Part shown: in pieces, positions 1 to 64,000 of the stretch
How positions within the stretch are numbered: the first letter of the stretch is position 1
How the letters are laid out: every line of letters begins with the position of its first letter
From: an uncultured Nitrospiraceae bacterium
GTDB lineage: Bacteria; Nitrospirota; Thermodesulfovibrionia; Thermodesulfovibrionales; Dissulfurispiraceae
Length of the DNA: 64,000 nucleotides
Direction: 5' to 3'
Assembly (NCBI GenBank): GCA_963736105.1
Contig: CAVTNL010000001.1
Span: forward strand, 862,688 to 926,687
Translations under genes and position numbers: made by a program
Notes under the pieces: generated by a model
Databases searched by the model: none
The model's input: the letters and a program-made list of their open reading frames with translations, nothing else
Told to the model about the DNA's origin: nothing

Positions 1-1336
1 AAAAGCTCAAGACCTCGTCCGCATGGCGGTAGCTAAGGCCGTCCTGCTTGAGCCTTTGAGTCAAACCGTGCTCGGAAACACCAAACGGGCTCTGGTGGTA
101 GGCGGAGGCGTTGCCGGCATGAACGCCGCCAAGGAGCTGGCGAGACAGGGTTATGAAACCGAGCTTGTAGAGCGATCAGAGCGTCTTGGCGGGCACGCCT
201 TACAGTTGTACAAGACGACCAGGGGAGAGGAGGTGGCGCCTTACGTCGATGAACTTGCAAAGAGCGTATCCTCTGACTCGCGCATCAATGTGCATCTGGG
301 CTCCGTAATATCAAAGGTCGACGGATTTGTCGGCAATTTCAAGACTACATTGAGCAAAGCCGGAAACGGCGAACAATCGGTTGTAGTCGAGCACGGGGTT
401 GCAATTATTGCAACCGGTGCTTCGGAGCTCAAACCTTCCGAATACCTTTATGGGCAGAATCCTAAAGTGATGACTCAGACGGAGTTCGATAGGCTGTTTA
501 AAGATAATTCCAAGGCATTCAAAGATATGAAAAAGGTTGTATTCATCCAGTGCGTAGGGTCCAGGGATAAGGACAGGCCCTATTGCAGCAAGGTCTGCTG
601 CGCACACTCTGTGCAAAGCGCAATCGAGATCAAGAAAAGAAACCCCGCGGCCGGCGTCTGCATCCTGAACAGGGACATCAGGACCTATGGCGAGCTCGAA
701 GACCTTTACCAGGAAGCAAGGGATGTGGGTGTGTTCTTTGCCAAATATGATGAAAACAGGAAACCTCGGGTCGAGGACAACGGCAGCACGATCGGCGTCA
801 CCTTCACTGATCACATACTGCAAAGGGACATCAAGGTTAATGCTGATTATCTGGTCCTGGCATCAGCGATAGTTTCCAACCGTGAAGAGGAACTTGCACA
901 ACAGTTCAAGGTACCGATGGATGCCGATGGCTGGTTCGTGGAAGCACACCAGAAGTTGAGGCCCGTAGACTTTGCAACTGACGGTGTCTTCTTGTGCGGG
1001 CTGGCCCACTATCCAAAGGCTATGGATGAGGCCGTTGCTCAGGCCCAGGCGGCTGTAGCTAGGGCTGTTACAGTTCTTTCGATGGACAGCATCGTGGTCG
1101 GAGGGAGCACCTCTAATATAGAAAAGAGGCGTTGCGCAGGTTGCGGCGTATGCATTAACCTCTGCCCGTTCCAGGCGATAAAATTCGATGATAAAGGGAA
1201 GGCTGAGGTAAATGTCGCGCTGTGCAAGGGATGCGGAGTTTGTGTCACCTCATGCAGGTCGGGAGCCCCTGATCTGAAAGGATTTACAACTGTAGGTGTC
1301 ATAGCTCAGCTCGACGCTCTGGAAGGAGTGGTGTAA
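1..1336 (+). CDS. hdrA: Heterodisulfide reductase subunit A-like flavoprotein (FAD/NAD-binding, two C-terminal 4Fe-4S ferredoxin motifs). 5' partial: the ORF runs off the window start.
   Basis: GGGVAGMNAA dinucleotide-binding motif. C-terminal CAGCGVCINLCP and CKGCGVCVTSC ferredoxin motifs. No stop in frame upstream of 23 back to position 2. Followed by mvhD. Confidence 0.7.
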   Translation, partial: KAQDLVRMAVAKAVLLEPLSQTVLGNTKRALVVGGGVAGMNAAKELARQGYETELVERSERLGGHALQLYKTTRGEEVAPYVDELAKSVSSDSRINVHLGSVISKVDGFVGNFKTTLSKAGNGEQSVVVEHGVAIIATGASELKPSEYLYGQNPKVMTQTEFDRLFKDNSKAFKDMKKVVFIQCVGSRDKDRPYCSKVCCAHSVQSAIEIKKRNPAAGVCILNRDIRTYGELEDLYQEARDVGVFFAKYDENRKPRVEDNGSTIGVTFTDHILQRDIKVNADYLVLASAIVSNREEELAQQFKVPMDADGWFVEAHQKLRPVDFATDGVFLCGLAHYPKAMDEAVAQAQAAVARAVTVLSMDSIVVGGSTSNIEKRRCAGCGVCINLCPFQAIKFDDKGKAEVNVALCKGCGVCVTSCRSGAPDLKGFTTVGVIAQLDALEGVV

Positions 1337-1398
1337 CAACCGTAACACAACAGGGCCCTTATGATGCCCGTTGCATTAACTAAATGGAAGGGTATTTC

Positions 1399-1848
1399 AT
1401 GTCAAAGTTCGAACCAACTATCGTGGCTTTTCTGTGCAATTGGTGCAGTTACGGAGCGGCTGACTTAGCAGGGGTAAGCAGGATGAAATATCCTGTAAAC
1501 ATAAGGGTCGTAAGAATTCCCTGCACAGGACGTATGAGCCTTGAATTTATCATGGACGCATTCCGCAGAGGAGTTGACGGCGTCTGGGTATCTGGCTGAC
1601 ATCCGGGCGACTGCCACTATATCAGTGGCAACCTGATCGCCCGTCGCAAGTTTGCGATTATGAAGAACCTTCTTGAATATGTTGGTCTGGAGCCAGGCAG
1701 GCTTCATTTCTCCTGGATTTCCTCCGCTGAAGGCGAGAAATTCGCTAATTTTGCAACATCGGTCGTAGAGAGTGTAACTGCATTAGGGCCGATAAAAAGG
1801 TTTGTAAAAGATACAGTTGAGGTCGGCGGCAGAGGTGCAGAATTATGA
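1399..1848 (+). CDS. mvhD: MvhD/FlxD-family protein (methyl-viologen-reducing hydrogenase delta subunit-like). Predicted selenoprotein: the in-frame TGA at 1597-1599 is read as Sec.
   Basis: ORFs 1384..1599 and 1660..1848 share a frame. Read-through gives ...GVDGVWVSG-U-HPGDCHYISGN..., matching the conserved GCHPGDCHY motif of MvhD with the TGA at the Cys position. A hairpin lies directly downstream. RBS GGAAGGG precedes the ATG at 1399. Confidence 0.75.
1604..1643 (+). promoter_or_regulatory. Bacterial-type SECIS-like stem-loop immediately 3' of the UGA in mvhD
   Basis: CGGGCGA(1604-1610) pairs with UCGCCCG(1637-1643). Inner stem GCCACU/AGUGGC with AUAUC loop (1613-1629). Begins 5 nt after the UGA. 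Confidence 0.5.
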
Positions 1849-2801
1849 ATACCAGAACAAATAAGATCAGGGAAATAGCCAAGAAGCTTCTGGACAAGAA
1901 CAAAGTCGATGTTGTGATAGGCTTCAAAAAGGGGACTATTCCGCTGCGAAACATTCCATATTTTGCGACCAATTCGAAAGAGGCAGACCAGCTTGTTTGG
2001 GATGGCAATTGCGTTGGCAACCTGGCGATCTATCTGCCCAGAACGGCAGCTAAACGCACTGCCATCATTGCACAAGGATGTGTAAGCAGAAACGTAGTAG
2101 GCCTAATTCAAGAGAAACAGGTAAACGGCGAAAATATTTATATCATCGGGATGCCATGCTCAGGGATGCTTGACGCTCGAAAGATCATGGCAGCCGTCCC
2201 CGGAGAGATTACAGAAGCGATAGAAGATGACTTGTATGTTACTGCTAGAGGAAAGGGATTCGAGCTTACAATGAATCGCAGTGACGTGCTGAACCGGAAT
2301 TGCGACCGATGCAGTGTCAGAAACCCGGTGCTTTTTGATGAACTCGCCGTAGAAAAGGTTAACGAACTAAAAGATCCTGTTCGATATGAGAAAATAAGGG
2401 CGGTAGAGGCGATGTCAACTGAAGAAAGGGCGAAGTTTATTGATGAACTCCTAAGCCCGTGCATACGCTGTTACGCCTGTCGCGATGCCTGTCCGTTGTG
2501 CTACTGTCCGGAGTGTTTTGTTGACAAGGCGAACCCCCAGTGGTGCGGAAAATCTCAAGACAGCATGGACGTTTTGTCATATCACCTGATCAGGGCGTTT
2601 CATACTGCGGGGCGATGCACTGAATGCGGGGCATGCGAGGAAGTTTGCCCCATGGGTATTAAGGTTAGGCTGATCTCAGGCAAGGTGGAAAAAGATGTCA
2701 GGGAAACCTTTGACGATTATGCGGCATGGAAGGATCTGAAAGCTCTGCCGCCGCTGACAGTCTTTCAGCGCGACGACCCTCAACCGTTCGTGAAGGAGTA
2801 G
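1845..2801 (+). CDS. Fe-S cluster protein with CxxCxxCxxxCP motifs (FlxC/FrhB-like electron-transfer subunit)
   Basis: CIRCYACRDACPLCYCPEC and CTECGACEEVCPMG motifs. ATGA overlap with the mvhD stop suggests translational coupling. Confidence 0.5.
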   Translation: MNTRTNKIREIAKKLLDKNKVDVVIGFKKGTIPLRNIPYFATNSKEADQLVWDGNCVGNLAIYLPRTAAKRTAIIAQGCVSRNVVGLIQEKQVNGENIYIIGMPCSGMLDARKIMAAVPGEITEAIEDDLYVTARGKGFELTMNRSDVLNRNCDRCSVRNPVLFDELAVEKVNELKDPVRYEKIRAVEAMSTEERAKFIDELLSPCIRCYACRDACPLCYCPECFVDKANPQWCGKSQDSMDVLSYHLIRAFHTAGRCTECGACEEVCPMGIKVRLISGKVEKDVRETFDDYAAWKDLKALPPLTVFQRDDPQPFVKE

Positions 2802-2811
2802 GTGACTGACC

Positions 2812-3843
2812 ATGGAATACATGAGACTGAATAAGAATAGAATGGCACTTTTTATTGAGGAGTTAAAAAAGAAATGCGAGGTCTGGGCGCCAGTTAAAGC
2901 GGGCGAGCAGGTAAAGTTCGCGCCTATTTCGAATGCATCGGATATAAACCTGGAAGGTTTTAGGAACACGACCATGTCGCCAAAGGATATCTTCTTTCCG
3001 CAATCGGAGATAATGCTTTCATTTAAGCGGGAGGGAGAGGAGGCAAATATTTACAGGGACGAACAATCCGTTCCCTCAAAGAAGGTCATATTCGGCATAA
3101 GGCCCTGTGATGCAAGAGCTTTCAGCCTCCTGGATATGATATTCAAGAACGATCAGTTTACCGACAACTACTGGTCGTCAAAGAGGGATGCGGCTACTAT
3201 CGTAGGGCTTGGCTGCAAAGAACCGTGCAGCACCTGTTTTTGCACATCGGTCAATTCGCATCCATTTGACGAGACTGGGCTGGACGTCATGGTTTCCGAT
3301 CTCGGCGAACACTACCTCTTTAAGTCCCTGACCAAGAAAGGCAGGGAACTGCTTGCAGGCAGCCATGCCTTGAGAGAACCCAGTGAAGCCAACATGGAGG
3401 CCTATAACACCATCAGAAAGAATGCTGAAAACGCCATGACTGTACAGTTCGGCACTGATAAGGTGAATGGCAAGACCGTGCTTGCACTCTTTAATGAAGA
3501 GTACTGGCAAAAAATATCCGAACCTTGCCTTAACTGCTCAACCTGTTCCTATGTCTGTCCAACCTGCCATTGTTTCGATATACAGGACGAGGTGTTCAGG
3601 GGAGGAGGGCAGAGGATGCGCAACTGGGAGTCGTGCATGACGTGGATATTCACCGTTCATGCAACAGGGCATAATCCACGGCCGACCAAGAAGGAGCGTG
3701 TGAGACAGCGGTTTATGCACAAGTTCAAGTACATACCGATGAAGAGGAACGGGGAGATTGGATGTGTAGGTTGCGGCCGCTGTGTAACAATGTGCCCTGT
3801 GAATATAGACATACGTGAAGTAGTAAAACAGATTAATTCGTGA
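2812..3843 (+). CDS. AsrA/HydB-like 4Fe-4S dicluster protein (anaerobic sulfite reductase A / sulfhydrogenase beta-like; FlxB-like)
   Basis: CLNCSTCSYVCPTCHC and CVGCGRCVTMCP motifs, about 340 aa, immediately upstream of a PyrK/AsrB-like flavoprotein. Confidence 0.55.
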   Translation: MEYMRLNKNRMALFIEELKKKCEVWAPVKAGEQVKFAPISNASDINLEGFRNTTMSPKDIFFPQSEIMLSFKREGEEANIYRDEQSVPSKKVIFGIRPCDARAFSLLDMIFKNDQFTDNYWSSKRDAATIVGLGCKEPCSTCFCTSVNSHPFDETGLDVMVSDLGEHYLFKSLTKKGRELLAGSHALREPSEANMEAYNTIRKNAENAMTVQFGTDKVNGKTVLALFNEEYWQKISEPCLNCSTCSYVCPTCHCFDIQDEVFRGGGQRMRNWESCMTWIFTVHATGHNPRPTKKERVRQRFMHKFKYIPMKRNGEIGCVGCGRCVTMCPVNIDIREVVKQINS

Positions 3844-3871
3844 GACTAAATACGACAAGAGAGAGCGATAT

Positions 3872-4711
3872 ATGAAAAACCCATATTTGCCTTATCCGGT
3901 AAGAATAGAAAAAACGGTAATCGAAACTGAAGATAGGAATATCAAGTCGTTCAAGCTTGTATTTCTCAAAGAAGAGGACCGCAATGCTTTTGTTTATACT
4001 CCTGGCCAGTTTGCGCAGCTATCGGTTACTGGCAAGGGTGAGATCCCCATCGGGATAGCTTCGTCTCCAACCGAAGGTGACCACCTGCTTTTTACCGTAA
4101 ATAAGATGGGAGTGGTTACGACCGCCCTCCACAATCTTTCCGAAGGATCAATAATGGGTGTGAGAGGTCCGCTTGGAAACTCCTATCCTTTCGAAAAGAT
4201 GAAGGGAAAGGATGTTACCATTATAGGTGGTGGTTATGCCTTTACAACGCTACGCGCTACAATTGTGTACATGCTTGATGAGAAAAACAGAGCTGATTTC
4301 GGTAAGATCACTCTTATTTATGGGGCAAGGACACCGGGGATGTTGCTTTACAAAGACACTTTGGAGGAATGGTCCAAGCGAGACGATATAAATTATAACG
4401 TAACCGTAGACAGGGACGCGCCAGGCTGGAGCGGAAGGGTCGGCTTTGTACCTGCAGTAACCGAGCAGGTTGCACCCTCCTCAAACAATGCAATCGCTGT
4501 GATCTGCGGGCCGCCAATTATGATTAAATTTACGCTGCCTGTTATGGAAAAACTCGGCTTTACGCCGGAGCAGACTATCACCTCCCTTGAAAATAGGATG
4601 AAATGCGGCATAGGCATATGCGGCCGGTGCAACGTAGGTCCGGAGTATGTTTGCAAAGACGGCCCAGTATTCTCGATGGCCCAGTTGCGGGAGATGCCTC
4701 AAGAATACTGA
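3872..4711 (+). CDS. FAD/NAD(P)-binding oxidoreductase with C-terminal 2Fe-2S site (AsrB / HydG / PyrK family; FlxA-like)
   Basis: Ferredoxin-NADP reductase-like fold signatures (YTPGQFAQL, GGGYAF). C-terminal CGIGICGRCNV...C cluster motif typical of PyrK/AsrB. Confidence 0.65.
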   Translation: MKNPYLPYPVRIEKTVIETEDRNIKSFKLVFLKEEDRNAFVYTPGQFAQLSVTGKGEIPIGIASSPTEGDHLLFTVNKMGVVTTALHNLSEGSIMGVRGPLGNSYPFEKMKGKDVTIIGGGYAFTTLRATIVYMLDEKNRADFGKITLIYGARTPGMLLYKDTLEEWSKRDDINYNVTVDRDAPGWSGRVGFVPAVTEQVAPSSNNAIAVICGPPIMIKFTLPVMEKLGFTPEQTITSLENRMKCGIGICGRCNVGPEYVCKDGPVFSMAQLREMPQEY

Positions 4712-4872
4712 TCTGTGTAAGCAAGGCGCTCTGCAAGGATTGAATATAAATGTCCAGTATATCGATCCTGAAAAATATTTAATATGTGTAGTGTGTTGTA
4801 AGTGTGGAGCCGGAAATATGCGCAATCACAATGGATTTAGGAAACAATGGGTCAATGAATAATCATACTCTA

Positions 4873-5616
4873 TTATAATTTTGTTTTTTTTCGCAATCTG
4901 TCTGCAGGTACTGGCGCTTGCATAGGGTAAATGGGGTTAGCTAGTGTCCACCATCCAGGACGAGGTTGCCGTGCGAATTCGATACGGTAGATATATTTGA
5001 TGTTCTTGTATCCAAGACTGTAAGGCGCTATTAGACGTAGTGGCGCGCCATGATCGTGTGGAAGAGGATCGTTGCCCATCCACAAGGTCATGAGGCATTC
5101 TTTCTTCGGATCGAGTAGATCTTTAACGAGATGCGATTCCAAGTAGCAGCTCTGTCCATGAGGCTTGTCTGTTGTTTCGCCGAGAGAGTAGAACACCGCG
5201 TAATCCGCTCCAATTCTGGGTCGTGCCCTTCTTACAATCTCCTGAAAACGGAAACCACCCCAATGGTTATCAGCCACAGACCATCCTTCCACGCAATGAA
5301 AATCCGATATCTGACGTGATTTTGGAAGGGCAAGAAGGTCATCATAGGATAGCTTTAATGTCTGGTCCACCAAACCCTCAATGGAGAGGTTGTAGGGCTC
5401 ATCCTTCTTTCCCTCCCATCTCACCATGCCCGTTTTAGGATCAAAGTGGAAGGCATCCCGCTCGACCGTCCTTATGTAAAACTCCTCTACGAAAAAGGCC
5501 TTGAGGGTCGAAGGAATGCCAAGCAGAATGGTAAAGAGTCCCAATGCTTTGAGAAATAACCTTCTCCCGAAACTGCTATCTTTTCCCATGAGTGTAGTCC
5601 TTTTAATGATCCGCAA
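4873..5616 (-). CDS. Molybdopterin-dependent oxidoreductase, sulfite-oxidase fold (YuiH/MsrP-like), Tat-secreted
   Basis: N-terminal GRRLFLKALG twin-arginine motif. HCVEGWS and LAPYSLGYKNIKY motifs of the Oxidored_molyb domain. Confidence 0.7.
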   Translation of the reverse strand: MRIIKRTTLMGKDSSFGRRLFLKALGLFTILLGIPSTLKAFFVEEFYIRTVERDAFHFDPKTGMVRWEGKKDEPYNLSIEGLVDQTLKLSYDDLLALPKSRQISDFHCVEGWSVADNHWGGFRFQEIVRRARPRIGADYAVFYSLGETTDKPHGQSCYLESHLVKDLLDPKKECLMTLWMGNDPLPHDHGAPLRLIAPYSLGYKNIKYIYRIEFARQPRPGWWTLANPIYPMQAPVPADRLRKKTKL

Positions 5617-5813
5617 AAAAAGATCCGTTTCCAGTCTATGCTAATAGTATTTCTGATACTCCAACAATTATAGCAGTTTGTAGTTAGCAATTCTGAGTTG
5701 ATTTAGAAGTAATCGAAAACCTGTGCACAAACGATCCTGTCAATATTCTGCCGTGAGTGGAATATTATTTTGGAAATTATTAATTCTTGCTCAAATAGTC
5801 GAAGTTATACTGC

Positions 5814-6146
5814 TTATTTGCCCAGTCTCAAGCTGATCCGTCCAACCAATGCATCCTTCGATAAGCTACCAACTATGCGGTCCACCTCTTTGCCGTCGAC
5901 ATAAACAACAACCGTCGGTGTGCCAGTCACATTACATTGAACAGCCATAGAACTGTTTTCATCGCAGTTCAACTTCGCAAAACGCACTTTGCCGGCCATC
6001 TCCGCAGCAGCCTCTGCGTATACAGGAGTAAACATCTTGCAGTGTCCACACCAGGGGGCCCAGAAATAAATGACCATGATTCCAACAGATTGCTCTACAT
6101 TGGACATCCACGTTTCCGCCTTTAGCTCAATTACACTATAATCCAT
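5814..6146 (-). CDS. trxA: Thioredoxin
   Basis: WCGHCK active site; 110 aa. Confidence 0.85.
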   Translation of the reverse strand: MDYSVIELKAETWMSNVEQSVGIMVIYFWAPWCGHCKMFTPVYAEAAAEMAGKVRFAKLNCDENSSMAVQCNVTGTPTVVVYVDGKEVDRIVGSLSKDALVGRISLRLGK

Positions 6147-6293
6147 GGAATATATCCTCCAATATATTGCTCACAAACCTTTTTACTTCCGATTCTTTAA
6201 TTTATCTCAAGAGTCGGCTTGCTAAAAGCAAGCTTGCTATTTGAGTACCGCCATATAACTATCGTACACTTGTTTGCTACGAAGATACGAAAG

Positions 6294-6557
6294 CTAATTT
6301 ATCCTTTCACCAAGAAGCTTGCCTAATTTAGACAAGTGGTTCTTTTCTTCTTCAATAAGTATGTCGAAGACTTTTTTTGCCCTCACGTCCTCTATCTTTC
6401 TTAATATTTTGATATATAGGTCAAGAGCGTTAATTCCCAATTGCATTGAGACTTCAAGGATATCAAGCAGGGTCTTGTCCCGTCCCTGCAAGAAGCTAAC
6501 AACATCCTCAATCCTGACGCCACCCTCCATGACTCCTTTTAATGGCTCTCTATTCAA
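6294..6557 (-). CDS. Small hypothetical protein (possible ferritin-like EEEKNH motif)
   Basis: 87-aa ORF directly 3' of iscB. No confident family assignment. Confidence 0.3.
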   Translation of the reverse strand: MNREPLKGVMEGGVRIEDVVSFLQGRDKTLLDILEVSMQLGINALDLYIKILRKIEDVRAKKVFDILIEEEKNHLSKLGKLLGERIN

Positions 6558-6589
6558 AATATCGTCGTTAAGTTTTTCATGAGAACTCC

Positions 6590-7909
6590 TTAGGCGCGGA
6601 TACTCGGTAATGCATTGCCGAGAGGAGCGCCTGTCTTTGATTGATAGGAATAGCCGTCAGCCCTGTGAATCACAGAGCAGTGTTTATAGCTGATACCCTG
6701 AACAACACCAGCAGTACTCGACACATTGAAATAACCAGACGTTCTCACTGCTACCTTGCCGACATGTATGCCTGTCTTTTTGCCGGTCGGGACACTAGCC
6801 TTAACTAAATCCCCCGTTCTAAACCCCTCGACCACACGAGTCGACTTGGCTGAAGTCCGTGAGAACCCAAACTTGTCCATACGGCACATTTGCCGACAGC
6901 CATGACCACAAGCCTTCACCTGCAGCACAGCCATATTCGAATCGAGCTTTACATGCGCCCCGGACTCGCCAACGCAGGCCGCATCTATCCAGTGAGCCTT
7001 CGGATAACCCTGTTGATTACGGTTGAACTTAGTGCGCCCACCGGACCAGAATGTCACCGGCAATCCAAGAGACTTCAGAGTATTGCCAATCGCATATCGG
7101 GTAGCGTTAACCGCTGCCGCGTCTTTGAGCGGCATAAGAGCTTGTTTCTGCACCTCCGGATGCCCAAACTCCACAGCAGTAAGATTGTTCTTTCTCTGAT
7201 TGCAATCCTCACAGGACAGAGTGAGGTTTGAAACACGATCAGTACCTCCTCTGGACTTGGGAATTATGTGCTCGATTTGCAATGGAATATTGCCTGTACC
7301 GCAATACGCACACCTATGGCCCCATTTTTGGAGCAGGTACTGCTTGACCTCAAATCCAGCAAGTGTCCCCTGCTGGTATTCGACACCGGATATTTCAGGG
7401 TTGACCATCTTCTGCATATCGAACCTGACAGTCTCCACCGCAACAGACGTTAGCGGGGCAAGCCGTTGCAACCTCTGCGCCCAAGTCATCGTGTTGTAAA
7501 CGCGAGACATGAGAGAGGGCGGCAACCATCCCTCTGGCCTGGTCCGATTGTCAAAACGTGGAGCACGATATCTGGTCTTGCGGTTGCGCCTGCTTCTGCG
7601 AATAGAGCGCCTTGAATCAAGAGCTTTTTTGATAGCCTGCCCTCTGTGGTGAATCTCTGCGGCAAAGACTACCGTCTTCCCTCGCTTGGCGTACTCGGCA
7701 ATAAGTGCTACTCCGGTCAACTTGCTGCCTGGATCCGTTTTGAATTCAATCGGCTGAGTGTCTCCGTCTGCTCGATCTTTAAGAATGATCGTAAACGGAT
7801 ACCGGTTCAGCACCGCAGCTTTCTTCTCCGTTAATAACATCCTGGCCCTTGCCGGAGTGCAGGGCATGAGATGCTGTCTGGTACTGCTTACTACGAAAAC
7901 ACGTTGCAT
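6590..7909 (-). CDS. iscB: IscB (OMEGA RNA-guided nuclease; IS200/IS605-family insertion-sequence protein with split RuvC and HNH domains)
   Basis: N-terminal PLMP-like motif (HLMPCTP). Arg-rich bridge helix (RRSIRRSRRNRKTRYRAPRFDNRTRP). HNH motif (CAYCG...IEHIIPKSRGGTDRVSNLTLSCEDCNQRKNN). Zn-finger cysteines (CGHGCRQMC). About 440 aa. Confidence 0.8.
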   Translation of the reverse strand: MQRVFVVSSTRQHLMPCTPARARMLLTEKKAAVLNRYPFTIILKDRADGDTQPIEFKTDPGSKLTGVALIAEYAKRGKTVVFAAEIHHRGQAIKKALDSRRSIRRSRRNRKTRYRAPRFDNRTRPEGWLPPSLMSRVYNTMTWAQRLQRLAPLTSVAVETVRFDMQKMVNPEISGVEYQQGTLAGFEVKQYLLQKWGHRCAYCGTGNIPLQIEHIIPKSRGGTDRVSNLTLSCEDCNQRKNNLTAVEFGHPEVQKQALMPLKDAAAVNATRYAIGNTLKSLGLPVTFWSGGRTKFNRNQQGYPKAHWIDAACVGESGAHVKLDSNMAVLQVKACGHGCRQMCRMDKFGFSRTSAKSTRVVEGFRTGDLVKASVPTGKKTGIHVGKVAVRTSGYFNVSSTAGVVQGISYKHCSVIHRADGYSYQSKTGAPLGNALPSIRA

Positions 7910-8144
7910 CGAATTACTCCTTCAATCTCCACTTTCGTGGGTAATGTGTGCCTCGGCAATGTTATCCGGCGGTTTCGCTTAAAGCGCCTGCTGTTGGGTG
8001 TGCAGACAGCACTGGCTTAACCCTTACACCTGTTTAACTGTCTGCCGCAGAGCTTGGGACTGGCAAGCATCCCGAGGTGCCTATGTATTCGCCGGTAACG
8101 TAGTTAATACAACACTGAGCCTGGTCAACTAGAGCATGCTTGAA
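7910..8144 (-). ncRNA. Candidate omega-RNA region upstream of iscB
   Basis: 235-nt non-coding gap 5' of iscB with multiple stable hairpins (CAGACAG...CTGTCTG at 8003-8044; GAGCATG...CATGCTC at 8131-8156). In IscB systems the omega-RNA is encoded directly upstream of the ORF. Confidence 0.4.
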
Positions 8145-8522
8145 TTAACACATGCTCTCGGTTTTAACCCCGAGTGGTTGACTGTAGCTTCCCGTGGCTA
8201 CATGACCGTTCCATGCTGTGATGCCTCCGTCCATACTGTAAATTTTAGAGAACCCCTGAGCTAATAAGAAAGCTGCTGCAGCCCGACTCCGGTTGCCACT
8301 CCTGCAGTATGTGAGAATTGGCCTAGTACGATCTAGCTCGCCCACTTTGTTTATGAGGTCTGGTAGCGGAATAAAAACAGCTCCTGGAAGATGGCCAGAT
8401 TTATACTCTTCAGGTTGTCGAACATCGAGAATAATAAATTCTGATCCCTTGTTGCCAAGCAATTCTTTTGCCTGGTCGACGTCCAGAGTTTCAATTTTAT
8501 TGCCTGCATTTATATCTTCCAT
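8145..8522 (-). CDS. Rhodanese-domain sulfurtransferase
   Basis: Single rhodanese domain with CRSGNRS active-site loop. Confidence 0.8.
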   Translation of the reverse strand: MEDINAGNKIETLDVDQAKELLGNKGSEFIILDVRQPEEYKSGHLPGAVFIPLPDLINKVGELDRTRPILTYCRSGNRSRAAAAFLLAQGFSKIYSMDGGITAWNGHVATGSYSQPLGVKTESMC

Positions 8523-8665
8523 GATTATCCTCTTTTCTTATAGTAGCATGACTTTTGATTCAATTATAGATCATAGTACATATATGACACATAGGCATGG
8601 CCAGTTTTTTCTGAATACAATGCAATAGAGCCCAAAAAACTCTTTTGCAAATAAAGAGGTGCAGC

Positions 8666-9259
8666 ATGAACTTACTGAAGGGAACAAAGACAGCCGAAAA
8701 CGTATTAAAAGCCTTCGCAGGGGAATCCCAGGCGCGCAACCGGTACACATTTTATGCTTCTGTGGCCGACAAACAGGGATACAAGCAGATCAAGAATATC
8801 TTTCTGGAGACAGCTGATAATGAAAAGGAGCATGCAAAGAGATTTTATAAGCTTCTGCTGGAGGGTTTCAAGGACGAACTGCCGGCGATGATCGAGATCA
8901 ATGCCGCCTATCCTGTGGCACAGGGAAACACGCATGATAACCTCATGGCAGCCGCAAACGGCGAGAATGAGGAATGGCAGACGCTATACCCTTCTTTTGC
9001 CATGGTTGCCGAAGAAGAAGGATTCCACCATATTGCTATCGTATTTCGTAAAATTGCTGAAGTCGAAGCTCGTCACGAGGCACGTTACCGTAAGCTCGCA
9101 GCCAACATAGAAACTGACCGTGTCTTCACAAGAGATTCTAAGAGTTCATGGAAGTGTGCCAACTGCGGGTATGTTCATGAAGGAGCCAGCGCACCTGAGA
9201 AATGCCCTGCATGCGATCATCCGCAGGCATATTTTGAATTGTTCGCCGAGGCATACTGA
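8666..9259 (+). CDS. rbr: Rubrerythrin (ferritin-like diiron domain plus C-terminal rubredoxin-like CxxC...CxxC)
   Basis: ExxH diiron motifs. C-terminal CANCG...CPACD. AGAGGT RBS 6 nt before the ATG at 8666. Confidence 0.85.
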   Translation: MNLLKGTKTAENVLKAFAGESQARNRYTFYASVADKQGYKQIKNIFLETADNEKEHAKRFYKLLLEGFKDELPAMIEINAAYPVAQGNTHDNLMAAANGENEEWQTLYPSFAMVAEEEGFHHIAIVFRKIAEVEARHEARYRKLAANIETDRVFTRDSKSSWKCANCGYVHEGASAPEKCPACDHPQAYFELFAEAY

Positions 9260-9387
9260 AAGCGGACGTTAGTTCGAGAACAAGGCAGGGACACTACTAT
9301 GGAGTTCAAGCTGCTAAGAATCCGACATGATCAAGGTCGGACCGGAGTTACTTAGTCGATCATGGATTCAGATAGGGAGGAGCAGAT

Positions 9388-9807
9388 ATGACAAGCAATG
9401 TCGGATCCATTAAGCAAACCTCGCAAAGTTATGGCTCCTTCCGTCAATTGTTATTCTTGATCTTTATCTGTGTGATTGCCGACATGTGGGGCTGTTCTGT
9501 TGCACCATCTGAAAGCACAGTGGCGAAAACGATCACTGATTATTTTGAAAGTGGACAATATAAAGTTGTCGATCTCAAGATTGGAAAGATACAGGGTATG
9601 CCTTTGTCTGAAAAGACATATATGGGGACTCCGGGTTATGTCGTTGATATTGTTTCCATTACCCTTGAACCAAACGTGGATAAAGGCATTGATATCAAGA
9701 AGGGCAAGCAAATTACTTTTTCAAATGCAAGGGTCAGGGTAAGGCAGGATACGGGAGATAAGAATGTGTGGCGTGTTTCCATTATTTCTGGAATCACTGT
9801 GCCATAA
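9388..9807 (+). CDS. Hypothetical exported or membrane-anchored protein
   Basis: N-terminal hydrophobic segment; no family recognised. Confidence 0.3.
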   Translation: MTSNVGSIKQTSQSYGSFRQLLFLIFICVIADMWGCSVAPSESTVAKTITDYFESGQYKVVDLKIGKIQGMPLSEKTYMGTPGYVVDIVSITLEPNVDKGIDIKKGKQITFSNARVRVRQDTGDKNVWRVSIISGITVP

Positions 9808-9962
9808 TCAGCAGAATGATAACCTTCTGGAACAGCTGAAAGAGAAAAACCATAAAAAAATGCTGATGTTGTTTCTATGGTATTGCAGAGTATTCATCAA
9901 TGAAGTTAGTTATTCGGTGGTTTCTGAAATCAAAACCAGGAGGATCACTGATTTATGGACAA

Positions 9963-10112
9963 ATGGGATGCACTATCTGTGGATATATCTACGACCATGA
10001 AATGGGCGATCCAGATGGAGGTATCGCTCCCGGTACCCCTTTTGATCAAATTCCGGAAGGTTGGGTATGCCCTGTCTGCGGTGCTGCCAAAGATTTGTTT
10101 GAGAAAGTATAG
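9963..10112 (+). CDS. rub: Rubredoxin
   Basis: [11 protein letters not shown]...[16 protein letters not shown]; classic CxxC(G)...CPxCG. Confidence 0.8.
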
Positions 10113-10596
10113 TCTATAACTGACAGGAGTGCATCCTCGCTAATTGCTTTGTGCGGTTATCTCCATCCAGCCAGAATGTAAACGTGGGCTGCGACATAAA
10201 GAAGCTTGCACCTCATCTGGAATCTAAATTGCAATAATTCCTCGACGCGCACGATACAGTCAGGATAGAGAATTTGAAAGTCTTGGCCAAAGTCTCGTGT
10301 CTTCTATTAGACAATGACTATTGGCAGCAGACCGTAATCGAATGGTTTGCGCCGGTTGGAAAGGATGCACTATATAAATGACACTCAGCATGCGAAGCTT
10401 CTTGTACTAATGATGGGTCCCGATAAACTTTGCTGTGATTTTTACTGAAATTCCTGAGCAGTACTTTATTAGTATACTAGAATTGACTCGATTAAAGGCT
10501 TTAAGAGGAGTGGTACTTTCTTTATCAAAACAGTGCATGACTAACAGCTATTTCATCTGCTAATGTATGTTATCTATCTGAAACATATTTCTATTT

Positions 10597-12201
10597 ATGA
10601 TGAGAAAACTTACCATAAGCGCAGTCCTCGTCATTTTTCTCTTTAATAATATTGTCCTTGCCTCTGATTTTAGGTTCTCGCCGCATCCCAACACGGCTAA
10701 TCTCATAAAATGGAGGCACTGGGAGAAGCCGACCTTTGACGAAGCGGAGAAAGAAGGTAAACCCATACTGCTCTCCATAAGTGCAGTATGGTGTTACTGG
10801 TGCCACGTAATGGATGAAACAACTTATTCTGCTATTGATGTAATCGATTACATTAATAGTAATTTTATTCCGGTTAGGGTGGATGCAAACATGAGACCCG
10901 ATATAGACAATCTGTACAACCAGGGAGGCTGGCCCAGCACAGTTGTCCTTACGCCTAAGGGAGAAATAGTGCAGGGAGGAAACTACATTTCACAGGAGTC
11001 TATGATTGTTTGGCTTTCAGATGCACTAGAGATGCTCAAGGATGATAAAAATGGATTCAAAGAAAGAAGCAAAACAATAAATAAGAAGAGAAAAGAGACG
11101 GTTCGACAACAGGAAGGCACTACTCCAGATGTTTTTCAGATTACCAAGATAACCAATTTGCTTGAATCATCATACGACAAGAGGTATGGTGGCTTCGGGT
11201 TCTCGCAAAAGTTTCCTAATCCAGACGCAATAGATTTTCTACTCTCAGGGTATCTGAAAACAAGAACTTCCGAGCTGGCTACAATGATTTCCACGACTCT
11301 TGAGAAAATGTCTAGGGGGGAAATTTATGACCGTGTCGAAGGAGGCTTCTTCAGATATTCCACCGGGCGTGACTGGTCGGCCCCGCATTATGAGAAAATG
11401 CTGGATTTGAATGCGGCTCTCATCGGGAGTTATGCATCCGCCTATATGGTATATGCTAAGAGTGACGATAAGAAGGTCTTGAATAAAACGATCGCTTATA
11501 TAGAGAAGTATCTCTATGACAAAAGAACTGGAGCTTTTTACGGCAGTCAGGATGCTGAGGAGAAGTACTACGGGACAACTGAGAGATCCGGGCTTAAGCC
11601 ACCACACGTTGATAGCACTATTTACGCTGACTCAAATGCCCAGATGATAACGGGCCTTATTGACGCGTATGGAGCAACCGGTGAGAAAAGGTTTCTTAGA
11701 ATGGCGAAGCGGGCTGCTGAATTTATCATTATACATCTCTATACAGATAATGACGGTACGTATCATTATTACTCTGGGCAGAAGCATGTGAGTGGTCTGC
11801 TCTCAGATAACGTGCTCTTTGGGTTGGCACTTATTGATTTATACAATTCGACAGGTGAAAAAAGATACATAAGCATAGCTGAAGATATTTCTCGCCTTAT
11901 CATAGATAAATTTTATGATAAGACAAACGGCCATTTCATTCCGTTTCTTGAAACGACCATAGTCAACCCTGAGAAAGCAAGTGCGCTTGCAGACTACAAC
12001 ACCTACCTGGCAAATTACAGGGCAGTAATATTATTAAACAGACTTTATTATTTTAATGGGAAGGAAGGACTGAAAAACATCATTGAGAGTGCAATTGCCA
12101 AGCTGAGCACTGGCTATGTGTGGGCGGCGGGGAAAAAAAACCGATTCCGGTGGAACCGAAAGCGTCGCCTTGGGAGCCGGTCTTTAGCTGTTAGCTTGTA
12201 A
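10597..12201 (+). pseudogene. DUF255/YyaL-family thioredoxin-domain protein (thioredoxin-like N-term with CYWC plus six-hairpin glycosidase-like domain), N-terminal portion. The gene is interrupted by an IS21-family insertion.
   Basis: Signal peptide; SAVWCYWCH motif; COG1331-like body. The C-terminal remainder of the same family resumes at about 14950-15285, downstream of istAB. Confidence 0.65.
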
Positions 12202-12283
12202 GTGCTGCAACAAAGATAAGACCTACCTTTTTATTCCTTCCTAATGCAATGATTACCTCTGACGTAAGAGCGGAGGTGGGTCA

Positions 12284-12649
12284 TTGGCGAAGCGATGTAT
12301 CTATTGCGGGCGACATTTTACTCCTGATCGACGGCTGGGCGATCGGCAAAAAGCATGTAGCCGGGATCAGTGCAAGAAGAAACGCAAGCAAAGTGCCCAG
12401 CAGGCTTGGAACGTAAAGAATCCTGGATATTATAAAGGCCGCTACTGGTATGTGAAGGAATGGCGACAGCAGAAGCGCCAACAGAGTGCTGCCCTCCGGT
12501 CTCAGTCCATGATACAAGACGCGATACCCCCTTCAAAGTCATACCAGCAACTGGTTCTGCTGATACCGGACACGATAACAGGTGTGATACAAGACGAGAT
12601 ACGGCTGCGAAGGGTTGATAGTACTACGTTTACCGCCTATGGACCGTGA
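12284..12649 (+). CDS. Small basic Zn-ribbon protein (CxxC...CxxxxC), possible IS passenger or regulator
   Basis: 121-aa ORF inside the inserted element, upstream of istA. Lys/Arg/Gln-rich. The IstA-binding-like repeats lie in its 3' half. Confidence 0.3.
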   Translation: MAKRCIYCGRHFTPDRRLGDRQKACSRDQCKKKRKQSAQQAWNVKNPGYYKGRYWYVKEWRQQKRQQSAALRSQSMIQDAIPPSKSYQQLVLLIPDTITGVIQDEIRLRRVDSTTFTAYGP

Positions 12650-12725
12650 TACAAGACACGATGGACTACGGCAAAGTGCCGATGTAAACTTGGGAATCAC
12701 GACAAGCAAGGAGACAGCGGCCGAA

Positions 12726-14138
12726 ATGGAAGAATCACTTCAGAGCCGGGTACGGCATCTCTACCAAATTGAAGGATTGAGTCTGACCCAGGTAGGCAGG
12801 CAACTTGGCATATCCAGGAAGAAGGTTACCCGTCTCGTCCGACAGGATGATCTGCAAAGAAAGTCTTCAGAGACCGTAACTACTCCTTATGAACGACTGA
12901 TAGAGCAGTGGTACAAGGAATATCCGCTCCTCAAAGCCGTTCAGGTATTGGAACGACTGAAGAGCTATGGCTATGAGGGAGGGTATACAGCGGTAAAGGA
13001 ATGTACTCTTCAGTTCAGGAATAAGCGAAAGAACACCTCCTATCATGCTCTGGAGTTCCTTCCTGGAGAAGAAGCTCAGGTTGATTGGATGCAGCGGACC
13101 ATGCCTTTCGGCGTTGTTTACGGGTTTGTCTATATCCTGTCCTATTCGCGGTACCTCTACGCCCACTTCTATCTGAGGAGTTCCATGGAGTTCTTTCTGG
13201 ACGGCCACATAGAGGCTCTAAAGGAGATCGGAGGAATCGTCAGCAGACACACTTACGACAATCTCAAATCCGTAGTCATAAATAGAAAGCCCGTGATCAC
13301 ATACAATGCAAGGTTTGTGGACTTCGCCAGACATTATGGCTTTTCGATTCGTGCCTGCAATCCCGGCAAGCCCAATGAAAAAGGCAGAGTTGAGAGGGTT
13401 ATCAGGGACATCGAAAGCTTCCTCGTTGCCAACACCTTCAGTGATATCGGCGACCTCAACAGAAGACTCGGGCAGTGGCGGATACAGAGAAACAACAAGA
13501 TTCACCGGTCCCTGGGGATAACGCCCGCGGAGGCATTGAAACAGGAACGTCTCAGGAATCTTCCTCAGATCCATTACCTACCTTACCGGCAAGAGCCGGC
13601 GGCTATCAATAAGACATGCTTTGTGGAGTTCGACACCAACCGCTACTCGGTGCCGTCGCAGTACAGCAACAGGCCCTGTGACATCTTTGCTTATCCTCAT
13701 CAGATAGAAATCCTGGTTCAGGGCAAAAAGATAGCGACACACAACAGAGTATTCGACAGGAAACAAAAGATAGAACATCCTTCTCACCGCGAAAGGCTTC
13801 TCAATATCACTCCCCACTTCAAATACCAAAGGATGTACCAGCTCCTGAAGTCCATGGACAAAAACATCGAACACTTCCTCAGGCGGGCCGAACAGGAAGG
13901 ACAGGATCCTCTTGAGATCTCTTACGACCTGTTCAAACTGCTCAAAGGCATAGCCAGAGAGACGCTTATATCGGCGGTAAAGACCGCGATCAGCATCGAT
14001 ACATACAGAGTGACATATATCCAGGGGCTTCTAGGGCCTGCCGGTAATCATGACAATCCCGTGCATCCTCAGAACCATGGGCTGTTACACATCTCATATG
14101 AAGGGAGGCAGCTGAGCGACTATGATGAACTTATCTGA
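12726..14138 (+). CDS. istA: IS21-family transposase IstA (HTH plus DDE integrase core)
   Basis: N-terminal HTH (LSLTQVGRQLGISRKKVTRL). rve-like integrase core. Likely start at MEES (12726), not the upstream ATG at 12615. Confidence 0.85.
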   Translation: MEESLQSRVRHLYQIEGLSLTQVGRQLGISRKKVTRLVRQDDLQRKSSETVTTPYERLIEQWYKEYPLLKAVQVLERLKSYGYEGGYTAVKECTLQFRNKRKNTSYHALEFLPGEEAQVDWMQRTMPFGVVYGFVYILSYSRYLYAHFYLRSSMEFFLDGHIEALKEIGGIVSRHTYDNLKSVVINRKPVITYNARFVDFARHYGFSIRACNPGKPNEKGRVERVIRDIESFLVANTFSDIGDLNRRLGQWRIQRNNKIHRSLGITPAEALKQERLRNLPQIHYLPYRQEPAAINKTCFVEFDTNRYSVPSQYSNRPCDIFAYPHQIEILVQGKKIATHNRVFDRKQKIEHPSHRERLLNITPHFKYQRMYQLLKSMDKNIEHFLRRAEQEGQDPLEISYDLFKLLKGIARETLISAVKTAISIDTYRVTYIQGLLGPAGNHDNPVHPQNHGLLHISYEGRQLSDYDELI

Positions 14139-14799
14139 ACTGTGGAGACACTTCAGACTCCTTGCGGACCAGGAATCTCTGTCAAAAGAACAAAAGGAGT
14201 TCATGCTGAAGTTCCTCACCGAGGAGTATCAGCGCAAGGAACAAAAAAGAATCCAATATCTCATGAACATGTCCGGTATAAAAAGGACAAAGGTCCTCGA
14301 TGACTTCGACTGGAAATATAATCCTAAGATACCGAGGGACAAGATCCTGGAATACATGAACACGCAGTGGCTTAAGAAACCAAGCAACCTCATTCTCATA
14401 GGTCCTGCCGGCGTCGGCAAAACCCATGTTGCGACAGCACTATGTCACGATGCCCTGAGCAAAGGCCAGCAGACGGTCTTCCTGACACTCTTCGATCTCA
14501 CCGCCAAAATGGCGAAAGCCAAGAGCATATACAGCTTCATCGAATACCATTCAAGGGCAGCCGTTTGGTGTCTGGATGAGATTGGCTATGTGATCCCGAG
14601 CAAAGAACAGGCGGACTGCATCTTCCAGATAATCTCGAAAAGGGCAGAAGTGGGGACGACCATCGTCACCACTAATCTTGTGCCATCAAACTGGGGTAAG
14701 GTGTTCGACACCGTGACTGCGTCGGCGATTCTGGATCGGCTCAGCATGAGCGGAAGGTTCATCACCTTCGAAGGGAGGTCTTATAGGAGTAGACAATAG
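14122..14799 (+). CDS. istB: IS21-family helper ATPase IstB (AAA+, DnaC-like)
   Basis: Walker A GPAGVGKTH; overlaps the istA 3' end. Confidence 0.85.
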   Translation: MMNLSELWRHFRLLADQESLSKEQKEFMLKFLTEEYQRKEQKRIQYLMNMSGIKRTKVLDDFDWKYNPKIPRDKILEYMNTQWLKKPSNLILIGPAGVGKTHVATALCHDALSKGQQTVFLTLFDLTAKMAKAKSIYSFIEYHSRAAVWCLDEIGYVIPSKEQADCIFQIISKRAEVGTTIVTTNLVPSNWGKVFDTVTASAILDRLSMSGRFITFEGRSYRSRQ

Positions 14800-14950
14800 G
14801 CAGTCCTAACTGATGAGACACGGCCTCGCGATAATCTTCATCCTATTGGGACAACTCGCCCCGGCGCCAGGTGTTCGACGGGGTCTTGCGTCTTCATCAA
14901 CTCCAAAAAAGAACCGGCGCCGCCGGAATCGGTTCCTTTCGAGCGCCGCC

Positions 14951-15285
14951 CACACTATGAAGATTACGGACCTTCTGCGGCCCTCTATGGAACGGCATTG
15001 CGATGGAGCGTGGAAGCACCTATTGTCATCACGATAGTTGCGCGTGAGAAGAACGTAGTCAGGTTTCTAATGCCAATCAATAGGAATTACATTCCTCAAA
15101 AGGCAGTTAAAATTTTATCTTTAAAACTTGAAAAAGACCGAATCAGGTCACTCGGCTATCCAAAGGGGGAAGCTGCTTACATTTGTTCGGGAAAGTTATG
15201 CTCACCAGCTCTTACTGAGCCAGATAGGCTGACTGCAGAAATAAAGAGGTTTATGGAAGGTCTTCATGGAAAAGATATGTATTGA
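14951..15285 (+). pseudogene. C-terminal fragment of the IS-disrupted DUF255/YyaL-family gene
   Basis: Frame continues ...YEDYGPSAALYGTALRWSVEAPIVITIV...GEAAYICSGKLCSPALTEPDRL, with the C-terminal CxxxxC of COG1331 proteins. No ATG start; begins at the IS junction. Confidence 0.5.
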
Positions 15286-15793
15286 GAACACTTCTCCAGA
15301 TTTCATCTTCCGTCTTGTTAAGTTCATACAATTCAATTCTTATAGTTGCTTCAGACCCACTGTTCTTTCGTATCCACGCCCCTTTCTGAATTAACTTGTT
15401 TGGCACATGACCTGACATTTTCATTGTCTTAATAATACCGTCAACGCCATTTTCACAGCAGGGATCAAATCTTATCTTTCTGGCAAAAATTATTCGCCCA
15501 TGTATGCACATATGTGGCTTGATAATCTCAACAGCATCGGGGAACTGTTTCTTTGCGTACGCCATCAACTTGTCTGCCTCACCGTTATCCTTGACGAGAT
15601 CGTTATAATCAATTATCAGCCCAAAGCTTTGAGATGGTAAAATGTATCTCTCGATGATTCTAAGAGCAACTGACATTCTATTCCGTGAAAAGGGATCGCT
15701 GTTTTCAGGGTAAAACCTGCCGGGCGCAAGACCATCTGACAGACATCTGCCAATATATAGCACAAGTTCGCAATAGCTTCTCATAAGTGGCAC
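15251..15793 (-). CDS. Hypothetical protein
   Basis: 180-aa ORF; no confident family. Confidence 0.3.
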   Translation of the reverse strand: MPLMRSYCELVLYIGRCLSDGLAPGRFYPENSDPFSRNRMSVALRIIERYILPSQSFGLIIDYNDLVKDNGEADKLMAYAKKQFPDAVEIIKPHMCIHGRIIFARKIRFDPCCENGVDGIIKTMKMSGHVPNKLIQKGAWIRKNSGSEATIRIELYELNKTEDEIWRSVLNTYLFHEDLP

Positions 15794-15856
15794 CGAAACT
15801 AAAGTCCACGCAGTTAAGGCTTTGGCAATACGCTATGCAAAAAAGCGCTAAGCCCC

Positions 15857-16213
15857 TTATCCACGCGCTTTATGTGCATTATCCACCTGGAAAAGTCTGC
15901 CATAAACCGCTGGGTTCCCCGCCTCAAGATCTACCCTGAACTCGGGAAAATAGCGCACAAAGGCCTTATGTTCTGACTTGTGGTGTTCTGCGTCAGCATA
16001 GCCAAGATTTGAATATTCACCCATATATCGTTGCTCAAGTCCAAAGTGATTGTTGATGTATGAATCAAGAAAGGTGGATAGCTTACTTAGCTCTTCCTTA
16101 GCCATTTTGTCATCAAGTGCGTTCAGGAGAGTATTGATGTGAGCGAACAGTTCGCGATGCTGACTGTCTATTATCTCAACACCAACAGTAAGGTCTTGCG
16201 TCCATTCAATCAT
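15857..16213 (-). CDS. Hemerythrin-like (bacteriohemerythrin) protein
   Basis: MIEWTQDLTVGVEIIDSQHRELF...HFGLEQ...HHKSEH His/Glu ligand pattern. The upstream 46-codon extension of the ORF track is unlikely. Confidence 0.7.
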   Translation of the reverse strand: MIEWTQDLTVGVEIIDSQHRELFAHINTLLNALDDKMAKEELSKLSTFLDSYINNHFGLEQRYMGEYSNLGYADAEHHKSEHKAFVRYFPEFRVDLEAGNPAVYGRLFQVDNAHKARG

Positions 16214-16496
16214 AGTACTATTGTATATCCCGCTTTTTGTTTTTGCAAAATAGCCAGATCGACAACGACATGAATGTTCCTTCCGGAAATTATCGCATCC
16301 GTGCAGGTAAAATCGATGACTTTCAGATAGCAGCAAGATTATTTGCGACAAACGCTGGTATTGACTCCCGGTAGAAAGCTCGCATAATTAACCCTATCGC
16401 TAGGGCGATGAGTATAACTAGAAACTGTGCTGGAGCATAGTCTTATGGAACCTTGTTTAACGGTGAAGGTCAGTAGCGTCCATTTTAAATGCGTTG

Positions 16497-16946
<450 letters not shown>

Positions 16947-17628
16947 TTACACTATTTTGAACATTTTGAAAAGTGCTAAGTTCAGGTGTACAACGTAGAA
17001 GGCTAGCATCTTGATTTCGGAAAGAAAGCATGTGCAAAGAATTGCATTCCCTAAATGGAGTAGAACACGATAAAAGCATTTCTACTATTTCGATCTCATA
17101 TTTACTGCAAGAGAGAGAACACTCGCTCTTCAACTCCAGGGTAGGTACTCTCTCCTTCCGTTATTGCTAGAAATTAAAGCCAACCCCCACTCTGATACTG
17201 TATATAGCATCTCCAGTCCTGTTGGTCAAAATTGAGATAATAAGTAGTTACATTGAGTTGTCGGTTCCAACAGCACCAAGAAGTTGATAGCGCGAACGAA
17301 TCTCTTCGGTTGTTTAATACCGATAACAATTACCACAATATTTTGGCATCTAACTCCCAAAGGCAAATTCGCCTTATGCTTCCTTGACAGACAGCAAGGT
17401 TCATTAGGAAATGATCCTGCACATATATATACTGTAGCAATAAAATAATATTCCAGATAAGGACAAATCTTTCGTGAAGATGGGGCGGAAAGCGACTGGT
17501 AGCGGAATCAAGACGGCGGAACTGCTGGATAGTTCAACTTCAGCTGATCCTGCTTTTTATATTTGATAACATGGGTCAAGTATTAATTATGTGCTGCTGA
17601 TTTTCATTCTGCAGGAAGGGGTGATCAA

Positions 17629-19875
17629 ATGCAACAGAAATTTATGCGGATATTAAAGGCCTTTTCCCCAAGTATTGTCGCAATATTTCTATTATCGCTA
17701 TTAAGCTCTAATAATGCTTGCGGTGCTCAGGATTCAGCAAGCATTGGATTAAACAAAATAAAACAATGCAACAACCTGATACAGTTTAAGGCAGGCAATC
17801 ACGTACTCGGTTTTGCTTCTTCAAAGGTATACCTTGCTTCACTTGATCATGCCTTAACCCTTGAGTTTATAGGTACAGAGGGGGTTATGCCGGAAGCCGA
17901 CGGGGATTTGCTGGCAACTAGTGCAGGGACTGAAGCTCAAGCGTTAAAAAAGGTTTTTTATCAAAATTTATGGGAGGGCATCAGCCTTTCGTATAATGCG
18001 ACAAGGGAAGGTATAACCGAAAGCACGTATCATGTAGCAGCAGGTGCGGACGTCTCAAAGATAAAGTTGAAGTACAACGTTCCTGTCGAGCTGCAGAAGA
18101 ACGGCTCCATCAAGTTTAGGTTTGATAATGGTAACATGACTGAATCTGCACCGATTGCATGGCAGGAGATAGACGGAAAGCGTAAACTGGTTCCAGTGTC
18201 ATTTAACATCTCGCGGTACGAAGTCGGGTTTAGCATAGGCAAATATGACAAAAACAGACCGCTTACAATAGACCCTGTATATTCATGGAACACCTTCTAC
18301 GGTTCGGGCAATGGCGATGCAGGTGTAAAAATAGCAGTAGACGGCAATGGCAATATGTATGTCACGGGATATAGCACCGCAACGTGGAAAGGTCCTTCGG
18401 GGCAGTCACCACTCAATGCCTATAGCGATGGCAGCAACGAGGGTATTTTTGTGCTGAAACTCAACAGCAGCGGAGCATATCAGTGGCACACCTTCTACGG
18501 TGGTAGCAGTGGTGATTACGGCGAAGCCATAGCAGTAGACGGCAGTGGTAATGTTTATGTCACAGGACATGGCTACGATAGCTGGGGCACTCCACTTAAC
18601 GCTTTTAGTGGCCCACAGGACTTCTTCGTGTTGAAGCTCAACAGCAGCGGGGTATATCAGTGGAACACCTTCTACGGTTCGGGCGATTATGATTACGGCT
18701 ACGGCATAACCGTGGACAGTAGCGGTGGTGTTTATGTCACGGGATCGAGCTTCGAAACATGGGGCACTCCACTTAACGCTTTTAGTGGCTCAGGCGACTT
18801 CTTTGTGCTGAAACTCAACAGCAGTGGAGCATATCAGTGGAACACATTCTACGGTTCTGGCAATGGTGATTACGGCTCCGGCATAGCTGTAGACGGAAGC
18901 GCCAACGTGTATGTTACGGGATTCAGCTACGGAACCTGGGGCACTCCAATTAACGCTATTAGCGGCGAGGAGTTCTTCGTGCTGAAGCTCAACAGCAGCG
19001 GGGCATATCAGTGGAACACCTTCTACGGTTCGGGCAGTGCTGATGAGGGCTATGGCATAACTGTGGACGGAAGCGCCAACGTGTATGTCACGGGATTCAG
19101 CTACGGAACCTGGGGTACTCCACTTAACGCTTTTAGTGGCTCAAGGGACATCTTTGTGCTGAAGCTCAACAGCAGCGGGGCACATCAGTGGAACACCTTC
19201 TACGGCTCGGGCAAAGGGGATACGGGCTATGACATATCAGTGGACGGCAGTGACAGTGTGTATGTTACGGGATACAGCTTAGGAACATGGGGCACTCCAC
19301 TACACGCTTTTAACGGCTACGGTGATATCTTTGTGCTGAAACTCAACAGCGATGGAGCATATCAGTGGAACACGTTCTATGGCTCGGGCTATGCTGAGTT
19401 TGAACTTTATGATAACGGCTTTGGTATAAGATTGGACAGCAGCGGTAATGTGGATGTCACAGGGTATAGTTACGAAAACTGGGAGGGCCCGGGGACGTGT
19501 TTGACAGCAGGGATACCGCCTTGCCCGCTCAATCCTTTTAGCGGTATAAGCGGTAGTGGTAGCAGTGACATCTTTGTGCTGCAATTACAGCTTGATACAT
19601 GTCCCGCAAACAACCCTGTGGAGATTGAAGACACAGACACTCCTTACGGTTCGTTTCTAGACGCCTATGACGCAGCCGTCACTGGGCAGTCTATCCTGAT
19701 GCAGGCAGTAACGGTATTCTCCGGAACACTCGATCTGGAACGCCCTGTAGAAGTTACACTGCAGGGGGGATATGAATGTGGGTTTCCATCAGCCCCGCCT
19801 GGCAGATCGACCATCAATGGCAGCGTGACCATAAGCGGTGGAACGGTGACAATTGCGAATCTCATTATTCAGTAG
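17629..19875 (+). CDS. Secreted SBBP (beta-propeller) repeat protein
   Basis: Signal peptide. About nine tandem units of the form YVTGYS...WGTPLNAFSGSGDIFVLKLNSSGAYQWNTFYGSGxGDxGYGIAVDGSGNVYVTG. Confidence 0.7.
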   Translation: MQQKFMRILKAFSPSIVAIFLLSLLSSNNACGAQDSASIGLNKIKQCNNLIQFKAGNHVLGFASSKVYLASLDHALTLEFIGTEGVMPEADGDLLATSAGTEAQALKKVFYQNLWEGISLSYNATREGITESTYHVAAGADVSKIKLKYNVPVELQKNGSIKFRFDNGNMTESAPIAWQEIDGKRKLVPVSFNISRYEVGFSIGKYDKNRPLTIDPVYSWNTFYGSGNGDAGVKIAVDGNGNMYVTGYSTATWKGPSGQSPLNAYSDGSNEGIFVLKLNSSGAYQWHTFYGGSSGDYGEAIAVDGSGNVYVTGHGYDSWGTPLNAFSGPQDFFVLKLNSSGVYQWNTFYGSGDYDYGYGITVDSSGGVYVTGSSFETWGTPLNAFSGSGDFFVLKLNSSGAYQWNTFYGSGNGDYGSGIAVDGSANVYVTGFSYGTWGTPINAISGEEFFVLKLNSSGAYQWNTFYGSGSADEGYGITVDGSANVYVTGFSYGTWGTPLNAFSGSRDIFVLKLNSSGAHQWNTFYGSGKGDTGYDISVDGSDSVYVTGYSLGTWGTPLHAFNGYGDIFVLKLNSDGAYQWNTFYGSGYAEFELYDNGFGIRLDSSGNVDVTGYSYENWEGPGTCLTAGIPPCPLNPFSGISGSGSSDIFVLQLQLDTCPANNPVEIEDTDTPYGSFLDAYDAAVTGQSILMQAVTVFSGTLDLERPVEVTLQGGYECGFPSAPPGRSTINGSVTISGGTVTIANLIIQ
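18290..19400 (+). repeat. Tandem DNA repeats of about 180 bp encoding the SBBP units
   Basis: Near-identical nucleotide blocks such as gtgctgaa(g/a)ctcaacagcagcgg(g/a)gcatatcagtggaacaccttctacggttcgggc recur with about 180-bp periodicity. Confidence 0.6.
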
Positions 19876-20611
19876 AGAGGAGCTTGTTGACATTATCCGC
19901 ATGATATCGCTGCAAGCAGAAGAATAGTTTTTGAGGTATGAGCTCTTTCTCCTCCATGCCTCTTTATTATCCATGCTTGTGATATTCAGGTTATCCTCTC
20001 CTCAATGACCGGCTGAAAATTAAAGATTATCTTTGAAACAAACAGGGCAGAGTGTTGGTGTCGGCCCCCCTATTTGTCTTAGTTAGTGGAATATCGCATG
20101 TCTCAGCAGTCCAGATTAAGGCGTGGTACAAGAGACTCTCGACGAAGCGGCCACTAGAGATATTTTTAGAAAATCATCACATCTCTGGCGCTGGTGGCAC
20201 CGGAAGTTTTCAGGTGCACATAATATTTTCAGGAGAAGAATGTCAGTCTAGACTTTCGATCTAAATAAACCGTCTTTACTACAGCTGGCGCATAGAGATC
20301 ATTGATCCACTTAACTCGTCAGTGAGTCAGATTAAGGCACGTTCTGCAGAAAATAATCAAGGACGGGTTAATTATTAGCTCTTTCGTTAATCATCGATCT
20401 TGCCATACTGCCATACTGCGAGCAACGTTTATTTTCAGTAGGCACAAACATTTTCCACCGACAGGCGCAAGTATCGATTACCGAAAAAAAATCATGCATC
20501 ATTAATACGGACGGCGATATTGAGATTATGAGTAGAAAGAGCTAAAATTGTGCTTTAGTAGTAGAAAGATAAAAGGGAATTTTATATATTAAGCATGATA
20601 AGCACAAGTGT

Positions 20612-20773
20612 TCATTTGGAATAGAATACATAAATCAACAAAAGAATGAAGATTAGAATGAGTAAAATTATTATGGACTTCCAGTTGAATCCCTGAGGCC
20701 TTTTGCAATGCGGGCACATCTCGCTATCCTTGTCTATCAGGGATCTACAATGTAAACATTCTTTCAGAGCCAT
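20612..20773 (-). CDS. Possible 53-aa tail-anchored zinc-ribbon protein (CxxC-x15-CxxC plus C-terminal TM helix)
   Basis: MALKECLHCRSLIDKDSEMCPHCKRPQGFNWKSIIILLILIFILLLIYVFYSK read from the minus strand. Below the ORF-track size cutoff. Confidence 0.3.
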   Translation of the reverse strand: MALKECLHCRSLIDKDSEMCPHCKRPQGFNWKSIIILLILIFILLLIYVFYSK

Positions 20774-21157
20774 CAGTGTCTTCTCCGGCACAAACTAATA
20801 ACTATGAAAGAAATTGTATCAAATAATCGCATATTAACAAAATGAAACGCCGTAGCCGATACGACAAGAGTTTTACAAAAGCATGTTTAATATTTCAGAT
20901 GATGCCATGCGCATCTCGCAAGGTAGTATTGAACATCGGCCCCAGTTGGCCTGACGTGTGGAGTAGAAATGGAAGGAGACAGGTTCAAAAAATCGAAACC
21001 GGTCTCGGGTATAGGAAGAAAGCTTGAGTAACGGATCATGTCGCTGCCGCGATGATTATAGGAGTAGAAATTATTCGAGACTCAAAAAGCTCTGCAGCCG
21101 TTCTAAATTAGTTTTAAAAGTGGTCTATACTGTCCTGTAATCCGGTTGCAGTGCCGA

Positions 21158-21853
21158 TTAAATATGTCCGCCATAGACAGTATCGCGGTATTCCACCCAG
21201 AAGATGGCAGAGTTTTTTAGGCCGGCCTCTTGCAGGATCTGCAGATCCTCCGCCAATCTAAGAGGCTGGTCAGCATCTCTTTTTTCTAGATCATCAAGAA
21301 ACCGTCGCGTCGAAATCCGATCGATAAATCTCGGGTCCTTTCCATTCGCACGGCTCACAATCCCGTCGACCCTCATTTCCTGAATGCGTTTTTCTATGAT
21401 AGGCGATTCAGCAACGTGGATATCCGCATTAATGATCCAGCCTGCAGGCCTCAGAATCCCAATGCAATCACTTACTACGGACAATTTGTCTCTACGCGTG
21501 AGGTGATGAAGAGTGTATGAAGAATAAATGACGTCGAAAATCTGAGACCCCACAAATTCTTTAAGGTTCCTGAAATCACCAATTTGAAAATTCACCCTGT
21601 TCGATAAAAGGCCAAGCCGCGTCTTTGCCAGATCGACCATTGCTCTGGCTCCGTCTATAGCGATTACCTTGCTGTTCGGGAAATGGTTGAGGAACCGCTC
21701 GGTAAAATAACCTGTTCCTATTCCGAGGTCAAACGCGACAAGAGCTGATTCCGGTGGGAAGGGGAGGATTTCAAGAGCTATCTGAACTGCTTTGCCTCGA
21801 TTAGGGTGCATCAGATCCATGTCTGTGTCATATGATGCAACACGCCGAGGCAA
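21158..21853 (-). CDS. Class I SAM-dependent methyltransferase
   Basis: Motif I VAFDLGIGTGYF and motif II-like regions; 231 aa. Confidence 0.75.
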   Translation of the reverse strand: MPRRVASYDTDMDLMHPNRGKAVQIALEILPFPPESALVAFDLGIGTGYFTERFLNHFPNSKVIAIDGARAMVDLAKTRLGLLSNRVNFQIGDFRNLKEFVGSQIFDVIYSSYTLHHLTRRDKLSVVSDCIGILRPAGWIINADIHVAESPIIEKRIQEMRVDGIVSRANGKDPRFIDRISTRRFLDDLEKRDADQPLRLAEDLQILQEAGLKNSAIFWVEYRDTVYGGHI

Positions 21854-21976
21854 AGCATAGGCTTTAAGACATAAAGCGGGAATTCCCGGTAATTGATTGC
21901 CGGGAAGAAAGCGCCGCTGTTGGTTATTACAGTTCTTATTCTTGACAAACGTCCAGAATTGCTTTTAGATAGGAAG

Positions 21977-23533
21977 ATGCTCGAGTTATCTAACGATACA
22001 CCTACACATACGCGTGCTAAGGGCACCAAGAGGCCCAAACATACTGTAGTCACCCGTGCGTTTGATTTCCCCATGGAGGTAAGCGCAAAGCAGGCTGACC
22101 GGCTGTGGATGTGGGTCGGCGCTTGCTGGCGACTGCGCAATGACCTGGTTGCCGATCGCGCTGACAACCGTACAGCGAATAAGCTTCTTAAGCAGCAAGG
22201 TGTGACGGACATTCACTATCTCACTCAACCAGACCAGTATACGGCCATTCACGAATACGTCCTGCACGACACTGCACTCTCTAAAGTCCACAGCCAGGTC
22301 AGACAGAATGTGGCTGTTAGAGTTGCTGAAGGGTATAAACGGTTCTTCGAAGCTCTCAAAGAAGGGAAGACTGATGTCCACCCGCCCAAGTTCATCGAGC
22401 GAAAGAAGTACCGCAGCATCACCTTCCCGCAGTACGGTCCTGCTGCAAAAATCAAAAACGGCAAGATGCATCTTTCGGGCCTCGGAGAGTTTCGGCTGTT
22501 CGACTACCGCAAGGTCAAGGGGAAACCCAAGACCGTTACGATCAAGTTCAAGCAGGGCAGGTGGCACTGCGTAGTTACAGCCGAGGCCCAGGAGAAAGAT
22601 GTTCTGGATATGCTTATCTCTTCGGACTTTCGTCCTGACGCTGGGGCAGACACCGGACTGACTGCCTTGCTGACAGATTCCGAAGGCATCAAGTACGATC
22701 CGCCAAAAGCTTGGTACGATTACCGCAGAGGACTCCGGTCTGCACAAAAGAAACTGTCCAGGCAGTTTGAAACGAGAGAACTTGGATACAAGAATCAGGT
22801 TGAACTGGCGAAAGCTGCCGGTCGGCCAATCTCAGCACTCAAGGACATCCCCTATTCCAACCGGCTGAAGGCCCAGATCAAGGTTGTTGCCAAGATACAT
22901 ACCAAGATAGAGCGCATCAGGGACCATCACCACAAGAAGAATGCTTCAGTTATTTCGAATCGGTACCGCAAGGTAGCTGTAGAGGAGCATTCCGTGGGTT
23001 TTATGATCCGCAACCGGAAGCTTGCGAAAGTGGCTTCCGATCGGGCAATCCACAAGCAAAAGCTCCTGCTCAAGAGCAAGCTTGGTAACAAGCGGTACAT
23101 TGCGGAGCCAAACCAGACGGAGAACGGCGGCAACTCACAGACCTGCACCTGTGGTGCTCATGTCCCGAAGGAACTTTCAGACAGGGTCCACCACTGTCCG
23201 GCATGCGGGCTTACTGCCGGTCGTGACCATGTAGCGGCCAATATCGTAACAATCATAGCATTCGGATTTGCAAGTCTTACCCTGGGAGCGGGGTCACACT
23301 CTCCGGAGGCCGGGCAGGTCTTCGTCAGACGTGGAGAGGACAAGGCACTGCGTGGCGAATGCCATCTGTGCGAGTCGGAGGTCATCCCGGCTTCAGAGTC
23401 CTCCTGGAAGCGTCAACTTCTACAGGCGCGGGGACAAAGTACCACGGATGGGGAACCTACCGTGGAAGGCAAGACTTGTGAGCATCTTCAGGACACTCCG
23501 GAGTTGCCACATGAGCCGCAATCAGTCTGCTAG
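21977..23533 (+). CDS. tnpB: TnpB (IS200/IS605-family OrfB; RuvC-like nuclease with C-terminal Zn finger). The ORF is 3'-extended and probably reads through the omega-RNA/right-end region.
   Basis: N-terminal VVTRAFDFPMEVSAKQADRLWMWVGACWRLRND (OrfB N-term). Zn finger CTCGAHVPKELSDRVHHCPACG. RuvC-III RDHVAANI. No adjacent tnpA. Confidence 0.75.
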   Translation: MLELSNDTPTHTRAKGTKRPKHTVVTRAFDFPMEVSAKQADRLWMWVGACWRLRNDLVADRADNRTANKLLKQQGVTDIHYLTQPDQYTAIHEYVLHDTALSKVHSQVRQNVAVRVAEGYKRFFEALKEGKTDVHPPKFIERKKYRSITFPQYGPAAKIKNGKMHLSGLGEFRLFDYRKVKGKPKTVTIKFKQGRWHCVVTAEAQEKDVLDMLISSDFRPDAGADTGLTALLTDSEGIKYDPPKAWYDYRRGLRSAQKKLSRQFETRELGYKNQVELAKAAGRPISALKDIPYSNRLKAQIKVVAKIHTKIERIRDHHHKKNASVISNRYRKVAVEEHSVGFMIRNRKLAKVASDRAIHKQKLLLKSKLGNKRYIAEPNQTENGGNSQTCTCGAHVPKELSDRVHHCPACGLTAGRDHVAANIVTIIAFGFASLTLGAGSHSPEAGQVFVRRGEDKALRGECHLCESEVIPASESSWKRQLLQARGQSTTDGEPTVEGKTCEHLQDTPELPHEPQSVC

Positions 23534-23650
23534 TGCAAAGCGCCAAGCGCGGAACCTGAGTTGTCTTCAGGGGATGCCCCTGATTTCAATCAGGGGAGGA
23601 TGTCACTGCTCCTCTGGTCCATCTTTTCATCCCTGGCTTATTTTGTATTA
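23230..23650 (+). ncRNA. Putative TnpB omega-RNA (reRNA) / IS right-end region; boundaries not determined
   Basis: In TnpB elements the omega-RNA overlaps the 3' end of tnpB. Here an atypical 100-aa ORF extension lies past the RuvC-III motif. Confidence 0.3.
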
Positions 23651-23967
23651 AACGAATGCTACTGTCAACTAATGAGCGTTAAAACTCGAAAGTACAGTAA
23701 TCTTACCATTTTAGGCGGCCCTATCGCGGCATATCGAATCCAAGTCAACAAAGTCATTTCGGGAGAATCTATGGAACAAGGCAGTAATTATTTTCAGAAA
23801 AATATCTGCCTCGGGTCGCATATGTCGCAATGGAGATTTTGAGTTGTCACCCTCAGTTCATCCAAATATTTCTTAGTCCGAATCAATGTGATTTAACACA
23901 CAGTCTCCAAGGGTCCTAAAGTAGTATCATGCAGAAGGATTGATGGATCCTGATTTGGGGGGATAGT

Positions 23968-24516
23968 ATGAACTCTTCAGTTGTCATTATTGCATTATTA
24001 ATATTTTCTCTGTTATATGGTTGTAATCACGAACCTGTACGTGATAGCTATGATGAGCCACTGCACTTGTCGGGAGATGCAACTCGTGACTCTTATCAGA
24101 CGATCGAGAAGGCTGTGTTTTACAAAGATCTTCTGTCGCAGATTAATCGCTATAGAGCGCACAACGGGCTGAAAACCCTTGCCTTCGACAAGAAACTAAC
24201 AGCAATCGCCAAGAACCACAGCGTTGAGATGAGCAAGAGTCGAGTGCTCAGCCATAACAATTTTGATCAGCGGTACGACCAATCTAGACATACTAGCTGC
24301 GTTGAGAATATCGCAAAAGGCTACAGCAACCCTAAAGAACTGTTCTTGGCTTGGAAGAATTCGAAAGGACACGACAAGAATATGTTATCCAAAGACATTC
24401 AGATAGCTGGAATCTCAATGAATGGGCTATATGTAACATTTTTTGCCTGCAACACTCAAATAAAAACACACGCTGTCGGCCAACGAGTTGCATATGATGA
24501 TCATAAAAAAGATTGA
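23968..24516 (+). CDS. CAP-domain (SCP/PR-1-like) lipoprotein
   Basis: Lipobox LLYGC; CAP signature residues (HN..R..H, H.H, EN, W..S.GH..NML). Confidence 0.6.
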   Translation: MNSSVVIIALLIFSLLYGCNHEPVRDSYDEPLHLSGDATRDSYQTIEKAVFYKDLLSQINRYRAHNGLKTLAFDKKLTAIAKNHSVEMSKSRVLSHNNFDQRYDQSRHTSCVENIAKGYSNPKELFLAWKNSKGHDKNMLSKDIQIAGISMNGLYVTFFACNTQIKTHAVGQRVAYDDHKKD

Positions 24517-25262
24517 TTCCACTTCGCTATCGATTTAACGCCTCTTTGATAGACCTAGTATGCTGCTGATTCTTATAAAAATACGCGGAGTTAAGAAGAT
24601 TCTGACTCTGTTTGACAACGGAATGACTTCCGATAATTAGATTCCGCAAACTATTGATAATACCTCTTCTCTAAGGTCGGGCGTTTTTATAATAATGGAA
24701 TTGATTGTCGTCGGATTGCCTAATTATTTCCTGCGGTTTGGGAGCCGCGCTCTGCAAAACGAGGCTGCTTCCTTCGGTGCGGAAAATGGTTTGCTGGGTT
24801 TGGGATTATTATGGCAGTATGCATTTTCGGAAATAAGCATCTTATCCGCCAATTCACCAGTTTATTAGCAGTATATGCGCCAATTCCTTGCAGAGTTATG
24901 CGCCAAAATAGATCGCAAGTCGTTGGTTTCCCTAGAGGTGAAATTGCAACTTATGCGCAATCCCATAGATGATTCTGTTTTATCTTAGAAGCTGCAATTT
25001 GTGCCATTAAAACTGCAATTAGTAACATTGAAATAGCTAGAGCATTAAGTGGGATGGTAGCGACAGCTGTCTGCATTGTCTTTTGCATAGTGGCAAAGCA
25101 GCGCGTAAGTGATATTTGTACTGAACAAAAGATGTGTTTTGATGGGGTGCTCAAGGTTTGGAGTTATGGCAGCAACGGTCTGAAATCTATTATAAACTTG
25201 TGCTATGATTGTGGAAAGGATTGAGCATATTGGCATATGTGAAATGAAAAGCGACTATTAAG

Positions 25263-28200
25263 ATGCTTCTTCGCGACAAAACACAGCGTCTATTTGAGTA
25301 TATCAGCCAAGTATATGCGATTGATCTGCCTATCAACCGGGATGTACGTAAATACGGGAATGAACTTTGGTGGCAATCTGATATCATCTCCTCAGCACAA
25401 TGTAAAATTAAGAATTTTATCGAAAGCACCAATGCAATAAGCGATGAGCAGAGTGATGAATTAGCCGATGAAAAATGGCTCTCTGTTACAAAACGTTCCT
25501 ATGATGAACCTCCTCAGTTACCTTCAATCATAAGAGAGTGGGTTGACCTTTCTCCCATTCCTTCAAAAATCCCGGCACCAAAGCCTTCAATCCCGAAGGT
25601 AATATCTTTTGATTCAGACTCCCGACGAACAGATGCTTTTAAAAGATATGCGGAATCTCTGAGAATCTGGAAAGCAGCGGGAAAGGGGAAGACAACCCCT
25701 CCGATACCGGAAAGCCTTCGTGGTTGGATTGATTTATCACAATTGGCTAAACCTCCTTTCAATTTAGCGTCTTTTGACAAACGTGAAATTATCCAGCAGT
25801 TCGAGGATGATAAGAACAGAGTCGAGGCACTGAAGAATTATATTGAAGGGCCTTGGATACTATGGTCCGAGAGGGTACTACCTCTTTTTAAAGCAAATAT
25901 GCTGTACGATCAACTTTTCTCGCTCTACCAGAGACTGAGCGTGGAGGGTGACCGTATCGAGATTGTTTGGGGACATCTTTTCCTGTCGTGGCATCACAGC
26001 GCTGACAACGATATATATCATCCTTTAGTAGTTACCCCGATGAACTTGCATTTTGAACCCATACACCGAACTATTAGCTTAGCTCCGAGTCAGACCATTT
26101 CAACAAAGTTGGATTTAGATTGCCTTACTAACCTTGACTACCCGTCTAAAGATAAACTCATAAAGTATGCAAGAATAGTAAATGCTGGTGAACCAGTGGT
26201 CGACAGCGGGGATATGTCACTCGATGCTTGGAACCATACTCAAATGCGATGGTGTTCCGCCACTATTACCGGATTTCTAAGCAATGAAAGTGCTGATAAA
26301 TCGAATTTATACGTGGCAAATGATATGCTGCGTCCACCGACGACGGACTATCCTGCAATTTACAACGCACCGGTGATTTTTATTCGTGAGCGTACTCGCC
26401 GATTGTGGGTAGACGATGCTAAGAAAGTGGCGGAGGCTGTCCAAAACGGTTCAGAGATTCCGCCCTTTATTGGTTCTCTTACGGCAGATCCGCAGACTAG
26501 CGAACTGCCAAATCCTGATGATTACAAAGACTACACAGGCAAAGACGAAGATGAAGGTGAACATTTATTACCGCTTCTTTACAACGACCAGCAAGAGGAA
26601 ATCGTTAAAAAATTAAAGGGACATTATGGGGTCCTTGTTCAAGGCCCGCCAGGGACAGGAAAGAGCCACACAATAGCAAACATCGTCAGTTCATTACTTG
26701 CACGCGGGAAACGAGTGCTAGTAACTAGTCAAACGGAGAATGCCCTAAAAGTATTGCGAGACTATATTCCCCCGGAGATTAGAAGCCTTTGTGTCAGCCA
26801 ATTGGGAAATGATACTGAGTCCAAAAGGCAGCTCGGGGAGGCGGTCGAGTCGATTGGCAATCACATGTCAGAAAAGGACAGTTCGGCAGTAGAACAGAAA
26901 ATACAACAATTAAAAGAAGAACTGAGAATGTTACGGGAAGAGCAGGCTCAACTTCGCAACAAGATAAAGGATTGGGTAAAAATAGATTCCTGGCATGTAC
27001 AAATAGGTGAGGAGATTGTCAGTGCGTATGCGGCTGCACGATACTGTGCGGAAAATGTGTCAGAGCACGCCTGGTTCCCCGATAGCCTTTCACCGGAAAC
27101 TGAGCCTCCATCAAATAACGAGGAATTGATAGAGATGTGTTCTCTGGTTAAGGAGCTATCACCAGCGGATAGAAAGGCCTGGGGACAGTACCTTCCTGAT
27201 CCAACCAATCTTCTGCAGCCTAAAGATTTTGCAGAAAAGATTTCTGAACTTAAGGCTCTTTTAGAGCTTTTAGTCGAATCAGAGAATTTAAGAGATCACT
27301 GGGATGAGAGAATAAATAAAACAGAACAGCAAGATGTTAAAAAGATAATCTCGATACTAGAAGCAGCCTTGTCCGAATTTGAAAAGATGAAAGATTCTTG
27401 GCAATTCAAGATCTTGGAACTGATAACTACAGAAAAGAACCAGCATGATTATTGGCAGAATGTATTACAGATGTGTGAGAATTATCGTAATTCTGCGTGG
27501 CAGTCTTACCAGCTGATTCAGGATTGCCAAATCGAAATTGGTGGACTATCGCCCGATTTAGAAGTGAATGCTGCGCTTGAGGAACTGGATAGACTCATCT
27601 CAAAGGGCAGAAAGCCAACTGGTCTGATAGCTAAGTTAACGCTTTCAAAGGCTGCCAAGGAAGTCTTTCGTAAAGTAAAGGTTGATGGACGTCAGCTACT
27701 CACTTCCGAAAGAGTAAAAGTCGCCAAAGCACATTGCTCGTATACGTCTCAAATCACGAAAATATACACTGTATGGGAGAAAACTATCGGTGCTGTTGAT
27801 GGATGTGTTTTAGACCGAGGGAACTTGATGCCTCTAGCCGAAATAGATGAAAAGATAAAGTGGTTACGTTACCCTCTTCAATGGAAGAACGGTCATTATA
27901 GGACTCTGGAGAGTGTCCTGACACATGCTGGATGTCAAGAACAGGCTTTCTATACGCATGAGGTTCTCGTCAGTGCTCTTAAAGTATTGAAGAGCCGGCA
28001 AGCTGAAATAGCACAGCAGGCTATCGAGGAGAAGCTGTCAGAATACGCAAGTTTTCTTGCAAATGAGTCCAAAAAAGAGAATGCCCACGTGCTATGGCAG
28101 ATGCTTTCCGAAGCTGTTAGGAGGCGCTCACTTGTTGAATACGTGCAAGCCTATGATGAGTCGGTGCGACTCCTACGTGTTGGCAAAAAGGTAAGGAGGC

Positions 28201-29945
28201 TCGAAAAGCTAGCTGGTAGACTTAGCAACGTTGCCCCGAAGTGGTGTGACTCGCTTTTTGAAAAGGCACTTGAAATCGGTTCCAATGCTTTGGAAAAGGA
28301 TTGGTTACTAGCATGGAAATGGCGTCGGCTGGATGAATGGCTAAGCAGTCTTCACAATAGAGAAAGTGTAGAAAGTCTCCAGAACAAATTGGAAAGAGCG
28401 AGAAAAAAGGAAAGCGCCTTACTAGTGCATCTGGTTAAAGAAAGAACTTGGCAGAGGCAGCTCGCAAACGTAAAGGAATATCACTACAGGTCCCTAACAA
28501 CATGGGCAAATGCAATGCGCCTTTACGGAAAAGGAACTGGCAAGAATGCTCAACGTTATCTATTAGCGGCAACGAAGGCTATGGCAGATGCGGTTGGTGC
28601 GGTACCAGCATGGGTCATGCCGCTACATAGAGTGGTGCAATCATTCCCTGCAGAACCCGGTGTTTTTGACGTGATCATTGTTGATGAGTCGAGTCAGTGT
28701 GATCTAAGAGCTTTGCCAGTTTTGTTTAGGGGAAAGAAAGTATTGGTTGTTGGCGACCCGGAACAAATAAGTCCGTCTCATGTTGGGATTGAAAGAGACA
28801 AGGTTTTTCAACTGAACAGACACTATCTCTCTGATATACCCAACTCCGATATAACATTTGTAATTGACAATAGCCTTTACAACATTACAGAAGTTATGGG
28901 CATAAGCCGCACTCTTCTTACCGAACATTTTCGCTGCGTGCCACATATTATTGGATTCAATAATCATTTATGCCCAAGTTATGCTGGCAAACTCGAACCC
29001 TTACGTCAACCAAACCCACAAGAGATGCTTGAACCTGCTATTGTTACTAAATTCGTAGAAAAAGGGTTTAAAGATAACAATGATGTAAATAGGCCAGAAG
29101 CAGAAGTCTTAGTCGAGGAATTGATGAATTGTTGCAAGAATGATCTTTATTCAAGTGGGGGTAAGGACAATCGGAAACGGACAATGGGGGTTATATCGCT
29201 TCTTGGAGAGAAACAAGCAAAGTATATTTCGGAACTTATTGCGGAGAGGCTTGATGAGACTGAAAGAGCAGAACGCAGAATTATATGCGGTGACGCTTAT
29301 GCTTTTCAGGGGGATGAACGAGATGTTATGTTCCTTTCGTTGGTGGTTGCGCCGAATGCACCATTTGCCTCGCTGGTAAGAGATGCGGATAGACAGAGGT
29401 TCAATGTTGCTACAAGCAGAGCGAGAGACCAGGTGCATCTTTTTCATTCTGCTAGGTTAGATGATATAAAGAATCCATCATGTGTCAGGTATAAGTTGCT
29501 GAGTTGGTATCTGAACCCCCCGATAGCAGAGATGACTGCTGGAATTGAGATATTAAAGAAAAGAGCAGAAAGTGAATTCGAGATCGAAGTTGGCGGGCGT
29601 ATAATAAGTAGGGGTTACAAGGTCATTCCACAGTTTTGCCCATTCCCAAGTGATTTCAATTATCGGATTGATCTAGTTGTCCAAGGGGATACGACTCGTG
29701 TGGCTGTTGAATGCGATGGTGACCGTTGGCATGGAAGTGACAGCTGGGAATATGACCAGCGCAGAGAAGCACAGTTACGACGTGCGGGTTGGAAATTTTG
29801 GAGGATAAGCGGAAGTTTCTTCTACCGAAATAAGGGAAAGTCATTAGATGCGCTCTGGAAGTTCTTAGAGGAAGAAGGCGTTAACCCAATTTCTTTGAAA
29901 ACGGAAGGAGATTATCCACGGACTGCGAATCAAGAAAAGGAGTAG
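25263..29945 (+). CDS. Large (1560 aa) SF1 DNA2/Upf1-like helicase with an unassigned N-terminal region (DUF4011-like) and a C-terminal DUF559-like PD-(D/E)xK endonuclease domain
   Basis: Walker A VQGPPGTGKSHT (about aa 461). Motif II VIIVDESSQCD (about aa 1136). Motif III VVGDPEQISP. Motif V GDAYAFQGDERDVMFLSL. Motif VI NVATSRARDQVHLF. C-terminal YRIDLVVQGDTTRVAVECDGDRWHG...EYDQRREAQLRRAGWKFWRI. About 680-aa coiled-coil-rich insert between motifs I and II. Confidence 0.8.
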   Translation: MLLRDKTQRLFEYISQVYAIDLPINRDVRKYGNELWWQSDIISSAQCKIKNFIESTNAISDEQSDELADEKWLSVTKRSYDEPPQLPSIIREWVDLSPIPSKIPAPKPSIPKVISFDSDSRRTDAFKRYAESLRIWKAAGKGKTTPPIPESLRGWIDLSQLAKPPFNLASFDKREIIQQFEDDKNRVEALKNYIEGPWILWSERVLPLFKANMLYDQLFSLYQRLSVEGDRIEIVWGHLFLSWHHSADNDIYHPLVVTPMNLHFEPIHRTISLAPSQTISTKLDLDCLTNLDYPSKDKLIKYARIVNAGEPVVDSGDMSLDAWNHTQMRWCSATITGFLSNESADKSNLYVANDMLRPPTTDYPAIYNAPVIFIRERTRRLWVDDAKKVAEAVQNGSEIPPFIGSLTADPQTSELPNPDDYKDYTGKDEDEGEHLLPLLYNDQQEEIVKKLKGHYGVLVQGPPGTGKSHTIANIVSSLLARGKRVLVTSQTENALKVLRDYIPPEIRSLCVSQLGNDTESKRQLGEAVESIGNHMSEKDSSAVEQKIQQLKEELRMLREEQAQLRNKIKDWVKIDSWHVQIGEEIVSAYAAARYCAENVSEHAWFPDSLSPETEPPSNNEELIEMCSLVKELSPADRKAWGQYLPDPTNLLQPKDFAEKISELKALLELLVESENLRDHWDERINKTEQQDVKKIISILEAALSEFEKMKDSWQFKILELITTEKNQHDYWQNVLQMCENYRNSAWQSYQLIQDCQIEIGGLSPDLEVNAALEELDRLISKGRKPTGLIAKLTLSKAAKEVFRKVKVDGRQLLTSERVKVAKAHCSYTSQITKIYTVWEKTIGAVDGCVLDRGNLMPLAEIDEKIKWLRYPLQWKNGHYRTLESVLTHAGCQEQAFYTHEVLVSALKVLKSRQAEIAQQAIEEKLSEYASFLANESKKENAHVLWQMLSEAVRRRSLVEYVQAYDESVRLLRVGKKVRRLEKLAGRLSNVAPKWCDSLFEKALEIGSNALEKDWLLAWKWRRLDEWLSSLHNRESVESLQNKLERARKKESALLVHLVKERTWQRQLANVKEYHYRSLTTWANAMRLYGKGTGKNAQRYLLAATKAMADAVGAVPAWVMPLHRVVQSFPAEPGVFDVIIVDESSQCDLRALPVLFRGKKVLVVGDPEQISPSHVGIERDKVFQLNRHYLSDIPNSDITFVIDNSLYNITEVMGISRTLLTEHFRCVPHIIGFNNHLCPSYAGKLEPLRQPNPQEMLEPAIVTKFVEKGFKDNNDVNRPEAEVLVEELMNCCKNDLYSSGGKDNRKRTMGVISLLGEKQAKYISELIAERLDETERAERRIICGDAYAFQGDERDVMFLSLVVAPNAPFASLVRDADRQRFNVATSRARDQVHLFHSARLDDIKNPSCVRYKLLSWYLNPPIAEMTAGIEILKKRAESEFEIEVGGRIISRGYKVIPQFCPFPSDFNYRIDLVVQGDTTRVAVECDGDRWHGSDSWEYDQRREAQLRRAGWKFWRISGSFFYRNKGKSLDALWKFLEEEGVNPISLKTEGDYPRTANQEKE

Positions 29946-30267
29946 CGATTAGGACAAGATTCCTCTAAGGCGGAACCGGATGGCAAGGACGGCTTTACTG
30001 AAGATGGGTTTGATGCAATTGATAGAACTGAGAGCGAAATCATCAGGATTTTACGGAAAAAGGTCCAATGCCAGTCAACAAGATTGCTCAGGAATTGAGC
30101 ATTTGTTGACAAAAAACTGACGGGATCTATTCCATGTCGCTATCATTGCGGTTGCCAGATCCATGCGGCTGTCGAACTTCCTACTTATGCTCATCGCCTT
30201 AGCGATAGGCTGATTATGCGAGCTTTCTACCGGCAATCATCGGCTGTACTGGGATATATATAACGTG

Positions 30268-30597
30268 TCACAAGTTTCTAATATATCGAAGAGTCAAAAA
30301 TATATTGATTGCTAAGGGTAGGCCAAATGCAGCCAGATGAACTGCCCAGATAGAGAAATTGTTCTGCGCTGATTTACTGTATGGAAGCAAAGTTGCCGTG
30401 CTCAGATAGATGAGGCTGGAAAGTGTGAGCATCCATCCACCAAATCTATTGGCAGAATACCAGACCCGATCGTCTGCCATGGTTTTAGCTGTTCGGATAC
30501 CGTACCAACGATTCTTCGGAACCACACCTAGAATGAGCGGTATCGAGGCAACTAAGAAAATTACAGCCGGCACGATGAACGGTGAATGAATCATCAT
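30268..30597 (-). CDS. SdpI/YhfL-family membrane protein (immunity-protein-like)
   Basis: VPKNRWYGIRTAKTMADDRVWYSANRFGGW matches the SdpI consensus (PxNxWxGxRT...W). About 3 TM helices. Confidence 0.5.
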   Translation of the reverse strand: MMIHSPFIVPAVIFLVASIPLILGVVPKNRWYGIRTAKTMADDRVWYSANRFGGWMLTLSSLIYLSTATLLPYSKSAQNNFSIWAVHLAAFGLPLAINIFLTLRYIRNL

Positions 30598-30991
30598 AAG
30601 TACGCGGATGATAACGCATTTCTATCTTGCCTGTCGATTTCTATCGAGTTGCGTATTATCCTTGTTTGCACAGATCTCGGGTACTACTCATAACAAACAT
30701 ATCTAATCATCCTGGTTATTATAGTGAGTACAATCGGAAGGCGTGAATGTTCATGCTGTTTTCCCCCTCTTAGGTGATACTCTTCTTGTAGTTAAGCGAG
30801 TCAGCCGATATTATCCATATCTGGAGGCAAGAAAATGGCTACGCTTATGGACAAAATGGCCTGATTAGTCTAAAATCAAGCACAGAGAAGGGGAATCGAG
30901 AATTAAATAGCTATTGAAAATAGTCAGGCTTAGAGATTCATAATATTGTGGCAAATCAAAGGTAAATGCAGCCAATAATTATGGAGGCACA

Positions 30992-33010
30992 ATGGAAAGT
31001 ATTTTACATTTTATCGGCGTACTTTCAGTAGGTGGACTATTAATAGGGATTTTGGCGTTAATCTCGGCGTATCAATCAGTTGTTATTGTCGGCGGTAAAG
31101 AGATTGCTCTTATTGAACGGAGGTGGTTAGGTAAGAAGATGCCCCAAGGCAGGGTTGTTGCCATGAACGGCGAAGTTGGCATTCAGGCAAGGACACTTGG
31201 TCCAGGCATGCATTTTCTTTTTCCGTTTATTTATACTGCAAAAAAGAGCGAGTTTGTGGAGATTATGGACGGAAAGGTTGGTCTTATCGAGTCAGTCGAT
31301 GGCGGCCCAATCCCGCCTGGGAAAATATTCGCAAAAGTAATACAGGGACATAATTCTTTTCAGGACGGAGAGGCGTTCCTGCAAAACGGAGGTCAGAAAG
31401 GTCCTCAAATTGATATTCTCCCTCCTGGTAAATACAGAATCAATCCTTATCTATTCAAGGTATCGATAGCTAATGCAGTTGTTATTGAAAAGGGACAGGT
31501 GGGTGTTGTTACATCGCAAGATGGCAACCCTATAGCATCCGGGAGACTGTTGGCAGCCAGTGTGCCTGACCATCATAATTTTGAAGACGGTGAAAAGTTT
31601 CTCACGAATGGCGGCCAAAAGGGTCCACAGCTAGATATCCTACTCCCGGGCACATATCGTATCAACCTTCATTTATTCCAAGTGGCGACTGAGCCGGCCG
31701 CAGTGATTGAGTCTGCCAAAGTTGGCTTGGTTACAGCCAAGGACGGAGATCCACTCCCTGAGAAAGAATATGTTGCCAAATCAGTAGCCGGACACTCCGA
31801 TTTTCAGGATGCTAATGCCTTTCTTAAAGGCGGCGGACAACGTGGCCCGCAGCTTGATGTTCTTAAACCCGGCACCTACTATATAAACCCATTAATGTTT
31901 AATGTCGCTTTTGATGATGTTGCAGTTGTTGAGCGTGGACAGGTTGCCGTTGTCGTTTCGAACGTAGGTGAAGAGCCAACGGCTGACATGAAGAAACGAC
32001 TCGGCTCGACTCAAATGGGGGCTACCGAAGAAGAAGGCAAAGAGAAATATGTGGTTCCCAAAGGATATAGAGGAATCCAGGAAGAAGTGGCCGGCCCTGG
32101 CAAATACTATCTTAATAGGTTAGCCTTTATGCCCTATATCATCGACACAACTAACATTACTATAGACTGGGATGACTCAAAAGAGACAAGGTTTGACCCA
32201 TTGAGTGTTATTTCAAAAGACGGATTTCCTATCGGCGTGTCAGTTAAAGTAGTTGTAAGAGTCAGACCAGATCAGGCTCCTTATATGGTTGCCAAAGTCG
32301 GCTCGATTGACAACCTCATTCTTCACGTTATTCATCCAATGATTGATTCCAGTTTCAGAAATCAAGCATCAACAACTTCAGCCATGAACTTTATGCAGGA
32401 CAGACAAGAAGAACAGACAAAGGCTGAAACAAGGGCTCGGATGGAACTTGAAAAGTATCATGTTGAGTGTGTGTCAGTCCTTATTTGTCAGATAAAACTT
32501 CCACAGGAGCTGATGGATACACAGACAAAGAAAATTATTGCTCAGCAACAGACTGAACAGTACACGGAACAGCAGAAGGCTGAAGTTACAAGGATTGAGA
32601 TGGAAAAGACTAAGGCCACAGCTGACCAACAGCCGGAACTTGTTCGGGCGGAGATTGCAGTCAAAGTTGCCGATCAAAAGAAAAGGGAGACAGTTACACT
32701 CGCCGAAGGTAACGCTGAAAGTGCAAGACTTAAAGGCGAAGGTGATGCCAAGGCAATCGAGTCAATTGGTACGGCTACCGCAGAAGCCTATGAAAAGCAG
32801 AAAACAGCCATTGGGCCGCAGGCCATTATGGCTATCGAACTTGCAAAACATATCGCTACGGGCAAGATTAAGATTATGCCTGATATTCTTACAATCGGCA
32901 GTGGCGGCGCATCTGAAGGGCTCGCGACCGTGCTTACTCAGGCTATTGCTCTGAGTGGTATGAAGATTGACGCTAGCAAGGCCGCTGTCAAACAAACGAC
33001 AGATTCATGA
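30992..33010 (+). CDS. Flotillin/SPFH (band-7) family membrane protein with five tandem SPFH-N-like repeats and a C-terminal coiled coil
   Basis: N-terminal TM. Repeated roughly 72-aa unit of the form G.VGVV...DG.P......A..V.GH..FQDGEAFL.NGGQKGPQ.DIL.PG.Y.IN. The flotillin-like EA/Q-rich coiled coil QQQTEQYTEQQKAEVTRIEMEKTKA.... Confidence 0.7.
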   Translation: MESILHFIGVLSVGGLLIGILALISAYQSVVIVGGKEIALIERRWLGKKMPQGRVVAMNGEVGIQARTLGPGMHFLFPFIYTAKKSEFVEIMDGKVGLIESVDGGPIPPGKIFAKVIQGHNSFQDGEAFLQNGGQKGPQIDILPPGKYRINPYLFKVSIANAVVIEKGQVGVVTSQDGNPIASGRLLAASVPDHHNFEDGEKFLTNGGQKGPQLDILLPGTYRINLHLFQVATEPAAVIESAKVGLVTAKDGDPLPEKEYVAKSVAGHSDFQDANAFLKGGGQRGPQLDVLKPGTYYINPLMFNVAFDDVAVVERGQVAVVVSNVGEEPTADMKKRLGSTQMGATEEEGKEKYVVPKGYRGIQEEVAGPGKYYLNRLAFMPYIIDTTNITIDWDDSKETRFDPLSVISKDGFPIGVSVKVVVRVRPDQAPYMVAKVGSIDNLILHVIHPMIDSSFRNQASTTSAMNFMQDRQEEQTKAETRARMELEKYHVECVSVLICQIKLPQELMDTQTKKIIAQQQTEQYTEQQKAEVTRIEMEKTKATADQQPELVRAEIAVKVADQKKRETVTLAEGNAESARLKGEGDAKAIESIGTATAEAYEKQKTAIGPQAIMAIELAKHIATGKIKIMPDILTIGSGGASEGLATVLTQAIALSGMKIDASKAAVKQTTDS

Positions 33011-33290
33011 GCTTGTTGTAATAACGTCGCCATTTTCCGCTGTAATTTGACAAGAGTTGTTAATAACATGGTTGCTTCAGCTAGCCCAGAAAGCCGAGAG
33101 AAGATTATTATGATGAGAAAGTTGTGGACAAAATGTAGACGTGTTATTTGTGTTGCGGTAGTGTTATCGCTACCGTTTCAGATTTGTGGCTTTTCGCTCG
33201 TACATCAGTGTATTTATGATACTTCCCAGTAATAGCTTCAGTGTGGCCTTCCCGACGAAAGAGGCTAAGCTCTGAATTCGTCCAAAACTA

Positions 33291-34097
33291 TTATCCGATC
33301 TGGAAGCATCTCATCGAAATCGAACCGTGCTGAAAGCCTTCGTAGGTGAATGTTACAGACTCGCTCTTTTCCTGCAGGGCGAGCACATAAAGCATCGGCA
33401 GGTAATGGTCGGGTGTCGGAACAGCTAGTTCGGCACCATGTCCCATGTTGCGGTATATGATCAAATTGCTGTGGTTGCGGTCCAGAATATGCCTCTTCAC
33501 CTTTTCATCGAATTCTGCTGCCCAGGGGAATACAGGCGCATCGACGTTCCAGTCGATCATTGAAAGATTGTGCACTATGTTTCCGCTTCCGATAATCATT
33601 ATCCCCTCTGTCCGCAGTTCTGAAAGCTCAGCCGCAAGGTCGTAATGATATTGCATCGGCTTCGGCTTCCAATCATTGAACGAATAGTCGAGGCTCAATT
33701 CGAATACCGGGACGTCTGCATCCGGATACATGTGCTTCAGGACCGACCATGACGCATGATCGAGTCCCCACTCCTCATCGCACTCAACATCTGTTTTACG
33801 AACGACCGATATCACTGATTTAGCATCGTGTGGTGAACCGGGACTTGGATAGTTGACGCTGTAAAGATTCGGAGGGAACCCGTAGAAATCGTGAATCGTC
33901 TTCGGCTTCTCAGTGCAGGCGACGAAAGTGCCTGAAGTGAGCCAATGGGCTGAAACGACCATGATAGCACGCGGCTTTGGCAGCCTCTTTCCCCATGCAG
34001 CCAGGCTTCGGGTAAAGCTGTTGTCGAGGATGATGTTCATAGGCGAGCCATGCCCTACGAACAAGACCGGCATCCTGTCCTTCAAGGAACCCTCCAA
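33291..34097 (-). CDS. ygiD: Class III extradiol dioxygenase (4,5-DOPA dioxygenase YgiD / LigB family)
   Basis: PVLFVGHGSPMN...VVSAHW...IGSGNIVHNL motifs. Confidence 0.8.
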   Translation of the reverse strand: MEGSLKDRMPVLFVGHGSPMNIILDNSFTRSLAAWGKRLPKPRAIMVVSAHWLTSGTFVACTEKPKTIHDFYGFPPNLYSVNYPSPGSPHDAKSVISVVRKTDVECDEEWGLDHASWSVLKHMYPDADVPVFELSLDYSFNDWKPKPMQYHYDLAAELSELRTEGIMIIGSGNIVHNLSMIDWNVDAPVFPWAAEFDEKVKRHILDRNHSNLIIYRNMGHGAELAVPTPDHYLPMLYVLALQEKSESVTFTYEGFQHGSISMRCFQIG

Positions 34098-34110
34098 CTA
34101 GTTCGAAGAT

Positions 34111-34581
34111 CTATTTCTTGGCCATCTGTGCGAAAAATGCTTTGGCGCCTTCTTCTATTTGCTGGTTTGTCAGATCCCTTGTATGAGTGGCCAGCATCCA
34201 GCTGTAGCCGAATTTATCCTGGACAGTTCCGGCCCTGTCGCCCCAGAACATATCCTGAACCGGCATCTTCACCTCTGCACCGGCTTCAACCGCTTTCTTG
34301 AAAGCTTCGTCAACAGCCTCGGTGTAAATATAGAAGCTAACGGGAGAACCGCCTGCCGTCGCCGCGCTCTTGCAGGGATTCTGCGGATTCTCCTCACTCA
34401 TCATGATTATAGAGTTGCCGATCAATATCTCTGCGTGCATTACACCCTTGCCGTTGGGTCCAGGCATGACAAAACGTTCAACCGCTCCCAATGCCCGCTT
34501 ATAAAACTCGATGGCCTTCCGCACATCCTTGAATACAACCATCGGTGTTACACTGTGAAATCCTTCTGCTATCGCAGTTGC
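34111..34581 (-). CDS. VOC-family protein (glyoxalase/PhnB-like)
   Basis: MATAIAEGFHSVTPMVVFKDVRKAIEFYKRALGA...; likely start at 34581 rather than 34749. Confidence 0.7.
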   Translation of the reverse strand, partial: ATAIAEGFHSVTPMVVFKDVRKAIEFYKRALGAVERFVMPGPNGKGVMHAEILIGNSIIMMSEENPQNPCKSAATAGGSPVSFYIYTEAVDEAFKKAVEAGAEVKMPVQDMFWGDRAGTVQDKFGYSWMLATHTRDLTNQQIEEGAKAFFAQMAKK

Positions 34582-34793
34582 CATTAAATGCCTCCTTTTA
34601 AGACATGCTGTATTTCTTAAAGTCCATATCTTAAAGCTTAGCAAGCAGATTAAGGGTGTCAATATTTGAACTCCAAATAAAATGACTTGCTCTGTCGCGT
34701 GCATTTGCTTTATGAGGAAGGACCCTGCGTTAGTCACTACTAATAACAATCTATTTTGCCAGCAACATGAATTTAGAGATTTCTGGAAATAAA

Positions 34794-36273
34794 CCCAGAA
34801 TTGTCATTAGAGATGAGAAGTGAATGAAACGGGCAGATCAAAATCTTTTGATTTGCCCCAGAGCCCCTCAAACCATTGCCGTCGTCGCATCGCCAGGCAA
34901 AGCTTAAGAATACGTCTATTCCCATCTTTGACTAAGTAGCCGCCGGCAGCAAATATCTTGTATCGCATTGTCTTTAAAGTTGGTTGGACCTTACTGCACA
35001 AGACCACCTGGCGAAACAGACTCATCAGGTTATAGGCAAGCATTACGCAGTTCATTGCTGTTTCAGTGGCGCTGAAACTTTGCATATTGAAGCTGTCAGC
35101 ACCAAAGTCATACTTCAGTTCCTTGATCCGGGTTTCAGCATCCGCTGGCAGCCGGTAGATTTTCCATACAAGATGAGCGGGAAGCTCCAGGCTAGTAACA
35201 AAACAGCCATATCGATAGTCCCTGATCTCCACTTCCTCTGCAAACAATCTCAACACTTTGCCAGTTGCCTTCGGCCTTCTGGAAACCCGCTGTCGCACCA
35301 TGACCATTCTGCGCTCTTTACCCCAGCCATTGGCCCCGTAAAGAACTGAAGCCACTTCTATGCCCTCTTCAACCTCAAACCACTGCCGATGCGCCGCAAG
35401 CATGCGTTGCACAGGCGCATGTAGTCGTGTCGCAATAATATAGGGGATTGTATGCTGAGGTTCCTCAAGATACTCCAGTATAGTCTTCTGGTAAAAACCG
35501 CTATCTGCGCGCAACAGACCAACCTTCTTGCCGGCAAGGTGCTCAAGAGTGTCTTGCAGAAATCCCTCAAAGTTATTTGCCGTATGAGCATCGCCAGATC
35601 TCAGCCAGCAGTTGGCGACCATTCGGCAATCTGCAACAAATGCGAGCAGTGGATGATGGGAGTTTCTTCCAGGCTTCCGCGGATTGTACCCGCGACGAGC
35701 CCCTTCCTGTTGCCCGTACCGACTCATAACCGTTGAGTCCAAATCCAAGGTGAAGTTATCAAAATGCAGGTGCTCAAAAAACCACCGATAGAGCTCCTGA
35801 AACACTCTCTGGTTCGTTGCTTGCCCAAACTTCCTGAAATATCTTTGAACTGACTTATGCCCGGCCATACGTCTGTAATCAAATATCTTCCGTATCGCTT
35901 CATCATACCGAGTGACTTCCAAATGCTCAAATCGGTTGGCTCCGCACCACACGCTTACTAGAAACTGTTCTATCAGTTGTTCAGGTGCATACCCCCGATT
36001 GGAACCTTGCATCGGCAGTGCTGCCCGCTTTAATGCTCCCCGAAAGTCCATTTTCCCAAGCATCCGGTTCATTAGCGCCATGCCGCCCCATGGGGTTATT
36101 TCTTTGTCGCTAAAGCTCAGCTCAGGCTCTCGTGCCATGTATCGGTTCCTTACGCCATTTTCGCTTCCGATTGTGCCAAAGGCATTGAAATATCTTATCG
36201 CTTTTTCAGTAACTTATCCAGACCATTTCCTAATGGCGGCCATTAGAAATCCTTGGCTAATGACAATTCTGGG
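34794..36273 (-). mobile_element. IS1380-family insertion sequence, copy 1 (1480 bp)
   Basis: Perfect 17-bp terminal inverted repeats: CCCAGAATTGTCATTAG (34794-34810) and CTAATGACAATTCTGGG (36257-36273). Single 443-aa DDE transposase. Flanks are ATAAA (left) and TTAAT (right). Confidence 0.8.
34807..36138 (-). CDS. IS1380-family DDE transposase
   Basis: LDLDSTVMSRYGQQEGARRGYNPRKPGRNSHHPLLAFVADCRMVANCWLRSGDAHTANN matches the IS1380/ISEcp1 transposase core. Confidence 0.85.
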   Translation of the reverse strand: MAREPELSFSDKEITPWGGMALMNRMLGKMDFRGALKRAALPMQGSNRGYAPEQLIEQFLVSVWCGANRFEHLEVTRYDEAIRKIFDYRRMAGHKSVQRYFRKFGQATNQRVFQELYRWFFEHLHFDNFTLDLDSTVMSRYGQQEGARRGYNPRKPGRNSHHPLLAFVADCRMVANCWLRSGDAHTANNFEGFLQDTLEHLAGKKVGLLRADSGFYQKTILEYLEEPQHTIPYIIATRLHAPVQRMLAAHRQWFEVEEGIEVASVLYGANGWGKERRMVMVRQRVSRRPKATGKVLRLFAEEVEIRDYRYGCFVTSLELPAHLVWKIYRLPADAETRIKELKYDFGADSFNMQSFSATETAMNCVMLAYNLMSLFRQVVLCSKVQPTLKTMRYKIFAAGGYLVKDGNRRILKLCLAMRRRQWFEGLWGKSKDFDLPVSFTSHL

Positions 36274-36443
36274 TTAATTAATGAAATCGATTTCGTGACA
36301 ACTACTTACAACTCTTACCGCGGAGGTACAACTCATTATTCGAGCTTTCTTTCGGTAATCGAGGGTCACTGACAATCGCTTTGAGCCGCCTCTTTTCGGA
36401 ATTATGATATAATTTGAGAAAATCACGTGTTGTAACAAAGTTT

Positions 36444-37466
<1,023 letters not shown>

Positions 37467-37746
37467 CTATTTCCAAACTATTTTCTGAAGTGCTCATATT
37501 TTCGCCACCCTGCCAATTGTCGATCCGAGGGGTCGTGGTACTCCCCCCGTAGACCGAGAAGTCACCACAGTCGACATAGTTGTGATACCACAGGGCGCCT
37601 GCACCACGGTATCACAACTATGTCTTCTTTGGCCCGACGGCCGGGATCTTATGCTGGCACTGGCCACTCACTCATTCATTCAGTAAGCAAGGGCCCGTGA
37701 TCGAAAGTAGCTGCCCGCCAGATTTAGCCAATCGCCTCGATGCAAT

Positions 37747-38544
37747 TTAATTGATCCAACCCTGTTTTTGAAATCGCTTCTTAAGCACATCGGCAATTGC
37801 CTCGGCGGTCTGGTCGGCCCTACCTTCAACCTTACTCTTACCACTCTTTTCCCCATACACTTTGACCGCTCCGCCGACGATGAGTCCAGCCGGGTTTCCT
37901 GTGGCAATCAGTGTGGCAGCTCCTACAGCACCCCCCGGAGCTTTGCCTCCGCCGGAATCGGTTGTACCAGATCCCAGTTTGCGCAGTCCCTGCTCCGTCA
38001 TCTGGAAGCCTTCAGCATACACCTTCAGCTCAGACGCGCCAGACCCAAATCCGATAGCTACACGCTTGGCGGCACTGCCCTCATTAAATGAAACGAGATA
38101 GCCCCGGATCACAATGTCGTTGATCTGGACCGGCGGTGTAGTTCCGATCATTACCTGCTGTGCAGTAAGTCCCATGGTGTTGATATATCCGACCAACTTA
38201 GCCGCAATTTGAGCACCTAGCTTCCGGCCGGTCTCGATATACTCGGCAGTTTGGTACGTGTCGTCCGTTGAATACTGGCCGGCAAGCGAGGAGTCGGCTG
38301 GCATATCGGCTGCCGTGGCAGCGAAGTCGTACACCCAGATGGTAGCTGGCCGCAGTAGTTGCTCGGTCACAAGTGGCTCGGTGCTCACCTTGGTTGAAGC
38401 ACACCCAACGGCCACGACCATGGCGAACAGGCATATTACTATTGTCGCAATATTACTTCGACATGCCGAGAAGCGTTCGGGTGATTTGCAGGATAACGGA
38501 AGCGTCAGACGGCCGTTGGTACTGTTACAGGTTCGATTATTCAT
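37747..38544 (-). CDS. Hypothetical lipoprotein (Gly-rich C-terminal half)
   Basis: AVGCAS lipobox-like signal. The true start is probably an internal Met. Confidence 0.35.
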   Translation of the reverse strand: MNNRTCNSTNGRLTLPLSCKSPERFSACRSNIATIVICLFAMVVAVGCASTKVSTEPLVTEQLLRPATIWVYDFAATAADMPADSSLAGQYSTDDTYQTAEYIETGRKLGAQIAAKLVGYINTMGLTAQQVMIGTTPPVQINDIVIRGYLVSFNEGSAAKRVAIGFGSGASELKVYAEGFQMTEQGLRKLGSGTTDSGGGKAPGGAVGAATLIATGNPAGLIVGGAVKVYGEKSGKSKVEGRADQTAEAIADVLKKRFQKQGWIN

Positions 38545-39125
38545 AGGTATTCCTCCTTTTAGGACAGCATTGATATAGTGAGAAAAAGTGAGGCATTCGT
38601 GTCATATATTTCTCCTTTCTGGAGTTGTTGGTGGTCTGCAAACGTTTTCTGAGACAACATGTGAATGTGTATGAGATTCTCCGTTGCATCATTCAGTTGA
38701 AAAGGACGTTGTAGGCACATGGTCTTTAGTTGATAGTATATCAAGTTTCTGTTTAATATTAGTTACGGCAAATCCGAGCGGATCCACGATGATTTTAGCT
38801 CAGAAATTTCAGTGTATGCAGGATACCCGTTCGAAAGGATTGCTGTGACCAGTTGAGTGTGCATCTCGATATTTCTTCATGCGTGATGATTAGTGGAATG
38901 ACCAGCTGGAGCGCATCGCCCTTACCGATGACTCCTTGGTGACAGTAAGAAGATACTACTGAGAGTTGCTACTTATAATCGCGATTTCGCCAGCCGCAGT
39001 AAAGATGCGAGGTTTCTTCCGGTAATCTCCGTCTATTTTGCACTGGCAACACCATTATCAAGTTTGACAAACAAACGCGAAGTTGTATCTTTTGCCTATG
39101 GACAGCTTGACAAGATGTACCAATT

Positions 39126-39491
39126 ATGGTACATATATCTATGGAGCACAGAGAACCTGTTCTGCAAGTGATCTTCTATCGAAGCGAAAACGGCATTGAA
39201 CCCGTGAGAGAATGGCTCAAAGAGTTACGGAAAGAAGACCGCAAGGCAGTCGGCGGGGATATAAAAACTGCTCAGTTCGGATGGCCACTTGGCATGCCTC
39301 TTATCAGGAAAATTGAAAAGGATCTGTGGGAAGTCAGGTCCAATATAAAAGACGGCATTGCCAGAACGTTCTTCACGGTCGATACAAACACTATGGTGCT
39401 GCTCCATGGGTTTGTCAAAAAATCGCAGAAAACTCCGCCCAATGAACTACAGACAGCCAGGCGGAGAATGAGAAATATTCTTGGAGGTTAA
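39126..39491 (+). CDS. higB: Type II toxin, RelE/HigB (Gp49/DUF891)-like
   Basis: 121 aa; toxin-first arrangement overlapping the downstream HTH gene. ...DLWEVRSNIKDGIARTFF.... Confidence 0.65.
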   Translation: MVHISMEHREPVLQVIFYRSENGIEPVREWLKELRKEDRKAVGGDIKTAQFGWPLGMPLIRKIEKDLWEVRSNIKDGIARTFFTVDTNTMVLLHGFVKKSQKTPPNELQTARRRMRNILGG

Positions 39492-39774
39492 GATGAAAAG
39501 CAAACATATCGGCGGCGATTTTGATGATTTTCTCAGGGAGCAGGACATGCTTGCCGGGGCTCAGGCCGTTGCATTGAAGCGAGTGCTCACTTTCCAGATA
39601 GAAAAGGAAATGACGAAGAAAGGGTTAACTAAGGTTGAGATGGCAAATCGGATGCAGACAAGTCGTACAGCTGTGGACAGGCTGCTTGATCCCGAAAATA
39701 TTTCGATCACATTAAATACTTTGGAAAAGGCCGCGCTTGTGCTCGGTAAGAAGTTGAGCATTAGTCTGGGATGA
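39481..39774 (+). CDS. higA: HTH XRE-family antitoxin (HigA-like)
   Basis: LTKVEMANRMQTSRTAVDRLL helix-turn-helix; overlaps the toxin stop by 11 nt. Confidence 0.65.
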   Translation: MEVKMKSKHIGGDFDDFLREQDMLAGAQAVALKRVLTFQIEKEMTKKGLTKVEMANRMQTSRTAVDRLLDPENISITLNTLEKAALVLGKKLSISLG

Positions 39775-39886
39775 CACCTGCCTGACGAATAGAGACTGCT
39801 ACTTATTATCAAGTGCGACAAGAAGTCGCATGTGTAATTGTTCCAAATCACGGGGCGTCGTGATTGAGGGAACCCTCTATTCCGTT

Positions 39887-40061
39887 CAAGCCGGTAGCTT
39901 AGGGTGTTGATAGATTGCTGCAACTCATTGTTAAATTGCGACAATGAAGGCATAATCAATCAGGATAAATCTTATGCAGATACCATAGCCCCAAAGCTTT
40001 GATATTGTAGCGTTAAAGGCATAGAAGGATAATTTTATCAACACCCTAAGCTACCGGCTTG
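39887..40061. mobile_element. MITE-like 175-bp element with 26-bp perfect TIRs and a 9-bp target-site duplication
   Basis: TIR CAAGCCGGTAGCTTAGGGTGTTGATA (39887-39912) against its reverse complement TATCAACACCCTAAGCTACCGGCTTG (40036-40061). Flanked by direct repeats TATTCCGTT (39878-39886 and 40062-40070). No ORF inside. Confidence 0.6.
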
Positions 40062-40325
40062 TATTCCGTTAGAGGTAGCCTACTTTCCTGAATAAAGTGC
40101 GGAAAGGAAAATGGTAATCTGGCCTGAAAGGCCTAATCAGCGCCGTGAGGCAATGAGATATCTGCCCCATGTATATTTGAGGGAAGAAATGTACCACATT
40201 CATATAATGAGAAATTTTGGTGTGACCGAAGATAGGGTTCATCTGTCTTTCGATAAATTATTGCAGCATTTATGAATAACTAGACATCGCTGCTGTGCCT
40301 CGGTTTATATGATAATATAAACCAT

Positions 40326-41018
40326 ATGGAGCGCAGGAAGATCCTCATAGTAGAAGACGAAAAGAAGATTTCCGATATCATAAAATCCTATCTCGAGCGT
40401 GATGGTTTCGATGTGACTGTCGCTTCTACAGGTGCTGCCGCCCTCAGGGAAATTGGGAACAGGTTCGATCTTGCCGTACTCGACCTAAAGCTTCCAGATA
40501 TTGATGGAGAGACGATCTGCAAATCCATAAGGCAGATTTCAGACATGCCTGTAATAATGCTCACAGCAAAAAGTGCCGAGGATGACAGGGTGAAAGGGCT
40601 ATCTATAGGCGCTGACGACTATGTAATTAAACCGTTCAGTGTCAGGGAGCTTGTAGCCAGGGTGCAAGCCCATCTAAGACGTTCAAAAAAGGATGAACAA
40701 AAGCAAATATCCTTTAACAGTGGTTCACTGGTTATCGACACGCTCTCGCGAGAAGTCAAAAAAAATGGTTCTGTCGTGGTCCTCACTAACACCGAGTTCA
40801 GCATACTGCTCAGCCTTGCTGAACGGCCAAATATAGTCTTCGGCCGCCTACAGTTAATCAATATAGTGCAGGGCTTCGATTTCGAAGGTTTCGACAGGGT
40901 AGTCGACACTCATATCAAAAATCTCAGGCACAAGATCGAAGACAATCCCCAGAAGCCCTCCTTTATCAAGACCGTCTACGGCATGGGTTACAAGTTCATC
41001 GGGGAGCCGGACAAATGA
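40326..41018 (+). CDS. OmpR-family response regulator (CusR/CopR-like)
   Basis: Receiver domain (DLAVLDLKLPDIDG, TAKS) plus winged-helix trans_reg_C (TVYGMGYKF). Confidence 0.85.
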   Translation: MERRKILIVEDEKKISDIIKSYLERDGFDVTVASTGAAALREIGNRFDLAVLDLKLPDIDGETICKSIRQISDMPVIMLTAKSAEDDRVKGLSIGADDYVIKPFSVRELVARVQAHLRRSKKDEQKQISFNSGSLVIDTLSREVKKNGSVVVLTNTEFSILLSLAERPNIVFGRLQLINIVQGFDFEGFDRVVDTHIKNLRHKIEDNPQKPSFIKTVYGMGYKFIGEPDK

Positions 41019-42370
41019 GAACGAAACTCTTCATAGCATTCATTATCATTACAGTCGCCGCCTTATTGTCCACAATCGCTTTCAAAAGCCTGATTCTGAA
41101 AGACTTCGACAACTACGTGACCGGCGTCAAAGAAGACCAGATCTACTGGATCATTGCTTCCGTGGAAGGTGCATATATGGATGGCGTTTGGGATAGGCAA
41201 AAGCTTGCTGAATCCACCCATTGGGCCATGATGATGGGTTTTGACATTAAAATAGTCGAGACCGGAGGCATGGAAGTCGTGCATTCTCATAATGTAATGG
41301 AATCGCTTTCACCCGGCATGAAACAGCGCATGGCCGATCTCTTTCGTCTGGACATGACTTTGGAGCGCAAGTACGATGAGTTCCCGATTAATTCCAACGG
41401 GACCAGGATAGGCACTCTTCTGGCGCGCTCTTTTCAGAAAAAGCAACTCGCCGAAAAAGAGGCCATATTCGAGAGCAGGGTCACTCACTTCCTATACGTA
41501 TACCTGCTTATAGCAGGCCTCGGCTTGGTATTTATAGCTCTGCTTCTATCTCAATACCTCTCCAAACCGTTGCTGCGTCTTAAAAAAGCTTCCGAAAAAG
41601 TCGCAGGAGGAGATTTCTCGGTCAGAATTGAATCTGCATCTTCCGATGAAGTCGGAGACTTGGCAAAGACCTTTAACAGGATGGCTGAATCTCTTCAAAA
41701 GGAGGAGGGGTTAAGGAAACGTCTCATGTCGAATGTCGCCCACGAACTAAGGACTCCCCTGACCATAATGAAAACGCATGTCGAGGCGATGGCTGACGGC
41801 ATAGTGTCTGACACAAGTAAAGGTCTGGTTAACATAGAGCACGAGATAGGAAGACTCATCGAGCTGGTAAAAGGTATTGAGGATATAACAGCGGCCGAGG
41901 CTAGTTTCTTCGCGAAGAGAGAATCCAGCGAGATTAACCTGAAAGATCTCCTTTCAGGGCTTCGCCAAGATCTGCTGCCGTCGTTTCAATCCCGCGAGCT
42001 CTATATCAAAATCTTGAAGGAAAGCGATCTGCATGTGACCTCCGACATCGAAAAGCTCGAAAGAATCCTGAGAAATATCCTATCAAATGCTCTTAAATTC
42101 ACCGATGTGGGTGGCGTCTCAATAGATTTCGGCACGGATGCCAATAGTTTCTTTATCGAAGTTAAAGACACCGGAAGGGGGATACCCGAAAAAGAGCTGC
42201 CGTTTATATTCAACCGTTTTTATCGGTCCGAAGAGTCAAGGGTCGAAGGCCTCGGACTAGGCTTGGCCATAGTAAAAGAGCTTATGGAAGTCATGGGTGG
42301 AAATATTACGGTAAAAAGCATCGTAGGAGAGGGAACAAGTGTCAGGATATCGCTGCCGCTAAAGGCATAA
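41015..42370 (+). CDS. Sensor histidine kinase (CusS/CopS-like; two TM segments, HAMP, HisKA, HATPase)
   Basis: H-box VAHELRTPLT. N, G1 and G2 boxes (DTGRGIPEKE, GLGLGLAIVK). ATGA overlap with the regulator. Confidence 0.85.
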   Translation: MRTKLFIAFIIITVAALLSTIAFKSLILKDFDNYVTGVKEDQIYWIIASVEGAYMDGVWDRQKLAESTHWAMMMGFDIKIVETGGMEVVHSHNVMESLSPGMKQRMADLFRLDMTLERKYDEFPINSNGTRIGTLLARSFQKKQLAEKEAIFESRVTHFLYVYLLIAGLGLVFIALLLSQYLSKPLLRLKKASEKVAGGDFSVRIESASSDEVGDLAKTFNRMAESLQKEEGLRKRLMSNVAHELRTPLTIMKTHVEAMADGIVSDTSKGLVNIEHEIGRLIELVKGIEDITAAEASFFAKRESSEINLKDLLSGLRQDLLPSFQSRELYIKILKESDLHVTSDIEKLERILRNILSNALKFTDVGGVSIDFGTDANSFFIEVKDTGRGIPEKELPFIFNRFYRSEESRVEGLGLGLAIVKELMEVMGGNITVKSIVGEGTSVRISLPLKA

Positions 42371-42870
42371 AATAGCTACAACTATTTGAAAGGACCGCAG
42401 TTTCGGTATGTTTTAATAATCCTCAAATTTACCCGAGCGGGAAGCATTTTGATCAGATACACGCTAACTAGATAGCCGATATCCAGAAAAAAAGCATTAG
42501 TAGTCAAGCAAAGCCGAACCGCATATCCCGGCCATAATTGCCCAGCGCATCATTTTGCCTCCTTGCAAATTTCTTTCGATACAGGAATCTAAATCTCCAC
42601 TATTTATTTTCGCATAGCGAATGCTATAGAAAGCTTCTTTTGATCACAGTATATGACCCGCTACGTGTAATACAAAGCAGACCATTCGTTCATCGGCCTA
42701 ATCATATCAATTATTGATCCTCGACGAATCTTCATAATTTCTTCAAAATTCTGTGTTAACCTGTTAATCATTACAAGATTAGAGTATGGACAAGCATCTT
42801 AGATGCTTATACTCGTTAATAGAAAAAAACTATTCAGCAAATGACATTGAAGGAAATTTAGGAGGGAGAA

Positions 42871-43260
42871 GTGAAAAAAATAATTCTGATGATGGCAGCC
42901 TTGCTTTTGATCGTAGTCAGCCTTGCCCACGCAGCTGGTCCCGAGTTTACCCAGAAGGCTGGTACTTACACTGTCGCAACGAAATTTGAACGGAACCCCT
43001 CAGTCGGTAATAACGATGTCGAAATAGCGATCACGGACGCTACAGGTGCTCGCATTACGGATGCAAGAGTGAGAGTAGATTATTCGATGCCTGCGATGCC
43101 CGGAATGCCGGCAGTTAATTACAAAGCCAATGCGGTAGTGAGCGGCGACAAATATGTTGCCAAGGTAAATCCTTCAATGTCTGGGGCATGGAATTTTGCG
43201 GTCAAGATAACGCGGGGCGGGAAGACCTCAACTGGTAAATTCAATGTTGATGTTCAGTAA
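42871..43260 (+). CDS. Secreted Met-rich small protein (YtkA/FixH-like putative periplasmic Cu/Ag-binding accessory protein)
   Basis: Signal peptide; MPAMPGMPAV Met-rich motif. Sits directly upstream of the RND efflux genes. Confidence 0.45.
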   Translation: MKKIILMMAALLLIVVSLAHAAGPEFTQKAGTYTVATKFERNPSVGNNDVEIAITDATGARITDARVRVDYSMPAMPGMPAVNYKANAVVSGDKYVAKVNPSMSGAWNFAVKITRGGKTSTGKFNVDVQ

Positions 43261-43294
43261 TAACGGGTAATTAATAGATTGGAGGGAAGTCGTA

Positions 43295-44620
43295 ATGGGT
43301 AAATACAGCAAATCGGTGATATGCGGATCGCTCAAACAGCAGCGCTTGCTCATTACGCTTTCCTGCCTTTTCATTATTACAATATCGGTGTTTTCCTCTT
43401 CTAAGGTCCATGCCGAAGACCTTAACCTGAAGCAGCTGATAGACGAAGCGCTCCGGAACAGCCCCGAGCTGCAGGCCTCACGTTCAAGGACAGCGGCGTC
43501 CGAATACAGGATTCCACAAGTGAAGACCCTACCCGATCCGATGTTCTCATTTGGCTATCAGAATGTGGGGTTCCAGAAATATACCTATGGCCAGGACAAT
43601 GATGCCTGGTGGATGTTTTCGGTATCGCAGACCGTTCCTTTCCCCGGAAAGCTGTCACTAAAGGGAGATATCGCATCCAGGGAATCGGAGAGCATATATG
43701 CAAGCCAAGAGGCCATGCGCCTGAAAACTATATCCCGGGTCAAAGAACTCTATTTCGATTTATATACTACATACAAAGACATCGATTTGATACACGAAAG
43801 GACGTCACTATTGAATCGCGTCGAAGACGCAGCCCTCTCCCGTTACTCTACCGGCAAAGGTTCGCAGCAGGAAGTTTTGATGGCCCAGACAGAGAAATAT
43901 ATGCTCCTTGAAAAGGAAGAAATGCTGAAACAAAAAATACAATCTCTGGAGGCCATGCTCAATTCGGTAATCGGAAGATCTGCCGAAGCGCCTCTCGGCC
44001 GACCAGCAGATACCCAGCCTTCTGTGCTTACTCACTCACTGAATGACCTCATCAAGATAGCATATGCGCAATCTCCAGAGATTGAGGCTAAAAATCAGAC
44101 GATTGCAGCAGCTGAAGCAAAGGTCTCGCTCGCAAAAAAAGATTACATTCCTGACTTCACGATTACGGGCAGCTATTTCCCTCGTGGCAATGACTTCGGG
44201 GACATGTGGAGCCTCCAGGCCGCCATCAACATACCTATCTTCTATCGCACAAAACAACGGCATGCGGAGAATGAAGCAAATGCACTTCTCGCGGAAGCCA
44301 GGAGCGAACAAGAATTGACGCGACTTATAATCTCATCTGCAATCAAGGATAATTACTCAATGGTCCAGGCTACTGATAAACTCATGGCGTTATATCAGGA
44401 CGGACTTATTCCTAAGAGCAGACAGGATGTCGAGCTTGCTCTTTCTGGATATATGACTGGCAGTGTCGATGCCCTCACCGTCATCACGCGATTAAAGTCA
44501 GTTATTGACTTCGAAATATCCTACTGGAATCAGTTCGCTGAGCATGAAAAGGCCGTCGCAAAGCTTGAAGCTATTGCGGGCCTGTCACACAGCACCACAA
44601 ATAGTCAGACAGGAAACTGA
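43295..44620 (+). CDS. Outer-membrane efflux protein (TolC/CusC/CzcC family)
   Basis: Two OEP-type repeat halves; 441 aa with signal sequence. Confidence 0.8.
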   Translation: MGKYSKSVICGSLKQQRLLITLSCLFIITISVFSSSKVHAEDLNLKQLIDEALRNSPELQASRSRTAASEYRIPQVKTLPDPMFSFGYQNVGFQKYTYGQDNDAWWMFSVSQTVPFPGKLSLKGDIASRESESIYASQEAMRLKTISRVKELYFDLYTTYKDIDLIHERTSLLNRVEDAALSRYSTGKGSQQEVLMAQTEKYMLLEKEEMLKQKIQSLEAMLNSVIGRSAEAPLGRPADTQPSVLTHSLNDLIKIAYAQSPEIEAKNQTIAAAEAKVSLAKKDYIPDFTITGSYFPRGNDFGDMWSLQAAINIPIFYRTKQRHAENEANALLAEARSEQELTRLIISSAIKDNYSMVQATDKLMALYQDGLIPKSRQDVELALSGYMTGSVDALTVITRLKSVIDFEISYWNQFAEHEKAVAKLEAIAGLSHSTTNSQTGN

Positions 44621-44621
44621 A

Positions 44622-45866
44622 ATGAATAAAAAAATATTTATTATCACCGCAGGAATGGCGTTGGTCACTCTGGTTGCTCTTGCCTATTTTCTGAAAAATG
44701 CCTCGTCGCCTGCGAAGAATACCATAAGCGCGACTCCAGCTCCAGTGCAATCGATGCCGGGCATGGGACAACAGCAGCCTCAGCAACCTCAGACTCAACA
44801 GGTAGCTCCGACAGCGCAATCCCATCAACAAGCCGAAGAGGCACAGGAAGAGGAAGAAGCACCCACCGTAGAAATCCCGCTCGAAAAACAGCAGCTTATC
44901 GGGGTGAAGACCGTTGTTGCCGAGGTCAAAAATCTCCGGAAGACCATAAGGACAGTCGGAATGGTCACTTACGACGAGCGCAGACTCGCCACCGTCAATA
45001 CAAAATTCGAAGGTTGGATCGAAAAGCTCCATGTAGATTTTACCGGCAGGTATGTTCGCAAGGGAGAGCCCCTCGCAGAGATATATAGTCCGGAACTGCT
45101 GGCTACTCAGCAGGAATTCATCAACCTCCTGAAATGGAAAAAAGAGAGCAAATCGGCAAAGGACAGCACCATAGGCTCGATGCTCGCAGGCGACTCCGAA
45201 TCCATCCTTGAAGGAGCCAGACAGAGGTTGCGTTTATGGGATATCAGTGATGCTCAGATTGATAAGATTGAACATACCGGTAAGCCAGTGCGCACTCTTA
45301 CTATCTACAGTCCAGTCAGCGGATATGTAGTGCAAAAAGCCGCCATTAAAGGCATGCGCGTCATGCCGGGAGAAAAGCTCTTCGACATCGCAGACCTCTC
45401 GACTGTCTGGATATTGTCAGACATCTTCGAATACGAGCTCCCTCTCATCAAGGTGGGAGAAAAGGCCAATATAAGCCTCAGCTACTTTCCGGGCAAGGAG
45501 TTCGTGTCGACTATCGACTATGTCTATCCTACTATCGCCGGAGATACACGCTCGGCAAAGATAAGGTTTGCTGTTCCCAATCCGGGCAACAAGCTGAGGC
45601 CACAAATGTATACCAATGTCGATGTGAAGGTCAACCTCGGCAATAAGCTGATTATTCCCGATGATGCTGTCCTTGACGCAGGGAAGCGCCAGATAGTCTA
45701 TGTAGACAAGGGAGAGGGGAATTTCGAACCTCGCGAGGTGAGTATAGGCATGCGATCTGACAGGATGGTTGAGATCACAAAGGGGCTGAAAGCGGGCGAG
45801 CATGTAGTGTCAGCCGCAAACTTCCTAATAGATTCCGAGGCCAAGCTGCAGGGTATCGTCAAATAA
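44622..45866 (+). CDS. RND efflux periplasmic adaptor (CusB/CzcB-like) with Gln/Glu-rich low-complexity linker
   Basis: HlyD/biotin-lipoyl-like barrel signatures. Start at MNKKIFI (44622), not the upstream ATG at 44505. Confidence 0.8.
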   Translation: MNKKIFIITAGMALVTLVALAYFLKNASSPAKNTISATPAPVQSMPGMGQQQPQQPQTQQVAPTAQSHQQAEEAQEEEEAPTVEIPLEKQQLIGVKTVVAEVKNLRKTIRTVGMVTYDERRLATVNTKFEGWIEKLHVDFTGRYVRKGEPLAEIYSPELLATQQEFINLLKWKKESKSAKDSTIGSMLAGDSESILEGARQRLRLWDISDAQIDKIEHTGKPVRTLTIYSPVSGYVVQKAAIKGMRVMPGEKLFDIADLSTVWILSDIFEYELPLIKVGEKANISLSYFPGKEFVSTIDYVYPTIAGDTRSAKIRFAVPNPGNKLRPQMYTNVDVKVNLGNKLIIPDDAVLDAGKRQIVYVDKGEGNFEPREVSIGMRSDRMVEITKGLKAGEHVVSAANFLIDSEAKLQGIVK

Positions 45867-48800
45867 TGATCGCTAGGATTATTGATTTCAGTGCCAGGAA
45901 CAAGTTCGTCATTTTCCTTTTTGTTGCGTTCCTCATAGTATGGGGATATTGGGCGCTCAGAAAGACACCACTCGACGCGATTCCGGACCTTAGCGATACG
46001 CAGGTGATCGTATTCACCGACTGGCCGGGTAGGAGTCCTGATCTGGTTGAAGACCAGATTACCTATCCTATCTCTTCAACTTTGCTGGCAGCGCCCGAAG
46101 TGCAGGCAGTAAGAGGTTTCTCATTTCTGGGGAGTTCCTTCATATATGTTATTTTCAAGGAGGGTACCGACATCTATTGGGCCAGGAGCAGGGTTTTGGA
46201 ATATTTGCAGGCCGTAAAGAACAAGATCCCTGCCGACGTGAATCCCGTATTAGGCCCTGACGCGACCAGTGTCGGATGGGGGTTTTCATATGCGTTGGTC
46301 GATGAAACCGGCGGCCACAATCTCGCGGAATTACGCTCCATTCAGGACTATAACGCGAAACTTGCCTTGGAAAGCGTTCCGGGCGTCTCGCAGGTTGCGA
46401 GCATCGGGGGCTTCGTCAAACAATATCAGATAACTATCGACCCTAACAAGCTTCTTGCCTATAACATCCCATTGCCAAAAGTGCTAGATGCAGTCAAGAA
46501 AAGTAACCAGGATGTGGAAGGAAGAGTGCTTGAATTCTCCGGCACGGAATACATGGTCAGGGGGAAAGGATATATAAAAAGTCTGAGCGACATAGAAAAT
46601 ATCGCCGTCGGTTCCAGCGCATCCGGTACACCCATTTATGTGGGTGACATCGCCAACGTGCAACTTGGGCCTGAGATACGGCGAGGACTTGCCGAGTTGG
46701 ATGGCAAGGGTGAAGTCGCGGGAGGCATAGTTGTCGTCCGGTTCGGACAGAACGTCCTTGATGTCATAGACCGGGTCAAACAGAAGATTCATAACGATAT
46801 CGAGCCGAGCTTGCCCAAAGGCGTAAAGTTGGTCGTAACATACGACCGCTCAGACCTTATTCATCGATCGATCGACACGCTTAAGGAAGAGATCATAAAG
46901 TTGTCGATTGCCGTGAGCGCGGTCTGCATTATATTCCTGTTCCATCTGCCGAGCGCCCTAGTGGTCATCCTCACCCTTCCTATAGCGATCATCATATCTT
47001 TCATATGCATGCATTACCTTGGAGTCACTTCCAATATTATGAGCTTGAGTGGCATAGCCATAGCTATCGGGGCCATGGTTGATGCTTCAATCGTCATGGT
47101 TGAAAACGCCCATAAAAAGATGGAACTCTGGGAATGTGATCGCGAGTTATATTGCAGCAGACTGGATGTGATAATCGATGCCGCCAAGGAAGTCGGGCCA
47201 TCGCTCTTCTTCTCCCTTCTCGTTATCACCGTCGGGTTTCTGCCGGTATTCACCTTGCAGGGCCAGGCCGGAAGGCTATTCAAGCCGCTTGCATATACAA
47301 AGACCTTCGCTATGCTTTTCTCATCATTCCTGGCTGTCACACTGACGCCGGTACTTATGACACTTTTTATCAGAGAGAGCGCACTCAGCAAGGTACCGGT
47401 ACTGAAATACCTCTTTATAATTTATCCCGAGGAGCGGCACCCCGTAAGCATGATCCTTCGAAAGCTATACGAGCCTGCGGCACGCCTCGCACTCAACTAT
47501 AAAAAGACGGTCATTATAATTGCCGTCATCATCATGGCGCTGACTGCCTATCCTTTCATAAAGCTCGGCTCGGAGTTCATGCCACCTCTGTATGAAGGCT
47601 CTCTCTTCTATATGCCGGTGACCGTGCCGGGCGCATCGATATCTGAAGTCTCAAAACTCATCCAACTCCAGGACCGCATCCTGATGAAGATACCGGAAGT
47701 GTCGCAAGTATTCGGAAAAGCAGGCCGAGCTGAGACACCGACTGATCCCGCCCCCCTTGAGATGTTCGAGACGGTCGTGAACCTTAAGCCAGAATCCCAG
47801 TGGCGGCCTGGCATGACCGTGGAGAAGCTGAAATCCGAAATGAATGATGCCCTTACCATACCTGGTGTGGCCAATTCATTTACGATGCCAATCAAGGCGC
47901 GTATCGATATGCTTTCTACCGGCATCAGGACTCCTGTAGGCATCAAGATCATGGGCCGAGACCTCAACGTAATAGAACATTTAGGTGAGGAGATTGAAAA
48001 ACGGATACAAGAAGTCCCGGGCACGCGGAGCGCCTATGCGGAGCGGGTTACAACCGGATACTTCTTCGACATAGATGTGAATAGAGAGGCTGCCGCCAGG
48101 TATGGACTGACCGTGAAAGATGTCCAAGAGATCATTCAGTCAGCCATCGGAGGCATGGATCTCACTATGACCGTAGAGGGTAGAGAACGCTATCCGGTAA
48201 ACGTGCGGTACTTCAGGGATATGAGGAGCGACATCGAAGACATTAAACGAGTGCTCGTCCCCGTAATGGAAGGTCCCGTTCTCACTTCCGACTCAGCGAC
48301 ACCGGTGCAACTGCCGCGGACTACACAGGTGCCGCTAGGCGAAATCGCAGATATTAAGATAGTCAAAGGACCTACTGCAATAAAGAGTGAAGAAGGATTG
48401 CTGACCTCATATGTCTATATCGACTTCTCCGGTAGAGATGTCGGAAGTTATGTTAATGATGCCAAAAAGAAAATCACATCGCTGAAGGTTCCTGAAGGAT
48501 ACCATCTGGAGTGGAGCGGCGAGTTTGAGTACTTGGTTAAAACCCACGAACGGCTAAAGTTGGTTATACCTTTTACACTTTTCGTTATCTTCATCCTAAT
48601 CTATTTCAACACGAAGTCTTTTGCCAAAACTCTGATTGTGCTATCTGCCGTACCCTTCTCTCTCGTAGGGTCGTTCTGGCTGCTCTATCTACTCGGTTAC
48701 AACATGAGCATCGCGGTATGGGTCGGCATCATAGCACTGGCGGGCCTCGATGCAGAAACCGGCGTGGTAATGCTGCTATATCTTGAACTTGCCTATGAGA

Positions 48801-49105
48801 AGTGGAAAAAGGAAGGGAAGCTGACGAGCATGGTCGCACTGAAAGATGCTGTCATGGACGGCGCAGTCAAAAGGATCAGGCCAAAGGTCATGACTGTTTC
48901 TGTCATCCTTGCAGGATTGATACCGATAATGTTCAGCCATGGCACGGGTGCCGATGTAATGAAACGCATAGCTGCGCCGATGGTCGGAGGCGTTATCACT
49001 TCCACGATCCTCGAACTCATCATCTATCCTGCCATCTACATGCTTTGGAGGGGACGCGAAGTCAGAAAGGTCGAGGCCGCAAGCTCACATAGCATAGAAA
49101 GCTAA
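45866..49105 (+). CDS. Heavy-metal efflux RND transporter (CusA/CzcA family, HME-RND)
   Basis: 1079 aa, 12 TM, AcrB/CzcA fold signatures. Start codon overlaps the adaptor stop. Confidence 0.9.
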   Translation: MIARIIDFSARNKFVIFLFVAFLIVWGYWALRKTPLDAIPDLSDTQVIVFTDWPGRSPDLVEDQITYPISSTLLAAPEVQAVRGFSFLGSSFIYVIFKEGTDIYWARSRVLEYLQAVKNKIPADVNPVLGPDATSVGWGFSYALVDETGGHNLAELRSIQDYNAKLALESVPGVSQVASIGGFVKQYQITIDPNKLLAYNIPLPKVLDAVKKSNQDVEGRVLEFSGTEYMVRGKGYIKSLSDIENIAVGSSASGTPIYVGDIANVQLGPEIRRGLAELDGKGEVAGGIVVVRFGQNVLDVIDRVKQKIHNDIEPSLPKGVKLVVTYDRSDLIHRSIDTLKEEIIKLSIAVSAVCIIFLFHLPSALVVILTLPIAIIISFICMHYLGVTSNIMSLSGIAIAIGAMVDASIVMVENAHKKMELWECDRELYCSRLDVIIDAAKEVGPSLFFSLLVITVGFLPVFTLQGQAGRLFKPLAYTKTFAMLFSSFLAVTLTPVLMTLFIRESALSKVPVLKYLFIIYPEERHPVSMILRKLYEPAARLALNYKKTVIIIAVIIMALTAYPFIKLGSEFMPPLYEGSLFYMPVTVPGASISEVSKLIQLQDRILMKIPEVSQVFGKAGRAETPTDPAPLEMFETVVNLKPESQWRPGMTVEKLKSEMNDALTIPGVANSFTMPIKARIDMLSTGIRTPVGIKIMGRDLNVIEHLGEEIEKRIQEVPGTRSAYAERVTTGYFFDIDVNREAAARYGLTVKDVQEIIQSAIGGMDLTMTVEGRERYPVNVRYFRDMRSDIEDIKRVLVPVMEGPVLTSDSATPVQLPRTTQVPLGEIADIKIVKGPTAIKSEEGLLTSYVYIDFSGRDVGSYVNDAKKKITSLKVPEGYHLEWSGEFEYLVKTHERLKLVIPFTLFVIFILIYFNTKSFAKTLIVLSAVPFSLVGSFWLLYLLGYNMSIAVWVGIIALAGLDAETGVVMLLYLELAYEKWKKEGKLTSMVALKDAVMDGAVKRIRPKVMTVSVILAGLIPIMFSHGTGADVMKRIAAPMVGGVITSTILELIIYPAIYMLWRGREVRKVEAASSHSIES

Positions 49106-49757
49106 ATGGCGCTGTCTTATCTGGTCATACTTTATGAATTTGTTTGTTGTAGTCAGGAAACGATTAATAGCATGAGGGTATAGCGCATGATCGCATCGGC
49201 TAAAGGGTTGGGGTGGTTCTAGCTGTGTCTTTAGATTATCGCAATACTAATTTTCAATGTCTACCAAAATAAAAGTTGAGTTGTATCCTAGCCGAACCGC
49301 GACAAGTCAAGACTATACAATCTGTTGACGATTCTCAAAAAAAATCATCACCATTTCAGACTCTTTTGAAAGAAGGAATACTGTGAGCCGGCAGTGAGCG
49401 TAGAGATATTTCTCGATGCGAGGTTAGTAGGAAATCAACGATAGTAAATAATCGCCCAAATCGATAGCTTCTTGGGTATGCCGTGTAAAACGTATGACTA
49501 GTCGGTTAAAGTCCGACCGCGGGAGTTCGGTGGTTCACCCGCGTAGCTAGAGGGAGGTGTGAAGAGCAATCTAAAGCACTAAGTTTCCTGACAAAGGCTC
49601 CGAAAGGGAGCTGAGCGAACCTGCGGGTCGCAGCGATTGCGAACCCAGATGTAGCCTCGAAACATCGAAACGGAGTTGCCGACCCTGTCACAGAAAGGGG
49701 AAGGCCGTTGCATCTATCCTAACGCAAACTACCGCAACCGATAGATGAACTTCCGGG

Positions 49758-50790
49758 GTGTCAGGGGTGACACCCAGAGGAAGCCATACGACAATGAACA
49801 CGGGAGACCCGTGCCGATGCAGTACAGGAAGCAAACCGGTGGATATAAGGAAACGAAATTTCACTGGGTTGGTACGGGAGTCGGATTTGCCCATATTACC
49901 GATTGTATCTCAAGAACAACATAACCTTGGGAGAGGGAAGGGGCAATACTTTTATCATGTTTTTGAAGAAGTAAAGGACAGGAGATTGCACAACGTGCTG
50001 GAAACTCCAGAAAAGATCCGGGAACTTCAGAGGAAACTATACCGGAAAGCCAAGCAGGAAAAGGAGTACCGTTTCTATCTTCTCTATGACAAGGTATACA
50101 GGCTGGACATCCTGAACCATGCCTACCGTCTTGTTCGTGCAAACAAGGGAGCGCCGGGAGTAGACGGCGAGACCTTTGCGAGCATAGAGGAGAGGGACGG
50201 AGGAGCAGAGAAGTATCTTGAAGAGATTGCAGGAGAACTGAAGTGGCAAACGTACAAACCGCAACCTGTCAGGAGGGTATATATCCCAAAGGCAGGCGGA
50301 GGAACGCGACCGCTTGGAATACCGGTAATCAAAGACAGGGTAGTACAGATGGCAGTAAAGATTGTGATTGAGCCTGTATTTGAAGCCGACTTTCAGGACA
50401 ACTCTTATGGATTCAGACCGAAGCGAAATGCCCATCAAGCGGTGGCGGACGTGCAGAAGCACCTTCTTAAAGGCAAAACAGATGTCATTGATGCTGATAT
50501 CTCCAAGTACTTCGACACCATTCCCCACGATAGGCTGATGCAGTTGGTGGCCAAGCGCATCGTTGATAAGCACATACTAAAGCTGATCAAGATGTGGTTG
50601 GAGGCGCCAATTGTAGAAGAACGTGAGGATGGGAAATCTGAGTATAAGGACAATGACAAAGGGACGCCTCAGGGAGGGGTGATATCACCGCTTCTTGCTA
50701 ACATCTACCTGAACGTACTTGATATGATTTGGAAGATCAGGGAAGTAGAGGAGAGGTTGGGGGCACGACTCGTCCGCTATGCGGACGATT
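49758..50790 (+). CDS. Group II intron A reverse transcriptase/maturase, exon 1 (RT domains 0-5, ends at YADD)
   Basis: [12 protein letters not shown]...[17 protein letters not shown]...RYADD. Likely true start is the GTG near 49995. Confidence 0.7.
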
Positions 50791-52661
50791 GTGCGCCGCA
50801 GGCGCACAAGGAGGTTCTTATGTAAGAGAACCGATTGTGTACAAGCTGCACAGGAGATGGAGGAAGGCCCTCCAAAGCCGGCCTGCAGGGGCAGGCTTTA
50901 AACAACCATGAGCTGCGTTGGTAAAGAGCCGATGTGGTGAGCGTCATGGAAAAGGCGCAACAAATGCGTCATGTACGAATCAGAAAGGCGAATGAAAATG
51001 AATCACCGATGACGTGTCGAAAGCGTAGGGACGGCATCAAAACCAGGGGGGAGTCGTTAACCTGGGATAAATCCATCGGAAACCTGATTACTGGGTGGAT
51101 GGTGTCCGGCATGAAGGTGACGCGAGTCTGATTCTGGCTCTTGTGTGGAACTGCGGGAACCTGTCGCTCCGATGTTAAGGAAGAAGTTCAAGGGGCAGAT
51201 CCCCGAGGATGAGAGTACCGATGCGGAGAACAGGGGCGGAGCAACTTGTAGTAGCTTAGAAGTTCCGTAATTGGAATGGAGCGAAGGGGTTGCGTTATTC
51301 AGTTTTATTTGGCTGTCAACCAGAAATGGGAGGAACTGTTGGATAAGACAAAGTCATTTAGTATTTCTAAGCAAGCAGTGTGGGAAGCGTATTTGCGTGT
51401 AAAAGCAAACAAGGGTGCGGCAGGGGTTGACGAGATATCGATAACCAAATTTGAAGAGAAGTTGAAAGACAATCTCTACAAACTATGGAATCGGATGTCG
51501 TCAGGGAGTTATATTCCCCCTTCAGTGAGAGCTGTTTCCATACCAAAAGCCAACGGAGGGGAAAGGATTCTTGGAATCCCCACAGTTGCTGACCGTATTG
51601 CCCAGATGGTAGTCACGATGTACCTTGAGCCGTTGGTTGAGCCGTGCTTTCATCCAGATTCCTACGGGTATCGTCCGGGGAAATCGGCACTGGATGCAGT
51701 GGGGACAGCGCGGAAAAGGTGCTGGAGATCAGATTGGGTGATAGACCTCGACATTAAGGGGTTTTTCGACAATCTTGATCACCAGTTGGTGATGCGGGCG
51801 GTGAGGAAGCATACCGATTGCCGATGGGTTCTTCTGTACCTTGGGCGGTGGCTTCAAGCCCCAATGCTAAGAGCAGATGGCACATTGGAGAATCGGGATA
51901 AAGGCACTCCACAGGGGGGAGTATGCAGTCCGCTGCTTGCAAACATCTTTATGCACCACGCCTTTGATGAGTGGATGCGACAAAATTATCCGCAGGTGGT
52001 ATTTGAGCGTTACGCGGATGATGTGCTCGTGCACTGCAAAACAGAGCGAGAAGCTATACTTATGCTCCGAGCGATTGAAGAGCGTTTAATGCAAGCTGGA
52101 ACTTCATCCTGAAAAGACACTTATCGTGTATTGCAAGGATGATGATCGGCGAAAGAACTATCCAAGAGAATGCTTCGACTTTCTTGGCTATACTTTTCGG
52201 CCAAGGAGAGCGAAGAATAAACATGGGAAGTACTTTGTTTCGTTTCTTCCGGCTATTAGCAACAAAGCCAAAAGCAAGATTCGCAAGGCCATAAGGGAAT
52301 GGCGCATTCATCTTATCACGTGGACGTCGCTGGAAAACATAGCGGAAAAGATAAACCCGGTAGTGCGTGGTTGGTATCAGTACTATGGACGGTTTTACAA
52401 ATCCGAAATGTATCCAGTGCTTCGTAACGTGGAGAACTACCTAACATTATGGGCGCGTCGGAAATACAAGAGCCTCGCAAGGCATGGTCGAAATGCTCGT
52501 AGATATCTTGGCAGTGTGTGCAAACGCATGTCTGGATTATTCGTACATTGGGAACTTGCCTTAGGGTCTCCGACTGAATAATGGGAGCCGGATGAGCCGA
52601 GAGGTTCCTGTCCGGTTCTGCGAGGGACTGGCGGTGAAGTTCCGCCGGTCTACTCTCCGCG
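50791..52661 (+). mobile_element. Group II intron B (inner intron) inserted into the YADD region of intron A's RT gene; boundaries +/- 2 nt
   Basis: Begins GTGCGCCGCAGG at 50791. Domain V GAGCCGGAUGAGCCGAGAGGUUCCUGUCCGGUUC (52585-52618) with GAGA tetraloop. Domain VI with candidate bulged A at about 52651. Removing 50791-52661 restores ...YADD-L-VLCKGNSE... in frame. Confidence 0.55.
51276..52581 (+). pseudogene. Group II intron B reverse transcriptase/maturase, interrupted by a +1/-1 frameshift near 52100-52125
   Basis: ORFs 51276..52112 (RT domains through YADDVLV...) and 52126..52581 (LHPEKTLIV...maturase X domain INPVVRGWYQYYGR) lie in different frames. Confidence 0.6.
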
Positions 52662-53191
52662 TGGTGTTATGCAAAGGCAATAGCGAACGGATAATGAAGG
52701 GAGTCAAGGCCGTGCTTTATGACCTTGGCCTCAGCCTCAATGAGGAAAAGACACGTGTGGTGGATGCACGACACGATAGCTTTAACTTTTTGGGGTTTCG
52801 CTTGGTAATGCGGAAAAGCATGAAGAGCAGAGGAATGTTCCCTTTGACTGAGCCATCCGCGAAGGCGATGAAGCACATTCGGTCAGAGATCAAGCAGTTG
52901 ACGACTGAACGATACAGTGCAACGCCGACAGAGGATGTTATCCATAGAGTCAATTCTGTTGTCAGAGGATGGGTGGGTTACTTTTATTACGGCCACTGCA
53001 CAAAGGCCATGTCTGCTTTGCGATACTATCTTGTCTACAGGATGAGAGTGTATCTTCGTCGGAAACACCATTACCACAGTCTTGGGTATAGGACGTATCC
53101 CGACAGTTACTACTACGACTCCTTGGGTTTGTACAAAGTTCCAACTACTGCTCCATGGACTCGGACTGCGAATGCTTCTGGAAGAAGATAA
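52662..53191 (+). CDS. Group II intron A reverse transcriptase/maturase, exon 2 (RT domain 7 plus maturase X domain)
   Basis: VVLCKGNSE...LGLSLNEEKTRVVDARHDSFNFLGFRL...VVRGWVGYFYYGH. No En domain. Confidence 0.65.
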
Positions 53192-53593
53192 TCGGTAAGC
53201 CGTGTGCGGGAAAACCGCATGCACGGAATTGACGAGGGGGAACTGGAGATAGGGCCTTCGGGCTACTACGCCAGTTCTCTACTCTACTGAACTTATTGAC
53301 CAGATATTCAAAAAATGGATCACCAGATCGATTGTTACTGCACAGAAGCAATACCGAGGCGACTTTTCATTGATAACAAGTTCTAAAAGAATATTTTACT
53401 ATGACAGAAAACTGACAGGTTTGCTTGGAATAGGTGCCCGAACTCAGTAGAATATCTAGGTGTTCAAGCGGAAGTGATCGGTGTAACAATTAAAGTATTA
53501 ATGGCAGGTAACACTATTTTGGAAAAACATAGTTTACTATTTGTTATTTATATTTATTATCTATTTTTGTAACAATAGGAGGTTTGATAAAAA

Positions 53594-54115
53594 GTGGAAT
53601 ATAAAAATATGATGTTAGCTGAGTCCCGCAATGGCAATACTGAAGCAGTTAAGCAGCTTATTGAAGCAGGCACTGATGTGAATGCAAAGAATAATCTTGG
53701 AGATACCCCATTGATGTGGGCAGCCCGTTATGGCCACACTGAAACAGTAAAGCTCCTTCTTGAATCGGGTGCTGATGTTAATGCTAATAATAATTATGGC
53801 TGGACTGCTCTAATGTGGGCAGCCCGTTATGGCCACACTGAAACAGTAAAATTCCTTCTCGGGAAAGGTGCAGATGTAAATAGAGAGAACCGTCATGGCA
53901 ACACAGCACTACTGTTTGCGGCTTATGAAGGCAGTACTGAGATGGTGAAGCTACTTCTTGAAGCTGGCGCCGATGTTAACGCAACGAACGGAGAAGACGC
54001 CACTGTATTGAGCTATGCCTATGAACTTAAGGACGAAGCCAAGCGAGAGGCGATCATAGAGATGTGTAGGAAATATAATGCTGTCGAATTGACCGGTGGT
54101 GAAATAAGTGACTGA
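53594..54115 (+). CDS. Ankyrin-repeat protein (4 ANK repeats)
   Basis: Repeated GDTPLMWAARYGHTETVKLLLESGADVNA units. Confidence 0.8.
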   Translation: MEYKNMMLAESRNGNTEAVKQLIEAGTDVNAKNNLGDTPLMWAARYGHTETVKLLLESGADVNANNNYGWTALMWAARYGHTETVKFLLGKGADVNRENRHGNTALLFAAYEGSTEMVKLLLEAGADVNATNGEDATVLSYAYELKDEAKREAIIEMCRKYNAVELTGGEISD

Positions 54116-54145
54116 TACCAACAGTAGGCGCTTTAAGATATAAAT

Positions 54146-55972
54146 TCAGACAGAACAAAAAGTGTCCGAGGCGGTACACCCTTCCACAAAGAGTGCATCT
54201 ATTTGTGTCTTATTATCGCGAACGGTCTGGGACAGTTTCTCGATCACCAGGGCCTCGCCCTCGCCAGCTACCCCAAGAAGACGCTGTGTGTCCTGTGCCA
54301 CATTAAACTCAAGCTTCGTGATCTCTGCCTCAAGGTCCACGATTCGGCTCTTGAGGGGTCCGAGGACTTTTGATTTATCGGAAGCGACAGCGCTACGTGA
54401 TTTTTTCGCGGCTTTTCTGTGTCCATTCTTGTCGGCACCGTTCCGTTTCCCTTTCGCTTTCTTTACACGAACCCCGCCCTCGTCCTGCCACCCGATGCGT
54501 TCGAGAAAGTCAAAGTAGGTACCTTCGAAGACGTTCACCTCATCATTGTCGTACACGATCAGCTTGGTCGCTACGGCCTCTAGGATCATCTCACTGTGTG
54601 TCACGATGATTACGGCGCCGTCAAAAGCTTCAATCGCCTCGATCAGTGAGTCAATAGACTCCATGTCCAGGTGGTTTGTAGGCTCGTCGAGGATCAGCAT
54701 GTTGGCCGGAGAGATAAGGAGCTTACCTAGCAGTACGCGGCTCTTTTCCCCTCCAGAGAGCACGCTCACTTTCTTGAGCGCGTTGTCGCCATTGAACATC
54801 ATGAGCCCACAGATGGCGCGGGATTCGCCATGGGAGTGGTCCGGATGCGCGTCCATGATTTCCTGGAGCGCGGTCTTGTCGTTCTGCAGGCGGCTGATAT
54901 TAGTCTGGCCAAAGTAGGCGATCTTCGTATTCGGGTGGGGTCTTACCTCTCCACTTGACGAGGATATCTCTCCTGCAAGGAGGTTCAGAAGCGTAGTCTT
55001 TCCCTTGCCATTCTTTCCGATGACGGCAATCCGGTCCTTTTTCCCGACCGCAAAGCTCAGACTGTCAATGAGCTTCGGGCCGTCCTCGGAAAATGAAAAG
55101 GACAAGTCTTCCACTGTCATCAGCCATTTAGCTTCAAACGGGGCGGACCGAAACTTGAAGTCAAGCGATTTGATCTCTCCGAGTTTGTCGAGCCGTTGGT
55201 GTTTCGCAAGCGCTTTAATCCTAGACTGGACCGCGCTGGCCTTGGTTGCCTGGGCTCGGAATCGATTAATAAACTGCTCCACTTCCTTGCGTTTCTTCTC
55301 GTCGTTCTGGCGCGTCTTTTCATGGATCTCTTCTTCTAGGAGGACTTGGTCGTATAGCTTCTGCGTGTTGCCGGGGACCTTTCGCATCTTGCAGCGGTGG
55401 ATGATCATCGTATGCGTCGTGACGCTATCCATGAATTCGCGGTCATGCGTAATGATGATCATCTCGTTCTGCCATGCGCGCAAAAATTGTGTCAGCCAGC
55501 GGACTGAGACGATGTCTAGGTAGTTTGTCGGTTCGTCGAGGAGCAGCAGGTTGGGCTCAGATACAAGTACCTTGGCAAGGTTCAGCCGCACCTGGTATCC
55601 GCCGGACAACGACGACGGAGGCCGATCGAAGTCGTCATTGGTGAATCCCAGGCCGTGGAGAATGGCTTCGGCCTTGTATGTTTCGTCAATGTGGTCCTCG
55701 TTTTTCGGGAGGGCGAGGCAGGCCTCCTGGAGCACCGTGTCCTCGGCGAAGTTGATATGCTGGGACAGATGGCCGATGGTGTATCCCGAAGGTACCGTGA
55801 TCGTGCCGGCGTCCTGGCGCGCTTCGCCGAGGATCATGCGAAAGAGCGTTGATTTGCCGTGGCCGTTGCGGCCCACAAGGCCCACACGTTCACGCGGGTT
55901 AACGGTAAAGCCGACGCCGTCAAACAGCACCTGCTTGCCGTAGGATTTATCGATATTCGCGACCTGTAGCAT
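54146..55972 (-). CDS. ABC-F family ATPase (tandem ABC domains, no TMD; Uup/EttA-like)
   Basis: Two Walker A motifs (GRNGHGKST; GKNGKGKTT). Two LSGG signatures. Inter-domain linker and basic C-terminal extension. Confidence 0.85.
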   Translation of the reverse strand: MLQVANIDKSYGKQVLFDGVGFTVNPRERVGLVGRNGHGKSTLFRMILGEARQDAGTITVPSGYTIGHLSQHINFAEDTVLQEACLALPKNEDHIDETYKAEAILHGLGFTNDDFDRPPSSLSGGYQVRLNLAKVLVSEPNLLLLDEPTNYLDIVSVRWLTQFLRAWQNEMIIITHDREFMDSVTTHTMIIHRCKMRKVPGNTQKLYDQVLLEEEIHEKTRQNDEKKRKEVEQFINRFRAQATKASAVQSRIKALAKHQRLDKLGEIKSLDFKFRSAPFEAKWLMTVEDLSFSFSEDGPKLIDSLSFAVGKKDRIAVIGKNGKGKTTLLNLLAGEISSSSGEVRPHPNTKIAYFGQTNISRLQNDKTALQEIMDAHPDHSHGESRAICGLMMFNGDNALKKVSVLSGGEKSRVLLGKLLISPANMLILDEPTNHLDMESIDSLIEAIEAFDGAVIIVTHSEMILEAVATKLIVYDNDEVNVFEGTYFDFLERIGWQDEGGVRVKKAKGKRNGADKNGHRKAAKKSRSAVASDKSKVLGPLKSRIVDLEAEITKLEFNVAQDTQRLLGVAGEGEALVIEKLSQTVRDNKTQIDALFVEGCTASDTFCSV

Positions 55973-56179
55973 TCTTTAGACCTTCCTTAAAAAAAAGTAT
56001 GCAAAAATACAACCCTATATGATAACTCAGCAGCGCAGTTAAGGTAAATGGTTAGGAGTAGACATTGATAACGCTGTTTTGGTAGTTATATTTGGAAATA
56101 GATTGTTGAGAAGGGATTAATTAAGAGATGAAGGTCAGGGGATGGAATAGTTCCATAGCTATGATTCGTAAATCTAAGA

Positions 56180-56617
56180 CTACGAATAACACAGTATTGC
56201 GCTTGCACTAAGTTCTTTACTTCGCGGTATCTTGTTTACCTGATCTATGATCTCGGCTGCAGTTGCCACATCTTTCATGATGAGACTCTTTCTTGCATCC
56301 ACACCGATTTTGGTCGCTTTAGGTGTTATCGTGTCGATATAGACATAAATCGTCAAGTCTGGTGTCTCAGCGGTAATTTTCATGCCATCCGCTGTCTGTT
56401 CTCGCCACAGGTCCCTGATCTCCATTTTTATCAATGCCTGATGAACCGCAGCTTCGACCTCACCTGAAGGATAACTTACCGTTTTGTATGCGACATTGGT
56501 AATCGTATAAGCTATACCACCGCCAGCGCCAGCCACCAAAATACTCACGCAACCCTCTGAAATAATCAAGAAGACCAAAAGGAGAAATAAATTTGCAGCT
56601 CTTTGTGCGGGCATCAT
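56180..56617 (-). CDS. Hypothetical small lipoprotein
   Basis: Signal peptide plus Cys (ISEGC). 145 aa. Confidence 0.35.
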   Translation of the reverse strand: MMPAQRAANLFLLLVFLIISEGCVSILVAGAGGGIAYTITNVAYKTVSYPSGEVEAAVHQALIKMEIRDLWREQTADGMKITAETPDLTIYVYIDTITPKATKIGVDARKSLIMKDVATAAEIIDQVNKIPRSKELSASAILCYS

Positions 56618-56861
56618 ATGTAGATTATATTCATATGCACATCCGAAACGACCTCACCTTTGCGCATAATTAACCATCAGATGTAACGTACCTCGCAGAA
56701 TCTTTCCGATTCGCATTCGCATATTTGATGTTAAATTACGTCCGTTGGCATAGTAATTATATGCATTTAGGTATTATCCCAAATGATTGACAACCATTAC
56801 TTTGGGGTTATACTTTATTAGAAAGTAGTTGAATCTAATCTTTTCTAAAGTGGAGGAAAAC

Positions 56862-57065
56862 ATGACAATCTGGAAATGTAATAAATGTGGCAATACAATA
56901 GAAGCAGCTGTTTATCCTGATACCTGTCCTTCTTGTAAAGAAAAGTGTGAATATGTTGACGTCACTTGCTATCTCCCCGAGTGTGGCGGACCCACGTCTG
57001 GCAACATTAATCCGCAAGTGTTCAAGGAAAGTTCTAAAGCTGACGAACGAAAATTTTCAAAATGA
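56862..57065 (+). CDS. Rubredoxin-like zinc-ribbon protein
   Basis: MTIWKCNKCGNTIEAAVYPDTCPSCKEKC: two CxxC pairs about 20 aa apart. Confidence 0.5.
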   Translation: MTIWKCNKCGNTIEAAVYPDTCPSCKEKCEYVDVTCYLPECGGPTSGNINPQVFKESSKADERKFSK

Positions 57066-57227
57066 TGTAGGCATTTCTTTGCATATCTTTTTCAAGTAAT
57101 GACTGCATAGGAACAGCACAGCTGAAATCCTTGCCTAAAGTGCAGCAAGATAGATGGCCATTCCTGACTTCGATGCGATGAGCAGTTTCTCGTAGCACGG
57201 CCTTTTCCGTTCACTGGAAAATATACT

Positions 57228-57704
57228 CTAGTGTTTTATTCTGAACTTTAGGAGCTTTCGTAGATGGTCCAGCTCTTCTTTAATGACCGTCTCGATTACT
57301 TGTTCTCTGTCAAAGACAGCCATATACTTCAGTTCCGAAAAAAACACTACCGAATCCTTTTCAAACGAAAGGGCTTGGTCCAGGACATCTTCAAATGTCT
57401 TTAGATTGTCCAGAGTGGTTCTAAGCGTATCTCGGTTAGCCAGTGAATGGGAAGCGCAGAATTCCTTCATATATGCGTTGAATTCACCTTCGTAGCTTTC
57501 CTCTGCATCAAATTTATCAGCCGATTTTGCCAGATCCTTGAAGAGCTTCTCATGTTTCATCTCTTCCAGTGCAAGGTAATCAAAAAGTGCAACAATATTG
57601 CGATCATTAAATTTCTTTGATGCTTCGCTATAAAACTCATATCCGTTTTGCTCAATATACACAGCAAAATCTAGAACTTCTTTTACTTCAAACAAGACTC
57701 CCAT
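57228..57704 (-). CDS. Ferritin-like/rubrerythrin-family diiron-fold protein
   Basis: EEMKHE and EELDH ExxH-type motifs in a four-helix layout. 158 aa. Confidence 0.55.
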   Translation of the reverse strand: MGVLFEVKEVLDFAVYIEQNGYEFYSEASKKFNDRNIVALFDYLALEEMKHEKLFKDLAKSADKFDAEESYEGEFNAYMKEFCASHSLANRDTLRTTLDNLKTFEDVLDQALSFEKDSVVFFSELKYMAVFDREQVIETVIKEELDHLRKLLKFRIKH

Positions 57705-57941
57705 AGCATCCCCCGTTTGGAATTATATCAAAGATATATGCTGCATTACATTTAATCAAATTATAATAGGAAAATATTCTAATACAACGGCACAATTACA
57801 TCATAGCTTCACGTTGTGAACAATTTGTCATGGAATCACCAACTTTCATAACTACGATTTGCTATAATCTGCTGACTGTTACCGCAAATGTTTCTGGATA
57901 AGTAATAGCCGGGACTGAGCTTTATAAAGCCAAAGGGGTGC

Positions 57942-58763
57942 GTGCTTATGCGCTTAGGAATCTGGGGAACATTGATTGTATTGCTTATTACTCCAACTCT
58001 GGTTTTTGCTGATGGCGACTGGCTACCAAAATCACCTGATCAAATAGAAAAAGTGAAAAAAGTAGTAACAGGCAATGTTAGAGACCTTGCAGAAAAGGCT
58101 CATTACTTTCCCTTATCTTTAGTTAGTACTTATGTGGATGGACTGATGAATTCAATGAATCAGCACAAGGGTCAGGGAATATATATTTCCCAAGATGGGC
58201 AAGCCGCTGCAAAATTCATGTATACCATGGATGAAAACGGAAATATTCGCACTGTGAAGATCGTGAAATATAAAAAAGACTTTAGCGAATTATTCAGTAA
58301 ATATAATATCAATCAGAATGAATGGGGCACCCTGATACATCAATTCAATTCATTAGGCTATGCTGCTGCATCGATTCCCAGTGGCAGCTTCAAGCTGAGG
58401 TATGATTTTGAAAAAGGCAACTTTGTCTCTCAAAGAAAGACCAACACGGTTTCTATAACCAAAGAGACATTAGGCTCCAAGGTCATTACTTCCGCCGCCA
58501 ACGGCGCCGCAGGTACAGACTACCTAACACTTATCGGCAATAAAATTCATCAACAGTGGGTGCCCCCCGAAAATGTCGATAAAAGCCTTATTGCCATGAT
58601 CAACTGTAGAATTACAGAAAACGGAAACGTTACCATACTGGGTTTCGAAAAGAAGTCCGGCAATGGTTTATTTGACAGGGCTGCCCTCAAGGCCATAAAC
58701 AATGCAGCTCAGCTTCCTCCGCCATCGACAGAAATGGAAATCGGTGTGACATTTTATCCATGA
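57942..58763 (+). CDS. Secreted protein with TonB/TolA C-terminal-like domain
   Basis: Signal peptide. C-terminal ...KIHQQWVPPENV...RITENGNVTILGFEKKSGNGLFDRAALKAINNAAQLPPP resembles TonB_C. Confidence 0.4.
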   Translation: MLMRLGIWGTLIVLLITPTLVFADGDWLPKSPDQIEKVKKVVTGNVRDLAEKAHYFPLSLVSTYVDGLMNSMNQHKGQGIYISQDGQAAAKFMYTMDENGNIRTVKIVKYKKDFSELFSKYNINQNEWGTLIHQFNSLGYAAASIPSGSFKLRYDFEKGNFVSQRKTNTVSITKETLGSKVITSAANGAAGTDYLTLIGNKIHQQWVPPENVDKSLIAMINCRITENGNVTILGFEKKSGNGLFDRAALKAINNAAQLPPPSTEMEIGVTFYP

Positions 58764-59050
58764 GAGAGACATCGTCCACGCAAACACAATAATTTTCTTG
58801 TTCTTCATTAGTGCATAATGTCTGCCTATATGGCCACAAGTGCGAACTCGTAGCCATTAGTATGCGCAAAACACCCTCCCGCGATTATCAGGCTAACAGG
58901 TGGCACCAACATCTTCCGTTTGCGAGCGCCGGTCTCAACTTGCCGCAAGAAGTTGATCCAGTACTATATTGAAACGCCGCCCGAACACTCTGTACGAACT
59001 GTGTCTGCATATCGACTGATTTTGCCGCTAGCGCCTTCTTCTTCCATGTT

Positions 59051-59443
59051 TTATCGATTCGGAGAAATCTTTGTACAAATAGAAGAACCTATGAACACTT
59101 CTAGCAGGCTGAGCGGAACGGCATAAATAAGAATAGCACTTGGCAGTACATTCAGATTCCAAGTGACGACCCACATCAAAACAAATGCTGTAAACCAACT
59201 AACTAAAGTCGTTTGTATGATATTGAATTTTCTGGAAATGAGATAAATTACTATGGCAAATAAAAACCCCCATGCAACCCAAATCATTCCATTCTGCGGT
59301 TTGGAGGGAAAAGTCATTCCGAGTGATTGATAATGGTCAACCCAATATGTTTTTAGAAGAACCTCATTTCTAAAAAACTCAGATGCATTCACCCAAATAC
59401 CAGTGAGTATTACTGCAACGATGCTTCGGAATGGTAGATTCAT
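59051..59443 (-). CDS. Hypothetical 4-TM membrane protein
   Basis: Four hydrophobic helices in 130 aa. Confidence 0.35.
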   Translation of the reverse strand: MNLPFRSIVAVILTGIWVNASEFFRNEVLLKTYWVDHYQSLGMTFPSKPQNGMIWVAWGFLFAIVIYLISRKFNIIQTTLVSWFTAFVLMWVVTWNLNVLPSAILIYAVPLSLLEVFIGSSICTKISPNR

Positions 59444-59616
59444 AGCTACTCCTTAATCGAGATGTTTTTTAGATTCATTAGTTCTGCCTGTCATTTGCAA
59501 ATGGTCAATTTGAAGTGCTTTTCACCATCGGAACGCGGATGATAAAATCCGGAGTCGAGATGAAGTCCACTTCTCCTTTAATATATTTAAGATATAAATA
59601 TAGCACCTACCCCATC

Positions 59617-59985
59617 CTATTTCTTGAGTTGCCCCGTATCATACAATGCCTCGATGTCAAAAGCGGGTACTGTAACGGAGATATAGATAAGTTTCTCCGA
59701 TCCTGCATTCTCAACTGCGTGCTCCATGCTTGAAGGGATATAGAGCAGATCTCCTGTCTGAACATCTGCAATCTCAGAGCCAACCTGTATGCGACCATTC
59801 CCACTGATAATTATATAGACTTGTTCCGGCACATGATGATGAGGTTGCTGATTCGAGCCTGGCTCGACCTCCACCCTGGCAATTGCCATATTATCAGTTG
59901 GTGTATCTCCGGACTGTAGCAATATGTGCGACACTAAGCCTGAACGAATGCGTTTTGGTGATTCTGCAAGACTTCTTTTAAACAT
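59617..59985 (-). CDS. Cupin-domain protein
   Basis: Cupin motifs G(X)5HxH...E and PxGxxHxxxN-like (PGSNQQPHHHVPEQVYIIISGNG...GDLLYIPSSMEHAVEN). Confidence 0.7.
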   Translation of the reverse strand: MFKRSLAESPKRIRSGLVSHILLQSGDTPTDNMAIARVEVEPGSNQQPHHHVPEQVYIIISGNGRIQVGSEIADVQTGDLLYIPSSMEHAVENAGSEKLIYISVTVPAFDIEALYDTGQLKK

Positions 59986-60035
59986 CCTCTCTCCTAAGGC
60001 AACAATTGATGATATTAACTTTAAAAAACATTAAT

Positions 60036-61515
60036 CCCAGAATTGTCATTAGAGATGAGAAGTGAATGGAACGGGCAGATCAAAATCTTTTGATTTGCCC
60101 CAGAGCCCCTCAAACCATTGCCGTCGTCGCATCGCCAGGCAAAGCTTAAGAATACGTCTATTCCCATCTTTGACTAAGTAGCCGCCGGCAGCAAATATCT
60201 TGTATAGCATTGTCTTTAAAGTTGGTTGGACCTTACTGCACAAGACCACCTGGCGAAACAGACTCATCAGGTTATAGGCAAGCATTACGCAGTTCATTGC
60301 TGTTTCAGTGGCGCTGAAACTTTGCATATTGAAGCTGTCAGCACCAAAGTCATACTTCAGTTCCTTGATCCGGTTTTCAGCATCCGCTCGCAGCCGGTAG
60401 ATTTTCCATACAAGATGAGCGGGAAGCTCCAGGCTAGTAACAAAACAGCCATATCGATAGTCCCTGATCTCCACTTCCTCTGCAAACAATCTCAACACTT
60501 TGCCAGTTGCCTTCGGCCTTCTGGAAACCCGCTGTCGCACCATGACCATTCTGCGCTCTTTACCCCAGCCATTGGCCCCGTAAAGAACTGAAGCCACTTC
60601 TATGCCCTCTTCAACCTCAAACCACTGCCGATGCGCCGCAAGCATGCGTTGCACAGGCGCATGTAGTCGTGTCGCAATAATATAGGGGATTGTATGCTGA
60701 GGTTCCTCAAGATACTCCAGTATTGTCTTTTGGCAAAATCCACTATCTGCACGCAACAGACCAACCTTCTTGCCGGCAAGGTGCTCCAGAGTGTCTTGCA
60801 AAAATCCCTCAAAGTTATTTGCCGTGTGGGCATCACCAGATCTCAGCCAGCAGTTGGCCACCATTCGACAATCTGCAACAAATGCTAGAAGTGGATGATG
60901 GGAGTTTCTCCCTGGCTTCTGAGGATTATAGCCACGCCGCGCTCCTTCCTGTTGCCCGTACCGACTCATAACCGTTGAGTCCAAATCCAAGGTGAAGTTA
61001 TCAAAATGCAGGTGCTCAAAAAACCACTGATAGAGTTCCTGAAACACTCTCTGGTTCGTTGCTTGCCCAAACTTCCTGAAATATCTTTGAACTGACTTAT
61101 GCCCGGCCATACGTCTGTAATCAAATATCTTCCGTATCGCTTCATCATACCGAGTGACTTCCAAATGCTCAAATCGGTTGGCTCCGCACCACACGCTTAC
61201 TAGAAACTGTTCTATCAGTTGTTCAGGTGCATACCCCCGATTGGAACCTTGCATCGGCAGTGCTGCCCGCTTTAATGCTCCCCGAAAGTCCATTTTCCCA
61301 AGCATCCGGTTCATTAGCGCCATGCCGCCCCATGGGGTTATTTCTTTGTCGCTAAAGCTCAGCTCAAGCTCTCGTGCCATGTATCGGTTCCTTACGCTAT
61401 TTTAGCTTCCGATTGTGCCGAAGGCATTGAAATATCTTATCGCTTTTTCAGTAACTTATCCAGCACAATTCCTAATGGCGGCCATTAGAAATTCTTAGCT
61501 AATGACAATTCTGGG
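60036..61515 (-). mobile_element. IS1380-family insertion sequence, copy 2 (1480 bp; about 99% identical to copy 1, same orientation)
   Basis: Same 17-bp TIRs at 60036-60052 and 61499-61515. Flanks TTAAT (left) and ATAAA (right). Confidence 0.8.
60049..61380 (-). CDS. IS1380-family DDE transposase (copy 2)
   Basis: 443 aa, a few substitutions compared with the copy at 34807..36138. Confidence 0.85.
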   Translation of the reverse strand: MARELELSFSDKEITPWGGMALMNRMLGKMDFRGALKRAALPMQGSNRGYAPEQLIEQFLVSVWCGANRFEHLEVTRYDEAIRKIFDYRRMAGHKSVQRYFRKFGQATNQRVFQELYQWFFEHLHFDNFTLDLDSTVMSRYGQQEGARRGYNPQKPGRNSHHPLLAFVADCRMVANCWLRSGDAHTANNFEGFLQDTLEHLAGKKVGLLRADSGFCQKTILEYLEEPQHTIPYIIATRLHAPVQRMLAAHRQWFEVEEGIEVASVLYGANGWGKERRMVMVRQRVSRRPKATGKVLRLFAEEVEIRDYRYGCFVTSLELPAHLVWKIYRLRADAENRIKELKYDFGADSFNMQSFSATETAMNCVMLAYNLMSLFRQVVLCSKVQPTLKTMLYKIFAAGGYLVKDGNRRILKLCLAMRRRQWFEGLWGKSKDFDLPVPFTSHL

Positions 61516-61520
61516 ATAAA

Positions 61521-62192
61521 TCATTTCTTTATTTTTGTAATCTCAAACAAATGTTTCCTATAAAAGTAAGCTAATATGAATAGTATAATAAAAATTATCG
61601 TTAGGACGAGGAATGCTACGGTGTTTTCATTTCTCACCCAGTACCCGCATACTGACGACAAAATGGTTCCCAATAGCCTGCCGGCAGTGGCAATAATAAT
61701 GAATGTATAGATGTTCATGTTGCTCAAGCCTATGATGTAACACAGTGCAGATTTGGGAAAGCCTGGTATCAGAAATAAGATTAAGATAACTATAGCCCCG
61801 CGTTCCTCCATAAAATTATCATATTTTTCTAGTATCAAGGGATTCACTATTTTTTTGACAAGTGGCAGTCCGTATGTTCTTGCAAGATAAAACGCTAACA
61901 GTGACCCGATACTCATACCTATAACGGAATAGAGCGTGCCAATGAACGGGCCATAAAGATAACCGCCGATGAATTCTGTTATCTCGCCGGGGATGAGTCC
62001 TGCACTTAAGACCTGGAGAATTTGAATGAAAATGAAAACCACTTCGTCATATGGGTGGAAGGAAAGAATAATTGTAGCTGTCTTTTTGGGATGGATTATG
62101 TAACTGACAAGTTTGTAATGGCTGACCAGGTAAATCCACAGGATCATAAGCAGGATCAAGGATACGCTCTTGAAAATACTTTTTGCTTTCAT
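61521..62192 (-). CDS. TVP38/TMEM64 (DedA-like) family membrane protein
   Basis: SNARE-associated/DedA motif region (GLIPGEITEFIGGYLYG...FLIPGFPKSALCYIIG). Confidence 0.6.
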   Translation of the reverse strand: MKAKSIFKSVSLILLMILWIYLVSHYKLVSYIIHPKKTATIILSFHPYDEVVFIFIQILQVLSAGLIPGEITEFIGGYLYGPFIGTLYSVIGMSIGSLLAFYLARTYGLPLVKKIVNPLILEKYDNFMEERGAIVILILFLIPGFPKSALCYIIGLSNMNIYTFIIIATAGRLLGTILSSVCGYWVRNENTVAFLVLTIIFIILFILAYFYRKHLFEITKIKK

Positions 62193-62543
62193 CTTTATAA
62201 AATATCAGATTAATCTACAAAGTGTACATTTCAAGCAAGCGCTATTGCATAAAACGGAGTCTATCTCAATTGCGGTACTTGGATAAAACAAGGGGAAAAT
62301 CGTATGGCTGAGTAAAATGTCTCTAGGATCCTCGGTAGGTGCGTGCTGAGTGAGCACAGGAATATTCATCGCTCATACAAAGGACCTCATGGTATTGGCA
62401 CGTGGGTTAGAGACTTCTTAGTGGAATGTTGAAACGACCACCGATGCTTTCCGTTTCTATTCATCAGTGTATTTATGGTGCGATTTTCCGATGGCTGTCT
62501 GCTGCCATAGTTTAGCATCCCGCAAGAATGCAATGCCGACAGC

Positions 62544-62852
62544 TTACTGCTTTAGTTGCGTATTCCTGGAATGTGCCGGAGCGTATCGTCGCTCTCCGGA
62601 AATTGGATCGTAAAGAACCTCCACTGTCTGTCCTGTCTCAGGATCCTCGAAACATTCACCTGTTCGCTGCCACTGTCCGCTTACGCAGTGTTCAATACGA
62701 TGGTAGCGCCAACGTTCACAAAGGACTGCAATTACGACAATCGCCCCAAAGGTCAGAGCCGGGCGTCCGGAAGGCGTGCCACACACTATCGACAACACCA
62801 GACCAATACCTGTTAGCACTAAACCTAATACAAGCAGTAAAGAACGAAGCAT
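62544..62852 (-). CDS. Small membrane protein
   Basis: Two TM helices; 102 aa; 4-nt gap to the downstream ybjQ-like gene. Confidence 0.3.
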   Translation of the reverse strand: MLRSLLLVLGLVLTGIGLVLSIVCGTPSGRPALTFGAIVVIAVLCERWRYHRIEHCVSGQWQRTGECFEDPETGQTVEVLYDPISGERRYAPAHSRNTQLKQ

Positions 62853-62857
62853 AATTG

Positions 62858-63181
62858 TTAGTCCTGTTTGGCTAATACCACCGCTGTACCGTAAGCAACG
62901 ATTTCGCTCATGGTCTGCCCAATCTCCGAGGAATCAAAGCGCATCATTACGATGGCGTTTGCCTGCATGATAGTCGCATTCTTTACCATGCGGTCAATGG
63001 CATGCAGGCGTGCTTCTTCGAGGAGCTGCGTGTACTCGGTAATCTCGCCGCCAACAAGTGAACGCAGACCTGCCATAATGTTACCTCCAAGTCCACGACT
63101 GCGAACCACCAATCCGAACACCTGTCCCTTGACTGCGATGACCCGATAGCCTGGGACATTTTCCGTTGTAACTACGATCAT
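62858..63181 (-). CDS. YbjQ/UPF0145-family protein (heavy-metal-binding domain-like)
   Basis: 107 aa; conserved YRVIAVKGQVFGLVVRSRGLGGNIMAGLRSL... pattern of UPF0145. Confidence 0.7.
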   Translation of the reverse strand: MIVVTTENVPGYRVIAVKGQVFGLVVRSRGLGGNIMAGLRSLVGGEITEYTQLLEEARLHAIDRMVKNATIMQANAIVMMRFDSSEIGQTMSEIVAYGTAVVLAKQD

Positions 63182-63332
63182 AGCACCCTCCGCTGGAAAT
63201 CATGTCGATACATATATCATTCTTATTTCATCGCACCTTCATTTGCAATTACTCCGCCTCCCATAGCACTTGAATTCCATATCAGTCAGGCACCCCATAT
63301 CATTCGAGTCTCGTGAGGCTACTGGTTATAAA

Positions 63333-63884
63333 CTATGTCTTCTTCTTTTGTCTAAGAAGGGCTATAATTTTTGTTTTTAGCCCTTCTTCGAAAGCTTTGA
63401 CAACTCCAGCAGCATCTCCGCAGAAAATCATACCCGCCGGAACCGCGATAAAGAGCAACGGAGTAGATCCCGCCAGAACAAACCCGATATGGGCACCTAC
63501 GACTGGTCCTGATGCGGATGTCAGTAAATTGCCGATAGATTCACCCGTAAGCGGAGAATTCCCAAAAGCTAGAATACGAGACATTGTGACGTACTCCGCA
63601 AGTTCATATAAATATTGGTTTCTTTGAATCTTTTCATTTAAGGCAGACTCCTGGAATGAACGCCAATTCCTTATGTCACTCTCATTCTCTGCTGCTAAGG
63701 CTGTTACAACTGCTCTAATGTAACGACCGCTTTCAACGCTATCAATTGACTTAAGGTCAAGAGAAGAGATAATTTCTTCTGCTGATATGTCAGCTAGCGA
63801 GTGTGTTGGAATAGTCACGGCCTTGAAAGATGGTCCCTCATCGGGGAAGATCTCCGTCTCATACAATTTTATATAGTCCATCAT
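63333..63884 (-). CDS. Hypothetical protein
   Basis: 183-aa ORF; no family recognised. Confidence 0.3.
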   Translation of the reverse strand: MMDYIKLYETEIFPDEGPSFKAVTIPTHSLADISAEEIISSLDLKSIDSVESGRYIRAVVTALAAENESDIRNWRSFQESALNEKIQRNQYLYELAEYVTMSRILAFGNSPLTGESIGNLLTSASGPVVGAHIGFVLAGSTPLLFIAVPAGMIFCGDAAGVVKAFEEGLKTKIIALLRQKKKT

Positions 63885-64000
63885 TACCTCCCGGTAGCCT
63901 TACAAATGGCCGTCTGTCCACTTCATTTCTGCAGGTGTTTAGGGCGTTTGTCTTCGAGCGTTTCTCCGCAATCTCCGGTTCGCCACCAGCATCTGTTATA

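Follow-up and report, generated by a model that had tools for sequence, protein, structure and literature searches.

An in-frame UGA codon at positions 1597-1599 of the analysed stretch of DNA (64,000 nucleotides, hereafter called the window) is very probably read as selenocysteine (Sec) within a single MvhD/FlxD-type [2Fe-2S] adaptor of 149 amino acids, which is part of an operon of the hdrA-flxDCBA type. As judged from the sequence and its relatives, an RNA structure located inside the open reading frame, 3' of the UGA, and consisting of two hairpins, would direct this recoding. Taken as a selenoprotein, the finding is correct but ordinary, another MvhD/FlxD of a family whose selenoproteins were recognised in anaerobic bacteria as early as 2006. 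What departs from routine is solely the tandem-hairpin signal, in which the loop of canonical sequence lies beyond the accepted spacing.

ORF callers present the gene as two open reading frames, 1384..1599 and 1660..1848. As the earlier note had pointed out, and as both the ORF list and the translation agree, these share a common frame with the TGA at 1597-1599 as the sole intervening stop. Read-through of this TGA yields a frame of 155 codons from 1384, with the joined translation ...GVWVSG-U-HPGDCHYISGNL... and VWVSG-U-HPGDCHYISGNLIAR as the predicted Sec-spanning peptide of MvhD. The start formerly placed at 1384 has to be moved: the ATG at 1399 is the likely start of mvhD, because a GGAAGGG sequence (1386-1392) lies upstream of it and the N-terminus MSKFEP that it gives is aligned to residue 1 of solved MvhD. 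The true stop of the gene is the TGA at 1846-1848, which overlaps the ATG (1845) of the next gene. The predicted full-length product has a mass of about 16 kDa, and a fragment ending at the UGA would count about 66 amino acids. The coordinates of all features are listed in Table 1.

Table 1. Features of the mvhD/flxD locus, in window positions.
Feature	Position	Strand	Remarks
HdrA-like flavoprotein gene, 3' part, 444 codons	2..1336	+	NCBIfam HdrA2/HdrA, E 2.7e-87; Pfam Pyr_redox_2, Fer4
Shine-Dalgarno-like GGAAGGG	1386..1392	+	6 nt before ATG 1399; from sequence
mvhD/flxD CDS	1399..1848	+	149 codons, putative Sec at codon 66; matches to PF02662 and PDB MvhD
In-frame UGA, putative Sec codon	1597..1599	+	opposite Cys of GCHxGDCHY; TGA in relatives
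Hairpin 1	1604..1643	+	lower stem 1604-1611/1635-1643, upper stem 1612-1618/1624-1630, loop AUAUC 1619-1623
Hairpin 2, UCGCA-AGUU-UGCGA	1644..1657	+	extendable by G1643-U1658; directly 3' of hairpin 1
flxC-like Fe-S protein gene, 318 aa	1845..2801	+	Pfam Fer4 families
flxB-like (ShyB/HydB/AsrA-like) Fe-S protein gene, 343 aa	2812..3843	+	Fer4_22, E 5.7e-35; NCBIfam ShyB, E 3.8e-54
flxA-like FAD/NAD(P)-binding subunit gene, 279 aa	3872..4711	+	Pfam NAD_binding_1, DHODB_Fe-S_bind; NCBIfam hydrogenase gamma/HydG/ShyC

[quoted passage not shown] Six solved MvhD/VhuD-type chains match the joined protein as well, the best of them being 5ODC_D (E 2e-45), and the NCBIfam VhuD model gives 132.5 bits, which is under its cut-off of 215. 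In the alignment to 5ODC_D, the TGA stands opposite Cys67, the first Cys of GCHLGDCHY, which agrees with the proposal that it occupies the place of the first Cys of the conserved motif. The wording 'catalytic Cys' that accompanied this proposal does not suit MvhD, whose role is that of an adaptor in electron transfer. Exactly five positions of the protein are Cys or Sec (C13, C16, C42, U66 and C71). According to a preprint on benzoyl-CoA reductase from Geobacter, MvhD has, close to its [2Fe-2S] cluster, a Cys that acts as redox partner without being a ligand, and this residue is Sec19 in the MvhD homologue BamF (bioRxiv 10.64898/2026.04.10.717634). This leaves residue 66, by elimination, as a probable ligand of the [2Fe-2S] cluster.

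The genomic context had been described as hdrA upstream and Flx-like genes downstream, and this is borne out by Pfam and NCBIfam matches to an HdrA-like gene followed by flxC-, flxB- and flxA-like genes. The gene order, hdrA - mvhD - Fer4 protein - Fer4_22/ShyB-like - NAD_binding_1/HydG-like, agrees with the published hdrCBA-flxDCBA order, and the flxA-like product is also AsrB-like by annotation. An operon of this type would serve NAD(P)H-linked, HdrA-based electron bifurcation. The block 1-4725 is syntenic, at about 84% nucleotide identity, in the metagenome contigs L083, L091, L093, L107 and L110, and among named relatives a Dissulfurispiraceae MAG comes closest (L001; 85% at the amino acid level).

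The HdrA-like gene is cut by the start of the window and encodes, in relatives, a fused HdrA-like protein of about 1000 amino acids. In these relatives the gene carries a TGA of its own, which lies 3119-3120 nt upstream of that of mvhD and falls, within FPTNDCAM-U-IISPKLVE, on the Sec site known for HdrA; the corresponding hdrA Sec codon in the present DNA would fall about 1.5 kb before window base 1. Among relatives with enough upstream DNA, hdrA has TGA at the Sec site in 50 of the 51 mvhD-Sec loci, and hdrA-Cys is found in 14 of the 17 mvhD-Cys loci. The SECIS element of the relatives' hdrA reads CUGGUCG-AGGU/AGUU-CGGCCGG, 22 nt from the UGA and at offsets 18-35. On comparison of these loci, the putative Sec codon in the relatives' upstream hdrA is the best indirect support for selenium use. 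We infer that SelB and tRNA-Sec are encoded in the source genome, and the earlier description of its owner as a selenium-using bacterium is retained on the same footing. Within the 64-kb window, no Sel family (selA, selB, selD) was detected among the 38 ORFs scanned, and the search for tRNA-Sec with ARAGORN returned no tRNA. The absence of sel genes from 64 kb is uninformative for the whole genome.

At the equivalent of mvhD codon 66, TGA is present in 60 of the 84 MvhD copies found in 80 genome loci, and TGC or TGT in the remaining copies (24/84). A pattern scan of metagenomes added 40 further TGA loci of the window's subtype, so that about 100 related loci, from many lineages, have TGA at the identical codon. 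Double-Sec or N-terminal-Sec variants were not found among the 120 loci, and none of the other in-frame TGA candidates in the window is selenoprotein-like. In a comparison with nine relatives, codon differences are mostly synonymous on either side of the TGA; between L091 and the window, the ratio of synonymous to nonsynonymous differences is 14:2 upstream and 16:3 downstream. This synonymous excess on both sides indicates that the frame is translated through the TGA, and by the same measure both sides are under purifying selection.

These data bear directly on the reading of the ORF callers, in which the TGA is a true stop and the locus either a pseudogene or the source of two polypeptides (1399-1596 and 1660-1848). 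An ATG is indeed present at 1660. Nevertheless, we consider a true stop highly improbable: the TGA recurs at the same codon across the lineages mentioned above, purifying selection acts on the 20 codons that separate the TGA from ATG 1660, in which the family's best-conserved motif (HPGDCHY..GN) is encoded, and a split product would have its cluster-site Cys motif cut in two. Decoding of the UGA as one of the standard amino acids (Trp, Cys or Gly), whether by a variant code or by SECIS-independent suppression, is just as improbable. Two database homologues (P0020 and P0057) have W at this position, probably as a result of a TGA=Trp translation table. Against such decoding, TGA ends 11 of the 27 well-supported genes in the window, including mvhD itself 83 codons after the UGA, and for this reason a variant genetic code was ruled out; moreover, long conserved ORFs lack internal TGA, and structure-linked synonymous constraint is found only in UGA forms.

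This constraint is visible in the codon entropy of the 15 codons following the UGA as compared to the rest of the gene, which is 0.61 vs 1.28 in class A (Sec), the subtype to which the window belongs, and 0.69 vs 1.43 in class B (Sec). For the 15 codons after position 66 in Cys forms, the values are 1.29 vs 1.55. In Sec forms, codons close to the UGA have about half the freedom of those elsewhere in the gene; in Cys forms this freedom is barely lowered. Among the best 120 full-length database proteins, position 66 is C in 115, W in 2 and R in 1, the motif pattern being unmatched in the other 2. As these best 120 proteins are Cys or mis-read forms, the Sec forms are missing as intact proteins, which sustains the view of the earlier note that ORF callers split the gene.

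Hairpin 1 (CGGGCGA...UCGCCCG, 40 nt) is separated from the UGA by 4 unpaired nucleotides (CAUC). Its minimum free energy (MFE) of -22.3 kcal/mol (z = -3.84) was reached by 0 of 200 dinucleotide shuffles and by no more than 6 out of 5000 sequences recoded synonymously for this peptide, and therefore hairpin 1 is more than a product of chance. Conservation in orthologous loci, the lack of which had been named as a refuting observation, was found: in 36 distinct class A relatives 92% of the pair cells are paired, with almost no compensatory change. The wobble positions in the stem are frozen (GGC in 35/36, GAC in 33/36, TGC in 35/36 and CAC in 36/36 of these relatives), and those in the loop and at unpaired sites drift freely. 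The loop is without G in all 36. When 26 relatives were aligned without gaps and submitted to RNAalifold, the core of hairpin 1 was all that was returned, and it showed no covariation. An alternative fold at 1621-1637, AUCAG/CUGAU with the loop UGGCAAC, would place UGG at the start of the loop, 26 nt from the UGA. It was ruled out on a reading of the 36 aligned sequences, where it pairs only in the clade of the window, and also on account of the frozen wobbles (TGC, CAC) in the strand that it leaves unpaired. The former designation of 1604-1643 as a bacterial SECIS hairpin thus stands as far as fold, spacing and frozen wobble conservation are concerned; it falls short in that the loop AUAUC lacks the consensus G and in that hairpin 2 was overlooked.

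Hairpin 2 is contained in the MFE fold of 1597-1665 (-27.6 kcal/mol, z -4.15). Because it occurs in two registers, with GUU or AGUU as the loop, it was analysed sequence by sequence, and it was found to be formed in 25 of 25 distinct class A sequences, at -6.7 to -12.9 kcal/mol. Folded by itself, the window's own hairpin 2 has -6.7 kcal/mol, and those of other relatives have -9 to -13. Its stem exists in three versions (GUCGCA/UGCGAU, GACGGCG/CGCCGUU and GGCGGA(A)/(U)UCCGCC), with compensatory pair changes at 5 stem positions and a loop that is always (A)GUU(C). The covariation score, computed with one fixed register on a gapless alignment, exceeded that of 500/500 shuffles. The G of the loop, at offset 53, falls on the wobble position of an AAG or CGG codon; G is present at this offset in 41/41 class A sequences vs 16/50 of class B and 11/24 of the Cys forms, and in the latter two groups a hairpin of any kind at this site is rare. 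For the window's peptide, synonymous recodings weighted by codon usage form such a hairpin, with G[G/U] at loop positions 1-2, with a probability of 0.0022.

In the consensus for bacterial SECIS elements, the loop counts 3-9 nt, the upper stem 4-16 bp, and the MFE is at most -7.5 kcal/mol (PMC13188914, Fig. 2A); a G stands at loop position 1-2, usually followed by G/U, and 16-37 nt separate the UGA from the loop. A subset of bacterial elements deviates from this consensus (PMC13188914). Loop and upper stem have consensus sizes in both hairpins (5 nt and 7 bp in hairpin 1, 4 nt and 5-6 bp in hairpin 2). The loop G is absent from hairpin 1 (AUAUC) and present in hairpin 2 (AGUU/GUU). The spacing of 19 nt puts hairpin 1 inside the range of 16-37 nt, and hairpin 2, at 49 nt, falls outside it. 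With respect to the MFE, hairpin 1 (-22.3) and the tandem (-27.6) pass, and hairpin 2 by itself (-6.7) falls short. Hence no one hairpin combines the loop G with the proper spacing, while both the class B hairpin and the hdrA element fit the consensus fully. Rfam gave no SECIS family, neither in gathering mode over the whole window nor in E-value mode over 1560-1700, and the hairpin region has no match to any other Rfam family.

As for the SelB site, the upper part of hairpin 1 is the better candidate by position and hairpin 2 by sequence, because the latter has a G-U loop as in the hdrA element of the same contigs, G-U being what SelB recognises in canonical SECIS elements. We regard as rather unlikely a scheme in which hairpin 1 alone is the SelB-binding SECIS, non-canonical for want of a loop G, and hairpin 2 plays an accessory part or has nothing to do with SelB. 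The upper stem-loop of hairpin 1, at offsets 15-33, does occupy the canonical place (19-35 in class B, 18-35 in hdrA), it agrees with three of the four consensus criteria (19-nt spacing, 5-nt loop with 7-bp stem, MFE of -22.3), its stem wobbles are frozen and some bacterial SECIS elements are known outside the consensus (PMC13188914). However, its loop is devoid of G in the 36 distinct relatives and drifts at wobble sites, the hdrA SECIS of the same contigs carries AGGU/AGUU, and there would be no explanation for the covariation of hairpin 2 or for the invariance of its loop G. As that hdrA SECIS has AGGU/AGUU, it is probable that the local SelB relies on the customary G-U contact. We favour hairpin 2 as the putative SelB site, with hairpin 1 bringing it within reach of the ribosome, and would give this assignment roughly an even chance.

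In bacterial selenoproteins, SelB with Sec-tRNA is tethered by an RNA structure 3' of the UGA. Applied to mvhD with hairpin 2 as the favoured site, SelB carrying Sec-tRNA would deliver Sec as the UGA enters the A site. Hairpin 1 would fold out the roughly 30-40 nt that encode HPGDCHY..GN and, with the base of hairpin 1 melted by the ribosome, hairpin 2 would sit a few nucleotides from the mRNA entrance. A more specific version, which we put forward only tentatively, is that the Sec signal in this mvhD subgroup is bipartite: the G-U hairpin at 49 nt would work only by way of the 40-nt spacer hairpin, the invariant HPGDCHY..GN motif being unable to encode a G-loop hairpin at the canonical distance. 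In the literature searched, no description of the two-hairpin signal of this subgroup was found.

The nearest Cys forms offer a further comparison. Three Cys-form lineages with a near-identical local peptide were available (L121; L122/L123, Desulfarculus sp.; L124). L122/L123 and L124 have lost both hairpins, the region of hairpin 2 folding at -0.3 and 0.0 kcal/mol. L121 has TGT for TGA and has kept both hairpins (-25.8); judging by its sequence, this lineage seems to have switched from Sec to Cys recently and to have retained the signal as a fossil. For FrhD/MvhD, PMC1794560 describes conversions between Sec and Cys in either direction as well as remnant SECIS elements in Cys forms. Both hairpins are thus kept in UGA forms and lost in most of the Cys forms examined (2 of the 3 nearest lineages). 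In class B (mostly Desulfobacterales), the hairpin is a different one, CAUUACC-UGGAA-GGUAAUG, at offsets 19-35.

As to annotation, both ORFs are to be merged into one Sec mvhD/flxD gene and the source genome is to be flagged as Sec-decoding. The same correction is due in the roughly 100 related loci, of which the full-length products are absent from the searched protein database. If the G-U hairpin at 49 nt is indeed the SelB site, the spacing rule of bacterial selenoprotein finders is too narrow. If, likewise, the signal is bipartite, the coding constraint of a metal-cluster motif would have driven the SECIS into a new layout that present-day search rules overlook.

Among known systems, the bacterial FrhD/MvhD proteins are closest. 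FrhD/MvhD/VhuD has been a bacterial selenoprotein family since 2006, with 19 members at that time, making it the third largest, and FrhD/MvhD often adjoins Sec-HdrA, as stated where PMC1794560 treats the family; it is also part of the current selenoprotein catalogue (PMC13188914), and mvhD of Desulfococcus multivorans (dmul_C28840/50) is annotated as a split Sec gene (PMC5109826). The protein described here shares with these bacterial members (eight FrhD copies in Syntrophobacter fumaroxidans; D. multivorans) the PF02662 domain, an in-frame UGA with a putative in-ORF SECIS and a probable Sec-hdrA neighbour. It differs from them in that the nearest named relative of the window is a Dissulfurispiraceae MAG and not a classical deltaproteobacterium, and in that its partners are flxCBA-like and not the hydrogenase genes frhG/frhA.

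Archaeal VhuD (Methanococcus, Methanocaldococcus) is a homologous [2Fe-2S] adaptor which connects an electron-input module with HdrA, and it is likewise a selenoprotein clustered with hdrA. In contrast, its SECIS is located in the 3' UTR and read by aSelB, and the reference VhuD has two Sec residues. The Sec motif of VhuD is given as CxxU, N-terminal (PMC13188914). BamF, of the class II benzoyl-CoA reductase of Geobacter metallireducens, is a bacterial Sec-containing MvhD homologue as well, connecting an NADH/ferredoxin input module with an HdrA-like bifurcating subunit (bioRxiv 10.64898/2026.04.10.717634); it is more than 100 amino acids longer and has its Sec at residue 19, whereas in the present protein Sec would be residue 66, in GUHPGDCHY. 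The Sec positions located in the literature for this family, CxxU and Sec19 of BamF, are thus both N-terminal, as opposed to residue 66 here.

With FlxD of the FlxABCD-HdrABC NADH dehydrogenase/heterodisulfide reductase (Desulfovibrio vulgaris; hdrCBA-flxDCBA in Bilophila wadsworthia), the locus has in common the order hdrA-flxD-flxC-flxB-flxA and the downstream domains. Differences are that hdrB/hdrC are outside the view, the window starting inside hdrA, and that the upstream gene in relatives is a fused one of about 1000 amino acids. Finally, compared to the canonical bacterial SECIS (the E. coli fdhF type and the consensus of Zhang and Gladyshev), the present signal is equally a stem-loop that lies within the ORF and immediately 3' of the UGA, and hairpin 2, class B and hdrA all have, at loop positions 1-2, a G with G/U after it; the signal departs from the canonical form in that the G-U loop is 49 nt away, with a 40-nt hairpin of G-less loop in the canonical place.

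Relatives of the window carry, in the hdrA-like gene upstream of mvhD (the mvhD/flxD gene whose in-frame TGA is read as selenocysteine, Sec), an in-frame TGA of that gene's own, in the context FPTNDCAM-U-IISPKLVE. It lies at 3082-3084 of L001, the Dissulfurispiraceae MAG that is the best named relative, has an equivalent in about 50 other loci and is followed in these relatives by a canonical SECIS (CUGGUCG-AGGU-CGGCCGG), so that two selenoproteins are encoded per hdrA-mvhD operon. The window begins about 1.5 kb too late to include the equivalent site.

The two RNA hairpins found 3' of the mvhD TGA persist, whole or in part, in some genes with Cys at the Sec position. Locus L121 (461-529) has TGT there and keeps both hairpins intact (-25.8 kcal/mol), as if Sec had been replaced by Cys only very recently and the SECIS had stayed behind as a fossil, and the Desulfobulbaceae loci L057 and L071 (TGC) still keep a degraded hairpin 1. 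Other residues occur as well: the database homologues P0020, P0057 and P0066 have W or R at this position. The local peptide of P0020 is identical to that of TGA-containing loci, and its W therefore probably stems from gene calling with TGA read as Trp. Finally, the mvhD on the minus strand of locus L118 contains a TGA (position 3757 in the analysed orientation), HYIEGNYYARRKF, with neither the hairpin of the window's Sec subtype nor that of the other, mostly Desulfobacterales subtype (best fold -8.8 kcal/mol); either this gene is dead or it uses a third kind of SECIS.

Within the window, the match of a DUF255/thioredoxin-domain protein to the selenoprotein model TsoB (E 6e-10, 38 bits compared to a cut-off of 805) most likely reflects only a common thioredoxin fold, since its gene has no in-frame TGA.

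Further features of the window
Feature	Position	Strand	Remarks
IscB-type gene	6590-7909	-	RRXRR and HNH domains, 439 aa
HEARO RNA, full length	7941-8182	-	128 bits; gathering score 83
DUF255/thioredoxin-domain protein	10597-12201	+	weak partial match, NCBIfam TsoB
IS21 (istA, istB)	12615-14799
TnpB RNA-guided nuclease gene	21893-23533
1560-aa ORF	25263-29945	+	superfamily-1 helicase domains (AAA_11/AAA_12), C-terminal REase_MTES_1575 nuclease domain
IS1380-family transposase gene	34807-36138	-	443 aa
Group II intron D1D4-7	40057-40184	+	borderline, 34.8 bits; gathering score 34
Response-regulator/histidine-kinase pair	40326-42370
TolC-MFP-RND metal-efflux operon	43295-49105
Group II intron 5' part, D1D4-4	49499-49638	+
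First RT ORF	49758-50825	+	truncated at 156/205 of RVT_1
Group II intron 5' part, D1D4-2	50859-50973	+
Second RT ORF	51276-52112	+
Maturase ORF of second RT	52126-52581	+
Group II intron domain V/VI	52583-52658	+	only match, 3' of both 5' parts
IS1380-family transposase gene	60049-61380	-	443 aa

Mobile elements are dense in the window (IS21, TnpB and two IS1380-family transposase genes of the same length). Two group II intron 5' parts stand in tandem within 49499-52658, followed by a single domain V/VI, and the second RT and its maturase are split into separate ORFs; this looks like one intron inserted in another, both damaged. The D1D4-7 match lies just upstream of the two-gene regulatory pair and the metal-efflux operon. 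The helicase-nuclease ORF may encode a repair protein or one of the defence type. The IscB-type gene lies directly downstream of the HEARO RNA, and together (6590-8182) they look like an intact OMEGA/IscB RNA-guided nuclease unit.

Follow-up and report, generated by a model that had tools for sequence, protein, structure and literature searches.

IscB protein encoded at the locus

The window (the whole stretch of DNA analysed, 64 kb) carries on its minus strand, in the direction of reading, a rhodanese ORF, a structured region, a 439-aa ORF and an 87-aa ORF. The 439-aa ORF (6590-7909, minus strand) was matched by the NCBIfam profile NF040563 (guided_IscB) at 439.4 bits against a cut-off of 175, with residues 4-314 covering the full profile (1-314), and by the Pfam families RRXRR (PF14239, 2.2e-71) and HNH (2.5e-12, residues 200-242). 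Solved IscB structures match the protein by sequence as well as by fold, and the top fold matches of the predicted model are IscB/omega-RNA/DNA complexes (8csz at 7.8e-23, 9k30 and 7xht). Judged by these profile and structure matches, the ORF is a bona fide IscB, as the original prediction had it. The order of its parts is the same as in OgeuIscB (7xht/8csz) and TbaIscB (9k30), namely PLMP, RuvC-I, bridge helix, RuvC-II, HNH, RuvC-III and C-terminal beta domain, whereas its identity to the solved IscBs is ~17-21% (Foldseek) and its length 439 against ~496 aa.

The individual motifs were examined in an alignment of 48 sequences and in the structure model. The PLMP-type motif reads HLMP at residues 13-16 (family consensus PLMP). 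The Arg-rich bridge helix spans ~99-125, with SRRSIRRSRRNRKTRYRAPRF at ~99-119; the structure model places the helix at 90-109. RuvC residues D59 (DPGS), E159 (VETVRF) and H306/D309 (HWIDAA) are invariant in the alignment, and the RuvC motifs align with the same motifs in solved IscBs. An HNH insertion separates RuvC-II from RuvC-III, and its residues H214, N228 and N237 are likewise invariant, as are the two CxxC pairs C200/C203 and C233/C236. Thus, the catalytic residues of both nuclease domains are intact, and the PLMP-like N-terminus, the Arg-rich bridge helix and the HNH within RuvC that had been predicted are all present. The C-terminus had been expected to bind zinc as well, and Zn ribbons are reported for the TAM-interacting C-terminal domain of some IscBs. 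The zinc-type cysteines, all four of them conserved (C200, C203, C233, C236), belong to the HNH domain. Further towards the C-terminus, C334 and C338 vary even among close relatives, and as conservation there is restricted to C342 (invariant) and C411 (nearly so), a zinc site is not supported. An all-beta domain is modelled confidently at 360-426, and residues 337-356 are of low confidence.

Comparison of the window iscB with four other copies gave dN/dS values of 0.06-0.12, a range that marks the gene as being under purifying selection. One protein (P0121) is identical to the window IscB. The closest paralogue protein differs from it at 9 residues, and no copy with the same IscB sequence came to light that could be the source. 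In the scan of genome contigs, a set outside which the window's own genome lies, the best match was 74% identical.

Omega-RNA, element borders and target site

A covariance-model search of the region upstream of iscB returned Rfam HEARO (RF02033) at 7941-8182 on the minus strand, full length (model 1-211), scoring 128.4 bits (gathering score 83) with an E value of 1.4e-27. On the strength of this match, which far exceeds chance, the region upstream of iscB is its omega-RNA. An omega-RNA had been predicted within the 235-nt gap at 7910-8144; its presence was confirmed, but not its confinement to the gap, since the match extends to 8182, beginning 38 nt within the annotated rhodanese ORF, and stops 31 nt ahead of the iscB ATG. 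HEARO was found directly 5′ of iscB in 17 of 17 relatives tested, the closest scored relative (L001) reaching 150 bits, above the 128 of the window. The window omega-RNA departs from the Rfam model by an insertion of 23 nt and by an additional 3′ hairpin, CCAC-GAAA-GTGG (7929-7940, minus strand). This hairpin shows covariation, with compensatory changes among copies (CCCA/TGGG, CCGC/GCGG, CGC/GCG) and loops that are all GNRA-like. It is followed by the Shine-Dalgarno sequence of iscB, GAAGGAG (7917-7923, minus strand), which is conserved in copies and lies 7 nt before the ATG at 7909. The thermodynamic fold of the omega-RNA region was not significantly different from shuffled sequences (z = -1.7), so stability alone is no evidence for an omega-RNA. 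Scanning for promoters and terminators gave no excess over shuffled sequence.

A 16-nt guide, GCCACGGGAAGCTACA, is predicted at 8183-8198 (minus strand), its length being inferred. It adjoins HEARO model position 1 on the 5′ side, is derived from the flank and has a single match within the window. Similarity among copies starts only at GTCAAC, i.e. after the guide. The guide had been expected to come from DNA next to the rhodanese gene; it lies instead inside the coding sequence of that gene.

The borders of the element were fixed by two contigs that lack it. In both L053 and L054 the sequence of the empty allele is ...GCTACAGTGAAAAAC..., and precisely 1602 bp are absent. The element of 1602 bp thus runs from 6579/6580 to 8180/8181 (minus strand), where a 1-nt T ambiguity allows two equivalent readings, 8181 to 6580 or 8180 to 6579, the latter following the GT|GA convention with termini 5′-CA...AT-3′. 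The first HEARO base, G8182, abuts the boundary set by the empty site. Another copy (L057) aligns across element positions 1-1602, with similarity ending at the same borders. The element contains iscB and the omega-RNA alone and is co-oriented with the host gene.

Terminal inverted repeats are absent, and a CTCGG/CCGAG stem on the plus strand is common to the left and right ends. At the left end an inverted-repeat search revealed the subterminal palindrome CTCGGTAATGCATTGCCGAG (6603-6622, plus strand), which lies within the 3′ end of iscB and is kept in L001, L027 and L004. At the right end, sequence and alignment to copies define the subterminal hairpin CTCGG-N8-CCGAG (8157-8174, plus strand), which doubles as the first internal hairpin of the omega-RNA. 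It carries two substitutions relative to the clade consensus, shortening the stem from 7 to 5 bp.

Occupied and empty alleles place the insertion in a GT|GA target, with no target-site duplication. The right half of the split target/TAM is the flank (T)GAAA (6575-6579, minus strand), which together with G8182 restores the pre-insertion site GT|GAAA. Among related copies, 11 of 11 distinct right flanks begin with TGAA or TGAG and all left flanks (10/10) end in G; the motif G|TGAR is found at all of them.

Interrupted host gene, empty alleles and competing readings

The ORF upstream of the element, of 125 aa as now read (8145-8522, minus strand), was identified by domain search and from the empty allele as the 5′ host fragment with a rhodanese domain. 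Residues 1-113 are host-derived; at codon 114 Glu has become Gln, and the omega-RNA scaffold supplies the tail QPLGVKTESMC and the stop. The final 12 codons of this ORF, with its stop codon, are thus scaffold. Downstream, the 87-aa ORF (6294-6578, minus strand) encodes half of a rubrerythrin/ferritin-like domain. Once the element is removed, the two parts are in frame, and the joined sequence is matched along its whole length (100%) by the intact 208-aa proteins P0001 and P0002, at 99% identity. As reconstructed from these alleles, the element splits a 208-aa rhodanese/half-rubrerythrin-like gene. The 87-aa ORF had been considered a possible component of the element; on the same comparison it is the C-terminal half that was cut off from the host gene, and it lies outside the element.

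A 210-bp in-frame deletion was also observed in the host gene, its junction 0-3 nt from the insertion point. With only 3 GTGAR sites in the gene, the deletion and the insertion would coincide by chance in about 1 case in 3, and a link between them is not claimed. An aberrant boundary choice by TnpA, rather than chance, is a further possibility for its origin.

Comparison with close relatives defined the polymorphism together with the IS ends. Apart from the 1602-bp segment and an IS21 element, the Dissulfurispiraceae contig L053 and the window are colinear, at 99.85-99.9% identity, and the second contig without the element (L054) encodes the uninterrupted 208-aa protein. The protein cluster of the window IscB comprises 28 members, with MAGs contributing several each, and many of these proteins are cut at contig ends; the MAG with the empty site has another copy elsewhere (L138). 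From these contigs it is evident that the element is multi-copy and polymorphic. Either a new insertion (window lineage) or an excision (L053/L054) could have produced the polymorphism. The exact absence of 1602 bp and the uninterrupted 208-aa gene in both contigs identify the element as a non-autonomous ISC transposon. Very probably, it is a 1602-bp member of the IS200/IS605 superfamily, inserted co-oriented at GT|GA inside the 208-aa host gene and working as proposed below.

The original prediction that no TnpA is nearby held: a scan for Y1 TnpA (PF01797) in the 64-kb window, covering roughly two dozen ORFs of 90 aa or more that were small or unassigned, gave no match, and the neighbours within ~8 kb have unrelated Pfam annotations. 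No partner TnpA or IS605B element with the same ends was found in the window either. A TnpB element in the window was considered as the IS605B partner and rejected, since its ends differ from those of the IscB element. These results leave the element a candidate for current mobility; the occupied/empty polymorphism implies that a transposase has acted.

It is unlikely that the window copy is an inert relic, recently stranded, unable to move or home and persisting as a gene-disrupting insertion only. Such a state could result from the weakened RE/omega-RNA hairpin, from the lack of a compatible TnpA or from burial of the omega-RNA in a translated ORF. The two substitutions in the RE hairpin and a HEARO score below that of L001 fit such a loss of function, but the omega-RNA is full length and well over the gathering score. 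Decay does occur in this IscB family, as some paralogues carry D59Y in RuvC-I; the window ORF, on the other hand, is complete with all its catalytic residues. The gene-internal site, unlike that of sister copies, and the failure to find a TnpA in the window also favour stranding; against it stands the polymorphism, which suggests that TnpA was recently active in the population.

The suggestion that IscB has been domesticated, i.e. is a host-retained RNA-guided nuclease that serves neighbouring redox/stress genes and is no longer mobile, is far less probable still. Rubrerythrin, rubredoxin, thioredoxin and rhodanese genes do lie nearby. The lack of a TnpA in 64 kb is compatible with domestication; however, ~1.5% of iscB genes adjoin tnpA (Meers et al., bioRxiv 10.1101/2023.03.14.532601), and as the TnpA-less state is the norm for iscB, it is no sign of domestication. 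The protein is intact and under purifying selection, as a host-retained nuclease would be, but both transposon ends and their hairpins are intact too, and the same genomes hold multiple diverged copies at unrelated loci. The presence/absence polymorphism at 99.9% flank identity with seamless borders, the disruption of the host gene by the insertion and a guide that matches its own empty site only all count against it. What lies at the window locus is a known mobile element in an ordinary, intact copy, not a domesticated host gene. A type II CRISPR-Cas9 system or a domesticated derivative of one was also considered and rejected, given the lack of a repeat array in the window, the redox-gene neighbours and the polymorphic locus.

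Least credible of all, and almost certainly wrong, is a stand-alone HNH/McrA-like restriction endonuclease beside a mere rhodanese terminator or 3′ UTR: the JGI label '5-methylcytosine-specific restriction endonuclease McrA' on many homologues, the HNH Pfam matches and the rhodanese stop codon within the structured region speak for it, but the HNH sits inside a complete RuvC fold with RRXRR/bridge helix, a full-length HEARO is kept upstream of iscB in every relative, the stop codon is itself encoded by the element, and the scan of 7910-8182 (minus strand) detected no terminator-like site.

Proposed mode of action, known relatives and start codons

For the transposon reading, a course of events from transcription to homing can be proposed, in which transcription, guide length, cleavage and TAM use, like homing itself, are modelled on published work on relatives. 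Transcription would begin outside the element, probably at the host-gene promoter, and would proceed through the rhodanese codons into the element. The transcript would yield an omega-RNA made up of a 5′ guide of ~16 nt, GCCACGGGAAGCTACA, taken from the host, and the HEARO scaffold that overlaps the right end of the transposon; the idea of a guide lying outside the IS follows Meers 2023 (bioRxiv 10.1101/2023.03.14.532601). IscB, with RuvC and HNH and all their catalytic residues present, is expected to bind this RNA. Excision by a TnpA acting in trans would rejoin the flanks seamlessly as GCCACGGGAAGCTACA-GTGAAA, i.e. a guide match followed by an NTGA-type TAM, and this empty site may then be cut by IscB. 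NTGA TAMs have been reported for IsrB. At the occupied site the guide match is followed by GTCAAC and not by GTGAAA, so it should escape cutting. Counting against this course of events, ribosomes translating the rhodanese ORF cross the guide and 38 nt of the scaffold, and could disturb omega-RNA formation.

The element resembles the ISC2 type of the ISC transposons, with its GT|GA target (Kapitonov, Makarova and Koonin 2016, J Bacteriol 198:797; PMC4810608). Shared features are an IscB-only content of ~1.3-1.7 kb with termini 5′-CA...AT-3′, insertion in the middle of GT|GA without target duplication, subterminal hairpins in place of inverted repeats, and a non-autonomous, multi-copy state. The window element differs in that it represents a new sequence family, from Dissulfurispiraceae (Nitrospirota), and in that the window copy lies within a coding sequence. 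As in OMEGA IscB systems, the omega-RNA is directly upstream and the guide is 5′. The window flank GTGAAA fits both the published NWRRNA TAM of OgeuIscB and the NTGA TAM of IsrB, the TAM of the window element being predicted. The system of Meers et al. 2023 is alike in that its element is co-oriented with an upstream host gene and has natural occupied and empty alleles in related strains. In both cases the TAM is the TnpA target, TTCAT in the Meers et al. system and YTCA (same strand) here. Homing and excision were demonstrated experimentally by Meers et al. (bioRxiv 10.1101/2023.03.14.532601), whereas for the window element they are inferred.

IscB with its omega-RNA is textbook OMEGA biology, and as an identical protein is already in public databases, the system adds little in itself. 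Its value lies in being a clean case from nature: from occupied and empty alleles that are 99.9% identical, the borders can be read to the base, together with the guide and the TAM with which the nuclease would attack its own empty site. It is also an instance, from an uncultured lineage of sulfur-cycling Nitrospirota, of an insertion that breaks a gene.

The sites of related copies were compared with that of the window copy. Of 10 independent copies in the clade to which the window element belongs, 9 lie between the G and the TG of a GTG start codon, co-oriented with the gene. Through its end (…TAAGGAGTTCTCA|TG) the element provides a ribosome-binding site as well as the A that completes a new ATG, which lies a few bases past the iscB stop. 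With the element in a start codon, the host promoter would make the guide and the omega-RNA, and the host gene would still be translated as the last cistron. No mention of a start-codon association was found in Kapitonov 2016, Meers 2023 or Goltsman 2022, or by keyword searches. That IscB/ISC elements are specialised to start codons, in a pattern both real and not yet described, is put forward tentatively, the odds being somewhat against it. Such a rule, if true, would explain the use of NTGA and the co-orientation with host genes, and is testable at scale; the NTGA target/TAM would then be a start-codon motif, and the window copy an instance of the motif being hit within a gene. Among copies that otherwise rebuild an ATG in GTG starts, the window copy is the disruptive exception.

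Insertion site and the severed host gene

The window from 1 to 19363 is colinear with the related locus L053 at 99.85-99.9% identity, except for two insertions present only in the window: a 1602-bp segment bearing iscB and an IS21 element. Comparison with close relatives, as the original prediction had proposed, set both the element ends and the presence/absence polymorphism. The empty-site DNA in L053 and L054 reads GTAGCCACGGGAAGCTACAGTGAAAAACTTAACG; in the window the left junction is ...GCTACAG[T]CAACCACTCGG... and the right junction is ...GGAGTTCTCA[T]GAAAAACTT. The occupied and empty alleles thus place the whole element at 6579/6580-8180/8181 on the minus strand, with a one-base T ambiguity. 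The insertion target is GT|GA without duplication and the element termini are 5'-CA...AT-3', exactly as described for ISC transposons (Kapitonov, Makarova and Koonin). The polymorphism may mean that the window lineage gained the element or that L053/L054 lost it. Such a clean pair of occupied and empty alleles adds slightly to the interest of the element.

Given these boundaries, the 87-aa ORF, which had been thought possibly to belong to the element, is the C-terminal half of the host gene and not cargo. When the element is removed, the rhodanese frame and the 87-aa frame join into a 208-aa protein, matched at 99% identity over 100% of its length by P0001 and P0002, proteins of exactly 208 aa from Dissulfurispiraceae MAGs. 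By the same boundaries, the 'rhodanese' ORF takes its final 12 codons and its stop from the omega-RNA scaffold. Host-gene orthologues mostly have 278 aa, and the 208-aa form is without 210 bp. The deletion junction (GAA microhomology; L055:3340-3560 compared with L053:8330-8350) and the insertion point (window 6575-6580 / 8182) are 0-3 nt apart. Since only three GTGAR sites occur in the host gene, a chance coincidence has a likelihood of about 1 in 3. The coincidence may be chance, or the deletion may possibly stem from aberrant TnpA boundary choice, which has been seen experimentally (Meers et al.).

Within the 3' end of iscB, at the left end (LE) of the element, lies a 20-nt palindrome, CTCGGTAATGCATTGCCGAG (6603-6622, plus strand). 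The right end (RE) has the hairpin CTCGG-N8-CCGAG (8157-8174, plus strand), which doubles as the omega-RNA's first internal hairpin. One common stem is shared by LE and RE, as expected for Y1-transposase substrates. At 8155-8160 the window has CCGAGAG in place of the CCCCGAG of the clade consensus; the two substitutions reduce the RE/omega-RNA stem from 7 to 5 bp. Similarity among the copies starts exactly at GTCAAC and stops at ...TCTCA|T; left flanks end in G in 10 of 10 copies, and all 11 distinct right flanks start with TGAA or TGAG. The motifs on both sides therefore give a pre-insertion site of G-T-G-A-R, which fits the target-adjacent motif (TAM) NTGA reported for IsrB and NWRRNA of OgeuIscB. 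That of GstIscB, TTCAT, is near YTCA, the opposite strand of the element's target.

The IscB protein and its omega-RNA

The 439-aa iscB ORF (6590-7909, minus strand) matches Pfam RRXRR (2.2e-71) and HNH, and covers the full profile of the NCBIfam equivalog model NF040563, 'RNA-guided endonuclease IscB', with 439 bits against a cut-off of 175. Solved IscB structures were matched by sequence (TbaIscB 9k30, 1e-43; OgeuIscB 7xht, 4e-31), and the top PDB matches of an AlphaFold model of the protein (48 homologues as input, mean pLDDT 77) were IscB-omegaRNA-DNA complexes (8csz, 7.8e-23). RuvC residues D59, E159, H306 and D309, and HNH residues H214, N228 and N237 with C200/C203/C233/C236, are invariant in the 48-homologue alignment. 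The profile score, the structure matches and the invariant catalytic set bear out the identification as IscB, and the check for mutated RuvC/HNH catalytic residues found all of them intact. The supposed Zn-binding C-terminus is not supported: the cysteines conserved there are C342 and C411 alone, C334 and C338 vary even in the closest copies, and the model gives low confidence to residues 337-356. In two close paralogues from related genomes, P0122 and P0123 (96% identical), the catalytic aspartate of RuvC-I is replaced (D59Y); thus some copies of the family are losing RuvC activity though full length.

The structured region 5' of iscB had been taken as the likely omega-RNA, and a covariance-model search agreed, giving a full-length match to Rfam HEARO (RF02033) at 7941-8182 on the minus strand (128.4 bits, E 1.4e-27; gathering score 83). 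Later work identified HEARO as the omega-RNA of IscB, and it lies directly 5' of iscB in 17 of 17 relatives tested. The thermodynamic stability of the region is not significant by itself (z -1.7), so the evidence for the omega-RNA is the covariance-model match. Its start at 8182 is 38 nt inside the 125-aa rhodanese ORF (8145-8522). Past the end of the Rfam model, a further hairpin, CCAC-GAAA-GTGG (7929-7940, minus strand), shows compensatory changes between copies and agrees with the downstream elements missing from RF02033 noted by Meers et al. In the first pair of the outer stem (GUCAAC/GUUGAC), the G at 8182 comes, judging by the empty site, from the flank, and the first base of HEARO is G in every copy examined (L001-L042); this position is therefore target motif (GT|GA), not mobile DNA.

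Mobility and the proposed mechanism

The suggestion that this IscB is domesticated was rejected on the combined evidence of selection, copy number, TnpA and CRISPR. The dN/dS of the window iscB against four other copies is 0.06-0.12. The protein falls in a 90% cluster of 28 members, several of them sharing large contigs and many truncated at contig ends. P0121, identical to the window protein, lies on a 1.93-Mb contig that also carries a paralogue with 21 differences, and GCA_052148585.1, a MAG with the empty site, has another copy elsewhere (L138). The candidate ORFs of the window yielded no Y1 TnpA, in agreement with the first remark; this is usual for iscB genes, of which about 1.5% adjoin tnpA (Meers et al.). 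No CRISPR array was found in the window. A source copy with identical IscB was not found; the nearest paralogue has 9 residue differences. The window element is a further example of an already known system, which the original prediction had called rightly while over-reading its interpretation.

A mechanism can be proposed from that of relatives (Meers et al.). Because the guide lies outside the element, transcription would have to begin in the host gene, whose orientation the element shares, as is typical. The omega-RNA would bear the predicted guide GCCACGGGAAGCTACA (8198-8183, minus strand), which has no second match within the window. TnpA-mediated excision would leave a donor joint in which the guide sequence runs into GTGAAA; this joint would be cut by IscB, and the element would return through recombination with a sister copy. 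At the occupied site the guide match is followed by GTCAAC, which is not the TAM.

Almost the same element occurs in L137 and L138, about 90% identical to that of the window, and in both loci the same sulfatase gene lies downstream of it. The upstream sides of the two loci bear no relation to each other, with OprB in one and rubrerythrin in the other, and SD-like motifs are present in both. Sequence comparison suggests that element copies recombined here, swapping 5' regions.

Start codons at the junction and neighbouring elements

In other copies of the clade the downstream host gene begins exactly at the element's 3' junction, for example TauE in L136, a sulfatase in L137 and in L138 and LolA in L139 (each at 4330), a NifS-like N-terminus in L057 (2217) and a signal-peptide protein in L001 (4346). 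The element end ...TAAGGAGTTCTCA and the flank TGAAx form a new ATG, 9 nt past the iscB stop, behind an element-borne Shine-Dalgarno sequence (SD; AAGGAG); the element thus supplies SD and A to co-oriented host genes whose original start was GTG. When the empty sites are reconstructed they take the form SD-spacer-GTG-AAx, and in most of them a stop lies in frame upstream. The junction ATG opens at least 60 codons in 9 of 10 independent right flanks, against 27% of random GTGAR sites (binomial p about 6e-5). Of 86 dereplicated IscB loci (43-96% identity), 49% show an ATGA between -12 and +70 nt relative to the iscB stop from which 100 codons or more are open, against 6.8% of random windows from the same loci (p 3e-26), a pattern that may reflect start-codon embedding or a plain preference for short co-oriented intergenic spacers, between which the test does not separate. 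The window copy is the exception, sitting at a GTGAA within the gene and out of frame; its junction ATG opens only 8 codons (MKNLTTIF*). The TGA of this 8-codon ORF overlaps a TTG at 6557 (window 6554-6580). An IscB start-codon association was not found in the literature covered, Kapitonov 2016, Meers 2023 and Goltsman 2022 included. The pattern adds slightly to the interest of the element.

The 2836-bp IS21-family element (12119-14954; IstA 12615-14138, IstB 14122-14799), present in the window and not in L053, is flanked by a 5-bp duplication and splits a Thioredox_DsbH-type gene (615 aa in L053, 534 aa in the window). A 546-aa TnpB-family RNA-guided nuclease ORF (21893-23533, plus strand; NF040570 124 bits, OrfB_IS605 and Cas12f1-like TNB) is the second OMEGA-type element of the window, and its ends differ from those of the IscB element. 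IscB copies with TnpB genes beside them occur in L136 and L137. Two IS1380-family DDE transposase genes (34807-36138 and 60049-61380, minus strand; NF033539 242 bits for the first) are nearly identical and represent a repeated IS. Rfam D1-D4 and domain V/VI matches mark group II intron RNA at 49499-53191 on the plus strand and also at 40057-40184. The intron region has two sets of reverse-transcriptase/maturase ORFs, and the first reverse-transcriptase ORF appears to be broken by a second intron in a nested arrangement.

Follow-up and report, generated by a model that had tools for sequence, protein, structure and literature searches.

A divergent Hhe/ProA-type helicase-nuclease gene with a plausible role in immunity in a Dissulfurispiraceae genome

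Results

The gene and its surroundings

Within the window (the whole 64-kb stretch of DNA analysed here), an uninterrupted open reading frame (ORF) runs from an ATG to a stop codon at 25263..29945 of the forward strand and encodes 1560 aa (ORF list and translation). By exact-sequence look-up, the encoded protein is NCBI MGO9380096.1 from a Dissulfurispiraceae (Nitrospirota) MAG, for which "AAA domain-containing protein" is the sole existing name. Its full-length homologues are collinear with it at 34-64% identity. The features assigned at the locus are listed below, each with its basis in parentheses.

25166..25209, + strand: two overlapping promoter-like sites, 54-97 nt 5' of the ATG (consensus matches only)
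25263..29945, + strand: complete helicase-nuclease gene (ORF list, translation, sequence look-up, collinear full-length homologues)
25263..26582, + strand: N-terminal module, aa 1-440, without a Pfam, NCBIfam or PADLOC domain
25509..25847, + strand: internal tandem duplication of a unit of ~50 aa, aa 83-131 and 145-195 (local alignment against shuffles)
25872..26078, + strand: helix plus beta-hairpin segment, aa 204-272, WGHLFLSW...PLVVTPMNL (hhalign, AF2)
26580..26810, + strand: first part of RecA1, aa 440-516, with Walker A and motif Ia (Pfam AAA_11, AAA_30 and AAA_19; AF2 strands and helices)
26811..28598, + strand: all-helical insertion in RecA1, ~595 aa, aa ~517-1112 (AF2 and family alignment)
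28599..29462, + strand: rest of RecA1 and RecA2, aa 1113-1400, with Walker B and motifs III, V and VI (Pfam AAA_12, motif conservation, Foldseek, phmmer)
29577..29867, + strand: Vsr-like PD-(D/E)xK endonuclease (MTES_1575), aa 1439-1535 (Pfam PF18741, conservation, AF2)
30085..30101, + strand: terminator-like hairpin, 140 nt past the stop codon (consensus match only)

The putative terminator-like hairpin would be compatible with a monocistronic unit. An earlier sequence-only reading of this DNA had described a single-gene helicase-nuclease, and that description held: the ORF is intact, the Pfam core domains AAA_11, AAA_12 and MTES_1575 were detected, and the active-site residues are kept.

The gene has a chromosomal location with ordinary genes around it, with a TnpB element to one side and an IS4-type transposase to the other. 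Its GC3 was 0.41, and the four genes at 23968-33010 ranged from 0.41 to 0.46, compared with 0.48-0.68 for 24 of the 31 other ORFs measured. An AT-rich island had been proposed here, and GC3 is indeed lower at 23968-33010, but the difference is modest and seven of the other ORFs measured are as low (GC3 ≤ 0.46). No tRNA or other integration landmark was found in the 64-kb window. A cyanobacterial host, suggested at first by group II introns and IscB, was rejected, the MAG being of the Dissulfurispiraceae (Nitrospirota).

Comparison of ten neighbouring genes with PADLOC models returned no match save TnpB, via its similarity to Cas12f, and the SdpI-family, CAP and SPFH neighbours are no markers of phage defence. 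The sequence-only reading had taken TnpB and the SdpI-like protein as a context fitting defence; this was not borne out, with no recognised defence gene among the 10 neighbours. Two small ORFs beside the gene look spurious. A conserved small upstream partner gene was considered and rejected, given that the small ORFs beside the window gene and five homologues were without similarity.

N-terminal module

The N-terminal module is conserved. A relative in the PDB was looked for with its confident AF2 model, and none was found. The duplicated unit within the module carries the motif P.(L/I)P..(I/L)R.W(V/I)DLS ... F..D..R..A.K.Y.E in both copies. The repeat alignment scored 75, compared with a mean of 25.3 (sd 4.9, maximum 54) for shuffled sequences, and none of 2000 shuffles scored 75 or more.

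Hhe is reportedly a DUF4011 domain-containing anti-phage protein, described by Gao et al. in 2020. The helix plus beta-hairpin segment (AF2 secondary structure: helix 184-228; strands 232-246, 249-265 and 270-275) is the only stretch of the module that aligns with the DUF4011/Hhe N-terminal region. In hhalign profile-profile comparisons with three profile versions, P was 0.024, 0.015 and 0.0023 in one register, compared with ~0.3 for control pairings; the matches covered 59-64 columns. The strongest, which was the single short match to a DUF4011 N-terminal alignment of 124 sequences, paired aa 214-272 with Hhe 222-288. Pfam DUF4011 (PF13195) itself gave no match to the window protein at E ≤ 1 and occurred in none of the 120 homologues listed (precomputed Pfam). 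The label "DUF4011-like" given to the N-terminal region thus fails at the level of the Pfam family but survives as a short match over the exact segment that had been quoted for it.

Helicase core and helical insertion

The helicase motifs lie where the sequence-only reading had placed them: motif I (Walker A) GPPGTGKS at aa 461-468 (nt 26643-26666), motif Ia VLVTSQTENA at aa 485-494, motif II DVIIVDESSQ at aa 1136-1145 with the Walker B DE at aa 1141-1142 (nt 28683-28688), motif III VVGDPEQ at aa 1162-1168, an EHFRC motif at aa 1221-1225, motif V AFQGDERD at aa 1347-1354 and motif VI NVATSRAR at aa 1381-1388. In an alignment of 109 family sequences, the motif residues are 91-100% conserved, the catalytic residues of helicase and nuclease overall 96-100%, and K467 100%. 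Pfam AAA_11 begins at aa 440 and is split, AAA_12 covers aa 1204-1393, and the first part of RecA1 is also matched by AAA_30 and AAA_19. Structural matches of the core were Senataxin, Upf1, Sen1, DNA2 and IGHMBP2 (Foldseek, E from 5.6e-10 to 3e-7; Senataxin 5.6e-10, UPF1 2.9e-09), and Sen1 5mzn was matched at 7e-08 using phmmer. With motifs I, Ia, II, III, V and VI and the RecA1/RecA2 fold present, the core belongs to the Upf1/Sen1-type SF1B superfamily.

K467 and D1141 are 674 aa apart. The AF2 models of the protein had pLDDT values of 87.9 and 81.5, and the insertion between these residues was modelled as many helices of 30-38 residues, mostly at pLDDT 86-92. The "coiled-coil-rich giant insert" noted earlier was upheld, because AF2 gives long helices at aa ~516-1112 (pLDDT ~86-92). 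The insertion is almost without gaps throughout the family alignment and falls inside one continuous alignment to the profiles of both ProA and PDC-S37. Its distal third aligns with the MkoC profile, and an hhalign comparison with the Hhe insertion gave no significant match (P = 0.31).

C-terminal nuclease and homologue tails

PF18741 (MTES_1575) matched the C-terminal region over all of its 96 profile positions (1-96; E = 1e-22, 80.4 bits where the cut-off is 38.2). The family is defined as a Vsr-fold REase (PMC3710099). This full-length match confirms the Vsr-like nuclease expected by the sequence-only reading; DUF559, which had been named with it, matched weakly (E = 0.0047, Pfam). D1470, E1483 and D1485 are conserved at 96-97% in the 109-sequence alignment, so that the motif is intact and not degenerate, and AF2 gives the domain an alpha-beta-beta-beta-alpha-beta core. 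With the profile and acidic residues kept, the MTES_1575 domain is an intact predicted endonuclease.

About half of the close homologues carry an extra C-terminal tail, which the window protein lacks. These tails are probably interchangeable adaptors. A GreA/GreB family domain was found in at least eight homologues among the matches listed (precomputed Pfam), seven of which form one cluster of related tails; GreA/B-type tails make up 7 of the 85 tails scored. One such tail aligned with residues 72-155 of E. coli GreA at E = 7e-07. The idea that the window protein is a truncated form of its 1650-1690-aa homologues was rejected, given that no tail remnant lies downstream and 50% of the scored family are likewise tail-less.

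Distribution and neighbourhoods of homologues

The gene stands alone, and its distribution is rare and patchy: the N-terminal domain was found in 626 of 1.84 billion representative clusters, and outside the 90% cluster of the gene itself, the best homologue has 64% identity. Homologues occur in Nitrospirota, Planctomycetota, Acidobacteriota, Thermodesulfobacteriota and Thermoplasmatota. Plasmid records with relatives numbered 506, and many of these plasmids are conjugative or mobilizable, whereas the gene is nearly missing from phage genomes, with four weak matches in 50,697 records.

Eleven homologue contexts were examined; two of them belong to near-identical homologues with the same flanks, which leaves ten distinct neighbourhoods, and no partner gene was conserved across them. 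Homologues are not core genes in a conserved housekeeping neighbourhood, and relatives also occupy variable islets. The two near-identical homologues, P0070 and P0083 (89% identity), keep identical flanking genes, which indicates some vertical stability. MNT/HEPN or HepT pairs adjoin the homologue in two of the 11 contexts, a DUF433/DUF5615 pair lies close by in one, PLDc_2 or YhcG nucleases adjoin it in three, and integrative elements bearing a recombinase hold it in three. A homologue with 64% identity, among the closest, has conflict genes of the caspase, trypsin, HNH and PRTase-CE/ORC-CDC6-like kinds beside it.

On Acinetobacter plasmids, more distant relatives of the same architecture directly follow BREX-1 brxL at its 3' side; in Virgibacillus such a relative lies downstream of homologues of PglX and PglZ, and type I RM genes were also found in the vicinity of these relatives. 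Across 28 relative loci, the neighbours included HmaA/B, DrmD, DrmA, PglX/DrmMI and a type IV REase (PADLOC). Defence neighbourhoods had been suggested as a check on the family, and defence genes do stand beside its relatives, but the enrichment is qualitative only, because BREX/DISARM-type and RM genes turned up in the "far" comparison set (6-10 kb away) as well and the loci were compared with no genome-wide background. Not every relative is accessory, since all P. aeruginosa isolates carry a related large DUF4011 gene as part of their core genome (PMC10250203).

Discussion

Predicted function

On balance, the gene appears to encode a helicase-nuclease of the type represented by the single-protein anti-phage enzymes Hhe and ProA, one that is stand-alone and horizontally mobile. 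A role in bacterial immunity is plausible, and a new type of system is not implied, because the protein is a distant, unnamed relative of these two. We infer the defence role from relatives elsewhere and not from the window locus. Accordingly, of the candidate defence effector put forward by the sequence-only reading, the part that stands comes from the best database relatives (ProA, PDC-S37, Hhe and Mokosh), which are anti-phage or candidates for it, and the part that falls is the local context.

In such a role, it would fall to the N-terminal module together with the helical insertion to recognise, or control access to, a nucleic-acid structure characteristic of invading phages or plasmids; free ends, flaps, and intermediates of replication or transcription are examples. 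The ATP-driven motor would then translocate 5'->3' along one strand, and this movement may deliver or activate the C-terminal endonuclease, which would cut foreign DNA or possibly host DNA as an abortive response. The interchangeable tail of about half of the close homologues would act as an adaptor, with which the window protein dispenses. The substrate, polarity and trigger of the enzyme are likewise what we infer.

Alternative explanations

Several features would also suit a host housekeeping or stress DNA-repair enzyme, engaged in end resection, flaps or stalled forks as DNA2/AddAB or in R-loop removal as Senataxin. The helicase core is structurally nearest Senataxin/Sen1, Upf1, DNA2 and IGHMBP2, the nuclease folds like the Vsr repair endonuclease, the gene is chromosomal amid ordinary genes, P0070 and P0083 have flanking genes in common, and P. 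aeruginosa has a large DUF4011 gene in its core genome (PMC10250203). We nevertheless hold a repair enzyme to be unlikely, as the gene is rare and patchy with no neighbourhood kept across phyla, recurs on plasmids and integrative elements and beside BREX, RM and toxin-antitoxin genes, and is atypical in GC3, and as the top-scoring named families are anti-phage. That recurrence on mobile DNA could instead mark the gene as cargo, serving as a weapon among plasmids, integrative elements and prophages or as an addiction or abortive module whose action harms the host genome upon loss or challenge of the element. Family members within recombinase-bounded elements together with replication and regulatory genes, the 506 plasmid records, the toxin-antitoxin pairs adjoining some homologues and the position of the window gene between the TnpB element and the IS4-type transposase point this way. 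Against it, element boundaries were not seen in most chromosomal contexts examined, and no conserved cognate antitoxin or immunity partner accompanies the gene; this reading also overlaps strongly with defence, from which sequence alone cannot separate it, and we give it a low probability.

The top structural matches (Senataxin, Sen1 and Upf1, helicases on nascent or aberrant RNA) raise the further prospect of an RNA or transcription-complex enzyme, in which a Sen1/Upf1-like 5'->3' translocase trails nascent RNA to RNA polymerase, or binds the polymerase, and cuts at transcription bubbles or R-loops. A weak Foldseek match to the RNA-polymerase-binding HelD, the GreA/GreB domains of at least eight homologues and the tail alignment to E. 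coli GreA (E = 7e-07) are in line with it. The window protein, however, is tail-less and GreA/B-type tails are few (just 7 of 85), the nuclease family has a DNA endonuclease fold (PMC3710099), and DNA2 is a Upf1-like core that works on DNA, which together leave this explanation very unlikely. We consider it quite improbable, too, that the protein belongs to a distinct, unrecognised single-gene immunity family, in which the N-terminal module would be a sensor of a new kind and the tails would target cellular machines, GreA/B-like tails docking on RNA polymerase and thereby letting a Sen1-like motor with a Vsr-like nuclease destroy actively transcribed foreign DNA, with the tail-less window form as the minimal version.

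Should the preferred reading, a defence gene akin to Hhe and ProA, be correct, the gene would represent a rare subfamily of the Hhe/ProA group, left unassigned to named families by the PADLOC and NCBIfam models tested and found mainly in the poorly studied phyla Nitrospirota, Planctomycetota and Acidobacteriota. The classification of bacterial immunity would stay unchanged by it. No mechanistic study of Hhe-type enzymes was found in the literature searched, and for this reason a compact member could help to show how foreign and self nucleic acids are discriminated; useful in this respect are the confidently modelled N-terminal module, the well-ordered helical insertion and the swappable C-terminal adaptors of the family.

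Comparison with known systems

The eukaryotic Upf1-like helicases (Senataxin/Sen1, Upf1, IGHMBP2, DNA2 and Aquarius) have the RecA1/RecA2 core fold and motifs in common with the window protein but possess neither the ~595-aa helical insertion nor a C-terminal Vsr-like nuclease. In DNA2, the nuclease is N-terminal (Fe-S) and of another PD-(D/E)xK family, whereas that of the window protein is C-terminal, and the sequence match is limited to the P-loop (phmmer, E = 0.0087). Nhi is reportedly a staphylococcal nuclease-helicase immunity system (Bari et al. 2022). In Nhi, too, the nuclease, a domain of its own kind, precedes the helicase. Like Nhi and Mokosh, the window protein combines a nuclease with an SF1 helicase, and these two serve anti-phage defence. 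The earlier comparison with Nhi and DNA2 therefore stands in function only: besides the confined DNA2 match and the different nuclease position, no Nhi model was among the PADLOC matches at E ≤ 1. The Mokosh profiles MkoC and MkoA match the helicase and distal insertion (PADLOC), but Mokosh has a PLD nuclease and comprises three genes (type I) or one fused gene (type II), and by Pfam and PADLOC a PLD domain is absent from the protein and its neighbours, as are partner genes.

The best PADLOC match was PDC-S37 (PDLC05009, E = 1.9e-48), an untested single-gene phage defence candidate for which no paper was found in the literature searched. Its profile, which is without a curated cut-off, matched aa 444-1537 at positions 298-1340 of 1550 with 163.2 bits, spanning helicase, insertion and nuclease, the same region as the ProA match, with the N-terminal region unmatched. 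By this profile the score per residue is at the level of a distant relative; six relatives tested scored 188-226 bits, so none is a close PDC-S37 member. The top-scoring named family was ProA (NCBIfam NF058533.1, "anti-phage protein ProA"; E = 1e-50), cited here as a database label only because no source paper was found in the literature searched. One continuous alignment joins aa 425-1534 to profile positions 635-1702; it opens just ahead of Walker A, spans the insertion and reaches as far as the nuclease's end, but the score is 172.4 bits against a cut-off of 1500, and the first ~634 of the 1903 profile positions (the window protein has 1560 aa) are unmatched. Distant relatives with the same layout reach just 204-240 bits with this model.

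Hhe (models NCBIfam NF042953, equivalog cut-off 2000 bits, and PADLOC PDLC02194) is, like the window protein, a single large protein with a Upf1-like SF1 helicase and a C-terminal MTES_1575/Vsr-like nuclease, and the Hhe layout of AAA_11 and AAA_12 split by a very long insertion and followed by MTES_1575 was found here. The insert and layout had been regarded as special, which they are not: validated Hhe and DUF4011/DUF3320 proteins have the same layout, with 628-939 aa from Walker A to Walker B (939 aa in K. pneumoniae Hhe vs 674 aa here) and the same C-terminal nuclease. The window protein also aligns with Hhe from Klebsiella plasmids over aa 1131-1537, at 24.8% identity. The two differ in that the window protein scores 116.6 bits with NF042953, its best stretch being aa 1089-1535 only (81.4 bits over aa 1111-1535 with the PADLOC Hhe model), and by Pfam lacks both DUF4011 and the DUF3320 tail; its first ~200 aa and its insertion are without detectable similarity, and Hhe is ~350 aa longer. 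The statement that this exact architecture has no experimentally assigned function is true of the subfamily only, because validated Hhe has the same layout and nuclease. Judged by its sequence, the protein is a divergent variant of the Hhe/ProA-type helicase-nuclease, and not a new kind of system.

Domain organization and catalytic residues

The helicase-nuclease gene and the domains of its product, as matched in Pfam, were located as follows.

25263-29945, + strand: helicase-nuclease ORF, uninterrupted from ATG to stop, 1560 codons
from aa 440: AAA_11, split
aa 1204-1393: AAA_12
aa 1439-1535: MTES_1575 restriction-endonuclease-like domain, complete (E = 1e-22; 80.4 bits versus a cut-off of 38.2)

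Given its length and its helicase and nuclease motifs, this ORF cannot be a chance feature. By exact-sequence match, the protein is recorded as MGO9380096.1, an "AAA domain-containing protein" on a 1.93-Mb contig of a Dissulfurispiraceae (Nitrospirota) MAG. DUF559 was a weak second Pfam match.

Conservation was scored in an alignment of 109 sequences (the window protein plus 108 homologues no shorter than 1400 aa). It was 100% for K467 of Walker A, D1141/E1142 of Walker B, and Q1145, and 91-100% for motifs III, V, and VI and the EHFR motif, all at the positions assigned by the sequence-only reading. The nuclease motif was checked for degeneracy and retained D1470, E1483, and D1485 in 96-97% of sequences; together with the complete MTES_1575 match, this bears out the predicted C-terminal PD-(D/E)xK nuclease. 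The earlier description, including the length of 1560 aa, was confirmed as a whole.

Its term "DUF4011-like" for the N-terminus held in part. Pfam DUF4011 did not match the window protein at E ≤ 1 and was found in 0 of 120 listed homologues (precomputed Pfam). A DUF4011 N-terminal profile (Hhe, a named single-protein anti-phage family, with 120 homologues and three plasmid proteins) was then aligned by hhalign with the N-terminal profile of the family under study, with and without 55 distant relatives added. All versions gave a single match in the same register, from ~aa 204-272 to Hhe 212-288 (P = 0.024, 0.015, and 0.0023, with mismatched control pairings at P ~0.3). The aligned segment, a helix followed by a beta-hairpin (WGHLFLSW...YHPLVVTPMNL versus LALGFLEW...YAPLFTIPV in Hhe), is exactly the one on which the term had been based. 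It is a plausible but unproven ~60-residue remnant of common ancestry with DUF4011/Hhe.

Predicted structure

Two AlphaFold2 models were generated from 69-sequence alignments, one for aa 1-440 (pLDDT 87.9, pTM 0.76) and one for aa 430-1560 (pLDDT 81.5). In the latter, RecA1 strands and helices extend to ~aa 516 and are followed by an insertion of ~595 residues, to ~aa 1112, built of long helices (many of 30-38 residues; pLDDT mostly 86-92), in agreement with the giant coiled-coil-rich insert proposed between motifs I and II. The chain then continues with the strand preceding motif II, the remaining RecA1, RecA2, and an alpha-beta-beta-beta-alpha-beta nuclease core. The N-terminal module carries a ~50-residue unit duplicated in tandem (aa 83-131 and 145-195; window 25509-25847), with an alignment score of 75 versus a shuffle maximum of 54.

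The insertion had no PDB match. Foldseek matched the helicase core to Senataxin, UPF1, Sen1, Aquarius, DNA2, IGHMBP2, nsp13, and ZNFX1 (E 5.6e-10 to ~1e-5), and a PDB sequence search concurred; on these matches, the motor is an Upf1-like SF1B helicase. Members of this group translocate 5'->3'.

Distribution and variable C-terminal tails

A word-index search listed 120 relatives, and 108 of these, at least 1400 aa long, had the layout of the window protein at 34-64% identity; the best listed homologue outside its own cluster was only 64% identical. Named sources among the 108 were mostly Nitrospirota, Planctomycetota, Thermodesulfobacteriota, and Blastocatellia, with one Thermoplasmatota archaeon. 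Two members of the protein's own 90% cluster (P0243 and P0244; 715 and 576 aa) lie on one 15.6-kb ENA contig and may represent a gene split by frameshift, insertion, or assembly error in another sample.

The N-terminal 440 aa were searched by exhaustive phmmer against 1.84 billion cluster representatives, yielding 626 clusters at E ≤ 1e-3, of which 112 reached E ≤ 1e-10 and 22 reached E ≤ 1e-30. Full-length matches were ~1400-1990 aa, with this domain at or close to the N-terminus, and aa ~170-420 formed its most widely shared part. Distant relatives (20-28% identity; one genome per species) were found in Clostridium, Bacillus, Virgibacillus, Streptomyces, Actinoplanes, Pseudomonas, Acidobacteriota, and others. 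Phage genomes were nearly devoid of the protein, with four weak matches in 50,697 records. Relatives were present on 506 plasmid records, mostly as Hhe or DUF3320 proteins matching the C-terminal third only.

Tails were scored in the 85 family sequences with a locatable end of the nuclease motif. Half of the set, 42 sequences, ended within 60 residues of the nuclease, like the window protein, whereas the remainder had additional stretches of 120-200 residues that fell into at least four unrelated kinds (clusters of 30, 7, 3, and 2). The cluster of seven is GreA/GreB-like by precomputed Pfam PF01272 (P0051, P0057, P0061, P0063, P0067, P0092, and P0096), and one tail aligned with residues 72-155 of E. 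coli GreA (BLASTP E = 7e-07). One distant relative ended in a LuxR-type HTH. No tail remnant was seen downstream of the window gene.

Genomic neighbourhoods of homologues

Contexts were examined for 11 close homologues. Since P0070 and P0083 were 89% identical and shared the same flanks, these represent ten distinct neighbourhoods. No conserved partner gene was found in the 11 contexts, and small ORFs upstream of the gene were unrelated to one another. Flanks were mostly ordinary genes (a ribosomal operon, gyrA), with the helicase-nuclease itself within a small variable islet. The gene adjoined an MNT/HEPN or HepT pair in two of 11 contexts, PLDc_2 or YhcG/DUF1016 nucleases in three, and a Bro-N protein in one; a DUF433/DUF5615 pair was close by in one. 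In three contexts, it lay inside elements with serine recombinases, replication genes, or an excisionase-like HTH. A YhcG/DUF1016 PD-(D/E)xK gene directly 3' of the helicase-nuclease in two contexts (locus L010, 15020-16003; locus L088, 15060-16166) may be either a recurring companion or a chance neighbour. The context of one of the closest homologues (64% identity; locus L098, 600-9600) held trypsin-like and caspase-like peptidases, an HNH nuclease, and a PRTase-CE and ORC-CDC6-like pair, and looks like a conflict-system island.

Distant relatives of the same architecture were located at the 3' end of type I BREX operons or close to it (locus L086, 7383-12113; L091, 8449-13179; L053, 9779-14518). 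Type I BREX brxL is immediately followed by the gene on two Acinetobacter plasmids, at a distance of 64 nt, and in Virgibacillus litoralis PglX and PglZ homologues lie upstream of the gene, separated from it by one 1058-aa ORF. Type I RM genes were also close to the gene in distant relatives, and a DUF262 type IV enzyme homologue was just upstream at a Bacillus locus.

At 28 loci of such distant relatives, PADLOC was run on the immediate neighbours of the gene (two ORFs per side) and on ORFs 6-10 kb away. Near ORFs matched 243 models (E ≤ 1e-10), among them HmaA/B, DrmD, and DrmA; far ORFs matched 83, with type IIG and type IV enzymes and, at E = 0, PglX/DrmMI among them. As the far set is itself situated in defence islands and the comparison has no genome-wide background, it gives qualitative support only.

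Context within the window

The window is rich in mobile elements.

6590-7909, - strand: IscB-type gene (RRXRR and HNH domains, 439 aa)
7941-8182, - strand: full-length HEARO/omega RNA immediately upstream of the IscB-type gene (128 bits versus a gathering score of 83)
12615-14799, + strand: IS21-type pair, an integrase-core gene with Mu-transposase C-terminal domain, plus IstB
21893-23533, + strand: TnpB-family ORF, 546 aa (NCBIfam guided_TnpB, 124 bits versus a cut-off of 100)
34807-36138, - strand: DDE_Tnp_1_4 (IS4-type) transposase, 443 aa
40057-40184, + strand: separate, borderline group II intron D1D4-7 match (RNA domain)
49499-49638, + strand: group II intron D1D4-4 (RNA domain)
50859-50973, + strand: group II intron D1D4-2 (RNA domain)
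52583-52658, + strand: group II intron domain V/VI model (RNA domain)
60049-61380, - strand: ORF of 443 aa, equal in length to the 34807-36138 transposase and a possible second copy of it

The IscB-type gene and its omega RNA (6590-8182) look like an intact RNA-guided nuclease element. The TnpB frame includes ~60 residues upstream of the match, and no TnpA was seen adjoining it. ORFs lie between the intron RNA domains of 49499-52658, and the intron signals may represent a single intron or two, which might be nested or degenerate.

Neighbours of the helicase-nuclease encode TnpB-like, CAP-family, small SdpI-family membrane, and SPFH/Band-7 proteins, dioxygenases, an IS4-type transposase, and an aldo-keto reductase. 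None matched PADLOC except TnpB, via Cas12f similarity, so the TnpB and SdpI-like genes previously cited as evidence of defence do not serve as such; the defence interpretation was borne out in part, and chiefly by relatives elsewhere. GC3 was 0.41-0.46 in four genes at 23968-33010 (the CAP-family gene, the helicase-nuclease, the SdpI-family gene, and a 672-aa SPFH/Band-7 protein) versus 0.48-0.68 in most other window genes, and these four may have been acquired together as a block. The SPFH protein has ~350 unassigned residues ahead of its Band_7 domain. Promoter-like sites just upstream and a hairpin downstream of the helicase-nuclease fit a single-gene unit.

Inferred function

The SF1B motor and Vsr-like endonuclease are intact, and the N-terminal module and helical insertion are conserved. 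The gene is stand-alone, rare, patchy, and mobile-element-associated, and its product is homologous to proteins labelled anti-phage. We somewhat favour the view that it is an Hhe/ProA-type single-protein defence enzyme. Such an enzyme would load onto a nucleic-acid feature of the invader, use ATP to translocate 5'->3', and cleave DNA through the nuclease at its C-terminus. Sensing or gating would fall to the N-terminal module and the insertion, and an adaptor role to the tails where present. A chromosomal repair function, suggested by a DUF4011 gene that is core in P. aeruginosa (PMC10250203), is unlikely, and it is similarly improbable that the protein serves mobile elements in competition or addiction. 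The Sen1-like core and GreA/B-like tails suggest an RNA- or transcription-coupled role, which we consider more doubtful still. As a putative defence enzyme, the helicase-nuclease is a reasonable candidate for experiment and would be no surprise to a specialist.

Relation to Hhe, ProA, and other named families

NCBIfam ProA (a second single-protein anti-phage family) scored 172 bits (E = 1e-50; cut-off 1500) in a single stretch from aa 425-1534 to profile 635-1702, and NCBIfam Hhe scored 117 bits (cut-off 2000) over aa 1089-1535. In PADLOC, the phage defence candidate PDC-S37 scored 163 bits (aa 444-1537 to profile 298-1340 of 1550), and MkoC and MkoA (Mokosh helicases) and Hhe scored below it, covering the helicase and distal insertion. 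The NCBIfam and PADLOC models thus assigned the protein to no named family, and the sub-cut-off and weak scores indicate that it is a distant relative of the anti-phage helicase-nucleases that probably belongs to none of these families. Distant relatives had the same domain layout and likewise sub-threshold ProA, Hhe, and PDC-S37 scores (six by Pfam/NCBIfam, six by PADLOC).

BLASTP aligned the window protein with a true Hhe (1911 aa, from a K. pneumoniae plasmid) and with three DUF4011/DUF3320 proteins only around Walker A and over aa ~1111-1541. Because their Walker A to Walker B spacings were 939, 633, 636, and 628 aa, versus 674 in the window protein, the giant insert is common to the whole Hhe/DUF4011/DUF3320/ProA group. 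The suggestion that the architecture lacks an assigned function is therefore apt for a divergent unnamed subfamily, but the giant insert and nuclease layout was already known from the Hhe group. What is new is this subfamily, its N-terminal module recognised by neither Pfam nor PDB, and its swappable C-terminal tails. Hhe and the window protein show no similarity over the first ~200 residues or over the insertion; they are alike as single proteins joining an SF1 helicase with giant motif I-II spacing to a Vsr-like nuclease, a kind of system that is already known, giant insert included.

Follow-up and report, generated by a model that had tools for sequence, protein, structure and literature searches.

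Group II introns whose target specificity is for the YADD-coding sequence of reverse transcriptase (RT) genes, and the twintrons that result from it, have been described for B.th.I3, M.a.I5, UA.I3 and P.l.I2 (Tourasse & Kolstø 2008, PMC2504315). These four share 58-67% nucleotide identity among themselves. YADD-homing introns also appear in Dai & Zimmerly 2003 (RNA 9:14), as cited in PMC2504315, and B.th.I3 has been placed together with the Wolbachia intron W.e.I5 in group 'g2' (Toro & Martínez-Abarca 2013, PMC3552965). In Thermosynechococcus elongatus, the intron TeI3 is nested in TeI4, giving twintrons (Mohr et al. 2010, PMC2882425). Splicing of the inner intron before the outer one is a general twintron rule (PMC4424553).

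The locus described here lies in a 64-kb window (the whole stretch of DNA that was analysed) and consists of two nested group II introns, B inside A, downstream of cusA. It is a genuine twintron and adds another member to the YADD-targeting twintrons already described. Like the four introns named above, B is about 1.8 kb long (1868 nt) and encodes an intron-encoded protein (IEP) without an endonuclease domain. [quoted passage not shown] Unlike the published examples, the IEP of B is inactivated by a 5-bp deletion. The published hosts were called 'related' introns, whereas A matches a different Rfam domain I-IV family than B. This likeness is drawn from the published descriptions of the named introns, with an indirect link through the nearest named relatives of the B IEP, which are Wolbachia intron proteins (68%), W.e.I5 being in g2; the formal class of B is likewise taken solely from the literature.

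As in TeI3/TeI4, one group II intron has inserted into the ORF region of another at a conserved site, and the inner intron is without a working IEP. TeI3 depends on a protein in trans, and TeI3 and TeI4 are close relatives sharing the outer IEP, whereas A and B belong to different Rfam families. Furthermore, the insertion in TeI4 lies between the first two ATGs and the outer IEP can still be made from the second, whereas here the catalytic motif is split. Nested group II introns are also found in the Trichodesmium twintron (Pfreundt & Hess 2015, PMC4649490) and the Euglena chloroplast twintrons (PMC4424553). Those interrupt protein-coding host genes, and their sequential splicing, inner intron first, was shown experimentally; the present twintron is intergenic and known from its DNA sequence.

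Anatomy and boundaries of the two introns

A first-pass annotation of this DNA had proposed nested introns, the inner one splitting the outer RT at its YADD codons. Both parts of the proposal hold: two Rfam domain I-IV families and two domain V/VI units were found, and the split was borne out by profile matches and homolog alignments. The outer intron comprises the following features.

49476 to 53287, plus strand: intron A including the insert, 3812 nt (1944 nt without B); starts GUAUGCC, ends ...CUCUAC
49499 to 49638, plus strand: domain I segment of A; Rfam RF02003 (group-II-D1D4-4), 89.8 bits, E 1e-19, gathering score 49
49995 to 50790, plus strand: first part of the A IEP; GTG start, RT motifs to ...RYADD and one further base (T) that opens the following codon
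52659 to 53191, plus strand: second part of the A IEP; GC, which completes the Cys codon, followed by VVLCKGN..., the remainder of the RT domain, and maturase X
53195 to 53287, plus strand: domain V with a GAAA loop and domain VI with a bulged A (53281) of A, from Rfam RF00029 and folding

The inner intron comprises:

50791 to 52658, plus strand: intron B, 1868 nt; GUGCG...CUACUCUCC
50859 to 50973, plus strand: domain I segment of B; Rfam RF01999 (group-II-D1D4-2), 111.9 bits, E 2e-23, gathering score 36
52583 to 52658, plus strand: domain V with a GAGA loop and domain VI with a bulged A (52652) of B; RF00029, 54.5 bits, gathering score 40

The two introns thus match different domain I-IV families, RF02003 for A and RF01999 for B. 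Domains V and VI were looked for in both introns with Rfam models and folding and were recognised in both, each unit folding as domain V plus domain VI with a single bulged A seven nucleotides before the end. The B unit, whose GAGA tetraloop had been noted beforehand, was confirmed at 54.5 bits and folded at -44.7 kcal/mol (z -4.8). The A unit scored 35.9 bits, under the gathering score of 40, with a fold z of -5.5; in our reading of its alignment with relatives, domain V has two compensatory pair changes and domain VI has one. B has the group II hallmarks of a 5' GUGYG (GUGCG at 50791), domain I-IV and domains V/VI with a bulged A. The 5' end of A, GUAUG, departs from the GUGYG consensus, a variant common to the related loci L093 and L094. 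The reality of both introns is far beyond chance.

Of the four boundaries first proposed, only the 5' end of B (50791) was retained; the other three were off by 3, 17 and 93 nt. Relatives of A at L093, L094 and L095, which lack the insert and share 80% nucleotide identity, can be aligned across the B site from 49474 to 53287-53291. The similarity stops at 49474, nothing being shared further upstream, and the exon end set by their EBS1 lies just before GTATG, so that an A start at 49383 (GTGAGCC) was rejected in favour of 49476 (GTATGCC). In these relatives, EBS1 at intron position 213 pairs with IBS1 at 6 of 6 positions (L093) or 8 of 8 (L094), the exon ending just before GTATG. A's own EBS1, read from the homologous loop, pairs with the 5' exon at only 5 of 7 positions; A may therefore have been impaired beforehand, or may have been inserted at a non-cognate site. 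At the 3' side, A was first thought to end at 53270, which falls within the domain VI stem; its actual end is 53287.

The 3' end of B is 52658 and not 52661. The latter is also in frame, but it would give RYADD-L-VLCK, one residue shorter than in all homologs, and conflicts with the relatives' common terminus, which is ...CTACTCTCC/ in every one (the slash marks a junction). The B junctions were identical in ten copies (L001-L005, L097-L100 and L102) with 95-96% nucleotide identity to B.

When B (50791-52658) was removed, the A IEP read through as 442 aa. Restoration of the frame was thus correctly anticipated, and the junction, which the 3' end of B first proposed would turn into RYADD-L-VLCK, is corrected to RYADD-C-VVLCK. 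The GTG start was read from the sequence and has AGGAG 8 nt upstream. The joined protein matched TIGR04416 at 412 bits over positions 3-353 of 353 (cut-off 300), as well as Pfam RVT_1 and GIIM; an RT/maturase ORF is therefore present in domain IV of A once B is removed. Full-length homologs (440-442 aa, 82% identical) are colinear with it and read RYADD[VSC]V[IV]LC at the junction.

These data bear on whether the region could be just one degenerate intron in which RT fragments were duplicated, or a chimeric assembly, with the frameshift being a sequencing error. Such an origin would account for the fragmented ORF pattern and nothing more, and the present results refute it, leaving it virtually no chance of being right. 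The two ribozymes come from different Rfam families, with two domain V/VI units. Moreover, the site is empty in the A relatives, whose sequence crosses it, and B copies occupy the same site in other hosts, as expected of a complete intron nested through insertion. For annotation, the locus would otherwise appear as four unrelated RT/maturase fragments, and is correctly described as two nested retroelements with exact boundaries. Nothing here overturns current understanding.

Target recognition by the inner intron

Complementarity between B and its 5' exon identified the homing site and the two guide loops.

50777 to 50790, plus strand: B homing site in the RT gene of A, from the complementarity search and the same site in other hosts of its relatives
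51023 to 51028, plus strand: EBS2 of B (GCGUAG), in a 9-nt hairpin loop of the fold; pairs CUAUGC at -14 to -9
51052 to 51058, plus strand: EBS1 of B (AGUCGUU), in a 13-nt hairpin loop of the fold; pairs GACGAUU at -7 to -1; conserved in the family

The homing site consists of IBS2 (CTATGC, 50777-50782), an unpaired G at the third position of the Ala codon (50783) and IBS1 (GACGATT, 50784-50790). With the exon end CGCTATGCGGACGATT/, EBS2 forms 6 base pairs and EBS1 forms 7. CUAUGC runs from the third base of the Arg codon through the Tyr codon to the second Ala base, and GACGAUU comprises the Asp-Asp codons plus one base, so IBS2 and IBS1 together are the RYADD codons of an RT gene. The EBS2 motif GAAAGCGUAG is kept in about 50 family members. 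Across the family, EBS1 and EBS2 are conserved and covary with the target, as seen with the altered target in L024.

Within the guide loops, G opposes the variable third positions of the Tyr and both Asp codons, so that either synonymous codon can pair; the third position of the Ala codon is left unpaired. Consistent with this arrangement, positions -2, -5 and -11 of the relatives' targets are mixed C/T and -8 is any base, the other paired positions being near-invariant. The part proposed for G at the variable third positions emerged from the present analysis, and we did not find it stated in the literature consulted. This placement provides a testable design rule and may help to engineer introns aimed at a protein motif rather than at one DNA sequence.

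Distribution of the B lineage

Close relatives of B occupy the same site in unrelated host introns. At least four distinct host RT genes contain a copy with 95-96% identity, placed at exactly ...GAYGAYN/GTGCG...CTACTCTCC/. Of 80 more distant relatives among the matches listed (58-69% protein identity), at least 46 occupy this site too, and none of the listed matches in the genome collection scan exceeded 69% identity. The hosts of the same-site relatives span many phyla and include Wolbachia, Bacillus, Paenibacillus, Acidobacteriota, Planctomycetota and others. In 14 of the 20 loci checked, the insert is flanked by two RT halves, the first stopping and the second starting near residue 249. Look-alike sites in non-RT genes are occasionally used, namely a terminase gene in L034 and a HIT protein gene in L038.

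Two other interpretations of these matches were discarded. In some relatives, tblastn spans of about 1800-1900 nt had raised the possibility of further nesting. On re-running, 14 of the 20 loci checked again showed a second segment, which proved to be the downstream half of the host RT, so nothing extra is nested there. Matches on Sinorhizobium plasmids were considered as RmInt1 (class D), and the locus inspected was itself a YADD-nested intron.

The most conserved stretch of RT genes thus serves the lineage as a landing pad, which offers it a target in any genome with other retroelements. The breadth suggested by these at least 46 of 80 genome loci likewise stems from our analysis and was not found stated in the literature consulted. 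We regard as rather unlikely, on present data, the broader proposal that the B lineage is a widespread, dedicated hyperparasite of retroelements, well beyond the four published examples, in which a defective inner intron locks the outer RT. Were it true, having a G face every variable third position within the Tyr-Ala-Asp-Asp codons would make nearly any RT gene targetable. At the present locus, an inner intron with a dead maturase would then permanently lock the outer RT, a natural route for one selfish element to silence another.

The protein gene of the inner intron is broken

The IEP of B is divided between two reading frames.

51276 to 52112, plus strand: N-terminal ORF of the B IEP; RT domain, 278 aa, start at ATG 51276 or TTG 51339, premature end
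52090 to 52581, plus strand: C-terminal part of the B IEP, in a different frame; last stretch of the RT domain, then maturase X, Pfam GIIM

The N-terminal ORF matched positions 1-239 of TIGR04416 (327 bits) and the C-terminal part positions 258-352. The domains found were RVT_1 and GIIM only, and no endonuclease domain was detected among the Pfam and TIGR04416 profile matches; intact relatives are 415-438 aa long. A frameshift had been recognised earlier and is indeed present, but it does not lie at 52100-52125. Comparison with four intact copies, 95-96% identical in DNA, located a 5-bp deletion (GGCTC) between 52087 and 52088, with a stop at 52110-52112. B is thus an IEP-defective copy of an ORF-containing intron. 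As the deletion parts the RT domain from the maturase domain, B should be unable to make its own splicing and mobility protein.

The identical 278-aa ORF occurred on 8 contigs of other assemblies, always at this one locus. Seven assemblies that we retrieved, from different samples, were 99.9-100% identical to the window across the twintron and all carried the 5-bp deletion, which speaks against a chimera. The loss of 5 bp in non-repetitive sequence is also atypical of homopolymer error.

On either side of the lesion, dN/dS against an intact copy was 0.06, which suggests that the deletion is probably a recent event. This low value reflects constraint until recently, and would also be expected if the B copy were still useful somehow. 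The locus may represent an early stage of decay, in which a single recent deletion cost the inner maturase gene and left the protein of the outer element unreachable.

Splicing dependence and proposed history

Anatomy, boundaries, base-pairing potential with its conservation, the deletion and its occurrence in other assemblies were established directly, and from these we infer the splicing order, how B was inserted and that activity was lost. B would have entered as a mobile group II intron without an endonuclease domain, retrohoming into the RT gene of a resident A. Because B sits in the domain IV ORF loop, the ribozyme core of A is uninterrupted. The RT/maturase of A is cut after YADD plus one base and would be translatable only from B-spliced RNA; judged from these reading frames, B would have to splice before the protein of A could be made. 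The predicted B-spliced junction is ...GACGATT/GCGTGGTG... (longer form, ...TATGCGGACGATT/GCGTGGTGTTATGC...), and the predicted A-spliced junction is ...GATAGCTTCTTGG/TGAACTTATTGACC....

B would later have suffered the 5-bp deletion and with it lost the protein for its splicing and mobility. Both introns would then be locked in place, unless B self-spliced or received an intact B-family protein encoded elsewhere in the genome. This full account, in which B retrohomed into the RT gene of A and subsequently lost its own IEP to leave an immobile relic, is in our view the likely one. The first-pass annotation had also suggested that B might rely on the maturase of A. This would be circular, because the protein of A needs prior removal of B, and the introns also match different Rfam domain I-IV families; such help is unlikely.

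A twintron that is still active is a less probable outcome, albeit one to be taken seriously: an intact B-family IEP from another genomic copy would splice, and perhaps mobilise, B in trans, after which the IEP of A would be translated and A would stay mobile. Intact B-type IEPs (96% identical) occur at at least eight loci, in metagenomes with neighbouring ERZ accession numbers. The ribozyme elements of B are intact and its ORF has a single lesion with the low dN/dS given above, and in Thermosynechococcus, IEP-defective introns are mobilised by related IEPs (PMC2882425). However, no intact copy was found in samples carrying the present locus, the exact truncated ORF was found at this locus only, and an Rfam search for other copies of A or B within the 64-kb window found none.

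It is also conceivable, though improbable, that A and B move as one composite unit, as opposed to a separate insertion of B here. This is one of the two twintron routes discussed in PMC2882425, and another genome (L108, ERZ25039512) carries, at a different locus, an A-like/B-like composite with the same two junctions. However, the B parts of the two composites are 85-91% similar, compared with 84% for the one A segment that aligned by itself, which fits independent insertions of B. B-type introns also enter many unrelated host introns, and a single copy of the composite was found for this organism. A separate retrohoming of B into A, followed by loss of the B IEP, remains our preferred history.

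Genomic setting

Promoter and terminator scans gave nothing above expectation, and no plus-strand terminator was found between cusA and the intron. A weak RF02012 match was seen at 40057-40184, with no adjoining RT ORF. A 1488-bp IS is present twice in direct orientation (34790-36277 and 60032-61519), its two copies being 97% identical, and a transposon-cargo setting for the twintron is plausible.

Nested ribozymes downstream of cusA

Rfam models placed two group II ribozymes in the region, one inside the reverse transcriptase (RT) gene of the other:

49499-49638, + strand: domain I-IV of the outer intron A, family RF02003 (gathering threshold, 89.8 bits)
50859-50973, + strand: domain I-IV of the inner intron B, family RF01999 (gathering threshold, 111.9 bits)
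52583-52658, + strand: domain V/VI unit of B (gathering threshold, 54.5 bits)
53195-53287: domain V/VI unit of A (permissive scan, 35.9 bits, E 1.4e-4, below the gathering score of 40)
50791-52658: intron B, 1868 nt, starting GTGCG, with junctions common to its relatives

RF02003 and RF01999 are different domain I-IV families. In the folds of both V/VI stretches, domain V is a hairpin with a bulge of 2 nt, and in the adjoining domain VI one A bulges out 7 nt before the end (z-scores -4.8 and -5.5; 0 of 200 shuffles folded equally well). The ORF map showed, in order, an RT ORF running to RYADD, an RT and a maturase ORF that differ in frame, and a maturase ORF. Joined, the outer protein matched TIGR04416 (group II RT/maturase) over positions 3-353 of 353 (412 bits); the inner ORFs matched positions 1-239 and 258-352, with Pfam and NCBIfam agreeing with the map. 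The arrangement is a true twintron, and the first-pass annotation was right in essence.

Its boundaries needed revision, except for the 5' end of B at 50791 (GTGCG), which was confirmed. Two 3' ends of B keep the frame: 52661, proposed earlier, gives RYADD-L-VLCK, and 52658 gives RYADD-C-VVLCK. Because full-length homologs of the A protein (440-442 aa, 79-82% identical) show RYADD(V/S/C)V(I/V)LC, a pattern with which 52661 disagrees, we rejected that position and set the end at 52658. Independently, nine of nine B relatives on other contigs start with GTGCGCC and end in GGTCTACTCTCC. The 3' end of A had been put at 53270, inside the domain VI stem. The true end is 53287, where the Rfam alignment and the fold stop; conservation among four copies extends to CTCTACTCTAC and is lost a few bases beyond.

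At the 5' side, A relatives (80% nucleotide identity) begin to align only at 49474. In two of them that lack the insert (L093 and L094), the final 6-8 bases of the exon (TGTAGG), directly before GTATGCC, are perfectly complementary to a loop at intron position 213 (CCTACA / CCTACAAA). On these two grounds A starts at 49476 (GUAUG) rather than 49383, leaving 49383-49475 as flank and an intron of 1944 nt after removal of B. By reading of the sequence, A's homologous loop in the window, CACAGAA, pairs with 5 of the 7 bases of exon TTCTTGG, and the insertion site is, judged from these bases, near-cognate.

The split maturase gene of B and its probable consequences

The gene for B's intron-encoded RT/maturase (IEP) is split, as noticed earlier, but at 52087/52088 and not at 52100-52125. 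Alignment with four intact copies showed GGCTC to be absent between these two bases; the RT frame then stops at 52110-52112, and the maturase frame is open over 52090-52581. An identical 278-aa truncated ORF occurred on eight contigs of other assemblies (ENA, JGI, NCBI), always at the cusA-linked locus, and the twintron was 99.9-100% identical to that of the window in the seven contigs retrieved; the lesion is therefore real. It was the sole disabling lesion found in the gene. On either side of it dN/dS against an intact copy was 0.06 (dS 0.15-0.26), so the deletion is probably recent. A second damaging change is possibly Gly at residue 190 (~51843-51845), replacing the Glu of LY(L/I)ERW that is invariant in nine aligned family members.

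Because B sits within the domain IV ORF loop of A, the ribozyme core of A remains contiguous. The A protein is interrupted one base past YADD and hence producible only from RNA without B: B would be spliced out first and A's protein translated afterwards. Inner-first splicing is the usual rule in twintrons (PMC4424553). B's own maturase, with its gene split, presumably cannot be made. Reliance on A's maturase, as suggested previously, is unlikely, since that protein could be of no help until B has gone and the introns match different domain I-IV families. With its own maturase lost and no help from A, B would have to splice itself or use a B-family protein supplied by another copy. No intact B-family copy was found in the samples carrying the cusA-linked locus, where the genome itself was seen for 64 kb. 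We lean towards an immobile, locked relic; a twintron still serviced in trans by such a copy is a tentative alternative, and any other fate is improbable. The twintron follows cusA at a distance of 370 nt, both on one strand, and a scan of the interval found no plus-strand terminator-like site, so read-through transcription from cusA is possible.

Probable target recognition by B

A complementarity search identified B's exon-binding sites (EBS), both in hairpin loops of the fold:

51052-51058: EBS1 AGUCGUU, pairing with GACGAUU at target positions -7 to -1
51023-51028: EBS2 GCGUAG, pairing with CUAUGC at -14 to -9

Both motifs were nearly invariant across ~50 family members. Among 37 distinct target sites, positions -13, -12, -10, -9, -7, -6, -4 and -3 were near-invariant, and the third codon positions of Tyr, Asp and Asp (-11, -5 and -2) were a mix of C and T, each opposite a G able to pair with either. 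Position -8, the third position of Ala, lies between the two pairings and accepted any base; -1, opposite A, was T in 19 of 37 sites. At the relative locus L024 (target TATCAGGATGATA), EBS2 reads UGGUA in place of GCGUA, and the first base of EBS1 is a U that faces A at -1; at the sequence level these changes are covariation for the pairing.

The hosts tested were mostly group II RT/maturases. Family introns also occupied a PBSX-family phage terminase large subunit gene, after SQYADD (L034, Paenibacillus gyeongsangnamensis, ~2980), and a HIT-family protein gene, after HVHLIPRYAGD (L038, an Acidobacteriota MAG, ~2968). These look-alike sites fit recognition of nucleotides, not protein context.

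Lineage of B and known systems

The nearest intact IEP, P0121 (96% identical), was present in metagenomes ERZ25039480 and ERZ25039473 at no fewer than eight loci, nearly all of which have an RVT_1 fragment upstream of it and a GIIM fragment downstream. The host introns of B copies were unrelated to A in DNA, one being itself B-like (71% identity). The insertion point was constant, directly after TAYGCNGAYGAY-N, and the joined exons read RYADD followed by V, F, W, C or Y.

When species-representative genomes were scanned once with a family alignment, the matches listed comprised at least 80 loci with IEPs 58-69% identical, from Wolbachia, Paracaedibacter, Legionella, Bacillus, Paenibacillus, Desulfosporosinus, Acidobacteriota, Planctomycetota and others. 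The intron's 5' end adjoined YADD or a near variant (FADD, YCDD, YQDD) in at least 46 of these 80, and host RT halves, ending or restarting near residue 249, flanked it on both sides in 14 of 20 loci checked. For the 30 or so left over from the 80, several Wolbachia copies included, the pattern used gave no assignment, and they may have other targets. B's nearest named relatives were Wolbachia IEPs (68%).

The same architecture occurs in a cultured organism, on Sinorhizobium meliloti pSymA (L096; CP140947.1, 142519-146757), where a 419-aa 'ltrA' intron follows GTGCGCTATGCCGACGACT within a gene annotated 'reverse transcriptase domain-containing protein'. With several copies per replicon, it offers a convenient system for experiments.

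The locus L108, an A-like/B-like composite with the junctions of the window twintron at another locus in another genome, might suggest that A and B move as one unit. However, its B parts were 85-91% alike to those of the window, more than the single A segment aligning on its own (84%), and by this comparison independent B insertions appear favoured over composite movement. L108 also carries two copies of a 2.2-kb element, at 4258-6483 and 7736-9963 (L109, 7736-9963; ENA ERZ25039512 contig_56649), encoding an 828-aa large serine recombinase and a 154-aa ORF. The two insertions, one per intron RT gene and in opposite orientations, lie in DNA for RT motif 4 (TPQGGV; CAGGGNGGNGTNAT). Its terminal inverted repeats of ~26 bp end in GGGAGGAGTA, a mimic of the target, and the copies are 99.8% identical to each other. 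It may represent a further type of mobile element that lands on a conserved RT motif.

The twintron mechanism is largely known. In B.th.I3, the codons of the RT active site serve as IBS1 and IBS2 (AGGTATGCTGATGACT, RYADD; Tourasse & Kolstø 2008, PMC2504315, section 13), and introns of this kind are ~1.8 kb, with a B-like structure and no endonuclease domain (PMC2504315). B likewise targets RYADD-coding bases through IBS1/IBS2. B.th.I3 has been grouped with Wolbachia W.e.I5 in g2 (Toro & Martínez-Abarca 2013, PMC3552965), and a review (PMC4424553) and a study (PMC2882425) deal with twintrons in bacteria and with introns that home into other introns. The present analysis adds the precise ends of both introns, the dead IEP of the inner one, the wide range of the lineage and the G opposite variable third codon positions; we did not find the last two stated in the accessible published literature.

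Surroundings of the twintron

Further features of the window were:

34790-36277 and 60032-61519: two 1488-bp IS copies (DDE_Tnp_1_4 transposase, 443 aa), direct orientation, 97.2% identical
53594-54115, + strand: 173-aa ankyrin-repeat protein, immediately 3' of the twintron
6590-7909, - strand: 439-aa RRXRR + HNH protein, adjoining a HEARO RNA
25263-29945, + strand: 1560-aa protein with AAA_11/AAA_12 helicase domains and a C-terminal MTES_1575 restriction-endonuclease-like domain

The IS pair flanks a ~24-kb two-component/cusCBA/twintron/ankyrin/ABC-F segment. This arrangement is compatible with the earlier description of the setting as transposon cargo, which is plausible. A group-II-D1D4-7 match at 40057-40184 (+ strand) is marginal, at 34.8 bits where the gathering score is 34, and has no RT ORF or domain V nearby in the window; it may be left over from an intron or have arisen by chance. 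It lies between a Gp49-like (DUF891) gene (39126-39491) and, at 40326, a response-regulator-like ORF. The HEARO RNA (RF02033, 128 bits; 7941-8182, - strand) lies directly upstream of the RRXRR + HNH gene, and 6590-8182 is an HNH-endonuclease-associated RNA-and-ORF pairing.
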